DNA of 63,931 nt, counting the filler, from Sphacelaria rigidula (taxonomy: Eukaryota): NCBI GenBank assembly GCA_964200075.2. It is 8 parts of 8 records of this genome, joined end to end, with 100 filler letters (N's around TTAATTAATTAA, not from the genome) between each part and the next. Parts side by side here need not be neighbours in the genome. Positions count along the whole stretch, not along the records: positions 16,011 to 23,914 come from CAXNAA020013030.1; 7 more parts are not named here. One strand, written 5' to 3'. Shown here piece by piece: positions 1-63,931 of this stretch (its first letter is position 1; each line of letters opens with the position of its first letter). The notes under the pieces were generated by a model. That model did no database searches. It was not told the origin of the DNA and saw only the letters and a list, made by a program, of their open reading frames with translations. The translations under genes were made by a program, and so were the position numbers.

Positions 1-374
1 GAACATCGGGCGCTGTATGGCCATTTGTTTGGTGACACTTTTAGCTGGTTTTGGGGGGGCAGCTATCGTAGAAAGTGTCGGCATACAATAGCTACTAGTG
101 AACGTCGATCGCTGCAGTCTATTTTTGATTCCTCCGTTTCAGCGTTGGGCGCTCGGAGATAGTTTCTCTCAGTCTTCATCTTCATATCGTACTCGCCGAA
201 AGCGACCCCCATAATCACACACTTGGTGCTTCAATTTGGCACTGTTGAAATCTGTCCAGGAGGTAGCACATATGAGCAAAAGCTTCAAGGCATCACTGCG
301 TGGGAGAGCGGGGTGCTTCGAGTGCGATGGTTTGGTCAAAGAAACTGCGGGGTGATACAGATGCGAAACGCTCA

Positions 375-690
375 TGACGCAGGATGGGGAAATGGGTTGT
401 GGGAAAATATATGGGGAACTGGGATCAGAGGGAAGATGCGGACGATGGTGAAGGTGACAGAATGTGCCAAACGTGCGATGATTCTAGACGGGGAAATATC
501 TGAATGTTTTTATATTTTACAAGGGGTTGCACCAGGTTGTACGTTATCACCCCCTCTAATCGAGGCATCTATTGACGACCTGATATTAGCATTAGAAACA
601 GCAAAGCAAGGAGTGATGAAGTTGATGAAGAAGTTGAAAATAGTACAGATGGCAGCAGCTGAGAGAATACTTGGATGCAGTGAAGTTAGT
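375..690 (+). mobile_element. Degenerate, internally deleted non-LTR (LINE) reverse transcriptase fragment
   Basis: ORF 223..945 contains GLWENIWGTGIRGKM...CFYILQGVAPGCTLSPPLIEASIDDLI, which matches the LINE RT motif around QGxxLSP. It then jumps to LKIVQMAAAERILGCS, a thumb-region motif. The YADD box is missing. Confidence 0.75.
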
Positions 691-1302
691 GAAAGGTGCC
701 AGAAAATTATTTGGATGCTCAAAGCAAATGTATATGCCCCCCCCCCCCCCCCCCCCCCCCCCCCACCACCACCCCCCCCCCCCCCCCCCCACCAAAAAAA
801 ACCAAAAAAAACAAACATAAACAACAAAAAAAAAAAAAAAAAAAANNNNNNNNNAATACGTGGGGGGATGGAAGTGAGGGAAAGGGGCCAGAAAATGTTT
901 TGGGGGCTCAAAGCAAAATTTTATGCCCCCCCCCCCCCCCCCTGAAGTCTTCCCCTTTTCCCCACCCATCAGTGACTGAAACAACGTAGAGTTCTCGACA
1001 ATCTTAAATGGTGACAACTTCCGGCAATGCATTCCAACACGGTGGCAAATTTAGGGGTCAGGTGGAGTGTGGGTGTCCCTCTCCAGTTCGATCCCCCCAA
1101 TGTGGGGCGCAAACACTGCGGCTATTGAGTGTTTTAGATGGGGTGGGCTGATATGGAAGGAACTACTTACTTTCAAGACAGCCGTAAACAATATTTTCGT
1201 GGGATTGAGAGTTGAAGATCCAATTGAGAGCGACAAGTTTATCCGAACGGCGCTAACGGGGACCTTTTAAATTGTTCCACGACACTTTGGGTTGTAGTAT
1301 AA

Positions 1303-1516
1303 CTAAAGGTATTTCAAACTCGGCTCCCGGTATCTTGGTTTGTTTTGTTCTTTTTTTCACGTGAAAGTGATGCCGATTCATCAGATGATGTGACCCGTTG
1401 ACCGCCAGGTCAGGTCCTCCTATGAAACGCGATCACTTTCACTTGAAAAAATAGTACACAACTCAGAGCCAGCGAATGAACCGGGATGCCGGGAGCCGAG
1501 TTTGAGATACCTCTAG
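1303..1516. mobile_element. MITE (non-autonomous DNA transposon) with ~37-bp terminal inverted repeats
   Basis: Left end is CTAAAGGTATTTCAAACTCGGCTCCCGGTATC. Reverse complement of the right end is CTAGAGGTATCTCAAACTCGGCTCCCGGCATC. There is a second internal inverted pair, TTTTTTCACGTGAAAGTGAT / ATCACTTTCACTTGAAAAAA. Confidence 0.75.
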
Positions 1517-1860
1517 CAAGAGGCTAGTTGACCCTTGGAGCAAACCTACTCAAACTTTGAGTAGAGTACTTGTTGTTCCGTCCCCCGTCCTCCAACGAAG
1601 GCCATGACCGGTCTTGCCTGTACGGCGTGGGGAGGGTATTTTCGGCGGATGTAGAGCCAGAATCACCTTCAAGGGGCGATTCCTTCTCACTGGCACCCTT
1701 GGCCAAGGCTGTAGTGTGGTGGTCGAGTTGGGTCAACACGGTGCTCATCAGGCACACCCAACCCCCTGTTGTAGTGCAGTTGTATAATATATTACAACCT
1801 GAGTGCGGGCATATCAATGGGTACAAGCAGTATAATGTGACAACACCCTGAGTGCGGGCA

Positions 1861-2344
1861 TGTTGGGATACGGTGTGTGCGCGGATGCAGTTGGTACCAC
1901 TGTCGACAGCTGGCACGCACACCCTTAATACAAAGGAGCATGTGCCGGTGTGTAGACTGGCTTCGGCGACAAGGATGGTTAGGTCTGGTTGAGCCTCCTG
2001 GACGAGACACTACAGACCAGCACCAGAGTGCATAAGGAAGAGCAGTAGACCTGAAGAAATGTTCGTACAAAATGGTTGACAGGAATGACTACAAGATTTT
2101 ATACTCTCTCAAGTTCTGAGAAAATATATGGTTTGGGGCAGGTGAGCAGTGGAACCAGCTCGCCCAGAACGTGCTTTTGTCGAAATTGGCGTTTTAGGCG
2201 ACGATTTGAAGTCTGCCAACGCACACTTGGCGTAGGGGGATCTATGCACCCTCCTCGCCCGAGGGTCTCGTGCGTCTTGGGTCGGGATTGGGGTTAGGGC
2301 TATTGTTAGTGTTAGTTTGCAATATTTCATGATGTTTCCCATCA
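1861..2344 (+). mobile_element. Candidate 3' LTR of an LTR retrotransposon (Copia-like end)
   Basis: Begins TGTTGGGA and ends TCCCATCA, giving near-perfect TG...CA inverted termini. It is immediately preceded by the purine-rich CCTGAGTGCGGGCA (PPT-like), which is also duplicated at ~1798. No partner LTR is in the contig. Confidence 0.45.
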
Positions 2345-2377
2345 ACCATTATCCATGAACATATTTTTAGCTCCCCT

Positions 2378-2485
2378 CCCTTTGACCGCGAGGGTAGGTA
2401 GGATCACCTGCTGGATCGGCATCAATAAATACTTGAAAAGAGTATGTGTCATCCAGATGGACTACCCGCATCGCGATCGAAGGTT
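2378..2485. mobile_element. Small MITE-like dispersed repeat (related copies at ~18426-18532 and ~40870-40966)
   Basis: The copies share the core GGATCATCTGCTGAATCGG(C/T/A)A(T/C)CA and degenerate CCCTTTGACCGC...GCGGTCAAAGGG termini. The 18426 copy ends GGG|TTAA, which is piggyBac-like. Confidence 0.45.
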
Positions 2486-3271
2486 TCAAATGATTTATTT
2501 CGAATAGCTTCGCTTAATTAATATATTTACAGAATTTTGTGACAAAATAATTTGAAGTTTCCAAATTCGGAGTGCCTCCCCACAGGGTTGCTTACGTGGT
2601 GTCGAGAAAAACGCTGCACAAATGCTGGTAGAGGTACTAGGGTTGGCAAAAAATGCCGTACAGGGGTTCTCACGAAGACTCGAAGAACCGTGTGCAGCAC
2701 GTCCTGCAGGGTGCTATCTGTCCACGTGTGTCGGCCCGATCTGGTCAGATATCAGGTCGTAGCCCTCCCCCCTCCCCTTCTCCCACGGCTGCTTTATCAT
2801 TTTGCGGTGTCTTACATGTGTACATCGGCGTGCTTCTTGTTGGTTGCCGCTGGCGCTCTGGCACACTAAATTGCCGAACGTTGTTGTGGAGTCTTGTGTC
2901 CGTCCAGTACTTTTTGTGCACATACAGTAGTGGGCGGTCTAACTATTCATTTTCGAGCATTCTGTGATTTTTTCGTAATTGGCGATTTTCTTGGGCTCTT
3001 TTCGCTTGCCGCCGCTTATCACAACGGGGATCTGGAGACATCTGTATCCGCTCCACATTCCAAGAAGAAAAAACTCTCGGTACTCAATATTGAGTGACTT
3101 ACGCGCTGACCGGTCATCGGGGGTACTGCCACGTTTCAGCCCAGATTCCTACTCTTCTCTATTTTCGGTCGATCGAGCCTGTCCCAGTCATATTTGTAAA
3201 GAAATACACAGTTTTGTGTTTTCGAGGTTCCACCTACTCATTGCACTACGGCCGAAAAACTGTGTTTCACG

Positions 3272-3405
3272 GTCAATAACACCCTCCTGATGAACGGGGT
3301 TTTACTTGTTTCGCCCGATAACACCAACTAACACTGACTTGTGCACTGTTTTTCGAGGATGATCGGCTTTGTTGTACCAAAGTCTACCGACGCTAGCATT
3401 TCGAG
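3272..3405 (+). repeat. Dispersed repeat family (other copies ~19318-19445, ~19640-19840, and inverted ~31825-31918)
   Basis: Shared blocks GTCAATAACACCCTC...ACGGGGT...AACACCAACT...CGCTAGCA(C)TTTC occur in contigs 1 and 3. The contig-4 copy matches the distal part of the 19640 copy in reverse (AGCACTTTCAAGTAGTA). Confidence 0.65.
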
Positions 3406-5208
3406 TCCTATCGAAGAGTCGTACGCGAGGAAAACCCCAAAACACCCCAAAATAGTTAGGCCGCCCAATACTGTAATAGCGATAACATTGTACACGGACG
3501 GACCACCTCCCCTTTGCTGCGTTGTAGCACCTTACTGATTTTGGTACCGTGTCCCTTTGTTTTGAGTTCGCCTTCTCAGTGATTGCGTTTCTAGAACTCG
3601 CAGTCACATTTTTTGTCGCTGTTGCATTTCTCTCCGTGTCGGCTATTGACTTCTGTCGCTCAAGATCAGCTCGCCATGTGGATTCCTCCCATCACGGACA
3701 CATGAACTTCAGCAGCTTAACTCATTCATGTATTAACCTTTAGCATATACAGGAGAACAGGACCATACCCTCTCTCCACCAGAGTAGCAAAGCCAAGCCT
3801 ACTCGTCATAGAGGTCACCTATCACAGAGTCTGGCAACCAGATCCGCAACCCCACCTACACAATGTCCCTAACCTTAGGTCGCAATGGTGGCTAGAGTCT
3901 ATAACACCCTCAAAGCTCTCTACTGCCAACAAGTAGTTACATAAGAGCGTGACAAACTCAGACATTATTGGTGCCTGATAGTGCCGTCGTTTTCCGCACA
4001 GAATAGCAAGCTCTTCCGCTGCTTTCGACAACAGCTTTATGCAAGCTTGCCCCACTTCCGAACGACTCGCAAGAGATCCCGAGAAAATATCGCCCATCAT
4101 GAACATGCAATCACGCTACTTGCACCACTTCGAGTTACAAAGCGATAGCTAGCGCCAAATTCTCAAATCTTCGCCCAAAACAAGTCTCTTGACTCTTCAT
4201 CGGGACGAGATCGGAAACGTCAGCGAACGTCAAATTCCAGACCATTCGCGACTCATCGTCCCTCTCATCCGAGTCAAGGTTTTTCTCAACAGACAATATG
4301 CACTCTTTGTACGTTCAACATCTGCACAACGGAGTGCAACAGCCAAATGATACATAATCCTCACGCTAGAAGGAAATAAGCACTTAACACGTATAAAACG
4401 CACCTGGCCTCTTGCTTCTGCAACACCATAAAAACGTATGCATCGCATGCCTCCCCGCCGTCAAAGCTTCAATACTTCAACTTGCCATCATTTCATGAAG
4501 ACAATCAAAGGAAAGCCACGACTCAACCCGCTATTCAAGTCATGCATACTAAACCAACGACGGCGAACGGACCTCGACTTCCGCCATCATTGATCACCTC
4601 TCGTGATCTCGTTATCGAACTCTTTTTTTCGAGCAAATCCCAGATATATATACATATATATATATATATATCGTTTGGATCTTGGACCGTCATATCCCAT
4701 CAGTGCATCCGCCAAAATGTAGAAATAATTAATTCCTCGACACTCTTGCAGCCCACCTACACCAGTTCTTTGAACAAATGGACGCATCATCCACATGCTC
4801 CTTCTGACATGAACTAAAACCAACCACATGCTCGTTCAAACACGTGACAATCCAGACAGAAACGTGCCACAGTCAAAGGTCATTGATGCATGCGCGCATA
4901 GCGCTTTATCTTCAACCACCGGAAGCACTCGCGTCATATCTGCTCACATACGACGAGCCTACGCATTTCGTATCTTTCAGCTCATTTTCACGCTAACAGC
5001 AGGTGTCACCGTCTCCTACAGTCAGTACGAGCCCACGCATTTCGTAGTTTTTGCTCATTTTGACGCTAACAGTAGCAATCCATGTATCCTGCAGTCAGCG
5101 CGTGCAAACCGCACAATTATGATCCGACTGTGTTCCTGCGCGAACAAGATTATACGAGCTTCTCTTCATTCAGCATACAGAAGTATATTGAAAACTGCCC
5201 CAGACAAA

Positions 5209-5445
5209 TGCCGAGATAGCCCCCCCACAAAAAGTGCACGGGAGACCGTCCGACAAACCGGCTGCGGTCCCACTATTGCGCTCATTTGCAGCAATGCCGC
5301 CCACATGAAAGGCTTGTAGCAGTCCGAAATCAGCTATAACGCCCAAATAAGTCGCGTCGTGGAACACGAAGCCAGCTCTAACGGCATTTCTGAGCATCGC
5401 CTCCGTGCCCGTTTTTGGCCGGTTTGGGGGGGGGCTATCTCGGCA
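5209..5445. mobile_element. MITE with TGCCGAGATAGCCCCCCC terminal inverted repeats
   Basis: 5' end is TGCCGAGATAGCCCCCCCACAAA and 3' end is TTTGGGGGGGGGCTATCTCGGCA. A homologous 5' half lies at 55783-55928, and a possible right-end remnant at ~48-83. Confidence 0.8.
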
Positions 5446-5896
5446 GCAGTCCCCACCCTAGGTCGTCACCAGATACCATTCATATCAGTCCCATTGGAGC
5501 AAAATATCGCAGATACCTGCCAAAATTCCACTCAGCATATGAAAATCGCACATGCATGTCAATATTTCACTCAGCACATGCAATGCCACCTTCCTCGCAG
5601 CAAACACCATGCATCGTCTGTGCCAACCAGATCAGCACAACACACACATGCCAAATATCAACGTGTACGCCAGAGTTTTACCCTGTACACGCGATACGAT
5701 CATACTCGCTCAACAACCATGTTTCATGCGCAAACATGACCACAAACCACACTATTAAAAACTACAATCATTCTCAAAACGGTTCGCGAACACCAGTCAC
5801 AATGTGTTTCCTCATTCTCAACAAGCACTCAATCACCTCAGCACTTGCTCCTCAACATCAGCACCCAACTCGGCGCTCACCACATCTGCAAACACC

Positions 5897-7847
5897 TCAG
5901 GCAATGCCTTCTTTGTAGTCCTCCAGCCCGCTCCTGAGAAACAGCAAGACTCGAACCACAACCCCGTGCACAGCGTGGAGCAGCGTTTCCACTCGAACAC
6001 TCGCTCCTCGCGCCATCAGTCCAGCAACAGCTCCAAACTTCGTGGAGCCGCTCAGCTCGCCACTAAAGGGTATATCCGCACCGCCGAACCAATGCGACAA
6101 GCCATCTGCCTCCACAGATACTTGGGCGGTACTGAGCACCTGTCCTTCAGTCAGTTTTACAGAGAAAACCAGACGCGAAACGGGAACAGCTACACAGTTC
6201 CGAACAGCAACACCTCCTGATGATACACTATCCTCTTCAAACACCCCGCGGCGCAACAGTGGAGACACCTCCGCCATCGCCGCCAAATACGGCAAAGCTG
6301 TCCATAAAAACAGCAGTGCACACAACCACTCCAACACCACACGACGCTCGTCGTCGCCGTCAGAATTGTAATTGCTAACAGCATCACGAGCTTGCAGCTC
6401 GCTCTGCGTACCCGCTTCACGCGGGTCACACGCCCCTGTTGTTTCGATCATGCAAGGCGTGTCCACAGCTACGCGCTGCTCCGGCGGCAATTCCGCCAAC
6501 CCGGCATCCACCTGTCCTTCAAGCAGACACCCCTGCGAATCATGTTAACGATCTCCCACCATGTCACTGGCGCAGATAGATTCACCATGAGCACGGCAAG
6601 CTCCTTGCTCACCCTCCTTGTTCGCAATACGCGAATAACACCCACCTGCAGATTCGAGCATGCAAGGAGTATCTCCAGCTTCGCGCTGGTCCGGCGGCAA
6701 CAGGCAACTGGGACCTCCGCCCACCAGTGCTTGCTCATTGGCCTATGTAGGCCTCGCCCTGTCAACGTCGCCAACAGCAGCAGTGTCACCCATACTCGCT
6801 ACAGCCGCCACCTCCTGCTCAGCGCACTCCTGAACTGCAACAACGGCAGCTGAGCTGCCTGCAGTCTGCTGGAGCTGCGTGACATATTCGCCCTCTCCAG
6901 CAGCAATACCAGCAGCATTCAAACCAATGCTTACCGTCGTACTGTCGGCGGACGCGCTGTCATGCCTACCCCTTTTGATAGACACGTGCTGCGTCTCCTT
7001 CCCGCTCTGCACAGTAGAAACAGCTGCCCTGTATCGTGGTTTAAGACGCACCCTACCGACTGCACGTTCAGCGGGTGCACTATCGCGCCTATCACCTCGG
7101 GCAGACATATATATTATGCTTCTCGGCTTTCACAGTGCAAGCATCTGCCCTGTATCGTTGTTCCAAACGCGCCCTACCTACTGCACGTTCGGCAGGTGCA
7201 CTGTCGTGCCTGTCCCCTCGGGCAGACAAATGTTTCTCGGCTGTCACAGGGCAAGCAGCTGCCCTGTATCGTGGTTTAAGGCGCGCCCTACCGACTGCAC
7301 GTTCAGCGGGTGCACTATCGCGCCTATCACCTCGGGCAGACATATGCTTCTCGGCTTTTACAGTGCAAGCATCTACTGTATCGTGTTTCAAACGCGCCCT
7401 ACCTACTGCACGTTCGGCGGGTGCACTGTCGTGCCTGTCCCCTCGGGCAGACAAATGTTTCTCGGCTGTCACAGGGCAAGCAGCTGCCCTGTATCGTTGT
7501 TCCAAACGTGGACCACCTACTGCACGTTCGGTGGGTGCACTGTCGTGCCTGCCCCCTCGGGCAGACACATGCTTCTCGGCTTTCACAGTGCAATGCGCCC
7601 CACCGGACGGGGCATACTTGCGCAACGCGAAAAGCAACTGCTCGTCCTCAACATCATAATCATGTTCCAAGAACGTGTCACACAGACATTTCGCAATATG
7701 TTTCGGCATGAGCTCAGAAACTGCTGCCACCTCAAAGAGGTTTGTCCACCGCGCGTTCACCTGATCTACATCTAGCAAACATTGCTCGTATTTGCGCGAA
7801 AACTCGGCCGATTTCCCGCTCGAAAACTTGCGGCCGTAGTACGGCAT
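5897..7847 (-). mobile_element. Degenerate Gag-like ORF region of a probable retrotransposon, containing a tandem peptide repeat
   Basis: A chain of minus-strand ORFs (7092..7847, 6743..7108, 6469..6789, 5897..6511) is broken by frameshifts and lacks clear introns. The N-terminus MPYYGRKFSSGKSAEFSRKYEQCLLDVDQVN... is followed by low-complexity repeats. The Gag identity is inference only. Confidence 0.35.
7021..7593. repeat. Tandem array of five ~114-bp (38-codon) units with A/B alternation
   Basis: Units start at 7021, 7142, 7256, 7370 and 7481 (CA(G/T)CTGCCCTGTATCGT...CTGCACGTTC...CCTCGGGCAGACA...CTCGGCT..CACAG.GCAAG). The minus-strand peptide is AEKH(L/M/V)SARGDR(H/R)DSAPAERAVGRARL..RYRAAAC.V. 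Confidence 0.95.
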
Positions 7848-7905
7848 CTAACAACAAATTGTGCGAATTGAGGTTTAACTTCGAGATGAGGCTCAAGCCC
7901 AAAAC

Positions 7906-8005
7906 NNNNNNNNNNNNNNNNNNNNNNNNNNNNNNNNNNNNNNNNNNNNTTAATTAATTAANNNNNNNNNNNNNNNNNNNNNNNNNNNNNNNNNNNNNNN
8001 NNNNN
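7906..8005. other. Artificial contig linker (N44-TTAATTAATTAA-N44)
   Basis: The identical 100-bp spacer recurs at 15911-16010, 23915-24014, 31919-32018, 39923-40022, 47926-48025 and 55929-56028. It carries stops in all six frames. Confidence 0.99.
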
Positions 8006-8508
8006 CCCCCCCCCCCCCCCACCTCGAGTTTTAATCAGCGAATAGATTCGTTGCGACACCTGGGGCATTGCCATCTTGTTACCACGACCGTAGATCAATT
8101 GATCTTCAACAAATACCTTCTTTAATCAACCAAGCATCATGCTCCAACGAGCCAACATGTCAACACCCATCATCCATATCCCTCCCTTCTGTTGCCCCTA
8201 TATCTCTCGTTCGTTACGGGTAGTTAGCTCCCTCTAACGTATCCAGCACCGTACATGAACGAAAAAGTCTACTGCCACACTTTGAACTTCAAAAAGTAAC
8301 ATCTACTGAAAAGGCACGTGACTCCCCTCCCCCTGTTCCCTCTGTTCCCTCCCGCCGGACAATGCATACACGTCTACTACGACGCACTGTGCAATGAAAA
8401 CACACACACAAACACATATACACATACGCACGAAAAAACTTGTCCAAAAATTGTTGTAGCGAGATTTTTCTGGCCGGGGATCTTGGCGAATGCCTCTCTC
8501 ACACACAG

Positions 8509-11500
8509 GAGGCGTGTTTCGGCGGCAACAGCAACAGCGGCAGCGCCGACGGCGGTGTGAGCGGAGGCCGCAGCACTGCTTCGTTCCGTCTCGGAAGTCC
8601 AGCGGGAGAGGACTTCCGGTTGGAGGGCCACTACCCATGCTGCGGACAAAAGGCGTACCGGTCAGTCTCGTCAGCAGAAAAGTTGATACAAACGACGCGA
8701 CCAAGGGCCTACCCGACAGTCTCATCAGAGCACATAATTCGACAACAACGACCGTAATTCGGTGAAATGTTTCAAAGCCAATAACGACAGCAGTGCAAAC
8801 AAGTATACCAACAATATTGGATACAGATCATCCCTTACGGCCATCGCGCGTGTACCCCACTTTGATGTCCCGAAGCATTTGAGTCTGTTCCCATCTCGTG
8901 ATTCATGCCATCCCCTATGATGTGGCGGTTAATAACAACGAGAAAGCAGTGCCCACTTCGCTGCATATTTCACCCTGGGATTAAAAAACAAATGCTAGGT
9001 CTTTTCCCGTTGTTTGACCGTCGCATACGCTGCGGGAGTGAGTGCAGTTTGTTTTTAGTTTGTACTGTAGATCTGTGCCGATGATGTGAACTCTGTGATG
9101 GCTTCGGCCACTGCCTCGTGATCAACTTCCTCGCGTCAAAAAGGATGGGAATTTCATTGGCATCCTGCCGCATCGCTCAGTACGCACCGTACTGTGCCAG
9201 ATGATCAACCGCACCGCACTTCCATAACCACAGGAGCCCGAGGGCATCGACTCACAAGTTGGATAACATCATGCACTGCCGTTGCTTGCAGATTCAATCT
9301 GGAGCCCCCTCCGCTGGGCTGCACGACGGGGGACCACACAACGTCGGAGGCAAACGAGGACCCGTTAGTGCTCAGAGTGCTCAGGCTTCAGAGGCACAAC
9401 ATTACCTACCAGGTGAGCGGAGCACTTGTCGTGATCGATGCGAACGAGACGACGGAGTGGCAGTTCTCGTGGAAATGCAGTAGCAGGTCGCGCTGCACGT
9501 GCCAACGTGTGTAATAGAGTATGCATCAAAGAGCAAATGGACGCGTTTTAATCTATGTCGCTGCGAGCCCTCTTCTTCCAGCAGTAGTTTCGCTGGTAGT
9601 CCCATGGGTGAAGAGAAGGTGGGGGTATCTTTCGATGGCATGGGGGGGGGGGTTCTCATGATCTCGCATCTCGCATGGCGTAGTCATTTGACATAGGTCC
9701 CGGCTTTGCAGGGATAGCCATGCCGGGAATTCGCCGGACCAGGCTCGCAATCAATCACCAAGCGTGAAGCGCCGTGATGTGTACGGCGGGTCGCATGAAG
9801 GTTGAGCTGCATCCTGCTAAGATTGTTCGGTCCGGAGCATACTGATTATCTTGCATTCGGATGACAGCCTACAATGAGTTGCTCAAGGAGGTGGGGGGGG
9901 CATGCTTCGGGGACCGTGGAACAGCCAACGAAGCAAACGGAGTAAATTGTAGACCAATCATGAGATGCATGATGGTGCCGTTTTGTGAGTAAAAAACACA
10001 CAGACTTTCACATTTATCCCCCCCTCTTGCTTGTCGAGGGACCGCAGGCAGCAGGGTACTGATTGTATAATAGTAAGTCAGACACGAAAGTAGCGTAGAC
10101 TATGTGTAGTTTGAGCGATGACCGAGGTGCTGTGTCTTTGTGTGTAGCCAGTAATGAAGAAAAAGGGCTGAACCGACTACAGAGTAGTGCGCCGTGCTGT
10201 GTACTGTGTACTGACTGTGCTGAAGGGAGCAAACGCCTTGTGCGATGCACCCCCAGAATATGCTCAAGGTGTGCGAAGCACTACCTCCAAAACTACCCAG
10301 GGTTGGTTCGACGTAGTCAGAGAGTGCTTGTTGGCGCACTTTGCTGCAGTACGATTGCGGTAGCCCAGTGGACGTCACTTGCCGTACATGAAGATGATGT
10401 GCACACCGCTCTGACTCGAAATACGGCTACATTATTTTTCTTACACTGCTTCATACATTTGCAAGAACATTGGTTCCTCATGCAATGAGCATGTTGCGTC
10501 TCAGCATCTTCGGCCCAACAATGAACAATGTCAGCATCTATCCATCTCAGCGCCCTCGCAGAGAGGACAGCTAACGATTGCCCGCAGAGAGCGAACGGCG
10601 AATGTGCACTCAGAAGCACTGGGGAATAAACGCAGGGATTTATCTTAACAGGCAACGGCGGACGGGTGCGCCTCTTTTTCTCACAGGACTGGAGAGCGGC
10701 CGTGGAAGAAGAGACTCAAGCGGCGGTCGAGAGCGTCGTGGGCAATTTAGAAGGCACCAACGGCATCACCACCAAGACCATCAATACCAATATGAACAAA
10801 ACCCCAAGGCAATTCTGCTCGACTACGACCGTGCCCACCGCCGCCAATGAACTACCCGCCGGCTCGTCGACACAAATACTCCAGCACATCCACCATTACC
10901 CGCATCACGGCGGTACTGGTGGTTCCGGTGACGCCTCGACAACCTCTGGGGGTACGCAGGGCGAAGACAGGGGGATAATGGGCGGCGGTGGCGGCAGCGG
11001 CGGCTGCGGTGAAAGCGGCGGATTAGTCGATATCACCACAAGCGAGGCGTGTGCGTCTAGTGCCGTAGGTATCGACAACACCCACCGACAGCGCAACGAC
11101 ATTGCCGATGTAACGTCCCCAGGGCAGGATGGGGGGGGAGAGGGAGGAGGGGCAAGAGGGGCAAGAGGAAAAGGGGCGCACGAAGAAGCGGCTGTTGCCG
11201 ACAGGGCGACGGGCGACCGTGATGGAAATGGTGACACTACTATGGCAGGAACACAAATGGAACAAAAAGGGGTAAAGGAGCGGACTCGCGGCGGCGGTAG
11301 TGGCGGCGGGTGTGGTGTTATTGCGGCGGCGGCGGCACCGGCGGGTGGGCAGTTCCACCCTGCTATTGCATCGCTCGGATACTTCAGACGGATCTGGGAG
11401 TTGCAGGCGTCGGAGGCATTGTCGGCAAGGGAGCGGGGACTGTTGCCGAATGAACATCCGGTGCAGATTGCCCCTGAGGTAAAGTGCAGGGCAATGTCCC

Positions 11501-12447
11501 GGTCGCTGTAGCCGCGCGATTCGCTCGGTTGCATGATCCTGGGGTGTTGGCAGTGTACGTCAATACAGTGGTCATTTGGTGGGTATTGTTGCTGGGTGGG
11601 TCGGTGTGTTTGACGGTAGGTTTGTGAGTAACGATACATGATAGTACTTGGAAATTGATGCTTGACTATTGATCGTGCAGAGAGGAATCAGAGACAGAAG
11701 GGTGATAGGTGGCTCTGAAGTCGACTGATTGTGTGGTTTCAGTCCCCTCGTTCGCTGTAGCTTACTTCGTTCGATGTTTGTTGTTTCGGGCTGAGGTTGA
11801 AGGCGACGCTACTGGACAGTTTTGCGGTAGATGCTGCTTTGTGCCCTTGGGAATCGCATGTTGGTGCATTGTACACAAAGCACGCAGCGCCAAGTTTACC
11901 GCTTATCCGGATATGTGCTGCACGCCTCTCATAGTGTTTTTCGACACAGCACCGAGTCCCGCGTCCCTCCCCCTACCCCCTGGCGCACACCCCGTCTACA
12001 CAGGAGTGTAGGGTGGAGTGGGATCTCGCGCGTATGAGCGAGTCTCGCAACAATGCTACATTGGCCTCTGAGGGTGCGTTACGCAGGTGGCAAACAGACA
12101 CGCTGAGAGAAAATGACGGACAGCGGATGGCGCAACTTTGCGAGGAGTTACGCCGTAAGCGTGGAGGAGAGAGCATGGGGTCCAGTGGCAACAACAACAG
12201 CAGCAGCAGCAACAACGGCAGTAGCAACAACAATAACGTCGACCGTATCAACGCGAAAGATGGAGGCGGAGGCGGTAGTGGTAGGTCTTTGCCGATCGAT
12301 ACCAAGCGAGCCAGCGCTTGGGAATGGGGACGAGGTCTAGTAGAAGGATTGGGCGGTGGTGCGGTGGCGGCGGCACGTGGGGGCAGCAGCGGCGGCAGGC
12401 GAATTTCTGTCTCTTCCGGGGGAGACGGGCGTCGACGAGGGGTGTAA
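8509..12447 (+). CDS. SANBR: SANBR/KIAA1841 (DUF3342-family)-like protein, 3' part, spliced
   Basis: Exons 8509-8660, 9292-9412, 10687-11478 and 12004-12447 (TAA) all have AG/GT boundaries with consistent phases. The joined peptide has GHYPCCGQKAYRFNLEPPPLGCTTGDH (cf. KIAA1841 G.YPCC.Q...RF......GC...DH). Its C-terminal RRWQTDTLRENDGQRMAQLCEEL resembles R.NQD.QRE.D..RM. Family assignment is from recalled motifs. Confidence 0.75.
9642..9885 (-). mobile_element. 5'-truncated non-LTR element, family B, in an intron of the SANBR-like gene
   Basis: It shares GCCGGACCAGGCTCGCAATCA..AAGCG.GAAGCGCCGTGATGTG..CGCATGAAGG.TGAGCTGCATCCTGCTAAGATTG with copies at 23140, 23765, 57102 and 59234-60490. It ends in a G-run on + (C-run on the element strand). 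Confidence 0.75.
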
Positions 12448-12971
12448 ACATGCGATTTTGGAGGACGGGGGCACCGACGGGTACTAGAGATAGCTTGTAC
12501 TGTAGTCTTTCGAACATTGACCTCGCACTGCTATAATACAGAGGTGGAGTAGTGTGCTTGACATTCGGCGGCTCGAGCTGTAGCCGGGCTACAGCAAACA
12601 AGGATGGTATTTGAATACTCCCGCTCTTGCCTCTCTACTCCAGACACGGATCAAGAAGTTCGGGAGGTAGGGGATATGTGCTTATTTTCGTCAGCACAAT
12701 CCAAATTATAATGTCGAGATATATTGCTTGTATCCACCACGGTGACGTTTTTACGAAGAGTCTGTGAAAGAGTACGCATGCACACCATAGCTCAGCATAG
12801 AATACCATCCAAGGGGGATTATTGTGGCGATTCGGAAGCAAATATGTATATGGCACAGCGTATCAGGTGCGCAAGATGAGCGCAACACCATGCGCCTCCG
12901 CTAAAGATATATTGTGAAACGCGGTGACATCTCCACAAGAGATACCGGAGAATTTACTATGGATGTTGTGT

Positions 12972-13018
12972 GCTGTCATCCCATCTATTCTGGATGCCAG
13001 TCTACACCTTTCGGTGTA
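12972..13018 (-). repeat. Short high-copy dispersed repeat (CGAAAGGTGTAGACTGGCGTCCAGAATA.ATGGGA.GACAAC consensus)
   Basis: Copies lie at 12972 (-), 19848 (+), 24015 (+), ~25327 (+), 35087 (+) and 48351 (-), spanning five contigs. They are often followed by (AC)n. Confidence 0.8.
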
Positions 13019-13430
13019 TATGGGCGCATATCGCCGCGCCACGATGGTGTTATGGTTCGACTGTCACCATAAGGGTGGAGAGAACGACGAATCGAACCCC
13101 GATGAGTTGGGTTGTTTTTTCGAAGTATGTGATTTTCATCGTCAGAAGCACTAGTACGCGAGTAAACTAGGAGTGGTTGACTTGAGTTTTTTCGCGAGAG
13201 TTGACGCGGTGCGGAAGTGACGACCTAATCCGCGAGACCAAACGCAAGGCGTGTACTGGGGAGAGATTGGTTGAATCCTTGAGATAACAGACTCGTCCCG
13301 AGAAAGGGGAGGGATTCAAAGTGCGAAAAGTAAAGAAAAAAAAGCCGGGGCCCCACAGGACTGTCAACGCGGGAGTTTTTGTTTTTGTTTTGTTGTAGCG
13401 CTCCACCCTCCTTGTGCAGTGCTTGCCTCA

Positions 13431-13632
13431 TTATTTTTTACGAGAAGGGTTTAGTGGTCCTTTTCCCTCGTCGATCGTGAAGTCGAATTCCGCGTACTCA
13501 CGGGATAGTCGCTCTCCACTGTTGGGCATAACGTGATAAAAAATCCCAGACCATATGACTTCACCGAGATTCGAAGCCACGTCCCAATTTTCAGAAGGTT
13601 TCGAGGTTACCAACTGAGCCACCGGGGCGACC
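13431..13632 (-). mobile_element. tRNA-headed SINE
   Basis: The minus strand reads GGTCGCCCCGG-TGGCTCAGTTGG (A box)...GCTTCGAATCT (B box)...ATGCCCAACAGTGGAGAG core...CGTAAAAAATAA tail. A second copy is at 19003. Confidence 0.75.
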
Positions 13633-13767
13633 AGTAATGTGTGTATGCACTATAATATACGGCTTATACCGTTTCTTACTGTTATCTTTTTGGGGGGGGC
13701 GTACTTTCCACTTTTGGCGCATTTGACGCAGTATTTGTTCCCCTAACAGGGATTCTCGCACTTTGCA

Positions 13768-13986
13768 CCGCCCCACCGAGAGGAATTTTGCCCACTTTCC
13801 CGATTCGCTTGGCTCCGAAGTGTTCAGAACGGGACTCTGAATAAAAATACAGCTGAAAGAAAAATGAGGTGTCTGCAGGTCGTGAGCATGTTCGTTTCCA
13901 GGTGTAGCTTTGTTCAGAGACCGTTCTCGACCCCTGAGAACCCAACGAATCGGAAAAGGTGCGCTAGATTCCTCTGGGTGAGACGG
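13768..13986. mobile_element. Degenerate MITE with ~45-bp terminal inverted repeats
   Basis: Left end is CCGCCCCACCGAGAGGAATTTTGCCCACTTTCCCGATTCGCTTGG. Reverse complement of the right end is CCGTCTCACCCAGAGGAATCTAGCGCACCTTTTCCGATTCGTTGG. Confidence 0.6.
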
Positions 13987-15497
13987 ACGGTCTTGGTGGG
14001 TTGATGATGTTCCATGAGAAGTTATTCCAACACGAGATGGACCGAGAAGCCGCTGATGGTTGCCACGCCGGCGATTAACGCAGAGGACTCTCTTGTCACC
14101 AGAGGAACCGCCGCGCGCGTGTTGATTCCGGTGCCGCCGCAATGACGGAGAATATACTGTGAAATAATCTGATGAATGTGTCATACTTGGTGGGGCTATC
14201 ATGATTGCCGTGATGATTACCTTTCGAGCCGTGACAGAAAAAAAGAGTTACATTTTGGGCAGGTTTCGATACCTACGGGATCTGTAGTTCATTCTATGTA
14301 TGCACCCACGGGGCCCCACGACCTAATTCTATGAGGTATCATCCCTGTTGATGGTGAGTCATGAGCAGGCGCAACCACGGTTGACCGTGGGCCACCCATG
14401 CGCTTCCTTTCAATTCTGATCCAGGGGCGCTCCTCGTCATGGTTATCGCTGACTGTCTACCCAATGCTCAAGTTGTACGGAAGATCTCATGAGGTTGTGC
14501 GAGGTTTAGCCCCTGTAACGTTACCCTAGAAACACGACACTTTCTGAGTATACAAACGGCTTCCAAGGGTTTCATGTCATAGGGAGCCCACCCAGCGTCA
14601 TCGGTAGCTTCCCTTCTTCCATCGCAGCTATGTAAAACTTTGCACGATGTATCGATCAGTGGCGATATCTCTGATGCTTCCCGACGCTCTTGCCGCACAA
14701 TACGAACAAACCTGGAGGTATTTATGTTCAACCTGTCTACACAAGAAATCGGTGCAACTGGTGCCGATTGAGCAACCCGATATGGTCGACGTGATACGCT
14801 TGATACCACCCATGATTTGGGCTAATTATCGTGGCCCCGAATATTATTTAGCCCCTACCAGAATGCAGCTTCCTGCTTAGCAGCGAAGATCATTCTTTAC
14901 ACCCTTACACGCATAAAGATCACTAAGGGCGGGGAAAGAAGTAAGGGCAATGCGCGATAAAAAAAGTAACTGGCGAAACGGAATTTCAAATTTATTTGCT
15001 GGGCGGCTGGAAAATGACAGAAGACGCCGAAAATAGATGTCGGGGGTGTTGATGGCCATTCGCATGTATACAGTCGGGTGTTTCTGGTCAATAAGATACC
15101 GGTCCGATTGTCGGTGAGGAAAGCGATTTGGAGGAAAAGACACCCCCCGGCCCAGCCCCGGCAGAGAAAAGACTAGCTCGCTGTCATTGTTGTTGTTGTT
15201 GTGCCCGCGCTCTGCATCACGACCATCACACGCACCCCATCATCGAAAAGAAGAGTCTCGATCTCCCCCCAAGAGTAGTAGTTTTAGTCGGCATACGGCA
15301 CGCAGATAGCCGCTCGCTCTCTCGCCCGCCTAAAGTCACATCAACTGTTGTTCTGATTCTTGGCTACGCATCGTCTTGTGCCGTGACGGGAAGGCGTCAG
15401 CGTGATAATTTTCGGAGGACAAGTCACTTGACGACTACACATACTCTACTACTACTGCTGTAGTACCCGTTCAAGTAACATCAGCGTACGAATAGTT

Positions 15498-15698
15498 ATG
15501 AGCTCTCAGGAGCATGCAGGACAGGCAGGAGGTCTTTCGTCAACGACGCCTTCGGCAGCATCAATGGTTTCTGAGATGGACGGGCCAGGAAAGCTTACGA
15601 CGAAAGACTTCGGAGAGCTGACGGGAGCAACCTTTCACGTGCTAGGCCAGGGGGGGTTCGGTCACACGTACCGGGTCGACGGTGGCGGGAAATTTCAT
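15498..15698 (+). CDS. Probable first coding exon of a protein kinase
   Basis: ATG-initiated MSSQEHAG...FHVLGQGGFGHTYRV contains the GxGxFG glycine-rich loop and is followed by a GTGAGA donor at 15699. The rest of the gene lies beyond the contig end. Confidence 0.55.
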
Positions 15699-17293
15699 GT
15701 GAGAATACTCATACTTTAGGAGGGCGCGCGCGGTGGGGGTGGGAATGCATGGGGGAGGGAAAGGGTCACTTCCCACTCAATTGATACTGGCAAGAGAGTA
15801 GGTGGTATCATTGTTCGTAGGATAGCCTGCGGTGGTCAGTAAGATACACCTAGTCAGGGCAAGGTACAACAGTCTAGTGATATACCTGTTTGAGTTCCGG
15901 GTACTACGCGNNNNNNNNNNNNNNNNNNNNNNNNNNNNNNNNNNNNNNNNNNNNTTAATTAATTAANNNNNNNNNNNNNNNNNNNNNNNNNNNNNNNNNN
16001 NNNNNNNNNNGCCCCATGTGCCCGACAAGTGGGCAACATCCCCGTACAGACAGTAGCAATGCTAGCGGATAAAAGATCCTGACAGTCTGGTAGCAGGCAA
16101 GGTAGTTATGGTAGTGCCCTTCTACCGATATCAACTTACAGTGCACTGCTGTAGACTTCATCGGTGAATATTTTGGCGATTGCCTCACCCGCAGTTCGCC
16201 CAGATGTAGTGGATTTTTCCACGATCTCACCGCACCAGATTATGTGTGAAAATGTATCAGATCCTGCATTATATGTTGAAATGTCCCAGACCCTGGACGA
16301 AGATTCTACAGTCAGTACGAACACGGTATTCAAAGTGTACTGCGCACAGCATAAAATATAGTGCCGACTATAATTTGTATAACACTCGTACCTCAAGTCG
16401 GTGACTGCAACGCTACACTTCGAGACAACAGTGTGTAAAAATATCCAGGGTATGAAATGCTACAGGCGACGTTCGCGCCATAGCGGCTGTGTTTATCATA
16501 CAGCTTCACCCAAGATACAGGCAGCCATGACAGCAGCAGAGGCAGCCCTTCACTCCTGCGTGCGCCACCTGGGGCAAACGCACGCTGTAGCTGCAGCACG
16601 GAAAGCTTTACAAAATGTGTCGTCGCGATATAGGGCATAGCGAAGGGTGATATCCCGCGTACACGTTGACCGCAGATACAAGCGGTTGCGTGCATGATGT
16701 GGCAAACTGCATAGGACAGCGCGAAATCAATGCAGCACAAGGATAGGCTAAGGATGTGACGCTCTGTGGTGTGCTTTTTCACTCTGCACCCTGCCGCTGT
16801 GCAGTGAGCAGGTAGTACCACCGAAGGCGTAACCCCGCGGTTGGTACGCAGTGTCGAACACATAGCAGCAAACAAAATATTTAATGTACAACAGACAAGG
16901 ATGTGTGTTTCAAGACCGATGTGCACAGAGTGGGACCCGTATCTAGATAACCCTGCACCAACTCGCCTTGTTCTAGCGGATACAGAAATCTTTTCAGCAA
17001 AACCTGCTTGCGACGTGTGCTGTAACGAATCTCATGCGTAATGCAGCTTTCTCCCATGTGCGGCATCGCCCGTGAAGCGAGCTATTGAGGCTAACAATGT
17101 CTAACCCTCTTCCCACGATGACCTCCTGTCTGAGCTCGAGATAATTGAAACTGCGGAACATGACTTCAACTGGTAGAACGTACACTTCACCGTCATACAC
17201 CGCCTCCATAACATTGAAAAGGAATAACACTGTGAAGCACAATCTTTTAGGATTTGAAAATTCATGGCAAATTTAAAGTGTCACCGCTTGTAT

Positions 17294-17600
17294 GTAACGT
17301 AATATGGAACGTTTAATGTAACGTGTAACGTCTACTACACGTTATACGAGCTTAGATGTTAGACGTTACACGTTCTATGAAACGTTTTATATCACGTGTT
17401 TTGAACGTTCGGGCAATTTAACGTTCACGTTACGTTACGCATGTCACGGAAAAAAAAATCACGTTACGTTAACGTTTCATTTGAAAATTTGACGTTACGT
17501 TGACGTTACGTTCATCACGTGTTTTTTTTTACGTTCACCTTACGTTTCGGCCAAAAAGTAACGTGTAACGCTATGGTACGTGTAAAGTGTATATCCTTGG
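17294..17600. repeat. ACGT-motif-dense tract, probably a subterminal region of a non-autonomous DNA transposon
   Basis: I counted 25 ACGT cores in ~290 bp, mostly as TAACGT/ACGTTA variants. The tract ends ATATCCTTGG. Confidence 0.6.
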
Positions 17601-18117
17601 GAAAATATTGTATCAACATTTATGTTTACAGATAGTGATGAAACCATCGTTGCTGTGGAGGTCGTGGAACTCCCGGTGACGGTAGCAACCGTCGAAGGTG
17701 GTCGATGATTTTCCTCGTGCTATGTAGTCAAGGATTGACATTAAGTCGTGGGGTTTAGATTAGTAGATCAAATGGGAGAGCTCGACGAGCGCGAGCAAGT
17801 AACCCAGAGGTTCTTCAGGGTTAGCCAGCAGTTCGCTGGAAACTGTTACCTTGCGGTCCCAGATCCGGCTGTACAGATATGGAAGTTCCGGGGCTCCCGG
17901 GAACTACCCCTGTGACAGCCGTTCACGAGGTTACGCGTCATGAAAGGAAATCTCTCCGCACATGCCAAAAAGGCGATCTCCACCTTCCCCCCGGAAAGAT
18001 ATTTTTGTTGCAGAAGAAGTGGGCATGTGTTCGTGTAAGCGGAGCGTTGCAATCTTGGTAGCTCATGAGTAGGAAAGCACGCTTGGTCACATCAAATTCA
18101 ACACAAGTGCTTCTCAC

Positions 18118-21100
18118 CTGTGTGCCTTCCGGGGAGAGCTGCCCCCCTTCCTCGCGCCAGCCGTCCCACCCCCGACCTCTTCGCGCCTCGTCGACTCCTC
18201 CGCCGTGTGCCTCTAGACCGGATGACAGAGACTTCAACTGGGACTATTTTCACGCAGTTGTCGCGGCAGGAACAAGACAAACCGGCACCAAAAATGTGTT
18301 GATGATCTCGCATCGGACAATGAATGAGTCGTGTTGTCCTCGAACGATGTTTCGAGTTACCTTCGCCTCCCTTTGAGTACTGTCGTATCACCAAAAGGTA
18401 GCGGTGTTTCCTCAGCACGATGTCAACCGTTGGCCGCCAGGCTGGATCATCTGCTGAATCGGTATCATTTCACTTGAAACGTGACTCCCTAACCCAGATT
18501 ACTCATTCACCCTGGCGGGCGGTCACAGGGTTAACGGCATCAATGACGGGACAGCTACCGAAGGTGATCAATTGGCGGAGAACACAAGCGTAACCCCTTC
18601 CTACTTTTTTTCCGTCGGGAGAGACAGACGGTCAAGTCAGGAAACGGATCAACTAACGCACACCTCCCCTTACAAGTACGCATATGCACCAGTCCCAACA
18701 GGCGAATCAAATCGTATACAGTGCAAAATGATGGGACAAAGGAACGCAACCGTGTGGCTTCCACGAGCAACATACCCTCCCTCACCTTCTCGAGAGACAG
18801 AAGAAGTGCCGCCTCTGTGAGAAGAGGAAAATGTTTCTCCGGTCTCCGTCGCGCGAGCGCGCTGAACGGTTCCATCAGAACCTTCAGATCTGCCCGCAGC
18901 TGGAGACCCTGTGCGTTCAGTGCGTGCGCGTGTGGACGTGTGCCACCACAAATGCGGGAATGTAGGCGCAGCGTGTATGAAACAAACCTTTTGTGAATTG
19001 CCGGTAGCCCCCGTAGCTCAATCGGCAACCTCTGAACCTCTTGAAGTTCAGAATTTAGGTTCGAATCTGAAGCCACACGATCTGGGATTGTTTTCCACAT
19101 CATGCCCAACAGTGGAGAGAGACTACAGTAGTCAGCGTCAGAAGTATGCAGAATTCGTAATTTCTTGATTTCTCGGAGATTTTCCAGATTTGTTTTGCTT
19201 GCCACCGCCCATCACAGTGACTGTTGGATGCCAAAAAATGGGCATCTGGAGATATTTTAATCCTCTTTTAATCACTGCGTTAAAGCCGGAAAAACCATGT
19301 TTCTTGGACCATCTACAGTCAATAACACCCTCTTCATAGACGGAGTCTTAATTCCGAACCGCCCCCACAACACCAACTTGGGCATTGTGATTTGAGTACG
19401 GTCTGCTTATTTTGCCAAAACTATCGACGCTAGCACTTTCGGGTGCTTATGGAAAACGTTATGCGAAAAAAACGAAAAGGGGTCATCCGCAGAAAATGCT
19501 AGACTGAGGTATATGCAGTATAGGAGGGAAACACGATCTCGATCGTTATTGTGAAGAATTATATAAATATTCATTCATCTGAATATTTACCGTTTCGTTA
19601 CGGAAGAGCCGGAAAACTGCTTTCATTGGACCAAAAACGGTCAATAACACCCTCCTGATAAACGGGGTATCTAGTCCGTATCGCCCTAAAAACACCAACT
19701 TGGGCACTGCAGTTTGAGCGCGGCCTAGGCTTTCCCCCTACCGGCGCTAGCACTTTCAAGTAGTAATGAAGAATAGGACTTGAGAAAAACTCAAAAACTG
19801 CAACAACTACGGATTCTGAAAACTTCTGATGCTGACTACTTGTATACCGAAAGGTATAGACTGGCGTCCGGGATAAATGGGATGACAAAACACACACACA
19901 CACCACATACACATACCCTTTCATTGATGGCCATATTCAAACTGTTCGAGTGCCCCTAATCGCTCTCCGAGTACGTGCTATTTGCCAGCACTCGTTTGTT
20001 GTTGAGGGCCAGTGAGAGTTCAAGTATAGGGTGGAACTCGTCCCCATCACCGCCCAGACACTCGCACGGCTACGCGATAAAGTACAGGTGATGCACTGAA
20101 CGAATAAAAATCACCTCGTCTTGGGTCACTTCCTGCCTCCGGGGCACAATTTGGTTGAGTACAACCGCATCCAGCTCGCTCGCCAGGCCAGTCCACCATT
20201 GGCGGAACTGTGGCTGCTCGAACAAGTGCGGTGGTTGACGCGTAAGATGGGGAGGGGAGGAGTAAGGGGCGACCACGCAGGAAGCAAAAGGGAAGAGGTT
20301 TGTGGAAGTCCCCCACTCCGTCATCCTGTACACAACTTTTCGTTGCGCTCTTGATATGCGCGCCCGATTTGCGCCCTCTTCTCCATCCTCGGCCGCCGCC
20401 CCTCTCAGTTTGTTGTTCATGTCTCTGTATCTGTTTTCATCTCTCCGGGGCCCTGTCTTTCTCCCTGTTCCCTCCTCTTTTGATAGCTTTACTTACAAAC
20501 TCACCGACGGTAGCGCTCCTTCCGCTACCCTCATCGCCGTAAGCAATAGATCTATCCCGACCGCTAGCTTCCCAGAAGCTTCCGCCGCCGCGGCTGACAG
20601 CCCCGCCGCGGCTGACAGCCCCGCCGTGGCTGCAGGGACAACAACAGCTAACCCCCGGTCCCAGGAACGCAAATATGATCTCGTGCACCATAAAAAGCCG
20701 TCACGGCAGGCCTGCGACGACAACCCAACACATTCAACAAGGAAGATCAACTCGTTACCAACAGAGAAGACAAACCGTGGGGAACATCACCCCCCCTCCC
20801 CGTCGAAACTAGTGCTCCGTCTCGAGAGGGATGCGTGGTCAATGGTCAAATGACTAAGGCAAGCAACAAATGAGTACGCCCCCCCCCGTCGAAACTAATG
20901 GTCAATGGTCTGATGACTATGGCATGCATGATCATGAGTACACCCCCCCCCGTCGAAACTAGTGAGTCACGAGCACATGAGACGGGAGAGGTACGAGTAC
21001 TCCAGGAGTCTTCGCGGAGGAGGGGTGGGGCGGGGTCATGACTGCGATTTGAGCCCTGGCCCTTTCTACTGCGCTCGTACCCACCCCTTATCCCGTGAAG

Positions 21101-22893
21101 GGTCTCTGGGGTTTCCCTGGGGTGTCCCCTGGTGTGTGCCTGGTGCGGCTGTATGAGCCCACGTCCTCCCAAAACCCGACGCACGAAATGAGTACGGTAC
21201 AGCAGACACGCCCAAACAACAATTCGACACTCACAGCTATCGCACTCTGCACCATGGCGTCCCGCATGAGCCCGTATCTTTCAGCCTCCTCCCCGAACAC
21301 AGACCCTCCCCCATCCACTTCGCCGTCCCCTGCCACCGCGGTAACCGCCTCCGCCCCGCCGGCATCAGCGATACCACCACCGCTCTTCTCCGCTGCAGCC
21401 CCAGCAATAGCAACAGCGACGTCTTCCCGTTTCGGTACACCGCTCACTGCCGCAAACACAACCGTGGTATCACGTCCACTCTCGCCGCTGTGCGCATCGG
21501 CCTCTAGCGCGCTATACCCGGCTACGACGAAATTTCGATCTCCTTCCCCGCCACCGCCCATACCGCCGTGAGAATCCGCAGCGCCTGCTCGGGGCAACCC
21601 GGTCGAACCACTGACGACATCATCTTCGGTGAGTGTCGCTTCTGCATCGGGGGTCTCACCATCTGCGGTAGGAGCGCCTGAATACGAAGCGTGTCGCACG
21701 ACCCGGCGCGCGGCGCGCGTTGCGCCTTGTAGCGTGGTGAGGGCCGCGGAGATGGCGTGCGTGGGGCCGATGATAGTGTTGGTCTGCGTGTTCCCTCCTA
21801 CGGCGCGGACGACGCCTGCTGTCGCTGCATTTAGTGGTTGACGATGTGTGAGGGGAAAAGAAGGAACATGGGATGGTGGAGTGATGCCGCGATAGCCTTT
21901 CCCCTCCCCCCCCCTCCACCCGAGAAAAACTGCGGGTCTGAGGAGGCAAAATCTACATACGAATCAAAAAGACAAAAGCCGAGCACACCGAGTAGTTGGG
22001 AAATCCCACGCTGGGGATCATTTTTGTCAATGTTGCCCATGCGAGGTGCTCCATGCAGTCTAAACCCAGGTGTCATGCGCTGAATGATCATTTTTTTCGT
22101 GACAGTTTTGGGGCTGGTTTCGGGGATAGCAACCGCGGCTTCACTCGATGGAAGAAGCGAGAGGGCGGGAACGGATGGAGACGAACATTATGTATGCAGG
22201 AGACGACTGAAGAAAGATGAATAGGAGAGGCTGCTTAAAGCACGGCAAACATGCAGGAGTCCCCAGGGGAGATGTGTATGATATTGCCACAACTATTGAA
22301 CAACGATAGGGGAGGGTACTGTTCTAAACTTGGTGTTTAAAGCATGACCTTTTGATGCATATGTACTCGATACGTGCCATACAACACGAGATGCAGACAG
22401 GAAACGATCCGGTCACTTCCCACACGAGTGTGCCAACAACAAGGCGCTGTATAGACACAGCGTTTCGGCTTGTTGAGTTCGTGTACGAATCCGATCAGCA
22501 GTCCGAGTATGCAGTCACCGTCTTGTGGATGATCTACATGGCTCTACAGCACGCTATATGAAAAGGTTGTATCTCCAACGTTGTTCCAAACAGCAGACAA
22601 CTACGGTACACCACGTCGACTTAGCATACTACATTCTACAGCAGGGGGCGCCGGGATAATGTACCAGGTGAACCAAACATGAGCTGCGAAATCCAACAGA
22701 TATTCTTCCGGTTCACTGGTGACTCCGATTCTACAAGATATGAATTGAATTGCAGTGAACGACCTTTTCTTGCGATACCTGTCTCCGCGCTGGTAGCGAC
22801 GGTCGTTACCGCTTGCGAAACGCCCCCAACTGCAGCCCCTACTACCGTTCCCACGGCCGCTAAGGACGCCGATGTTGGCCCCAGGCTCGCCAC
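18118..22893 (-). CDS. RINT1: RINT-1/TIP20/MAG2 family tethering-complex subunit, C-terminal part, spliced
   Basis: Exons are 22893-22779, 21824-21235, 20711-20505, 20213-20115, 18908-18786 and ~18237-18118, with AG/GT boundaries and matching phases. The peptide ACRDGFLWCTRSYLRSW...GIDLLLTAMRVAEGALPSPQFRQWWTGLASELDAVVLNQI...GLQLRADLKVLMEPFSALARRRPEKHFPLLTEAALLL matches the RINT1/MAG2 C-terminal pattern (F..W..LA..LD; RPE..FP.L.E...LL). The last exon was not found. Confidence 0.8.
19003..19125 (+). mobile_element. tRNA-headed SINE, diverged 5' part (RINT1 intron)
   Basis: It has a TAGCTCAATCGG A box, a TCTGAAC-loop-GTTCAGA stem and a GGTTCGAATC B box. These are followed by TCTGGGATT...ATGCCCAACAGTGGAGAG.GACTA, shared with the 13431 copy. 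Confidence 0.65.
20812..20951 (+). mobile_element. Two stacked, extremely 5'-truncated non-LTR 3' ends (family A then family B)
   Basis: 20812-20878 matches the LINE terminus at ~33503-33569. About 20898-20942 matches the family-B terminus. The two pieces are separated and flanked by three copies of CCCCGTCGAAACTA. Confidence 0.8.
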
Positions 22894-23139
22894 CTGGGAA
22901 CGGATAACAACAGTCCGACGCACCCATTCGAAAGCAGGACATAGCACTTCCGTAAAAACTTGAATACACTAGGAACGGATGCTCTCAAAATGTTCACAGA
23001 ATCTCGGCACGGCGAATCAGTATTGCAACGGCCGCCTCTCGCTGTACATTGCCTATACCCCCATACTACAGGACAGGGGGCAGGTAGAGGTACGAGAGTA
23101 CTAAAACGAACCAAAACCACAGTCTCGTGGGGGCGGGGG

Positions 23140-23914
23140 CGGGGTGGGAGGGGTAGTCATGATCTTGTATGCCATAGTCATATGGCCATTGACCTCGCAT
23201 CCCTACAAAGCGGGGACCAAGCACGCCGGTTTTTCGCCGGACCAAGTTCGCAATCACCAAGCGCGAAGCGCCGTGATGTGCTCCGTGTTCACCGTCACAA
23301 GGGGGGGGGGGGGGGGGGTAAAGGGGACTGATCTACTTCCCCCGTTCCCTCCCACATATGCACGGTGCTCCGTCTCGAGAGGGATACGGGGTCAGTGATT
23401 AAACGACTAAGGCAAGCAACAAATGAGTACGCCCCCCCCCCACACACACATACGCACACACCTCGCTGGCTGTGCTTGCTCCGGCGGCAGATGCTTTTAC
23501 CGCCACCTCGCTCATCTCCGCAAAAAGCAAGTCGTCCTCAGAATCTCGCAGAACGGCGCACACATACGCACACGAAGAAGCTGCCAAGCAGTAGCTCCTC
23601 CATCGCCCAATCGGAGTCTTCAAGGTTTGCCGTTACACCGCCAGGGGAGGGGTGGGGTGGGGATCAAGTAACGCAAAGCAGACAAACTTTGAGGCCGAGC
23701 CAGGTGACTTTATCAAGTATACCCTTGAAATGCGTAGGGGCACGAGGAGAAACGGGGGGATGGGAAAGAGGGGGGTACTCACGGTATTGCATGTTGTAGT
23801 CATCAGACCATTGACCTCGCATCCCTACAAAGCCGGGACGGATCACGCCGGGTTTTCGCCGGACCAGGCTTGCACTCAATCACCCAGCGCGAAGCGCCGT
23901 GGTGTGTTCGACGA
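23140..23914. mobile_element. Cluster of truncated non-LTR 3' ends: family B (-) 23140-23290, family A (+) 23363-23440, family B (-) 23765-23914
   Basis: Direct sequence similarity to the other copies. Each ends next to a G/C homopolymer run. Confidence 0.75.
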
Positions 23915-26771
23915 NNNNNNNNNNNNNNNNNNNNNNNNNNNNNNNNNNNNNNNNNNNNTTAATTAATTAANNNNNNNNNNNNNNNNNNNNNNNNNNNNNN
24001 NNNNNNNNNNNNNNCGAAAGGTGTAGACTGGTGCCCAGAATAAATGGGACGACAACACACAACACACACACACACACGAAGGAACCCAGTACCTACCCTG
24101 GGCGCATCGCTCCAACCCCTCGGGTGCACAAAAAATGCTCCATTCTGTGCAGTTGGGTTCCGGTATTCTCTGTGAGGTCTTCTCGTTGACGATAATCGAG
24201 GGACGATGATGAGTGCTTTCTGTTCAGCTACAGCATGACCTACAAACAACGCTTACGTCAAAGTCGCCCATGTACTGTCCTGTAATCGGATAATGTCGCT
24301 TTTAACCGTCAGCTCTCGTGTATCTTGGAACTCAATCCATTGAGCGTGGCGGTGCAAGCGCCCGAAACCCTTTCCCGTACATACACACAAACCAATCCAT
24401 ACCGTGTCAATTGCATGCCCCCTATTATCTACAGGTCCTTGTACCCGCTTACGCGATGAATCCAATCACGTAATGTCTGGTTCCTCTGCTTATCACCCTA
24501 CAAAATTGGGATGGTGTTTTTCTGAAGGTTGCAACATGGGTTTTAGGAGACCTTGACCGGGACTCTGGGTCTCGTCGGGAAGCTTACTCTTTTCCTCACA
24601 GCCCTCATATATCAACCTCTGCTGTCACGAACACATTTTGTATACAGCGATCTTCGAAAATCGGGAACAACTTGTGTACAAGGAGTGGACAATATCCTAG
24701 AATGCGTAACAGACAAAGCTGCAACGCTGGTTCATTGGGCGCGCAATTCAACACAGTGTATGCAAACGGGCACGACCAGTCTCGGCAACAACGAGCTGTG
24801 TTCTTTGAAAACATGCTCACCTCTTGCGCTTCATCTGCGCAGATGGCCACGAATACGGCGCTCTGAAGCGTTGACAAATGCCGAACGAACGAGACAGCGT
24901 AACATGGAGACGGTAAAAGTGAAAGAGGGGACGTGTGGGACAGAGGGGGATGGCGGAAGGAACGGGAGACGTGGGGGGGGGGGGGGGGGTCAAGACTCGT
25001 AGATATTTGGGTGGGGTGCTTGGGACCCTGCTGTAGTCTAGATGAAATGCAGCGTACTATACCGACATAGCCCCGTGGGCTTCAAGGAGCCGGTAGGGTC
25101 ATGATTTTAGAAACTTGCGAAACACGAACCGGGGGTTGTCTCACAAAATGCCAGACAATGAAAAGCAATTATTCCGTGAAAGAACAAAATGCTATTCAAC
25201 TATCGCCGAGGTAAAGGGACAGCCGAACCCTTCTGTCGATAAAAATTGAGGCCATCACCGCAGGAGGAAAATAAAAAAACACCCGCGTGACTTCTTCCTG
25301 TGTGACCCCAGCTGGTGCGCTCCCATACACCGGATGGTGTACAGCAGGCGTCGAGAATAAATGGGAGAAGAACATACACCAGTGCAATATACGTTTTCAG
25401 AGCATGATATTTGGGTTTGCCCAGCATTTTGGTTTTGTTGACAACTAGATACAATCATCAGTGCATGGAAACACTTCCTTTTGAAGAATGCGACAAAGTG
25501 GAGGGGTGGACGTATGTCGTCGAGAGAAACCTGTGAATTGTTCCCGTCGAAGTCCACAGGAAAGTTCACCAGTGTCACACATCCTGCAAACGAACCTGTC
25601 ATGCCTGACCACACTACCGGAAATAAATTCGAAGATGGACAATGTGGCGAAAACCCGTGAATTGGATGGTGTTGTTCCTGCTGATGCTACAGCACCAGCA
25701 TAAGCGGCCAACATATACACATTATGTAAAAGATGAAACAGAAACTATTACCTACTAGCTTTACGTGAATCATTCAAGGCACCACGCGCGGCTAATTTAC
25801 GTAAATGTAAACGCGATAATTTGTAAAAACGAACAACAGTATTTCAACACGGCTACACACACTACGTGCATCATACCCACCACCGTACCGAAACAGAGGA
25901 CCAAAATATCGAAGAAACGCATGAAGAGGCGCCTACGCACGAAGTCAGTCGAAACGATTGACAAGGACGCTCGGTAAGATTAAATAGATCCCAACCCATT
26001 CAGCAAACAAGAGACCGTCTGTTATCAAAAATACTCACGGAGCCGTTGCTGCTGACCAAATCAGACACTAGGTCATCTTGATCCACTTCACACAGGCTGC
26101 CCTCCACTCTCATCTGGAACTCTGTCACGGTATCGGTACAATAAACAAGAGATATATACATGAGCAAGACGAAACAAGGCGGGATGGGCAGAATGCGGTC
26201 ACTGACTTCTTCAAATGCCACCCTCTTGCTGCACCGAAACCTTTGAGAAAAACATTGACATCATGCGCAGCAGTGAAAGAACAAACCGAAAACAGAATGA
26301 GCCACGCACGCTAATGAGGAAACTTGCACTGGGGCACTTGATCATCATCCATTTTAAGGGCATTCACACATCTGTGGTTGGACATGCCCACTATCTTCGC
26401 TCGACGGGATCAGATACGATGTGCTGCTACTGCTGCTGCTGCTCTTGCTGCTCCCGTAAAATTCTCCCGAATGGAGAACGTGCTAGGTGCATTGCGAAAA
26501 ATGGAGAAAAATCGAAGCATAGAAACGGTGCACACACGGAGCTGGGCTAGCACGAAACTTGGCGCTCTCACCCCGTATTGCAATCGGCGGAGAGGACGAC
26601 CTCTGTCTCTTCCTCTCTCGCTCCTCCACATTCCTGAACGTTCAAAAGTAAGCAAGTAAATGCAGAAGCGGGATGGGGAAGAGCTTGAATGCAGCATCAA
26701 ATGGCCGCTCGTTTTTCTTACGCCATATTGAGAGTGTCGTAATGAAGTTTCAATGCCACTTATTGCAGATA

Positions 26772-27173
26772 CTCCCTCTGTCCCGCGAGTAAAGGTCCTT
26801 AACGATGTCTGATCGTTTGTTCGTTTTTTAATGAACTCTACGGTGTTTCTTGGGTTAAGAAAATGTCTTTAAAATTTGCAGCTCGTGCTTGAACCATGCC
26901 GCCGAACGCTCCCAGGAAGTCCCACGCGATTAGAAAAACTTCAAAAAAAGATTTCGACACTTTTTTCCCCTCGAAAAGGGGAAAAAAACGGCCCTTTTTG
27001 GACAGACTACTTTTTTTGCAGCCGTTCGGCGGCATGGTTCAAGCACGAGCTACAAATTTTACACACATTTCCTACACCCAAAAAACAACGTAGAGTTCAT
27101 TAAAAAAAAAACGGTCGAACATCGTTAAGGGCCCGTACAAATTTAGGTACCTTTACTTATGGGACAGAGGAAG
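26772..27173. mobile_element. Stowaway-like (Tc1/mariner-derived) foldback MITE
   Basis: The ends read TA|CTCCCTCTGTCCC...GGGACAGAGGAAG|TG. Long arms are clearly inverted, e.g. GCTCGTGCTTGAACCATGCCGCCGAACG / CGTTCGGCGGCATGGTTCAAGCACGAGC and TTAATGAACTCTACG / CGTAGAGTTCATTAA. Confidence 0.8.
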
Positions 27174-30100
27174 TGATGTTCAATTCCGTTCCCTCGAAGA
27201 CTGGAAACGCTGATTCATATTGACACCGTCTCTTCGAGGGACGACTACACAGGCCGATATAAAATACATCCACTGATCAGGATACCATCGACGACCAACA
27301 TATTCTACGTGAGTAGTGTTGGGGCGCGGTGGATTGTGCTTTGAAGAACTGCTTTACAGTATCCCACGGCACAGACAGCAGGACATCGTACACTGCCCCG
27401 TGCTACCGCATACGATTTACAGTGGTCAGGAACAACAACACAGCGTACTACATGCACTGCAGTGCAGCGCCGAGGTCCTCAACACGGCCACGAAAGTGTT
27501 TACCAAACAAATTGCTCTAGCGTGATCATGTGCCCCGAATACAAAGTCCCGACAATTGGCCACGGATCTACAAAGTAATATCGTCAGTCTTCGCTGGGTT
27601 TTCGCTTGACCTTCGTCTAGTTTTCAATTTTACGGTTTTGCACAAAACCTTGACTCGCACGTGCAGCATGTGTATAGCTGTGTGTCACATATCAACATGA
27701 GGTGTATAAAGGAATCCACCAACACCAAAGCCACATGCGACAAATCTACAACCTCAACAATGAAGACCCACCCATTTCCGAACAACACGCTACCGGACGG
27801 AAATAATGAGGCGCACTGAACTCTTGCTGCCAGTCTTGGCTCTGCGCCATTGCTCCTATACTGGTTGTACAACAGCAGTGTTTGCCAAGCTGTGGCTTAG
27901 ACGGATGTTTACCAGCCCTCCAGTTTCTGGCAGCGTGGACCCTTGCCGCGGATGAAAACATCGAGGTCATGCACTGCAAACATTGCGCAGTCCCCAACGT
28001 TCTTTAGGTGCGATATTGGTCTTGAACGATGGTTCGTAGCTAGTTGTGCGTGCCTGTAGAATTTCGGCTTGCTGAAATTCATGCAGCATTGTTACTCTTT
28101 GATCGTGTGTCGGAGGGGCACACAGTATTGGAAAATGACTTCTTGGATTGTACAAAAAGTAAGGCCATTTATTGTGGGGACGAATCCCGAATCTGTCAAG
28201 ACCCCAATCTCATCAAAATCGGGGTGACTTATACCTACAAAATTTAGATCTGTAGGGGCCACATTATGGCTTCACAGATTTGTTGGAATAGTTCTGCAAA
28301 CGGAGGGTCATTTTCTGCAGCGGTGTGATATTGCATACACAGTGAAGCTGAAGAGCAGGCACGCCGTTGATCATCCTTCAACAGCAGCGTCGCACCGTGA
28401 TACCTTAGGATATAATGCTATGTGGTACTCCCCACCATCACAGTACACGATAATGCCGTGCGGGAATACATGGTGGTACGGTCGGCATTGCGAGAAAAGT
28501 GAACAGAGTGCGATAATAGGTCACGAGCGTAGTGCCATTCATTATCCTGGCAAGTACAGGGGAAGCAGAGCGTTGAATAATAGAGTACCGTTCGCTGTGA
28601 TGATACATACAGCAGCGCAGTGCAGCCTAATATATTACCATCGCCGCAGGGTACGGCGACAACACTTATCATCTGCTTGTCAAACCCCGTGCGAAGATGC
28701 TCCAGCAGCTGGCGCGGGCGGGCACGGCCTGTGCTGTCACGAGACTACCTGCTGCTGCGGTTGCAAAAATATGAAACGCATGTTGCCCGATCACCGTTCG
28801 TCAACGTACGTACGTCACATCCTACAGATTCGGGGGACCTCGATTTCCCCCCGATCTGGGCTCAGATTCGGGAACAACCGTTCTCAAATCGTGACATCCC
28901 AATCTGAACTCCCCCAATTTGGGTCAAATTGGAGGCCATAGTAGACGTTTCCCGAGTTGAATTTCCCCGATCGGCGTACAGATCGAGATTGGTGCCCGCC
29001 ATAAAATATGATCTAACATCTATCTGAGCCGTGTTGGGACGGGTACCCATCGCTGGTTCGTGCGCTGTATTTGGTGAAATTGAGCCCAACTTCCTCGAGG
29101 ACATAGCTTCAGACACATACTACAACTGTGTAGCAGTCAATTGTTATTTTGTGCCCTGTCCACTTACTGTATTTGTTTCCATCGCTTTTTCTTGCGGTGG
29201 TGATAAAGGTAACACTAAATCGGGCGTAACGCTGGTATTCTCAGCACAGAAATCCTTGGGCGTCTGTCTCATGACCACGGCTGGGTCTCTCCCGGACCAG
29301 TTCAAGTGCGACAATCACTCAATCAATCAGTCAATCAATCACTCAAGAGTCAAACATTGCCGAGGTAATTCGTCGAACTCACTGCCAGCTGAACTGAGTA
29401 CCCGCGCCTCAAGGTTTCACACCGTGGGGAAGGAGGGGCTGCAAAGGAACCAACGATTCCGCGAGCGTGTTCGAGAGACATCCGTCAAAAATCACCAATT
29501 CGACTTCGCATCAACAAAAATTTACGCCAGCGTCTGCTTCCTATGGCAAACGCGATGCCATCTACTCTGAGACACAATATGCATGCGCGTGTCCACGACG
29601 CAGACAACAGTGTAGTATGGAATAGTGTAGCTGTTTTCAAGAACGGAAGAGGTCAGTAGCGGTCCTGTACAGTCAGTGCGTCAAGTGCAGAGAGTACACC
29701 ATAGCACAGAAAAGCGCGGGTGAGTAGTACAGTAGACCTGACTGTACTGAATTGTGTCGAGTGTATCGGATACTGTTTGTAGTACAGTTCACAATCCGCA
29801 TCACTTTCGGGTTCTGGATTATCTTTTTTGGTTCTTTGTCTCCCTCTCCTCACATCGGAGTTGGGAGCAGCAAATGTTGTAGGGCGCACTCAGAAGTAAT
29901 GAAAAACACACAAGCTGCTGTAAGATCAGGACCAAATAGCATCCTCATAATGTGGGCGAGAGGTATACCAAGGGTGCTTGCTCAATATATACAGCTGGGT
30001 TTCAGCCTTGTACAGATACACGACAACAGTGTTAAGACACAACAGACAACACCGTCCGTCGTTTATTCTACTGGTGGGAACTTTAGGCCGGCAACCCGCA

Positions 30101-30990
30101 CTACAAGACGAACGAACAAACAAACACAGTCCCACGACATATTTTGAACGGCCACTATTTACAAAACGCCCACGTCCAGCACACACCCGACTCATTCGCA
30201 ATGTCGCCCAAGGTAAAACGGCAGCAGTTCAACACAACCCTCCGTTAGCCCGCGAAACACTTTGAAGGTTCAGAACTACCAAAAGCAGAACTCTCAGCCT
30301 TAGAACTTCAACAGAAAATAGCCCCCCCACGCCCCGGGGTAACAGGTATCAGAGCCACTTTTTCGGCGTCCGAACACACAGCAGACGGTGTACTACCCCA
30401 TACAAAAAGTAACCTCTCTAAAGTCCCTCGCCTCTACCTCTGTACACACATGCGCATACGTGCCAACGACCAGGTTCAGAACCCCGACATCAGAACTCAC
30501 ACACAAGAACTTAGCCCACCCTTACCTTGCGAGCTGTACAACCGTGCTCAAAGGATCCGCGGGCACAACCAGCCGCCTGGTGTTCTCCTGATTGCTCCCA
30601 ATGTCCACACGCAGAGGTATTTTGGACGGCATGAAGTGGGGCGCTGCTTGCGATGGTGGAGGCGAACTTGCCGCGCAGGGGTGCGCTGGAGTCTCCATAT
30701 AGATTCCAGCTTGAGCTGTACAAGGGTGCGCTATTTTGTACGAGCGGACTCACCGACAAAGAACCTGCCCAGCTATCGGTGGGTGGTCTGTGACCATCAC
30801 TAAAATCAAGTCATCTTGAAATCGTTCACGAAACTCAAGTCATATTGAAGTTAATACTAAAACCAAATGAATCCATGAGACGTCTACATATTTGGTTTTT
30901 CTACATGTCACATTCGGTAAACATATGGACTACATCCCGTGAGTCACCGACCTCAACGTGATACCGAAATGATGGAAATTTCGACAATTT

Positions 30991-31340
30991 TGTCCGACGG
31001 GGTATAATACGAATACGGTATATAGCATCACCCGTTGGTTGCACGCGATGTATGCATAAGTTTATCCAGGAATATAGCGAGCCTTGTAGGGGTGGGAATA
31101 TCTCTCAGTTCGTGCACCATACAAGCGGGGCCAACCAACAGAGCGGGGATGGGCCAATAATATAGCCATCCAGCACGTAGCCTTCATCACGAAACCCCCC
31201 GTGGGCCACCCGCCTCCGCTGGCATATAATTTTGTCCTGGTTTGAGTGTGTTATAGTGTAGCCAAGCGATTAAGGGCCATATTTTATATAATCCAAGCCA
31301 TATTGTTTGCCACGTTAGACACGGTTTGGCGACGACCCGC
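30991..31340 (+). mobile_element. Candidate 5' LTR plus primer-binding site
   Basis: Imperfect inverted termini TGTCCGACGGGG...CCACGTTAGACA span 30991-31321. Five nt later comes TGGCGACGA, complementary to a tRNA 3' end (...UCGUCGCCA). No gag/pol was recognised downstream. Confidence 0.35.
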
Positions 31341-32899
31341 GGTGGTCTGGATTACCCTAGTACTGCAGGTTGAGAGGATGGCTGTAGTATGCTGACTGCG
31401 TGGTAAAATTACGTCGAGAATAGTGCAAGAGGCGCCGAACCATGCGAGATGCTTACACAGTCTCCTCTTTGGCTTGACTTCCGTCCTGCGCACGATTTAG
31501 TCGTAACTTTTTGGCTCGAAAAAAAAGTGGCGTCCTCTGGGGGGGGGTAGGGGAGTAGGGGTGTTGGTTAAGAAAAAACGTTTTTCGGACCGCCTTGGTC
31601 CCAACTCGGAAAGTTGAGAGATGCGTGCCTATATTTGCAGATACTACTGCGATATCGTTCCGCATGCAAACTTACATACAGTACGAGTACAGGAGGGGAA
31701 GTGTTTGGCTATCGCTTTCGAACTGTACTGGATCACAGAATAGTCAGTGACCCCGACATCCCGTTCTTTTCTCGCATCGAGGTCCAGGAGTTGGGTCAAA
31801 AAGTTGGAATCATTTACGATATACTATAGTAGTCAGCATCAGAACTTTTCAGAATTCGTGGTTGTTATTTTTCTGAGTTCTTCTGGAGTACCGTTATTCA
31901 CTACTACTTGAAAGTGCTNNNNNNNNNNNNNNNNNNNNNNNNNNNNNNNNNNNNNNNNNNNNTTAATTAATTAANNNNNNNNNNNNNNNNNNNNNNNNNN
32001 NNNNNNNNNNNNNNNNNNTCCTGATCCCCCCCCCCCCCCCCCTCTCTGGATCGTCGTCATTGCTGTGTTATGTGGGCTTTGTTGGTCTCCCGTCACAGTG
32101 GATAGTATATGTAGACTAGTGGAGGTTCCAGTGTACAGGGAAGATTTACCACAAGAGGGTGTTTTAGCCACGGGTATACCCAGCAGTTTCTGTGTCTGCT
32201 CAATTAAATACTTGTGGTCTAACAGGTTGATCAAAGCAGTACCAGGTAGGTGGGTAGTTGCTTCGTTGCGTCCACAATAACGGCACGAGCTTATGAAGGC
32301 GGCCGTTGATTTCTCTGTTCCCATCGATCAGCCCATATCTCCGCACCATGCGTACATTGACTGCGTGCTTCGCACCAAAGACCCTTCAACTAGAGTATGC
32401 CAAACCAAATACGTCAACAAGCAAGCCAACCAAATATAAGGTGAACTGGTTGCAAATTCATGACGCAAAAACGTTCGTACAGAAAATGACAAAAATTTCC
32501 CACTGAACATCACAAAACCACTGCCATTTTAGAACAGAGGAAGAAACAACACAATTATCCATGCACTTGACTCATATTTGGAAAAACAGCCACTCATGTC
32601 TTTGCCAAAATCCGAAAGAATTGATGGAATAAAAAAAGAAAAGTGAACAAACCCTCATGAGCCCAATTTTATTGTCCCTGTTCTTCTGCACGGATCTCAT
32701 GACCGCAATTATACTCTGCCACATACCCACACAGAACGCGAATATTGTATCACCACCTCCAGCTGAAACAGATACCGCCTCAACACACAAGGCAGCATTA
32801 GATACTCTGGCGCTCCTTTTGTCATAGTTCATGAGGCTGTGTGGAAAAACATTACAAAAGGGCGGAGGGGAAAAAGGTGGGATAGAGAAGTCGAGAAAG

Positions 32900-33576
32900 T
32901 ATGAAAGGAGATATCGGAAACCAAGACGAAATACTGTCCATAGGTGAACGCACGGGGTACAAGACAAGGAGTAAGAGACATGATGGTAATAGAGAAAAGG
33001 AGCGCTCAGACGCAAAGTAGACGAGGGAGAACACCTGAAGATATACGGGGGGTTGAGAGAGGGGATAAAGATGAAAACATGTTCGCATGGTCCAATGGAC
33101 GCGCCGAAAAAATTAAAACTGCGATTTCGGTTGGGGAACCTGGTCCTGCCAGAAAGAAGGAAGAGATTTACACGTAGTCAAGAAGAGGAGGAATTAGATG
33201 CACAGGATTGCCCCGTGGCAAGGCAATGGCGAGCAGAAGTCATATGGTGGCAGAATGTGAACTATACAAAGAGGAGTGGGACGTGCTAAAGGGGGAAATG
33301 CGGGACGTGAAGGAAGGTGGCATGAAATGGTTTGATGCATTAGACGGTAGCAAAAAAACGATCGCTATACTAGAAGATAGATGGTGGCCACAAAAGATGG
33401 AACAGGTTGGGGATGAGATATGTAAAAGGTTTTCGTGCGATGAATGCAAGAAACGCAGTGAACACCGGAATGTTAAAGGTGTCTCTATTAGGAGTAGGAA
33501 CGGTGCTCCGTCTCGAAAGAGATGCATGGTCAATGGTCGAACGGCGAAGGCAGGCAACAAATGAGTACGCCCCCCT
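32900..33576 (+). mobile_element. 3' end of LINE ORF2 (family A), frameshifted
   Basis: The peptide reads HLKIYGGLREGIKMKT..HGPMDAPKKLKLRFRLGNLVLPERRKR...DCP/RGKAMASRSHMVAECELYKEE (degenerate C-terminal zinc knuckle)...DRWWPQ...CMVNGRTAKAGNK*. It is immediately followed by GTACGCCCCCC. Confidence 0.8.
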
Positions 33577-33939
33577 TCTCACTACAACAGGAACGGTGCC
33601 ACTATTAATACATACAGCAGAAATGAGATACTAGATCGGTCTGCGCATCGTGCGGTTGCTCTACCGCAACTCTTCTCGAAGGTGTGGATGGATTTTTAGA
33701 ACAGCGGGGGTGGGGCGGGATAGCCAAAATAACCACCCCGCACTCGTTTATTCGAAAATGGAGCCCAAGTATCCAGAGGAGAATCGAGAATCGAAACGCG
33801 GTACTCGAGACTGATTCCAACAGACGAGTATTGGCTTTTTCAGTCGGCGATTTCGCTTCGCAGAATCGCCGATTTGAATCGCGATGGTATCGGCAATTCA
33901 ACACAGTAGTACTGATCTCCGACATTGCGTCAAACCGTC

Positions 33940-34443
33940 CGGGGTTGGGGTCGCTGGTGCCGCGCCTCCACAACTGGAATATCCTGACGTAGAGGACGTC
34001 GTGGGACAGCGGGGGCGGGGTGAATCCGTCGACTTGCGTTCCCCCGCCGCCCCCGCGCCAGGATCGGCACTACTGCCGCCCGTCCCGCTTGATACGGGTA
34101 TGCCAACGGCACCGGGAGTCCCTGGTGCCGCCTCTACAACTTGAATGCCCCGATGTGGACGATGGCGCATCTCAGCGGGAGCGAGGTGAATCCGCAGACA
34201 AGACTTTCCCCCGCCGCCCCCGCGCCAGGATCGGCACCGCTGCCGCCCGTCCCGCTCGATGCGGGTTTGCCATGCGCACCGCCGATGCGGATAGCAAATC
34301 CGCATCGAATGGGATGAGCGGCAGCGGTGCCGATCCTGGTGCTTTCCTCTTGTCTGCGGATTGACTTCCCTCCCGCTGCGATGGGACGTCGTCCACGTCA
34401 AAATGTCCCAGCTGTGCAGGCAGCACCAGCGACTCCAACCCCT
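33940..34443. repeat. ~170-bp unit present as two direct copies and one inverted copy
   Basis: Units lie at ~33940-34113 (+), ~34114-34280 (+) and ~34290-34443 (-). They share CTGGTGC.GC, AATCCGCAGAC and CCAGGATCGGCAC..CTGCCGC blocks. Confidence 0.85.
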
Positions 34444-35219
34444 GTTCGGGCGCGGCAGGAGGGGTACACAAAATATAATAAAAAAAGAAACACGAACGTT
34501 CACGCAGGTGGCCACCGCTCGACCGTATAAGATCTTCTTACCAACGCCACTGAAAAAAAAAGGTGTTTTGTACCGCTGTGGACTGTGGCTACCTCTGAAG
34601 GTGTTGGTCGTCTATGAGTGTCTGCAGGTGCCGGGGCATGTCTTGTAATACCGAGCACGCGTTTCACGTTTCCAGGGATGGTACGTTACAACCGTTGGGC
34701 TTACATCTTACTGACATGATTTTTTTTTTGCGGCGCATTTGCGCTCGAAAAAAGCTACGGCCACTTCATACGGTCCGGTCAATGACGCTGGACAACGTTC
34801 GGGCGAATGAACTTTTACCGACAATTTTTTCTCGACGAAAATGCAGTTCAGCGGTGTCTGAACCCTTTTTGCTGTTACCCTGAAAGAAGTTTGGCGGGTT
34901 CACATGTTGATGTACTCATCATTTCTTTGGGAACGAAGCAGTGGCCGCAGCAGTGTCAGTTATCCACAGTGCTATGTACTGCCTCCACTACCCTGATCCA
35001 TGCTTGCTGAAAAACAAATAAAAAATAAAAAAGCTCCTGTGTTGACCTTCCTCCTGTGTGACCTCGGCTGATGCGCCCACATTTCCCGAAAGGGGAAGAC
35101 TGGCGCCCAGAATAAATGAGACGACAACACACACTGTAAGGGGGTTCGCTCTGCGAAACGCTCTGCGAAGTGCAATCGGGACGCTGATGGGTAGAAACTG
35201 TTTCACTTTTGCTACGAGA

Positions 35220-35344
35220 CTAACCCTTTCGGAACCCGTTGACGATTTCGATTTTTCAATCGGCATCATTTTCAGTCATTTTTAAGTCGAAATGATGCCG
35301 ATTCTTCAAAACCAAAATCATCAATGGATTCCAAAAGGATGAGT
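35220..35344. mobile_element. Palindromic MITE, piggyBac-like ends
   Basis: Left arm is CTAACCCTTTCGGAACCCGTTGACGATTT...AATCGGCATCATTT. Reverse complement of the right arm is CTCATCCTTTTGGAATCCATTGATGATTT...AATCGGCATCATTT. Confidence 0.6.
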
Positions 35345-35554
35345 AGCGTCCATTCACTGTTGTACCGCGCTATGAAAAGTGTGGGGGGAATGTGTCGAGG
35401 CCGGAAGGTCGAAATGCTGCTGTTCACATAGTAGCTGGATGTGCCTCAAACACTTGATGTTTTCGTAACACCAGGTTTTCCTCTCCTGCCCCCAAATTCC
35501 TCGCGCCTTGCCCATGCTGATTATATTTCGGTGGCTGCGTTGTAATGCTTGCAG

Positions 35555-38500
35555 GATCCGGAGAGGGTGGGAAGTATACAGACAGGTCTGCGCCACCTGC
35601 CACTCGATCCAATACGTATCTTTCCGAAACTTCGTCGGGGTCACGCACACTATGAAAGAGGTGAGGAGGCGCATAGAGATAAGCGAGAGAGTGCGGCGAA
35701 GTAGTTGCTGTTTCGGATGCGTACTGTACGCGTGTTGCTTGGCTGCGACAGAGTGGTTACCAGGCGTCTCGTGTCTCGGGTGGGCGGGGGAGGGAACTTC
35801 GGATCCAACTTTTGCGATGTAGAGTGTTCACCTTGGAACCGTACATTTTTTCGTTGCGGCGCAGCAGTTTCCGGCTCACTTTGCTTGTTTGGGGTCGAAG
35901 GAGACGACGCTGGAGTTGGAGCTAGTGTCGAACATCTTCCTGTACTGCATTCGACTCGGACAAAATCGGGGGGAGATGAGGGGGGCGATATCTTCCACAT
36001 GTCCGCAGTGGACGGTGGTATCATGGAGTCATCTGTTGTTGATGTGGTTATTGCGGTACGCGTAACTTTTTGTTCTGCTGTCGAACGCTCTTGTCCGTTT
36101 CCACGCACTTCACAGGTGAAGAAGATGGCGGCGGAGTATGATGTTGAAGACGGCCCCGATCTTGAGGGAGAAATGTTCGAGCGCCCAGGAAGGCAATATG
36201 ACCGGTAAGATCTGTCCCGATGCGTATGAGATATATTTTGCTCGTCAAACTATCGTGTGGTCGGGACCGAGTCGACCACTGCCGTTGACTCGTGATTCAG
36301 GGGGGCGAGGGGGGGGGGGGGATTTCTTCAGTGGACTATTGTCAATCCTCATGTTCGTGCTGCCCTCTCTCCCCCTATCATGATGCTTGTCAGTATTCCT
36401 AGTCCGTTCAAGAACGAGAACGCTGCGGCGGCAGCCAACAACGGAGCGGCTCCGCCGGATCTTACGCTGATAGTCAAGGGGCGCGAGGAAGGGGCTAACT
36501 ACATCATGGCACTCTTGCTTGGCTACTGTGAGCCGCCCGCAGGGAAGGTTTTGATGCCTGGGTTGCACTACAACCCGTACTTCGACGGTGAGTGGAGCAT
36601 TGGCTAGGACAGCGTGAAGGGGTGAATGTTATACGTGATGTGATGTGCGTGATTTTTCTAGGCAGCATTTACAAACGCCGGAACGGCACGAGAGAAGAGA
36701 TTTTGAACGGCAGTGGTGCCGCACAATGAAATCACACACGAGTACAGCGTGACCTCAAGAAAAACTGCGGAGACTTGATCTGTTCTGATGGAACATGAGC
36801 TGAACTGTTGTTGGGGGCTTTCAAGTACGAATAATGGTTAGCGAAGAAATGCGGTCTGAATAGTTTGCTTGCTGTCACTCGCTCTCAGTACTTGTGAGTC
36901 TCACAGATCTCAGCGAGGAACGGAGATGAGGCGTTTCGCACTATGACGAAAATAGCCTCTCTCGCCGTAGCTGTTCACACGTTGATCACTAGATGAGAAA
37001 ACGCACTACACCGAAGCTCGATGACTTGGGGCGTAGCTGCCAACCAGCTGCTTGATTTACGTGCTTCGTTTTGTCTTTGTCGGCCATGGAATCAACCAGC
37101 GTTGTCTGTTTCCGGACGACGGCGTCAAACTGGCTGACTGGTGAAAAAACTGTAGCGTCAAATTTTGACGCATGCTTTGCTCTTGCTCGCTCAATATTGC
37201 ACCAACGCCCCTGATGAGCATTGTCCCATACTACAGTAAACGGTGGCTACCTCTAAAGGTTTCACGCGTCTAGCTTGAATGCCTGTACACGGCGGGGCAT
37301 GGCTTGAAATGTTGGACACGCGTTTGCAGTGGTTACACACCATTATCATGTGACAAACACGGCCGATTTCCTTGATGATATTTGATTGTTTGCGCCGCAT
37401 TTTATAGCTGCAAAAGGTTGTAGTTCTCGTTTCTAGCCCTCCGGTCGCGCGCGAAAAATAAAGAATTCGCTGAAGCCATCTATGAGCAGCAAGGGCCTGT
37501 CTTGGCACTTCTTTCTTCGATCGAAAAAGTACGGTCGAATTTTTATTAGCCAATCTCATGGGTCCACCGCATTTATGTTCCTTGAAAGCTTCAACTCAAA
37601 ATTATAATTAGCGGCGTGCGGAGAAGAATGCAACGAGGGAAGAAACAATCGTTTTCGATCGAAAACATGCGGTCGAAAGGCACGAAGCGGCACTTGAGTG
37701 CTATCTTACAGACCACCACGCCAAATAAAACCTGTTCACAAGACTATGCAAACTTTATCCAACTCATTCTCAAGTTCCAACCCTGCAGCATAGAGCACGA
37801 GTTTAGCACAGGGATATATATACTGCAGTAGTCGGGTGTCCTTTGTTTATTTTTTGTTGGCAAAAACTTGCACATCTTCTCTCATGGTCGGCTTCAGGGA
37901 CGGAACTGCGTGGTACGGTGGGCAACCGAGTTGCGTGCACGCTCATAAACAATGCAGGCAGTACAAAGCTGCACGTTGCTGAAGTCCTGTTCACATCGCA
38001 TTGTAAGCAGAGAGAAATGATGATGCTAGGCCGTTTGCACTGCACGTTGCCTGCTTCTCATTTGTATTTTCCTGCACGAAACACACACGCTCTCAACACA
38101 CCCTGCTTGGAAGCAGTGCAGACAGTACAGACTGTCTTTACCGAACACGAGTGTCCATGTGCCGTTTCACGCTTTTTCACTGTATTTTTTCGATCAAAAG
38201 CTTGAAAACCCATCCCGGACCCAACTTCATCAAAACGAGAAATTTTCGCTCAGATCGATTTCACAGCCCCATTTTTTCGATGAAAAAGAAGAGTGCTAAG
38301 GCAGGCCCTAATGACGTGGATCCATCACCTTTTTTTTTTGTCTCGCCGCATTTCCTCGCGGCCCATTTTTTTTTGCAAGACCGACACTTACCCTCAACGA
38401 CATCTATATTATTGAAACGAGGGTGGTGGGGGGGGGTGCATGGGGGAATGAGAGAAAGAGGCGTGTTCCTTGTTTTTCAGGTGGGGATAAATCACTAGTG

Positions 38501-39274
38501 TGGAAAACTCACGGGCCCAGATTCAACGTACTGGTCGCAAAATACTCTTCTCTCGAAGGGTGTAGCTCATGTGAATTAGTAGTGACGAGTGAAAAGTTGA
38601 ACACAGCATTCGTTCACTTTTTACAGCACCCCGCAGGTAGTTCCCACAGAGACACTGAAGGTGGCTTGCTACACCTGTGCGCATTTCTGACGGTATTGAG
38701 CTTGTTACACATACATTCCACTTCCCTGGAGTATGAACGTGCTGATTACTCTCTATTAGTGAGCGATGGAGTACTCGATCGTAGGCTTGCGGGAGGAGCA
38801 TGGTGTGTCGTTTTAGTTATAAAACTGCTAAGTGAATATGAGAACGCTCCCGAGCTGGGGTATCTTTCGAACTTTCTGCGGCTCGCTAGTAGTCGAGAGT
38901 AACGGAAGCCTTCGACGACGAGACCGTACTTGACGGTAATTCCTTAGTTGGAGGCTCGTTTGTTCGCACATCACCCCCGACAACTTTGGAGTTGGTGGGG
39001 GTCACCCTCTGACGAGGTAATATCTACGTGCATTACTTTTCGGGGATGTGTCTTCACATCAGCGTCCCGCATTGGACAAGTGCGGTTTTCTTGAACAACG
39101 CGTTCGCTTTTCGACAAAATGGCTTATGACTGATGGCACGCTCCTGTTTTTTCTCCTTTGCTACGGTTGTGTTCCATGATCATCTTCCTCGCAGGGGGCG
39201 CCATCGCCATGCCGCCGCCTCTTATGGACGGGCAGATCGAGTACTCGGATGGGACGCCCGCTACTGCCTCACAG
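35555..39274 (+). CDS. CYC1: Mitochondrial cytochrome c1 (complex III), internal exons
   Basis: Exons 35555-35660, 36116-36204, 36394-36587 and 39195-39274 have canonical AG/GT boundaries and consistent phases. They encode IRRGWEVYRQVCATCHS (heme CxxCH), ANNGAAPPDLTLI, HYNPYFDGGAIAMPPPL (axial Met) and IEYSDGTPATASQ. The N- and C-terminal exons were not found in the contig. Confidence 0.97.
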
Positions 39275-40499
39275 GTAGAAAGGTGGCTGTGTCTCGCAAT
39301 TGTATTTTTGTAGTATTCCAAAAAGATGGGTAGTCTGTGATTACGAATATGGGTATGCCGTACATGGTGATATTTGCGATGTACGGCACGACCAAACATT
39401 CGGAAGGAGCCGACTCACGTGGTCAGGAATCTACGTTAGTCGGAGAGCAACCATCACATTAAAAAAGGAAACACTAATGTAAGTGTAAGGTGAAGCGTTG
39501 CTCTACATCTGGGGATCGCAAAACGGGAAGTGAAACATTCACGAGAGGAGTGAGATAAATCGGAATAGCGAGGGAATTTTGGCAAAAAAATGGGCCATTT
39601 GGTGTTTTGGGATATCTTCTTTCGGCAGGTTCAAAATGAGCGATTGGTCACAGAGATAACTTTGGTCACTTCGATGAAACTATCAGTGTTCGTCCGAGAC
39701 GGCGTCGTCGATCATGTTGCCGCGAAGGTGACAGAAGTAACCGGTGCCCCCCCTTAGCCTTGCCTTCCCCTGTCCACTCCACCTCAGATTCCCGTGTTGC
39801 ATCGTCATATCGCGATACCTCACCTGCCCCCATCCCCTCTCCCACTTTTTTTTTTTCACCAGGAGGTACTTTCGAATGGTTGAATTTATGCCAGAAGAGT
39901 TCCTTAGCACCCCCCCCCCCCCNNNNNNNNNNNNNNNNNNNNNNNNNNNNNNNNNNNNNNNNNNNNTTAATTAATTAANNNNNNNNNNNNNNNNNNNNNN
40001 NNNNNNNNNNNNNNNNNNNNNNCAGGCAAAAGAAATCGTGAATTTGGTGATTTTGAGTCGTGATGATTTGTCCTAACCGTGCAAGCTTTTCTACTTCGTG
40101 AATGGCCCATTGTGACGAGTATGGCAGTTTCGATGGACGATGAATGTCCCACCGCCATGGTATTTACTTTGGACTGAACGTGACCATGGCGGTGAAGGTG
40201 GGCGTGGTTCTTTTTCGTTCCGCTATGAGCTCTGAAGAGGAACAACGGTTTTCAGAGTCAAGTGGTGCAAACGGCACTCTGACTCTGAAAAAATCGCTCT
40301 GAAGAAAACTTTAAAGCGGAAAGTGCACCGTTACCGGCTATATTTTTCCTTCCACTCTGACTCTAAGATTTGAAAAAACGTTTTCCGAAACTCTCTATTA
40401 TATACCTCTTTTGTCATCCTTTCGATTCTCCGTTCAGGACACGAAAATACAAATCTCACCACAAAGATGGACGTAGCTACCGTGCCATATATTCACGTG

Positions 40500-40503
<4 letters not shown>

Positions 40504-40555
<52 letters not shown>
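40504..40555. repeat. (CA)n microsatellite
   Basis: Perfect AC repeat that begins at the GT donor of the last visible USP exon on the minus strand. Confidence 0.95.
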
Positions 40556-40557
<2 letters not shown>

Positions 40558-43500
40558 TGGATCCCTCCCTACGCCCTGTGGCCAGCAAGGCCAGCACGTT
40601 GTTAGCCGCGTGTTGGCTTGCTCTAGTCAACTCCGAGAGGCGCTCACACCACAGCGGCACGCACGAACTCGCTCGAGCGTGCGCCACCATCTCCGCGGCA
40701 ATCTATTTCATTTAGCGCACATGGTATTCGTTTTGTGTTCATACAGCCGCAAGTCGGGCAGCGACGAGTAGTAGTAAAGGGGCGGGGGAGGGGTGACGGG
40801 TTCAAGAAACCTGGAGCTTCCACAGTATAACGAGAGAAAAAATGGACAATGGTTATTACAGTAAATCATTTCGGTGCCACGGTAGGTCATCTGCTGAATC
40901 GGAACCATTTCCACCTGAAGAAAAGGAACGCAAGACCCAGATGACTCGCGGTAACGGTCAAAGGTCCTTTCACTCGTCCAGAGGATCCCTCGCGCGGCAC
41001 ACCATTATATGTAACACTCCGGCTAGTGAGCATGATCATTGGGCTTTTCTCGAACTAAACCAAATAAAAGGATGAGCGTTAACGTGCGACGCGATCAAGT
41101 CAACGCGCAAAACGACACCTTTCGAAGTGCGTTCCAATAAAATCGCTCTTTAGTTTTACGTTCGATCGAGAAATGCAACGGAGAACGTTCAAACTTTGAC
41201 GGACGAGGCCATCACCGGACCAGAGACGAACAAACGAGACCCCAATTTTTACGGTGCCCACCTTAGTCCCGGCATGAGCGGCGAGAGCGGCGGTGGCAGG
41301 TTCCGCCGCCTCTGACTGCTGCAGAAGGCCCCAAACGAACCGGAAATACTCAGCATTCAGAAGGTACATATCTCGGAGGAATGCCATGTCCGCAGCCCAA
41401 ACTTGGTTCAAAACGTCAAGCGACATGTACACCTCTCCAACGGGCCTGCCCATCCGGGTCGTCAAACGTGTGCCGGTTCGCGCAGTCCATTGTGCCGTTT
41501 CGCAAATCATTCCGGGAAGCGCACCAACAACCAGGACGCCGCCGGGGGAAAAGCACGGGGACGGGAAAGTGGGGGAATAACTCATAATAATATCCATGGA
41601 AGCACCCCGTCACATGACGGGGTCACACGGGATCAAACAAATGTGAGATCGTACCACGAGAGTTGAGAATACATAACACTAGGGAACATGGAGTTTTTGT
41701 GAAGACACATGTAACCACGACACAAGAAACGGAAACACCCCGCCCCGCCCCGCCGACCGTAAAAAACAATACATACGTGTGGCTGAAGTCAGCGCTCCAG
41801 CCCCAGTCCACCGACCCATCTCGCCACGACAGCCTCCTAGGCGTGCGCCTTGGTGTCTGCTGCAACGAAGTGGCGACAGGAGCGGCAGCGGCAGCTACAA
41901 CACCACGATCACCGTGCTGAAGCAGCAGGCCAGTACCCCCTACTTGGGGAGACTCGACAAGATCCACACCACCATCCAGAAACACTTGGCCCGCTAATTT
42001 ACCCGATAATCGAGCGGAAGAACCATTCGCTGACGACAGCGCAGCAGAGGAGGACGCTGACGCAAAACCATGGTCGTTTTGGGTTGGAGGCACGAAGCCG
42101 TGCGAGGACGCATGCCGCTGAATGATGCCGTCGCTACCTCGTTCCGATGGTCGCCGCTGCAGATGTTGTTGCGCCGACATCGTGGCGGTGGATGGTACCC
42201 CCGCCACCGTCGCCGCCACCGTCGCCGCCCCCGTGCCGTCACCCTCGACACCACTGTCCGCCGGTACTACTGCCTCCACTGCCGATGTTACACTTTGACT
42301 ACCGCCGTCTTCGGTACTACTGCTATTTCTACCGCGGCCGCCACCGACAGCGAGGGGGCGAGTTGGCGCAGGGGCTGAATCCTCCTCCGAACCTCGACAA
42401 CTGCCGCTAGGGCTGGAACGCTCGTAGAGGAGAAGGTAGGCGTTTGTCTCATGGAGGTGTACGACGCCACCTGCGTCGATGGTCCCAGGCTGTTGCCGCA
42501 GGGGGAAGAGTGGACGGGGGTAGGGATGGGGGGGGGTCGATGAGGGGGCAGGTAAATAGGGCACTTTACAGGAGGTTGGCTAGCGCATGGACGTTAGAAG
42601 ATCATGATCAAAACGAAAAGGAGCGTATTGTCAGTGGACCTTGCCCAAGTCAGATGCACAGCAGAGGACTTTCCTTCTCGAAGCTACCACAGCATACACA
42701 CACGCGCACACACGAGACGCGTAGCTACACATAATCGCATATACCCTCTCGAACACGAACCGACATCAATTTGGCCGCGGTCGACTGACCTCCGGCACGC
42801 TGGCGCCACCGAAGCACTCTCTGGGGATGTTCGTCGGGTCAAAAGGTGTCACGCGGCGGTCGTTGAACTCCAGCCATACATCTCCGTCCGTTCGGATTAG
42901 GCTGTAGTAGTGGCCCCGGTCTGCCGTACCCTGGTGTGCCTGCATATGCCATGAGGTCGAATTTAATGGAGCAGGAGGGGGGCCCGTAGTGAAGTTATGG
43001 TGACGGCGAGCGGTTCCAGTAGCTTGAGGTTTGTCTCTTGAAGAAACAGAGTAGAAATACATGGCTTAGCGGCCGTGTCATCCTACGATTGGAAGGGGGG
43101 GGGGGGTCATTTTCCCCACGACCGCAGCAGCAGTTGTTCGAACGCGGTTGTGACCGATAAATAACACTCTTTCATACTGCTTGACACCGCGTTCACCCAA
43201 ATACAAGTGCATCGCGAATGTGTTGGATCGTCTAAAACACCCATGAGCCTTTTTTCGTGGAAACAATACTACTCAATTACATACCANNNNNNNNNNACAC
43301 GAGGGCGCCCGCCATTTTGTTGTGCCTGCTAAACCCCCCTCATGCGTTTTCTTGTGAAAATTTCCCCCCCCCCCCCCCCCCCGCCCCTATCGTAGGATCA
43401 CTCGGCTACGGCGAGTGAGTAAGAGGAAGGAGTAAGAGGTAGACATATTTGGAAACACATTTAGATCCCCTCGACACTGCAGGTTACGAACATGGGGCAA

Positions 43501-44486
43501 GTGTTTCGTCATCACCAAGTGTCGTTGCACTCTTTATGTCACCCCCTGGCGACTCCTTGTGGCTGTACAGACTTCAACAAGGCAAAAATAAATATCGTAC
43601 TTTCCCGCATGAATACAGAAACAAATACTCACCACAATGCCCTTCAGCCTGTACCCGGTGCGGTTCGCATGTTTGTCAACCGCAGCCGCCGTCACCTGCG
43701 GCGGAGTGTTTCTCCCACCTACTGCCGCCGAAACGCCTGTCTCCACGTCCTCCAGTCCATGCACACCCACGCCAGTCTTACCCTCTCCCTTCCCCCCGTC
43801 CGCAGCCGAGGATGACGTCACCGAATCTTGAGAAGATTGTAAAACGTGCTCGAGCTTGTCGTTCGCTGCGGTACCGTCACTCGCCCCTCCCGCTCCCCTT
43901 CCTGTACCGACCGGAATATCGCCGGATCTGTCGCCGTAAACTCTTCCAGGAGATAAAAATCCGTCCAAAGTATCGCGATCAACAACATCAGCTTTCAATC
44001 GCTGCTGCTGCTGCGGGTTTTGGGGGGTGGTATCTTTCACAATCCCCGCAATCCCGAACGCTCCGCTGCTAGTCCCACCCTCCACCTGATCAACTCGTGC
44101 CGATACCGGCGGCGGCCCAGAGTCTTGTGCTGCCGATGCCGATGCGGCGGGACCATCTTGGAGCGCACACGACGATCCGTCGAGGTCGCCGGACACCAGC
44201 GGTCTGCTCCCCCCGGGCGGCGCCGTCACCACTGGGGCGGGGCCTGTCGAAAAGGCAAGGGCGCTATTGGTAGCCTCCGCGCCGTCCGAGCCCACCGACA
44301 TCCGCCGCGTGTCATGTCGTGCGATGCTCTTGTGAGTCGGGATGGCAGGGATGGCAGGGGGGGGGGGGGGGGGGGGGGGGGTTTTTTTTTTTTTTGGTTT
44401 TTTTGTTTGTCCCAGGGGGGGGGGGGGGGGGGGGGGGGGGGGGGNNNNNNNNNNTGTTTGTGCCTTTGTTTTGTGGTGCTATGAGT

Positions 44487-44528
<42 letters not shown>

Positions 44529-46882
44529 GGAGGAGGATAAGGAAGTAGTTCAAACACTACATACTGAACACGTGTCGAATACGAAATTGCGGTATGTATG
44601 CTCAGAGCTTGATAACATTCAGAATTCTGGATGACTGATGACAAATTAAAAGTACCATGAACGGGGGCGGCCGGGGAGGGAGGGTCAGCAGTGCGAGAAG
44701 TTGACCCGTGAAAGTTCAAGGTACCTGTTGAATGTACAATGCACACACAGCACATACAGAGAGCCATCACGGGTGTAAAGTAAACCCGCTTCAAGTCGTG
44801 AGCTCGACCTGACGAATGTATCATTGGTAACGCTACATTCATAAGCGCGCGCAGGGGGGAGGACACGCTTATTGATCACCAAAACATGAATCCTCGGCAC
44901 GTATCTTTTTCAAATCAATATGTCGAAGTTGTCACACCTCCAAGCATCACGATACATACGTGGTAAATCTATATTGAAGTGAACTGATTGTGCTCATAGA
45001 AAACGCACAGAGTGAATAAAACTGCAGTACCCGTAGATACACTTGAAAGTTCGCTTCCCGCTACCCTCAGAATTCGGCCGACAACGCAGCAACGAAAGGG
45101 GATGAGGCGACGAGTGCTACTTTACCGTCCATAATTCTTCTATCCCGTGCCCAAAGCACGGCCTACGGCCCGTTTCTTCCCCTCTCAGCTGAAAGTCTCC
45201 ACCGCTCGAAAATATGCATGTATTGACTGAGCGGAGGCACAGTCAGTCCATCAAAACGAAGCGCATGTATCAATGTCCGCCAAAAAGTGTTTCGAAACGT
45301 CTCGGAAACCAACCGAGCGACATGTACCTACCGTAGTGGTGAAAACAACACGAGAGGCTGGAGCCTGCGCCGCAAGTAAATACCCATCACAGGAAAGCGT
45401 ATCAGAAGGGAGAGCAGGAGAGAAACTCGAGAGACTTTTACAAGGAACACAACGTTGAAAACGTCATCCGCTGGAAGCAACACGTTGGATGTTTGTTTAC
45501 CCGCCATCTCGAAAAACCAAAAAAGTATCCAGGCTAGTGGTTCGGGGTGAACGCCCAAAATTTATTCCCCACTTGATACCAAACGCAAAACTGACTCGAT
45601 TGAAACATATCTGGTATCATCGTGACCCCCACGAGCGAGCCAACAGTTGTGACACGGCCAGATTTTTTCTTGCGCCCTTCGCCGTGGCGCTGGTAGCGAT
45701 GATGTTTCTCGGCCAATCAGGGGCCTAAAAACTGTTCTGAAATTGAAAATGAGAATTGCTGACCCAATTTATACCCAACCCCTATCACGAATCAAACCTT
45801 AGTAATAACCATCAGCTAGGGAATCTACCAAACAAGAAAAAAAACGGAAATGGTTCGTGCGGTATCGAACCATACCCCAAAACGTGGTACTTCGGTGATA
45901 TGAGGTTTTGGCGTCGTCGGATTTCAATATGCATCGAATACCCAGAAAGTCTCACGACGTTTTCCGTCGTAAATTTCGTACAAAAGCTCCGATCATCCTC
46001 GAAATTGGCAGTTTGGTAGATATGAGTGCTACGAGTGCGAAAAAAAACGTTGAAGAATTTCCTCAAGCATGTTCACGGCGTCCCAGCGGAAACACCCCAA
46101 ACGCCGGCACAGATTGCGTCGAGTTAAAGATTCAAATTCGACTCGTCCCCAGGTAGTCCAAGAAACGTTTGTAAAGTTTCGTTGCGTAACTCGAAAAACT
46201 GATCTCAAACGGTCGATCTAAGCTCAAGCACACAAGGAAAACGTCAGTATTATACTAAAACCGGGTAAATAAGGGGATTCTGCGGATATTTGTATACTTC
46301 AACGCACATTCGGGAAATCCTTCACGCCGTTTGTGCTAGTAAAAACCCTAAAATTTTGCACACGGGCGCTCTGAGATATTTAGAAGCGCTCTTGGATGAG
46401 GTCCTCTGATTTTCTGTTTTCTCGCCAGATATCCGGGGTCCCAGGAGGCGGTGTCAGACAGCGCCTCCTAGGACCACGGATATCTCGCGGGAAAACAATC
46501 GAACGACTTGATTCATACAGGTCTTCTCAAATACCATAGCACCCGTGTGCAGAATTTCAGGGTTCAAGCCGATAAGACGGCGTGAAGGATTTATGGGGAC
46601 CAAATTCTGGTCGTTCACCCTGAACGGGCCTGTAGGCAATTTCACACTGCGTTCGCAACTGTACAACCAACTCGACAGACGCACCTCCAATGTCCAGGGC
46701 GCCATGTCAAGCTCCATAGGAAAGGAGCATCGGTGGTTGAGCTTTTTCCTGCTCATGGTACTCAGGTCGAACTCGAAACGCTTGAGGTGGACGATGAGTG
46801 TGTCCGGCAGCTGCTTGATGGCACACCGCCGCTGAGCCGTGACGCGCCGTTGGCACTTGTCGCACATGTAACAGTTGTCTCC
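40556..46882 (-). CDS. Ubiquitin carboxyl-terminal hydrolase (peptidase C19; USP9X/USP24/USP34-like), partial, spliced
   Basis: Exons: 46882-46685 (GDNCYMCDKC...QLPDTLIVHLKRFEFD...SFPMELDM), 44328-43633 (...GYRLKGIV), 42939-42790 (AHQGTADRGHYYSLIR...WLEFND, His box), 42489-~41800 (NAYLLLYER; 3' end uncertain), ~41445-41262 (MAFLRDMYLLNAEYFRFV; 5' end uncertain) and 40702-40556 (IAAEMVAHARAS...LWCERL). Confidence 0.93.
46315..46592. mobile_element. Degenerate foldback/palindromic MITE in a USP intron
   Basis: Nested inverted pairs: AAATCCTTCACGCCGT / ACGGCGTGAAGGATTT, ACCCTAAAATTTTGCACACGGGCGCT / AGCACCCGTGTGCAGAATTTCAGGGT and GATATCCGGGGTCCCAGGAGGCG / CGCCTCCTAGGACCACGGATATC. Confidence 0.7.
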
Positions 46883-49257
46883 CTGTTTGTGTGCGTAGGG
46901 GACGGACTGATTCACTTGGGTGGTCGATTGATTCACTAGTCGTCGAGCATAAATATTGACATTAACTGAGCCGGCACGAATCGAGCAGTGATCACAAGAT
47001 ACATGTTTCTATCCCAGGGTAATGAGTTGAAGGCAGACATCCGCTGAAGGATCTTGAGCAAAATATCAGCATGAAGATCGAAAAAAAACAAGAGACACAA
47101 GGAGAGTGGGCAGAACAGATGTGCATTAGGGACGCCAAAGCCAAGACCAGGGGGGGTGGAGGGGGGGGAGCTGGGGGGGGGGAGTATCTGCTTGTGGACG
47201 TTGCTTTTGGTTGACAACATTGCCGTGGATGTCTCAATACAATGAAAATATGCACATGTGCCTAACCTTTAATGGGCTGATTACCTACGCTCGACTGTAC
47301 AAACCGTCCTACACGCCACAGGTGTCCACTTGGCACACGGAGTTCCTCTTACTCTTTTTATTCACACTTTCAATGACACCCGCCGCCTCGGGACGAGTCC
47401 GTACCCTGAAAAGATCAACCCACCTCTCCTCCGGCACTTGGTGCTCTGTCTCGAAAGGGATGATGACCGCTACCCCAACGCGTCAAGTGCAGTCGACATT
47501 TCATTGACTTACATACTTACCCTTTCAACGATGGAAACTATTGAATAAATTATTACTGTTCATATTATTCTCAACGAATCTGCCTGAACAAGCTGAGCAT
47601 GTCTGTACCAGCTTGACCAAGGGGACGCGGCGACCATATCTTCCCACACTTTTACATACACAAGGCCCAAGATGGCGATCGTCGATGAACTATACAAGCG
47701 CGATAGACGGGTGAGCCCAAACCCCAAAATTCCCACTGAAATACGCGCCCTTTACGCTGGATGTTAACGAGTAAAACAACAAAAAAAAATTATGCGTGAG
47801 CGACTTCAACAAAACAACAACAACAACAACATATTCTGCGATGAGAAGAGGGGAGGGAAGGGACCCCATTCTTCTACCCCCCCCACCCCCCCCCCCCCCC
47901 CCACCCCACCCACCAACCCCCCAACNNNNNNNNNNNNNNNNNNNNNNNNNNNNNNNNNNNNNNNNNNNNTTAATTAATTAANNNNNNNNNNNNNNNNNNN
48001 NNNNNNNNNNNNNNNNNNNNNNNNNAAAAATATGCAAAGGGACACACATAGGCATGTGCACACTTGTACTACAGACAACAGTAGTACAGTACTACAGACA
48101 GTCTGAGTGGTACAGTACAGTACAGAACACTTCCTACCGAAAGTATACAGAACTGTCTACAGACAGTGCAACTACAGTACAGTAGTAGTACAACCCTCAA
48201 CTGTCTGAACTCAATAGTGCTGTACCATACACCGACATGTGCAGCACTTGTGAATGACTAGCGGGCGCCGAGGTGCACTGCCTGTGTGCCCAACGCTGTC
48301 TACTGTGCCGGGCTGGTATCCGGAGGCTGTCTTTACGATACTGTGCGTGAGTTGTCGTCCCATCTATTCTGGACGCCGGTCTACACCTTTCAATATCCTC
48401 TAGAGGGCAGTCTTAAAACGGACGCTAGGTAGGGTTTCGTTTTACAAAATCCGCGTGTGCAGGCAGTACAGTGCTTTTTCGCCGGCAGCGTTACCACTGA
48501 AAAATAGCACGATGTCGCTCATGCTGGCTGTGTTGATTGCTCATATCGTGTCGTGCTCGTCGTTCCCGCCAGCGATTGCGAACTCTGTGGTATTCTGTGC
48601 GTACTGAGACGGTTGCTACCGCACTACTGACTGTCACGTGAGTTTGTTGTGTGCGGTATGGCACGAACCGTATGCCGCACACACTGCAACGCTTGCGACA
48701 CTACTGTGTTACCACCCCACCTATCGTGGACCTCGACGTGATTATTACGTATTAGTCAAGTATTACTTCACCGCAGGCGGGACGATCATAAAATGCAAGT
48801 GATTACCACTATATATACCACCGTGTGCACGCAGGCTTGATGATGGCCTCGGGTGTGCAAATCCGCAGGATTTTTTACACACTATGCCCTGTAAGGTGGG
48901 GTTTTGAAAACTGATTTCACTGAAAAGTCTCCGAGAAAAGTATTCCGGAATGACTCATCTCGGAAACTTCTTTCTGTCTATGGGAAGCGGCCTCGAAAAA
49001 ATCATCATTTCTCAATAAATTCTGAACAGATTTGAGCAATAAGGTCATGCACAACATGCACAGCTGATGAGCAGCTACGCATACGTCACACATGTAAAAA
49101 TTATTGCCGCGCAATAATTGTACAATCTTCCATCCGTGTTTCTCAAGTTGGTCAACCTTATCCGGAGCCACAATTCCAACACACATGCATGCGATGTTTG
49201 TACAGCCACGAGTACTACTGTACATTGAGATACAACAGCTTATCTTATCCATATATT

Positions 49258-49464
49258 TTCGACTTGCGTCACCCCCGGGAGGCCCGTACCAACCTCCCGA
49301 AGGGGAACCTTGTATAATTGTATAATGTAGAATATACTGCCCCTCGATAGATATTCATATATACAACTATATATAATATATAAATATATTGTAGATAATG
49401 TATATAATACAAGGTTCCCCTTCGGGAGGTTGGTACGGGCCTCCCGGGGGTGACGCAAGTCGAA
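49258..49464. repeat. Perfect 58-bp inverted repeat with AT-rich spacer
   Basis: 49258-49315 is the exact reverse complement of 49407-49464. The spacer and flanks are TA-rich. Confidence 0.9.
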
Positions 49465-50599
49465 GGTATATAATATATTTCGTACGAGTATGCCTTTTCA
49501 GTGCGCTGCAAAAGAGAGCGTGGGGGAAAATGCCTTGCTGGCAGAGAAAACTCGGCAAAAGTGAACATGTGAAATGACACATATATGTACATAATACCCA
49601 TGGGATGAATGGAGGGAGAAAAAGCGCGCGAGTCCTCGCTTTGTCCCCTTCGATCGAGCAAGTATATATTGCCCTCCGCGAATAATAAACAGACGTGGAC
49701 AAACAAACACAACTGATGGGGGAGCCTCCAATTACGTAGAACGATGTTTTCGTGAGATTGAGAGTAGAGGATACAGTTGAGAAGGAAACGCGGTCAATTA
49801 GTGATTTACTCGTTTCAGTTCCGAAATATCCCTCCGCGAGGCCCTTACCGAAGCAGCGGGCTAACTCACAGTTATTAACCTGCGAAGGATCGGCACAAAG
49901 ATGATCCTGTGAGGTCAGTGTTGCGCCAAAAGCAAAAACAATTCTGCGCCAAAATCTTACCGTTTCGCCCTCTAGTGCGCACTGCTGCAGCGCACAGCAC
50001 CAGGTATAGCGACTTGGAACTGTTGACTGTGGTTACACAGCCTATGAGCGGTCAGCGTCTCGTAGCCGCTGCAGCGCACTTAAGGCTGTGCGCCATGAAG
50101 TGCGCAGCTCAACAGACGGTATACCGACCCAGCTGATCACTCGTGTGTGATACCCCGCATCTTGAATGCCGAGAAAAGTCGCAGAACGTCGTGGAAGTTG
50201 GATTCTGTTGCATGGTCTTACACACGATTGTAGCAGATCATCCCAAATTACCTTGCACGAAACCATTGGAACGTTTCCCGTTTCTAGGCTGCAGCAAATC
50301 GATTTTGCCAGTGACTTTCGCCGACTGCATCGTGTTTCCGAAAATGCACCTAAACATGTGCCGACGGACACATCAAGAACAGCTCATAATCCACAAACAC
50401 AGGAAAACGAATACTATCCCACCAGCAAAATAGCTACAAAACACCGGGACCACATGCAAGTGAAAGCACAGCAATTGAAACCGGCCAACATAGACAAAAC
50501 ATCATGCTGTGCTGCACAGCAATCAACGGTAAAACGAAGACCGGACGCTAGGCCTCGGTAGACTTAGAGAGCACCTCCCCTGCTCCACCTCTTCCGTAC

Positions 50600-52310
50600 T
50601 TGGGAGCGTGACATCGGATCGAATTGTTCCGGCATGTAGCGGTGCAGCTCCACCTCTACCCCATCCGTGCCCCCCTCCTCAAGGAACAGTACGTGGCCTA
50701 CACAAATCGCTGACTCTGCGCACTTTGATGTCACGCTGAACGTCGACATCTAGAAGAGAAACGCTTTGCACGCACGGGTGGCCACTGGGGTCTGTAACCT
50801 GGCCATTTTGGGACCTTATCCACCTTTGGCAAGATCCGCGGGTTGGGTAGACAACTGAGGAGCATTCGCACAGCATGGACAGGATCGAAACAAAACATGT
50901 CCCAGTCTTTAGGCGGGTGACTCCCCTGTAGACTGGAACATGCTTTGTTCCAAACCTGTCCATGCTGTGCGAATGCTCTTCAGTTGTCTACCCAACCCGC
51001 GGACCTTGCCAAAGGTGGATAAAGTCCCAAAATAGCCAGGTTACAGACCCCAGTGGCCACCCGTGCGTCTTCTGCGTGATACTGCGGAAATGAATAATCG
51101 GGGGCAGCGTTGACGGGCACGAGTGATCGCAGGAGTTAATGGGGCTGGTTACAGTCGATGAATCGGACGCTTCAATGCAGCTGGGCCAATTTCGACAACT
51201 ACAAATTAGAAACTCGCGCAAACAGGACACGTGCATCTATCCTGTGTGGGGATGGTCGGATCGTGGAGTGGGTGGACAGGTGGAGTGATGCTGCGATAGG
51301 GTCTGCGCTTTTGCGGCCTGAGAGGAAATCGGGATTTAGGCATGTCGAATCACCTTTGACTCTCACCACAGTTCTTCGAGCCTCAGGGTGGAACATGCAT
51401 CCATGACCCATGAGATAATTCCAGTCTGAGGTTCGCGCGGAGGGCACAATGTTCTCGATGGAACATTACTCTCATGTCTCTCAGGCTGGTTTTGGCCCCA
51501 AAAGTGCAGACCCTATCGCAGCATCATTCGGTGCTTTTCATTCCTCGATCAAACGTATCTATCCACCTGACACCACACGAGGACGATACCGACACGTTCA
51601 ACACTGCGCGGGTACTCACGGTCGAAAAGACGTGGACTAAATCTGTCGAGGGGCTGGGCAGCCTCGACTCCGGCCACGTTGAGCACGACATTCTCCGGGG
51701 CTTTGTCAAGCTTGACCGTGTCCTCGTCGGTGAATTTCGTCTGGTTCATGGAAAAAGTGCCAGCGACAGCGGAGAGAAAAAGACGGTGCGCATGAGGTAC
51801 GGGTACGAGTGCTCAGAGCTCCGTTGCACGCAGTGCGTGTTGGTATGACCGTCAGGGATTGCGATGTAGCATAAAGTAGTAAATGCACAGGTAGGAGCAA
51901 CCATCCTAAATATGATATCTGGAGTTGTAGCCCCGTCATGTACTACAGTCGTCAGCAGGCCCCCCGCTTCAACAAAAATCTGTCGGAAAAAAGACTCGAA
52001 TTGGCGGAAGTAGCGAGACAGGTACAAGAAGGATACATCAAAATGGGCAGGCTGCCGCGATTCTGAACGGGGCCGGAAAACACATTTTCATGTTGACGCA
52101 TTTCATAACAATCGCTACCCCTAACCTTAGCCCAATCCAACACAAACAGAGATCCCTCGGGCAAGGGAGGTACATGGCGTTCCCTAGCCAAAGTACGGCC
52201 TTGGTTGACCCCAAATCGGCGCCCGCGGTGCCGATTTGAACAAAAAGACGCGTTCTGGGCACGCCAGGACCACATGGTACTGCCGGCCCCACTGAAGATC
52301 CCACTATCAC
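50600..52310 (-). CDS. Unidentified spliced protein-coding gene (internal exons)
   Basis: Phase-compatible candidate exons: ~52310-52126 (...PEGSLFVLDWAK), 51979-51902 (IFVEAGGLLTTVVHDG...), 51740-51620 (TKFTDEDTVKLDKAPENVVLNVAG...LFD, GTGAGT donor) and 50697-50600 (HVLFLEEGGTDGVEVELHRYMPEQFDPMSRSQ). No family was recognised. Confidence 0.5.
50770..51068 (-). ncRNA. Long intronic hairpin, candidate miRNA/hpRNA precursor
   Basis: The 144-bp arms (50770-50913, 50925-51068) have no indels and 11 differences, 7 of which are G-U pairs on the minus strand. It lies in a predicted intron of a minus-strand gene. Confidence 0.5.
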
Positions 52311-55300
52311 TGTCCACACTCAAATCGAATGATACTAACCATGGACATACTACCCCGGTCAACTCTACTTTTATGGCGTCGGGTTGAAGGTGTACGTACA
52401 TGCCGAAGTTTGTGTGACTCAGGACTTGTGCACATGTACAGTAGACAGTACGCGGGTAGGACATTACAGCTGAACCAACATTAACACCGTTTCTTAAGAT
52501 TGAGAGTAGAGCGCTGAGTGAGCGTGGCTTTCATCATTCGCTTTAACTTAGCCAATTTCTCATTCTGTGTGTGCTTTTCTTTGCCTCCATCACTGGCGTG
52601 TGCTTACAGCTTCACGTCGATATCCTACTGGAGGATATCAAGGGTCTCAAAGGCAAGCTACTGCAGAAAGCATATCGGATCTCGTTGAGGGGTGTTTCTG
52701 AACCGAAACGATTCAATCCCTCATTGACCAGGGGGCAGCGAAAAAACAATTCAGGACACGTAGACCCCAAGATCGAAAATTCGAGTTTTTGAGGGGGGGG
52801 GGGGGGGGGGGGGGGGCAACCGTGTGTCCCCTGTTTTTTTGCCGAAGCGTTGGCGGATGCGGTTAGCTGCCGTAGACAGTAGAGATCCTTATACACACAT
52901 ATTTATATATATATATATGTACATGCATCATTTCGCATTTTTCACCACTTTTTCCGACTTTTCTGTAGCGGCAAGGCATCTTATCCCGCGCTTTTTTTTG
53001 CTGTGCACGAATAAGGCGCAGCGGTACATTACCGTTCAGGCTTGGGTGTCATCGGATACCTGTGGCGCGTGTTCTGGCCACCGAACGTCGCCCACACTGG
53101 CTCTTTTTCGCGGGGTGTCGATCCCGAACCACAAACGCCTTTTAAAGATAATGGAAAACTTGAAACAGGAACCCGAACCACAAAAGCCTGTTCATGGCGG
53201 AGTATTTCTCCACCGTGATTTTCTTTGCCTTTTCGTTGATTTGGGAGCACGAAGACAGCGGTTATGCAGTGAATGTCACGAGAACATGAGAGCAAAGCAG
53301 TTGAAAACATTTGAACATTGCCTTGGCCTTAGTCAGCAACAAACACAAGTCAAACGATCTGAGATCCCTTATTATTTAGTTTTGACGTGAAGCCTCCAAC
53401 ACCGTCATATCTGCGTCATGTGTGTCCCAGGTATGCAAACTCAACAGTCCACAAAAGCATGTTGAAGATTGGTTATGAATAATAATGAGTTGAAACAGAA
53501 TCACGGTGTTAAAACCCTACAGTCATGCGAACCCAACAGTCCCTTTCGTTCTACGTTGAACAAGACCACGGGTCCTGTCCACAGAAACCTTCTGACCACG
53601 AGGAATATTCCTAGCGTGTCGGCTAGACTGTTGTAGTAGCTTTCGTTGAACTGTCTTTGTACATTTGTAGCCACCGTGCTATGTTAACGTTCCAAGCTCA
53701 GAGCCAATGCACACGATGATATCAATCGAGTGTCGGCTACATTGCTCTTGGATATTTGTTGGATTGTCTGTATACTTTGGGAGTCAGAGCTATGTTCACT
53801 CCCAAGCTCAAAGCCAACGCACACGATGCCATCAAGCTCAGCGACAACATCCTGTGCCTCGTCAACGAAGAAGTCCTACACACAGGGCTACACCATTTCT
53901 ACAAAGATCAGTGATATGAGCTGCTACAGATCCATGAAATAAATGTTTTGATATGGTCAATGTATGTGTGAAGCACTGGGATGTTTCCTGTCAGCTCTCG
54001 TGAGCATTGTGCTGTCCCCAACCCGCCGTCATATTATAGTCAACAGAGCACTCTGCTGTATCAGAGACTACCTGGTAACAGGTGAGCTAGACATAGTCCT
54101 GCATACAGATAATTACTGTGAGCAGGTGACTCAGAGTGTCCTCCATGCAGGGCTACACCATCAGCAAAAGTAACTGCTTCGACGCGTTCCGATACTTCGG
54201 GGTGGTTGCTCCGGTTATCATGTCTTCTTCTTGGCACGCGAGCTACTTGGCACTTTGCCGTCGGCCTCAGTACCAATTATCATTTTTTCAACCGACGTAT
54301 ACCCGAGTGTTCCACGCACTAGAATATTTTGGGAAGTTGCTCCCGTGTAGCACGAGAGCTACATGGCACTTTGGCACCTCGGGTCACACATGTTCTCCGC
54401 TGGCGATTAAGCCGTCAGCCTTGTGCGCGCGTGAGAGTGAAAAGGCGAGGCGCGGCATAGTATGCAATGACTGCGCGGGTACATGTGAAGGAGATGATTA
54501 AGATTTTGCTGAGAAGGAGATTTCTTTGTGGAAATGTCATTCAAGAACAATCCGATAACGGCGTGGGCTCTGCAGAATCCGAAGAAAGCATGCAGAAGAA
54601 AAACGAAACACCGCTAACAATGACTGAAATATCCACGACGAGTGGCGCAAAACCACGCGAAAGGCTAGCAAACATCCTGACGTGCCTACCGCTTTTTTTG
54701 GTTCCAACTATGCCCATGCGAGCACTGATGCAAAATGCAAGTGCACGAAAGATAACTCGAACAAAACCTACGAAGTAAGCAAAGAAAGAGTTGGATCCCG
54801 ACGTCCAACTCTGATCGAAGGGGACGTACAGATGAGAGTGCCAAGATCCTATATACGACAAAAGCTACCGATGTGAAACGAACACAACGAGTGGTCGTGT
54901 AGTGAAGCGTGTGTGCGCGCGGGGGTGTCGTGTCCAACTACAGTTTGAACGGTCAACTTGCGATTCCAGTGCATAGGCACACAGTGTTGGCTGCTTGCAT
55001 GATGTTGTGACCAAGCTGTGATGCGGCATAACAGAGGAAACCTGTCTGTTACTGCTGTAATCTGGCGTTGAGGTATGCGCCTGACTGACGCGCGCCTGAC
55101 GGACCCAGCACATCCCGGACTCGTGGGAATGATGCTTCCGTTAAGACGTATATCAAGTGCGTGCGGTCGGCCCGTGTTGGGGATTTGGGGGAGACAGAAA
55201 GTGTCCCGCGCTCAGCACGCGTTCGTTGCTGACATGATGCTGCGCACACAGCCTACACACAGACGAGGCTGTGTGCGTGCTAAGGTGACGGATCACCACA

Positions 55301-55782
55301 CGAGTTACGTACTGTAGTACGACACGCGTGGCGTGCCTTAGCCCTCTTCACCCGAGTAATGATAGTCATAAATCGATACATCAACCGGCGGGTTACAAAG
55401 AAGTCTGCAAAAATGAGTAGTCGATTACAACACATCCGCAGCTGTTGCTACTGCTTGCTGCCTCTGTGTTCCTCACCTGTAGGCCGCAGCTGCATGGCTA
55501 CACGTTCGCCGTTCCCTTGCCACATTCGTTTCTTCACTACCGAGCCTCAACTGCGACTATATGTCGGAGTTGATTGTCTCTGTGGCGTCGACTACAGATC
55601 TAGCGAGGGTCGTGTATCGTCAAAAGAAATAAAATAAAATAAAATGAATCATGCGACTTTCGAGCAGTGCGATGGGCGACGGGCATATTTCTGTGAGTAT
55701 TTAATTGGCGTGATCTACTGGAAGGTACATATTCTCCAACACAAATACCCTCACAAAATGGAAAATGAATAACACGGACTCA

Positions 55783-55928
55783 TGCCGAGATAGCGCCCCC
55801 ACCAAAAGTGCACGTGAGACGGTGCGGCAAAACGGCTGCGATCCCACTATCGGGCTCGTTTGCAGCAATTTCGCCCAAATGAGAGGCGTGGAGCAGTTCG
55901 AAATTAGCTATTACGCCCAAATAAGTGG
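55783..55928 (+). mobile_element. 5' half of the MITE seen at 5209-5445 (cut by contig end)
   Basis: TGCCGAGATAGCGCCCCCACCAAAAGTGCACGTGAGAC...CAGCAAT...ACGCCCAAATAAGT aligns with the 5209 copy. Confidence 0.8.
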
Positions 55929-56890
55929 NNNNNNNNNNNNNNNNNNNNNNNNNNNNNNNNNNNNNNNNNNNNTTAATTAATTAANNNNNNNNNNNNNNNN
56001 NNNNNNNNNNNNNNNNNNNNNNNNNNNNTTCATACCTTTCCTAGGCAAAAAACGAGAAGGTATACCTTTTCTAGGCCATTGCCCTTTATATTTTCATAAG
56101 TTAGCGACATTCTAGTGTACTTCGAAGTATTAAATACTATTCATTCACGAAAAAGCCCCAAAACACGGAAAGAAAGAGGTACCACTTTTTCTTCTCTCAG
56201 CATGCCTTTGGGATTCTCCATGCTAAGTTTCAAAATACATTCTGAAAATTGAACTAAGAAAGTGGATGAGGGCCGGAACAATCTCGATTTTTCTTCCACA
56301 CGCCCCTAAAAAACGAAAAAAAAAAAAAAAAGAACAGAAAATCTCAAGAAGGTAACAACAAATTGCACTATTCCCCAGCTGTTCTCCATACCAAATTTCA
56401 AAGCACAACTCTCGAAAACTGAGACGCGAAATGCATACTTAGTTTCGTGGCTCTGCTGGTAATATACCGATTTTAGTATAGAATACTATTTGCGCCGTAT
56501 CTCTTGCGAGATGACGAATCAAGTGAAGGTGAGGGTATCGATCGTTTCCCCGTGCTCCAGGGAATGTCCACACCAAAAATCATCATCATCCGCTGTATAC
56601 ACCGTTCGGGGTTTCATATGGAATTCAGTATGAGCCCTATCTTCGTACGGTACAGGAGTTACTCAACATGGCGTTAGTTAGATCAACGAAAAAAGGGCCC
56701 ATACTTTTGAGCAGATGTATCTTTCTCTCTATTGGGCGATGAATACGATATGCGGGTCACGGACCAACTTGTCTGTGTCGACGAGATATTGCTTTGAGAG
56801 CTGAAATCCGTTTCTGGGCTAGACCAGCTCGTACCTAACTTCGTTTCGCGAACACGTCACGAAAGAATGAGTACATAACAGCCCGCTCAC

Positions 56891-59800
56891 TTTCGGTGCA
56901 CGAGCTTGTCCAGGTAGCAGGAGAGAAGCCGTTCTGCGGGGTCCCGCAAGAAGACCGCCCTTGTCCACGTCGGATCATTCATAATCTCGGTGGCCCTCGC
57001 CGGAGTGATGTGTTTCATCGTGTGCATCGTGTACAATTCTTGATCTTTGTGATAGTGTATCTGGGAGGCACCAAGCAGCGGGTTGAAAGCAAGAGCGACG
57101 GTGGGGGGGGGATACTCACGATCTTGCATGTCGTATTCATAAGACCATTGGCCGCATCCCTACGAAGCCGGGGCGGGGCACGCCGGGTTTTCGCCGGGCC
57201 AGGCTCGCAATCACCATGCGCGAAGCGCCGTGATGTGTTCGGCAAGTCGCATGAAGGGTGAGTTCTATCCTGCCAAGATTGCTAGGCCCGGGGCGTACCA
57301 ATAATCTTGCATATGGATGATAGACTGCAATAGAGTGTGCCATTTTCCGGTACCGCCACTTCCAGAGACAGCCTCGGGGTACACACAGCCTCATGTGTAC
57401 CTCACTATCTGAACGCTACGTAGTACGATCATCACCTTTGCGCGGAGTTCGGGTTCTTCACCTCGCACACTATGATCTAGCTCGACCACCATCACCGTTA
57501 CCGCAAAAGAAAACGCAAGAAGAGCAACAAAAAACGGTAACCTGGTGGGCTAGCTCACGCATTATGTGGCTTCTTCTACAGCACCGTTGCCAACCAACGC
57601 CAACCCTGATGGGGGTGGGGGGAATGGGGGGCACGGCTTAAGTGCGTACGAAAAGTGTTGCAAAACGATGGAACCAACTTCCCACAACAGACGTGAGGTC
57701 AACCGCTGATGTGAGAAGCTCAAAGCCGCAAGGGTACAGAGGGTTCACAACGTGAGGAAAGACTGAGGACCTGTCGGGGTATGTCAACCCCAGAATTATG
57801 TAAAATACTTACCCCATATCCCACGTCGAATGGAAAATAAGAGGACAATCGCACTCAAGCTACAGTATTGGGGAACGGGGTTCGAGGTTTATTTACTGCA
57901 TTATGCTTGTGAAACATCTCGAATACACCCTGAGTATTTCACCGGTTCCACAACAAGGTTCGGAATTGTCGACAATGTCCAATTCCACAACAGAATGGAG
58001 ACCGAACGCCCTCCAGTACACAAGCACTTGCAAAACAAACCGAGACTCGCCTGTGCGAGTTCGGACGTGTTCCAGCCGGTCGAGCCTTGCAGACGAAGGT
58101 AAAGAGCATGCACCTGTGTGCAGGCAACCTGCGCAACAACGGACATCAGTACCGCCAGTTAAATCGTAAAATCTGATAAAACGATGGTCGCACATTAACT
58201 TATCCGCCACGACCCAGGCCAAGGTGACAGGCAAGACGTCCCCAAGGTATGCACACAGAAACACTCGTTGAAGGGAGATCGACAAAGGGATGGAATGAAA
58301 ATGATAGGAGAATACGAGGTGAGCACAACTGTGAGATTGTCCCAGCTGCACGTATGTACTTGATGACATATTTGTTCCTTCTTGTCCTTGGAGGAAGGAG
58401 AAAATCTCATCCAAAACTTACCCCACAAGCGAGTTCGTGTGCCGATTATCCGGGGTCTCCGCTAGACTGCCTCACGGTAGTCATGTGGGGTAAGTGCCTC
58501 GAGCATTCGTAAGCTTTGCTCAAGGCAGTGCGGGGGTCTGATCCACTGAAACCCTCGCTCACCATGGTGAGTGCACACGCGTCGCCTTACTCTCATGATC
58601 TTCGGCTCTTGGATGACGGACGCCATCGTTCTTATACTCTAGGTGGAAACAAGACCGATCACCGGACCTTCACTTTTCAACAAGAGCAGAACAGCGAAGC
58701 AATTCTCAACGTGAACCTCGCGTATCCGTCTTCGAGACAATGCAAAGTGTGACCAAACTCGGCAAATATTCATCCAAAAGCGAAAAATTGCCCCGTTGAT
58801 GTCTACAAGCTCCTCAAAGAGTTGGAACTCTCACCGACGGTAGTACTCACCTTGGGAATAGCCAACATTACCAGCTTGTATTTCTCGTTGGCCAACCAGA
58901 AGTGCTGGAAGCGGTCCATATCCTCTCTTGTAACTACTACCTCCTTTTTCGGCCTCTTCTGCCAAATCGGCGGGGGAACTGTCGGATCTCTCTCCCACTG
59001 CTGCCCCCCAGCACCTTGCTCTCTTGCACCTTTCCTTTTCGACACTTCGGCTACTGGGGGCGCCCCTGCTTTCGCGTCGAGTGCGCGAAGCTGACGAACA
59101 ACCTCCGGTTGTGTCGGATAGGGTATCTTTCTAGGAGACTGGAACACCTCGTCTTTACATGATTTTAGCGCCTGATCGCGCCCACACATGGAAGTCGGGA
59201 GGAGAGGGCATACGAGCGTGGGAGGGGAACACCGGGGGGAGGGGGGTACTCACGACATTGCACGCCGCAGTCGTAAGAACATTAACCTCGAATTCCTACA
59301 AAGCCGGGACAGAGAACGCCGTGTTTTCGCCAGACCACGCTCGACGGACCAGGCTTACAATCATTCGCCAAGCGCGGAGCGCCGTGATGTGTTCGAGGAG
59401 TCGTATGAATGGTGAGCTAGCTGCATCCTACTCGGATTGTTCGGCCCGAGCGTACCAATTATCTTGTATATGGACGACAGCATCGAATGAGGTGCTTCAT
59501 TTTCTAGTGTCGCCACTTCCAGATACAGTCACGGGTTGCACTGCCCCATGGGTGTCTTACGATGCGAACAGTACGTAGTACGATCATCCCCTTTGCGCGG
59601 AGTTGAGGTTCTCCCACCCCGCACAATATGATCCTGCTCGACCACCATGACGGTAATCGCATGAAAACACAAGCGCGGGAAAAAACGGTAACCTGATTGC
59701 CTAGCTTACGCAGTGAGTGAAGTATTTCACAGGGTCGTTGCCAACCGACGTCAACCCTATGGGGTGTACCCATGATATTGCATGCCGTAGTCATATGACA

Positions 59801-62366
59801 ATTGTCCTTGCACTACTACAGAGCCGGTACGGAGTACGCCGGGGTTTCGCCAGATTAGTTTCTCCCAACCTCGCACAATATGATCTCGCTCGACCATCAT
59901 CATGGTCATCGCATAAAACACGCCAGCGAAAAAAAACCCGGCAACCTGGTTGCCTAGTTTTCGCAGTGAGCGGCGTATTCTACAGGGTCATTGTCAACCG
60001 ACGTCGAACCTATAGAGATGTACTCATGATGTTGCATGCCGTAGTCATATGATCATTGTCCTTGCATTACTACGGAGCTGATGAGGAGTACGCCGGCATT
60101 TTGCTGGACCAGGCTCGCAATTATTCATCAAGCGCGAAGCGCCGTGATTTGTTCTGCGAGTCGCATGAAGGGTGAGCTGCATCCTGCTAAGATTGTTCGG
60201 CCCGAAGCGTAATGATTATCTTGTACATGGATGACAGCCTACAATGAGCTGCTTCATTTTCTGGTACCGTCACTTCCTGAGACAGCCACGTCACCGGTCA
60301 AACGCTACGTGGTACGATCACCCCCTTTACGCGGAGTTGACGTTATCCCACCCTGCACAAAATGATCGAACTCGACCACCGTCATGGCTATCGCATAAAA
60401 ACGAAAGCGAAAAGAAAGAGGTCAACCTGGCTGCCTGGCTTACGGAATAAGTGGCGTGTTTTACAGCGTAGTTGCCAACCGACACCAGACCTTAAATGAA
60501 CATGAGGAGGGAGGGTGTTGACGGTCTTACTGAGCCGCGCCAATGCTCGGATAGCCTTCTCGTGACATAAACTTTGCCAAGATCATCACTGGGGTACGTG
60601 CGATACGACACGAGTCTGCGATGTTTTGCGGTGAATACCATGCACCACTCACGAAGGGCAGAGCAAGACCTTGAACATATAAGAACCCCTACTAGGCAAC
60701 AAACGCAACCATAGGCGAATACCCGACAAGCGGAAAGGAGAAGTATCATCGCTGCTCAAAACCCCGCGGATCCGGACGGGTCGAAGGAAAACAAAACACA
60801 CAAACCGTCCCTCGTTCTCTCAGTTACACACAGGCGAACGCCTTCTTCACCTCCTCCATGGACTCCGCTGCAGGCCCTCCCGGTCTCCAGACCCCGCCCA
60901 TCGAAGCCCAGACCCAATAACGAGCTGCCTCGCCGATTACCCCAGGATGGTCCACTTGTTCACAAGGGTCCTCGGGGATCCAGGCAAAACAAGCCTTCAT
61001 CTCCATGGGGTATTCATCTTCCCCTTTCCCAACACTGCCAGTCTGGTGACTCGTTTCGGCTTCTTTATCGCCGTTGACACCTTCCCCTTCTACCGACGAT
61101 CGGGCGGGCACAGTATTTTCCTCTAAACCCCGGCGTTGGCGAATCTGTATTTGTGCATCTACCCGTGCTCCTGCCGCTGCCTCCGGGGCATCAACACCTA
61201 CTCGGACCTCGGAACTCGGGCCGAAGCCATGTTCTCCCGTCCTCTTGGACATCCCTCTGCGTTCCCCATGTGGGAATAGCGCAGGTTCCCTGAACACGCG
61301 TGCTCGCGTCGTTTGAGATGGTCTGCTTGCTTCCTGTGTTCGAGACAGTGCCGCGTTTTTCTGCATCATACTCGATTCCCAATCTTCAGATAGTGAGAGA
61401 TCGATTCCTCCCTCACTTGGCTCCCAACCTTCAGATTCCGGCCGTCTGGCGTCCCGCCGGCTCCGCTTCCGGCTCTCAGATGCTTGCCGGTGTCCTCCTC
61501 CTCGTCTTTGAGGACCCCACCTTTCATACCTTTGCTGCAACTGTTTTCTATTGCTTGCATCCCAGAATTCCGACAGCAGGTTGTTCATATTGGCGGCATC
61601 AGTGGTATGCGTCGGAAGCGTAGCTTGAAGTCGCCGCCGCCGCCTTTGTTTACCATGCTCCTTGTTCCCATCGAACCTGCCGGCATCGGCCTTCCGGGAA
61701 CCATCCTCCCGAGGTGAACCCCCTTCAGATACTTGGTTTTCACTGCTCTTGTTAACATTATGGGTCTCAAGGGTGAGATCGCTCCCCCGCTCGCCTGGTA
61801 TCCCCGCATGGTGATTATCCGCTGCTGCCACATAGCGACACCACGCCATGCTTCGCCGCGGCTCGCCATCATCTCCGCAGATCTCCAGTGGCACCCTCGC
61901 CGTGTGAACTCTGGAAAGAAACGGAGGAGACACGCACATGAGAGTCAAACGAACGACGAGTGATGAATGGACGCGTGGGGGTGGTACGAAGGGCAACCGA
62001 TGGTCTTAAAATCAGGGTTAGGGTCAGAGTTAAGGATCCTCAATCCTAAGCTATACGCAGCGAATAAGTACGCGTTATCGTATGGCCAACACATAGTCGG
62101 TCAATTTTCCGCGGGCCATACAAATATCTTCGTTACATGCTGTAGTAGATATTCGCCAACTAATAGTTGTATGCGATACCGCTCCTCACGCGAATTCCGA
62201 GGGTTGAGAGGGGGAAGTACATGGCGTTGAAACGACGCCATTGCGGATCTGGACACTTTCCGACGCGAGAAGCAGTCCGAAAATGACTTCGCAACGGTAG
62301 CCGACGGAATGAAGCTGCTGCAGACAGTCGCACGTGTACGCTCGACGCACGTGTACGTGAAGCCAT
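56891..62366 (-). CDS. Carbohydrate sulfotransferase (Sulfotransfer_2 / CHST8-14-like family), 5' part, spliced
   Basis: Exons are 62366-62221 (tentative first exon), 61910-60851, 59171-58851, 58128-58051 (GC donor) and 57060-56891. The joined peptide has KYKLVMLAIPK|VACT (5'-phosphosulfate-binding loop) and RAVFLRDPAERLLSCYLDK (3'-phosphate-binding motif). The 3' exons were not identified. Confidence 0.88.
57102..57600 (-). mobile_element. Family-B non-LTR element, ~500-bp truncated copy in a sulfotransferase intron
   Basis: It aligns with the 59234-59755 and 60020-60490 copies. The 3' end GAGTATCCCCCCC lies ~40 nt upstream of the splice acceptor at 57061. Confidence 0.8.
59234..60490 (-). 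mobile_element. Head-to-tail pile-up of family-B non-LTR copies
   Basis: Repeated blocks lie at ~59234-59755, ~59760-60010 (internally deleted) and ~60020-60490. Each restarts at GTAC(T/C)CA(C/T)GA..TTGCA.GCCG.AGTC. Confidence 0.8.
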
Positions 62367-63931
62367 ACAAAAATTCGCCCACGGTGATCAAAGCACGGCG
62401 TGCTGAATGTCAAAAACACAACCACCGGGGGAGGTTACGGACGGATGCGCCGATTGTAACGGCAATCAATGACAAGCGAGGTGCGCGCAACATCGTACGG
62501 TAAGGTGGCGGGGTATATCACCCCGGAGTGACGAGCCTTTCAACCGCAAATACCGACGATATAACCCCACCCACCCCCCAACGATTTAATACTCATTTTG
62601 GCCCCTCCGGTAACGTGACCTCAAAAACAAACGTTGTGGGGAAGCGTTACACCCAGGGATTTCCTTGCAGCGAGATACCCAATTTTCCTCGTGCACATCG
62701 AACAACAGGATGACTATACTCACCCCGAAGAAAATTCTACAGCGAGGTGCAGCAGAGGTGCAGAGGTGGCCCTCTCTTCCAGTAAGCGCGCAACGCGTAG
62801 CGCTGCTTCGCCCTCGGTGACTTTCATTTCACGGGCCGTGGGCAGACCCGCTCCGTATGCGCCATTGATGAGATCATCTTCCTGTGGGACCAACGAAATA
62901 GGCGAATGTGAAATGACGCTGCAGTCATCATAGCATACGGTTGGTGAGTGTACACTCTTCCATGACTAGTACATGACTTCAGGTGGGTAATATTTATTTT
63001 CGAAAACAAAATACGCCGCCTCAACCTATATTTGGCTCGTGCAAGACTCGTGAACTGCTTCTCTGATTCGTATGTCTGCATCGAAAGACTGTACACCGTT
63101 ATATCGGACAGATATAAGGTATCATTGCGGCGGGACTCGTGACAGGCATGTAGGCTGTTTGTCGTTACCGGCCACGTGGGACAATTAATGGATTCCAGAC
63201 TGACATGTCACACCTGAACTGGTAACTGCTGTAAGAGCTCCCAACGACCAAGCGGCAGAACGAGTCCATTCGAAATGTTCACACGTCAGACAGATCACGA
63301 TCCGTCTGGAGATTTAGTTCCCCCCAGTTTACCGATCTAGATCATGATCCAGGTCATTTGGCCGCCCTCTTCCATGCTCTCTCCTTACAGCGCCGGATGC
63401 AGATCACGCCGAGTAGCGCAAAGGTTGCGCTTTGGCTTTTCTGCATACGCGGTTACATAATTTGTGTTGATGGACCAACGGATCTGAGAGTCTTCTTTGA
63501 TTAGTTGTCAATTTGATAAAAAAATGATCAGCGCGAGACCAACAGGCGCGACTCAACGCGCATGGAAGTTCGACGTGTTGCACGTGAGCACCGCGTTGTG
63601 AGAGCTCGCTGTTTGCATGATGTGCAACAAGGAAAATAAATGTAAGTCTGCGAGACGACTTTTTGTTTCTTGTAATCGTCATCTCCTAGGGATGCTTTTT
63701 GCTTCTATCAATATTGTTCGTGTGATTGCTGAGCGGCTGTTTCTCGAGCACTCTGGGCCCAAGTTGGACGAGAGATGACACCTACGAGTATATTTCATTC
63801 CTCCAGCGGTGTTTCAGTGAGTCCACCTCACCACCCGAGGGGGGGGGGGGGGGGGGGTTGGGCCCCCCCCCAAAACCCTAAAAGCCAAAAACTTTTTTGT
63901 GTGATGGCCTCGCCCCCCTGGCGCACAGGAA

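Follow-up and report, generated by a model that had tools for sequence, protein, structure and literature searches.

Two retroelement tails stacked at one C-rich site in Sphacelaria rigidula: a probable double insertion by a C-tailed LINE and its non-autonomous partner

We analysed a stretch of 63,931 nt from Sphacelaria rigidula (the window), a composite of eight pieces of ~7.9 kb connected by linkers of the form N44-TTAATTAATTAA-N44. The site described here lies in the piece spanning positions 16011–23914; related copies at 9642, 33570, 57102 and 59234 are located in other pieces and are not neighbours of the site. The word CCCCGTCGAAACTA is found in three exact copies in the window, at 20798, 20884 and 20948, all on the + strand, and a fourth match is absent from the window with up to two mismatches allowed. 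The chance expectation is 0.41, and none of 100 shuffles yielded three or more matches. The triplication is thus exact and exceeds chance. The arrangement reported by the initial annotation, with 67 nt of one retroelement tail (family A) between copies 1 and 2 and 45 nt of another (family B) between copies 2 and 3, was confirmed (Table 1). Taken as target-site duplications (TSDs), copies 2 and 3 are identical at 19/19 nt, all nine C's included. Copy 1 matches both exactly over 14 nt and differs in the C-run itself, which reads C7TC4 versus pure C9.

Table 1 Features of the focal site and further copies of families A and B in the window
Feature	Position	Strand	Description
5′-truncated family B copy	9642–9883	−	C8 9 nt upstream of 5′ junction; C11 after tail
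TSD copy 1 (5′ flank)	20790–20811	+	C7 T C4 GTCGAAACTA; T interrupts C-run
Family A tail, 67 nt, 5′ truncated	20812–20878	+	GTGCTCCG...ATGAGTACG; end of RTE-X-like LINE
TSD copy 2, including putative (C)n tail of A	20879–20897	+	C9 GTCGAAACTA
Probable family B tail, 45 nt, 5′ truncated	20898–20942	+	ATGGTCAATGG...ATGAGTACA; end of ~520-nt non-autonomous unit
TSD copy 3	20943–20961	+	C9 GTCGAAACTA, then unique flank GTGAGTCACG
5′-truncated family B copy	23140–23283	−	C18 17 nt upstream of 5′ junction; C-rich 25-mer after tail
Second family A tail, ~70 nt + C10	23362–23441	+	Probable TSD C-rich + ACATA(T/C)GCAC
Family B copy cut by piece end	23768–23914	−	Tail + C6TCTTTCCCATC6
Decayed longer family A copy + C6	32824–33575	+	Last 247 codons, CCHC-like motif, stop in TGAGTAC
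Full-length family B unit	57099–57614	−	Head ATCAGGGTTGGCGTTGGTTGGCAAC, tail GTGAGTAT + C9, C-rich 5′ flank
Head-to-tail array of three family B units	59233–60487	−	Middle unit internally deleted; spacers only ATCTCT or ACCCC

Positions 20814–20870 constitute the last 19 codons of a LINE open reading frame (translation APSREGCVVNGQMTKASNK), followed by the stop codon TGA at 20871–20873. This stop codon forms part of the terminal heptamer TGAGTAC and lies 5 nt upstream of the C-run, so that family A has no 3′ UTR. The LINE origin of the tail had been recognised by the initial annotation, which did not notice that the tail is the end of the reading frame itself. Since the heptamer contains the stop codon, the presumed recognition sequence of the reverse transcriptase doubles as coding sequence.

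Of the 19 residues encoded by the focal A tail, 18 agree with the C-terminal end of P0009/P0004. P0009 (1360 aa) contains an Exo_endo_phos domain (170–414) and an RVT_1 domain (740–989); P0010, a further relative of the family A protein, has 1328 aa, and the two relatives of the family A protein that carry names come from brown algae. P0011, a protein of Ectocarpus, shares 71% identity with P0009 over 455 aa and has the same terminal residues. An intact copy is present in the public contig L121, where an uninterrupted frame of 1382 aa spans residues 1–1360, with its stop in TGAGTACG followed by C13. Over 76 nt, the tail of this intact copy (L120/L121) and the focal A tail agree at 98.7% of positions. 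In a search for the TSD of the L121 copy, the word at the 3′ flank was found only once in the 5259-nt contig and no C-run was found in the 5′ 1.6 kb; the 5′ end of this copy is probably located off the contig.

A single reading frame with the endonuclease before the reverse transcriptase is seen in the relatives (P0009, L121), and the window itself holds the last 19–247 codons. Pfam searches of the window reading frames (42 of at least 150 aa and 239 of 80–149 aa) gave no reverse-transcriptase or endonuclease match. Using tblastn with P0009, we detected a C-terminal fragment at 32824–33561 (aa 1114–1360, 43% identity) and a reverse-transcriptase fragment at 346–732, showing that Pfam had missed decayed copies. 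All three copies of family A in the window end in TGAGTACG followed by C6–C10 and have no poly-A tail, as initially proposed; a LINE of the L1-like poly-A type is rejected on these grounds. Judged by its protein relatives, family A represents the protein-coding 3′ terminus of a non-LTR retrotransposon with endonuclease and reverse transcriptase. The complete element would consist of one long reading frame comprising an N-terminal region, an AP-type endonuclease, a reverse transcriptase and a CCHC-like C-terminus, and would end in ...AAC AAA TGA GTAC R, followed by a (C)n tail.

Family B is a non-coding unit of ~520 nt that has only the last 60–90 nt in common with family A. Its head is defined in three copies of ~470–530 nt (57099–57614, 59233–59764 and 60020–60487). 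The B tail contains GATCATG, with one extra base compared to A, and has no stop codon in the frame of A. The focal 45-nt tail matches the A tail at 35/45 positions and the B copies at 32–36/45, so that overall identity does not discriminate between the families. Two features make its assignment to family B probable: the extra base in GATCATG, and the B-type upstream sequence (..GGCTTTGTAGGGATGCGA) that forms the consensus of loose ends before 20900 in contigs of four sequencing runs of this genome (X9, X1, X11 and X12). The proposal that the two tails derive from different families thus holds. Rather than being another LINE, family B is a short non-autonomous element, presumably copied by the enzyme of the LINE.

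A strict SINE with a tRNA, 5S or 7SL head was considered for family B and rejected. There is no Rfam match at gathering score in the whole window, ARAGORN predicts one tRNA-Gln in the window (62499–62580), outside every B copy, and no Pol III features were found in B. A hammerhead-like CTGATGA in the B tail was also discarded; it is not kept among the B copies and has no Rfam match. RNAalifold predicts 0 pairs for an alignment of 10 tails, single tail folds give z-scores between −0.41 and +1.08 and thus no support for a 3′ stem-loop, and a closing helix GUGCUC/GAGUAC in two A tails performs no better than shuffled sequences. A dinoflagellate origin was considered and given up after homologues from brown algae had come to light; introns of the cytochrome c1 gene are of the GT-AG type, and the spliced-leader motif is absent with up to three mismatches allowed. 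Outside the window, a search of metagenome contigs with ATGAGTACNCCCCCC returned 118 loci (5/64 parts), none of which holds the element by blastn; these matches are due to chance, the pattern being too short. A 20-nt A-tail pattern gave 0 matches in viral contigs.

We compared the sequences flanking all copies. Read on the element strand, each of the seven other copies listed by the initial annotation is followed, as claimed, by a C-run or a C-rich tract (9642, C11; 23140, C-rich 25-mer; 23432, C10; 23770, C6TCTTTCCCATC6; 33570, C6; 57103, C9; 59234, C6TC6). The exceptions are two tails inside the tandem array, near 60020 and near 59765, which are followed by ATCTCT and ACCCC, respectively. 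The 5′ junction is definable in five window copies, and in 5/5 of them at least five consecutive C's lie within 30 nt upstream, a feature shared by 3.4% of background positions (p ~5e-8 if independent). The suggested targeting of C-tracts is borne out by these junctions, and the TSDs of the corresponding Ectocarpus elements are curated as "C-rich" in a supplementary table entry (PMC12477816). TSDs of the older copies are imperfect (A at 23362, B at 9642) or not identifiable (B at 23140 and 57099). Among related copies in other public contigs, whose boundaries were set by eye, a B-like head in L142 is preceded by 60 nt devoid of C-runs, and a LINE fragment in L122 has no C-run near the start of the protein similarity.

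The initial annotation had further regarded the C-run following each tail as target DNA. According to this model, the elements end in TGAGTAC(R) and are tailless, the nick is placed at the 5′ edge of the C-tract, and all C's are duplicated target. The 5′ and 3′ tracts are indeed similar (C7TC4/C9; C5GTTC3TC3/C10; C8/C11; C18/C-rich 25-mer), the identity of TSD copies 2 and 3 extends through all nine C's, and long C/G runs occur often enough to provide targets, with 17 runs of at least 12 nt in 63 kb versus 3 A/T runs. However, the change from C7TC4 before the A tail to pure C9 behind it is unlike a simple duplication, and the 3′ runs are purer than the 5′ runs in the two clearest cases. In the runs X9, X1, X11 and X12, the consensus of the loose ends past 20951 and 23441 consists of 10–17 further C's, beyond the nine of the window at the focal site, before unrelated sequence is reached. 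The intact L121 copy carries C13, and the curators of the Ectocarpus elements count "(C)n 3′" as part of the consensus (PMC12477816, table entry). Together, these observations argue that part of the run belongs to the element, and we consider the tailless model unlikely. At least part of the 3′ C-run would then be the element's own (C)n tail, pairing with a C-rich target, where the division of the run between tail and target is our estimate from the sequences at hand.

Two separate events of target-primed reverse transcription at one C-rich site, carried out by a LINE and non-autonomous pair of the brown-alga RTE-X kind, are in our judgement the likely origin of the site, in line with the two independent insertions first proposed. 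The A and B tails are identical at 35 and differ at 12 of 47 aligned columns, an indel included, whereas the adjoining 19-nt duplication is identical; 19 unchanged bases at such divergence have a probability of ~0.004. This contrast, together with (i) the preserved LINE frame and stop codon of the A part and (ii) the family-B extra base of the B part, whose start is matched by contigs that continue upstream as B, makes it extremely improbable that a single insertion was followed by local tandem duplication of tail and TSD and by later divergence or gene conversion, even though positions 20836–20904 and 20899–20969 align at 84.5% over 71 nt in the shape of a direct repeat. We regard as equally remote a single event in which the reverse transcriptase switched from B RNA to A RNA. 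Such a switch could account for the head-to-tail B array, where units follow each other almost without spacer, but the focal tails are separated by a complete local target, C9GTCGAAACTA, which an RNA-to-RNA switch cannot make; this internal copy refutes the switch at the focal site.

We examined the contigs of the four runs for support of each junction. The left outer junction is contained in X9 record 25, which runs to 20839 with no differences, and the right outer junction in X9 record 26, which starts at 20926, also with no differences, as well as in X1 record 2 and X11 record 10. No listed contig of the four runs bridges 20840–20925, and the succession of A tail, TSD copy 2 and B tail in the middle is that of the window assembly. 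A and B elements are very abundant in the genome, and the extreme repetitiveness of their tails is reflected in the 137,760 contig pieces that X9 contributes to the 3.9-kb stretch, mostly in tail bins. An artefact in which reads from different copies of this abundant repeat were collapsed or chained would be in keeping with the repetitive tails, inside which all short-read contigs break. We nevertheless judge it very unlikely, since both outer junctions are present in contigs without differences and the TSD copy between the tails is locus-specific and would not be supplied by chance chaining of foreign copies. The listed joints include some in which a C-run and ~12 other letters precede an A tail starting at 20811–20813; these joints are further stacks elsewhere in the genome. 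A joint that skips the insert, corresponding to an empty site, is not found among the 15 joints listed.

Starting from the preferred history of two target-primed events, we propose the following sequence of steps. The endonuclease would nick the bottom strand in the G-run, the complement of the C-tract; the 3′ end of the G-run would pair with the C's at the RNA end and prime cDNA synthesis, and the top strand would be cut ~10 nt past the C-tract (0–17 nt among the window copies). With the top-strand cut at this distance, the duplication would consist of "some C's + about 10 nt" and the 3′ C-run would be part tail, part target. In the most likely order, the A insertion came first, through a nick in the C4 beside GTCGAAACTA, and left C9 downstream. 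B would then have hit this newer and purer C-run, again followed by the same 10 nt, giving rise to the perfect 19-nt duplication. That two elements are followed by the same 10 nt behind the same C-tract argues that both nicks were set by sequence and that the target was renewed by each insertion. Stacks and tandems are expected if every insertion restores a target for the next. What the sequences show is the layout of the site, that A is coding, that C-rich tracts precede the elements and that A is related to proteins with endonuclease and reverse transcriptase. Priming by pairing, the succession of the two insertions and the copying of B by the LINE are inferred, and the nick positions are deduced from one filled locus and a few old copies.

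A more far-reaching version of this scheme is possible, and we put it forward only tentatively. The endonuclease could be a nickase specific for C/G homopolymers whose second cut always falls ~10 nt past the tract, and the (C)n tail could be lengthened by primer/template slippage in each round. In that case, the family would generate its own targets and extend them, could be the main source of the striking excess of long C/G tracts in this genome, and could seed DNA prone to i-motif and G-quadruplex formation genome-wide.

The focal site represents a clean natural example of stacked insertions into one C-tract site. For annotation, C-runs beside TGAGTAC mark these elements, and gene models running into PPPP... 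represent read-through into the tail (P0006, P0008). LINEs that carry a poly-C tail and seek C-tracts depart in a little-known way from the poly-A/T-rich scheme of L1.

In L1-type LINEs, the poly-A tail pairs with a T-rich nick site. Family A resembles L1 in its homopolymer tail and complementary nick site, in the ambiguous boundary between tail and TSD and in 5′ truncation. Pairing of a tail with the complementary homopolymer leads to TSDs that begin with the base of the tail, and the same logic would apply here. Unlike L1, the tail of family A is composed of C instead of A and does not originate from polyadenylation, a single reading frame extends almost to the end of the element without a 3′ UTR, and long C-tracts stand in the 5′ TSD copies where L1 has a few bases. 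Like family A, LINEs of the RTE clade have one reading frame, hardly any 3′ UTR and, in place of poly-A, a short 3′ repeat that probably aids priming; the tail of family A is a C homopolymer, whereas RTE-clade tails are tri- or dinucleotide repeats.

The initial annotation had left open whether poly-C targeting was already described. For the brown alga Ectocarpus, elements of such kind have already been listed in a table supplementing PMC12477816. It is the only source returned by our literature search, which yielded no main-text account of poly-C-tailed non-LTR elements. So far, such LINEs are recorded as notes of the Ectocarpus curators, and their mechanism is without study. In supplementary file 1, RTEX-1_Ec32 is described as "single EN-RT ORF; (C)n 3′" with a "C-rich" TSD and RTEX-2_Ec32 by "(C)n termini/TSD", while RTE-1_Ec32 has a (CAA)n 3′ end (PMC12477816). 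Compared by these table descriptions, family A is like RTEX-1/RTEX-2_Ec32 in its single reading frame with endonuclease and reverse transcriptase, its (C)n 3′ end and its C-rich TSD, and in being abundant and mostly truncated. The stop codon within the terminal TGAGTAC is seen here and is absent from the RTEX-1/RTEX-2 table entries. Family A would accordingly be of the RTE-X kind, as suggested by the curated description and by the 71% identity between P0009 and P0011, the latter being a protein of unstated family. Among the non-autonomous partners, RTEX-N1_Ec32 (607 bp) is listed as nonautonomous with "60 bp 3′ end 83% RTEX-1/RTEX-2" and "can be present in tandem", and RTEX-N2_Ec32 comprises 188 bp; PMC12477816 leaves their SINE status undecided. 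By description, family B (~520 nt) is like both in being short and non-coding, in sharing only its 3′ end with the LINE and in its C-rich TSD, and it is like RTEX-N1_Ec32 in its tandem occurrence, as represented by the array at 59233–60487.

The 14-mer CCCCGTCGAAACTA has three exact matches in the window (20798, 20884 and 20948) and no near-matches elsewhere in it, and three copies were reached in 0 of 100 shuffles, which bears out the triplicated word claimed by the initial annotation. TSD copies 2 and 3 are identical over all 19 nt; copy 1 shares its last 14 nt with them, and its C-run is broken by a T. The focal block lies in the piece 16011-23914, one of eight ~7.9-kb pieces joined by seven N44-TTAATTAATTAA-N44 linkers, and adjacency across linkers is therefore not genomic. 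Three piece ends lie in C-runs (8006, 39922, 47925), as if contigs broke at homopolymers.

Focal block, element copies, linkers and other features, in window positions
Feature	Position	Strand	Sequence or remark
TSD copy 1	20790-20811		C7 T C4 GTCGAAACTA
Family A tail, 67 nt	20812-20878		GTGCTCCG...ATGAGTACG
TSD copy 2	20879-20897		C9 GTCGAAACTA
Family B tail, 45 nt	20898-20942	+	ATGGTCAATGG...ATGAGTACA
TSD copy 3	20943-20961		C9 GTCGAAACTA
Unique flank	directly after 20961		GTGAGTCACG
Family A copies	20812-20887, 23362-23441, 32824-33575	+	n=3
Family B stretches	9642-9883, 23140-23283, 23768-23914, 57099-57614, 59233-59764, 60020-60487	-	n=6, excluding the 45-nt + strand tail at the focal site
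Linkers	7906-8005, 15911-16010, 23915-24014, 31919-32018, 39923-40022, 47926-48025, 55929-56028
Nuclear cytochrome c1 gene fragments	35469-36604	+	Pfam Cytochrom_C1, E 7e-13 and 6e-24
Ubiquitin hydrolase (UCH) exon-like ORFs, sulfotransferase-like ORF, tRNA-Gln(TTG)	46454-47005, 42769-43065, 56890-57159, 62499-62580	-
Inverted repeat pair, ~200 nt apart	5208-5260 / 5400-5446	+ / -	GCCGAGATAG + C7/C9 + CAAAAA..GCACGG

Positions 20814-20873 translate into APSREGCVVNGQMTKASNK followed by a stop, and the longer A copy (32824-33575) into ...SRSHMVAECELYKEEW...GVSIRSRNGAPSRKRCMVNGRTAKAGNK and a stop. A protein search with the frame of the longer copy gave 6 proteins at E <=0.01 among 65 candidates, one with RVT_1; of these, just one has a named source, the brown alga Sphacelaria rigidula. 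With the RVT_1 protein as query, a second search gave 210 proteins at E <=1e-10 among 4537 candidates, the best being P0009, of 1360 aa and 90% identical, and P0010, of 1328 aa. In each, Exo_endo_phos precedes RVT_1 and the sequence ends ...APSRKG(C/R)VVNGQMTKASNK; family A therefore represents the 3' terminus of a non-LTR retrotransposon whose endonuclease is of the AP type. The terminal TGAGTAC supplies the stop codon (its TGA), a mildly interesting arrangement, and with nothing but GTAC(G) between ORF and C-run, family A has no 3' UTR. Two database proteins, P0006 and P0008, read through into PPPP..., the translated C-run. In two predicted brown-alga proteins, P0003 and P0011, the C-terminal part of the LINE is fused to a host domain or to a different retroelement (Lipase_3; Gypsy-type RT/RNase H); these fusions are probably gene-model artefacts from inserted LINE ends.

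A tblastn search of P0009 against the window found three regions, 32824-33561 (aa 1114-1360), 20814-20870 and a decayed RT fragment at 346-732, all missed by Pfam on 281 window ORFs. Within 346-945, this RT fragment, which is of the same LINE kind and covers aa 813-949 of P0009 before an internal deletion, leads directly into C28 (737-764). Its final 88 nt recur as a near-copy at 855-942, with C17 behind it and a scaffold gap (846-854) in between.

A 20-nt A-tail pattern matched two records in genome_contigs and none in viral_contigs. Both are contigs filed in bacterial MAGs and plainly algal DNA. One, L121, has an uninterrupted 1382-aa frame spanning the whole of P0009 (1360 residues, 88% identity), with the LINE stop in TGAGTACG, then C13; over 76 nt the focal A tail matches this copy at 98.7% identity, and the focal A insert is therefore young. 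The other MAG gave 11 B-like matches. The contigs L119-L146 of these MAG records (G001, G002) are eukaryotic and alga-like and carry LINE and B-like elements (10 LINE-protein and 11 B-like matches in one MAG), which indicates binning contamination.

All A and B copies have ...TGAGTAC at one end and a variable opposite end, the pattern of 5' truncation, and A and B resemble each other only over the last 60-90 nt. Three B copies, each about 470-530 nt, share the head ATMAGGGTTGRCGTYGGTTGGCAAC; at 59233-60487 three B units form a head-to-tail series in which no more than ATCTCT or ACCCC separates a tail from the following head. Two of the three A copies (20812, 23362) start within 3 nt of one another, ~67-70 nt from the 3' end, and in contigs from other loci (joints 20951->20813) A tails begin at the same base after a C-run and ~12 nt. 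This recurring start reflects either truncation at a preferred point or a ~70-nt mini-element.

Part of the locus is present in twelve sequencing runs, with labels including 'algae metagenome', 'protist metagenome' and 'marine metagenome'. We aligned Logan contigs of four runs to 20000-23900. Run X9 alone placed 137,760 contig pieces there, most densely in the tail bins; although summed depth does not equal a copy number, the abundance of the family is clearly very high. Behind 20951 and 23441 the consensus of loose ends gives 10 to 17 more C's and beyond them unrelated sequence. Some half of the contigs reaching back past 20812 go on as LINE (...GGTGTCTCTATTAGGAGTAGGAACG), and before 20900 they show family B upstream (...GGCTTTGTAGGGATGCGA). 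Contigs without differences contain both outer junctions of the focal block: one X9 contig reaches 20839 and another starts at 20926, with starts at 20929 in X1 and 20930 in X11. Among the matches listed for the four runs, neither a contig spanning 20840-20925 nor an empty allele at the focal site was found. A tandem 18-nt unit (CCGCCGCGGCTGACAGCC-like) at 20567-20620 is one unit short in X1 and X11 (18 nt missing at 20585); the sequenced samples therefore differ.

The 45-nt tail is identical to B copies at 32-36/45 and to the A tail at 35/45, and its assignment is thus not based on overall identity; the extra base typical of family B and the loose-end consensus point to family B. The A and B tails are identical at 35/47 positions with one indel, whereas the adjoining 19 nt are identical throughout. 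A tandem duplication of tail plus TSD as the origin of the second insert is unlikely, because, at the tails' divergence, 19 bases would all stay unchanged with a probability of only ~0.004; moreover, the A part retains the LINE frame and stop and the B part the family-B base. A template switch between two RNAs in one event cannot explain the block, as it has no way to put a local target copy between the tails. As initially proposed, the block is thus best explained by two independent insertions with tails from two families. Most economically, A came first: A would have inserted at the C4 adjoining GTCGAAACTA, adding about five C's, and B would then have entered the newly formed C9 at its 5' edge, producing the perfect 19-nt TSD. 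Since GTG stands both after the TSD in the flank and at the start of the A tail, the 5' junction of A can be placed only to within 3 nt. The reuse of one 10-nt stretch by two elements is mildly interesting.

In favour of the target reading, all 5 window copies whose 5' junction is definable and non-tandem have a C-run of at least 5 within 30 nt upstream, compared with 3.4% of window positions; from C-tract end to junction the distance is 0-17 nt (about 9-10 nt in three cases). The focal site has a clear TSD and A23362 a probable one (C-rich + ACATA(T/C)GCAC); that of B9642 is plausible, and none was identifiable in the flanks of B23140 and B57099. Speaking against generality, C-runs are absent from the 60 nt upstream of a B-like head (L142) and from where similarity starts in a decayed LINE fragment (L122), both boundaries being judged by eye. 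In favour of a tail of the element's own, the 5' and 3' runs are asymmetric: C7TC4 in TSD copy 1 versus pure C9 in both 3' runs, and likewise C5GTTC3TC3 versus C10 at A23362; long pure C-runs also occur in the contig consensus and the intact copy. The initial reading of the C-run as target DNA therefore stands only in part, the run being target and element tail at once; the observation as a whole is confirmed and the interpretation largely right. Target and own tail fit one mechanism, in which a nick in a bottom-strand G-run would let this G-run pair with the C's at the RNA end, the C analogue of the poly-A/T-rich pairing of L1.

Long C/G homopolymers are in excess in the window (17 runs of at least 12 nt, up to 41, versus 3 A/T), whereas runs of 8-11 nt are equal (17 C/G versus 18 A/T); most long C/G runs do not adjoin a recognisable A or B tail. 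This excess is mildly interesting. The cytochrome c1 introns are GT-AG, one with a G13 run (36309-36321), and the sulfotransferase-like ORF overlaps the 3' flank of a B copy. The GCCGAGATAG repeat, with a related copy at 55782-55926, differs from A and B and also carries a C-run.

The literature searched yielded no main text that describes poly-C-tailed non-LTR elements. Poly-C targeting, of which the initial annotation could not say whether it had been described for this lineage, is nevertheless already catalogued for brown-alga RTE-X elements (PMC12477816). The present locus is a neat example of it in what is probably a further brown alga. The Ectocarpus main text names the non-autonomous RTEX-N1, about 600 bp and with a 3' end related to RTE-X LINEs, as the most abundant family (PMC12477816). 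Supplementary file 1 of that study lists RTEX-1_Ec32 ('single EN-RT ORF; (C)n 3'', TSD 'C-rich'), RTEX-2_Ec32 ('(C)n termini/TSD'), RTEX-N1_Ec32 (607 bp, '60 bp 3' end 83% RTEX-1_Ec32/RTEX-2_Ec32', 'can be present in tandem', TSD 'C-rich') and RTEX-N2_Ec32 (188 bp); the terminal (C)n of RTE-X contrasts with (CAA)n in the RTE families and (CA)n in CRE. P0011, from Ectocarpus, and P0009 share 71% identity over 455 aa and have the same terminal residues. By these table descriptions and protein identity, Ectocarpus RTE-X is alike in all tested features: ORF plan, (C)n end, C-rich TSD and a tandem-forming short partner.
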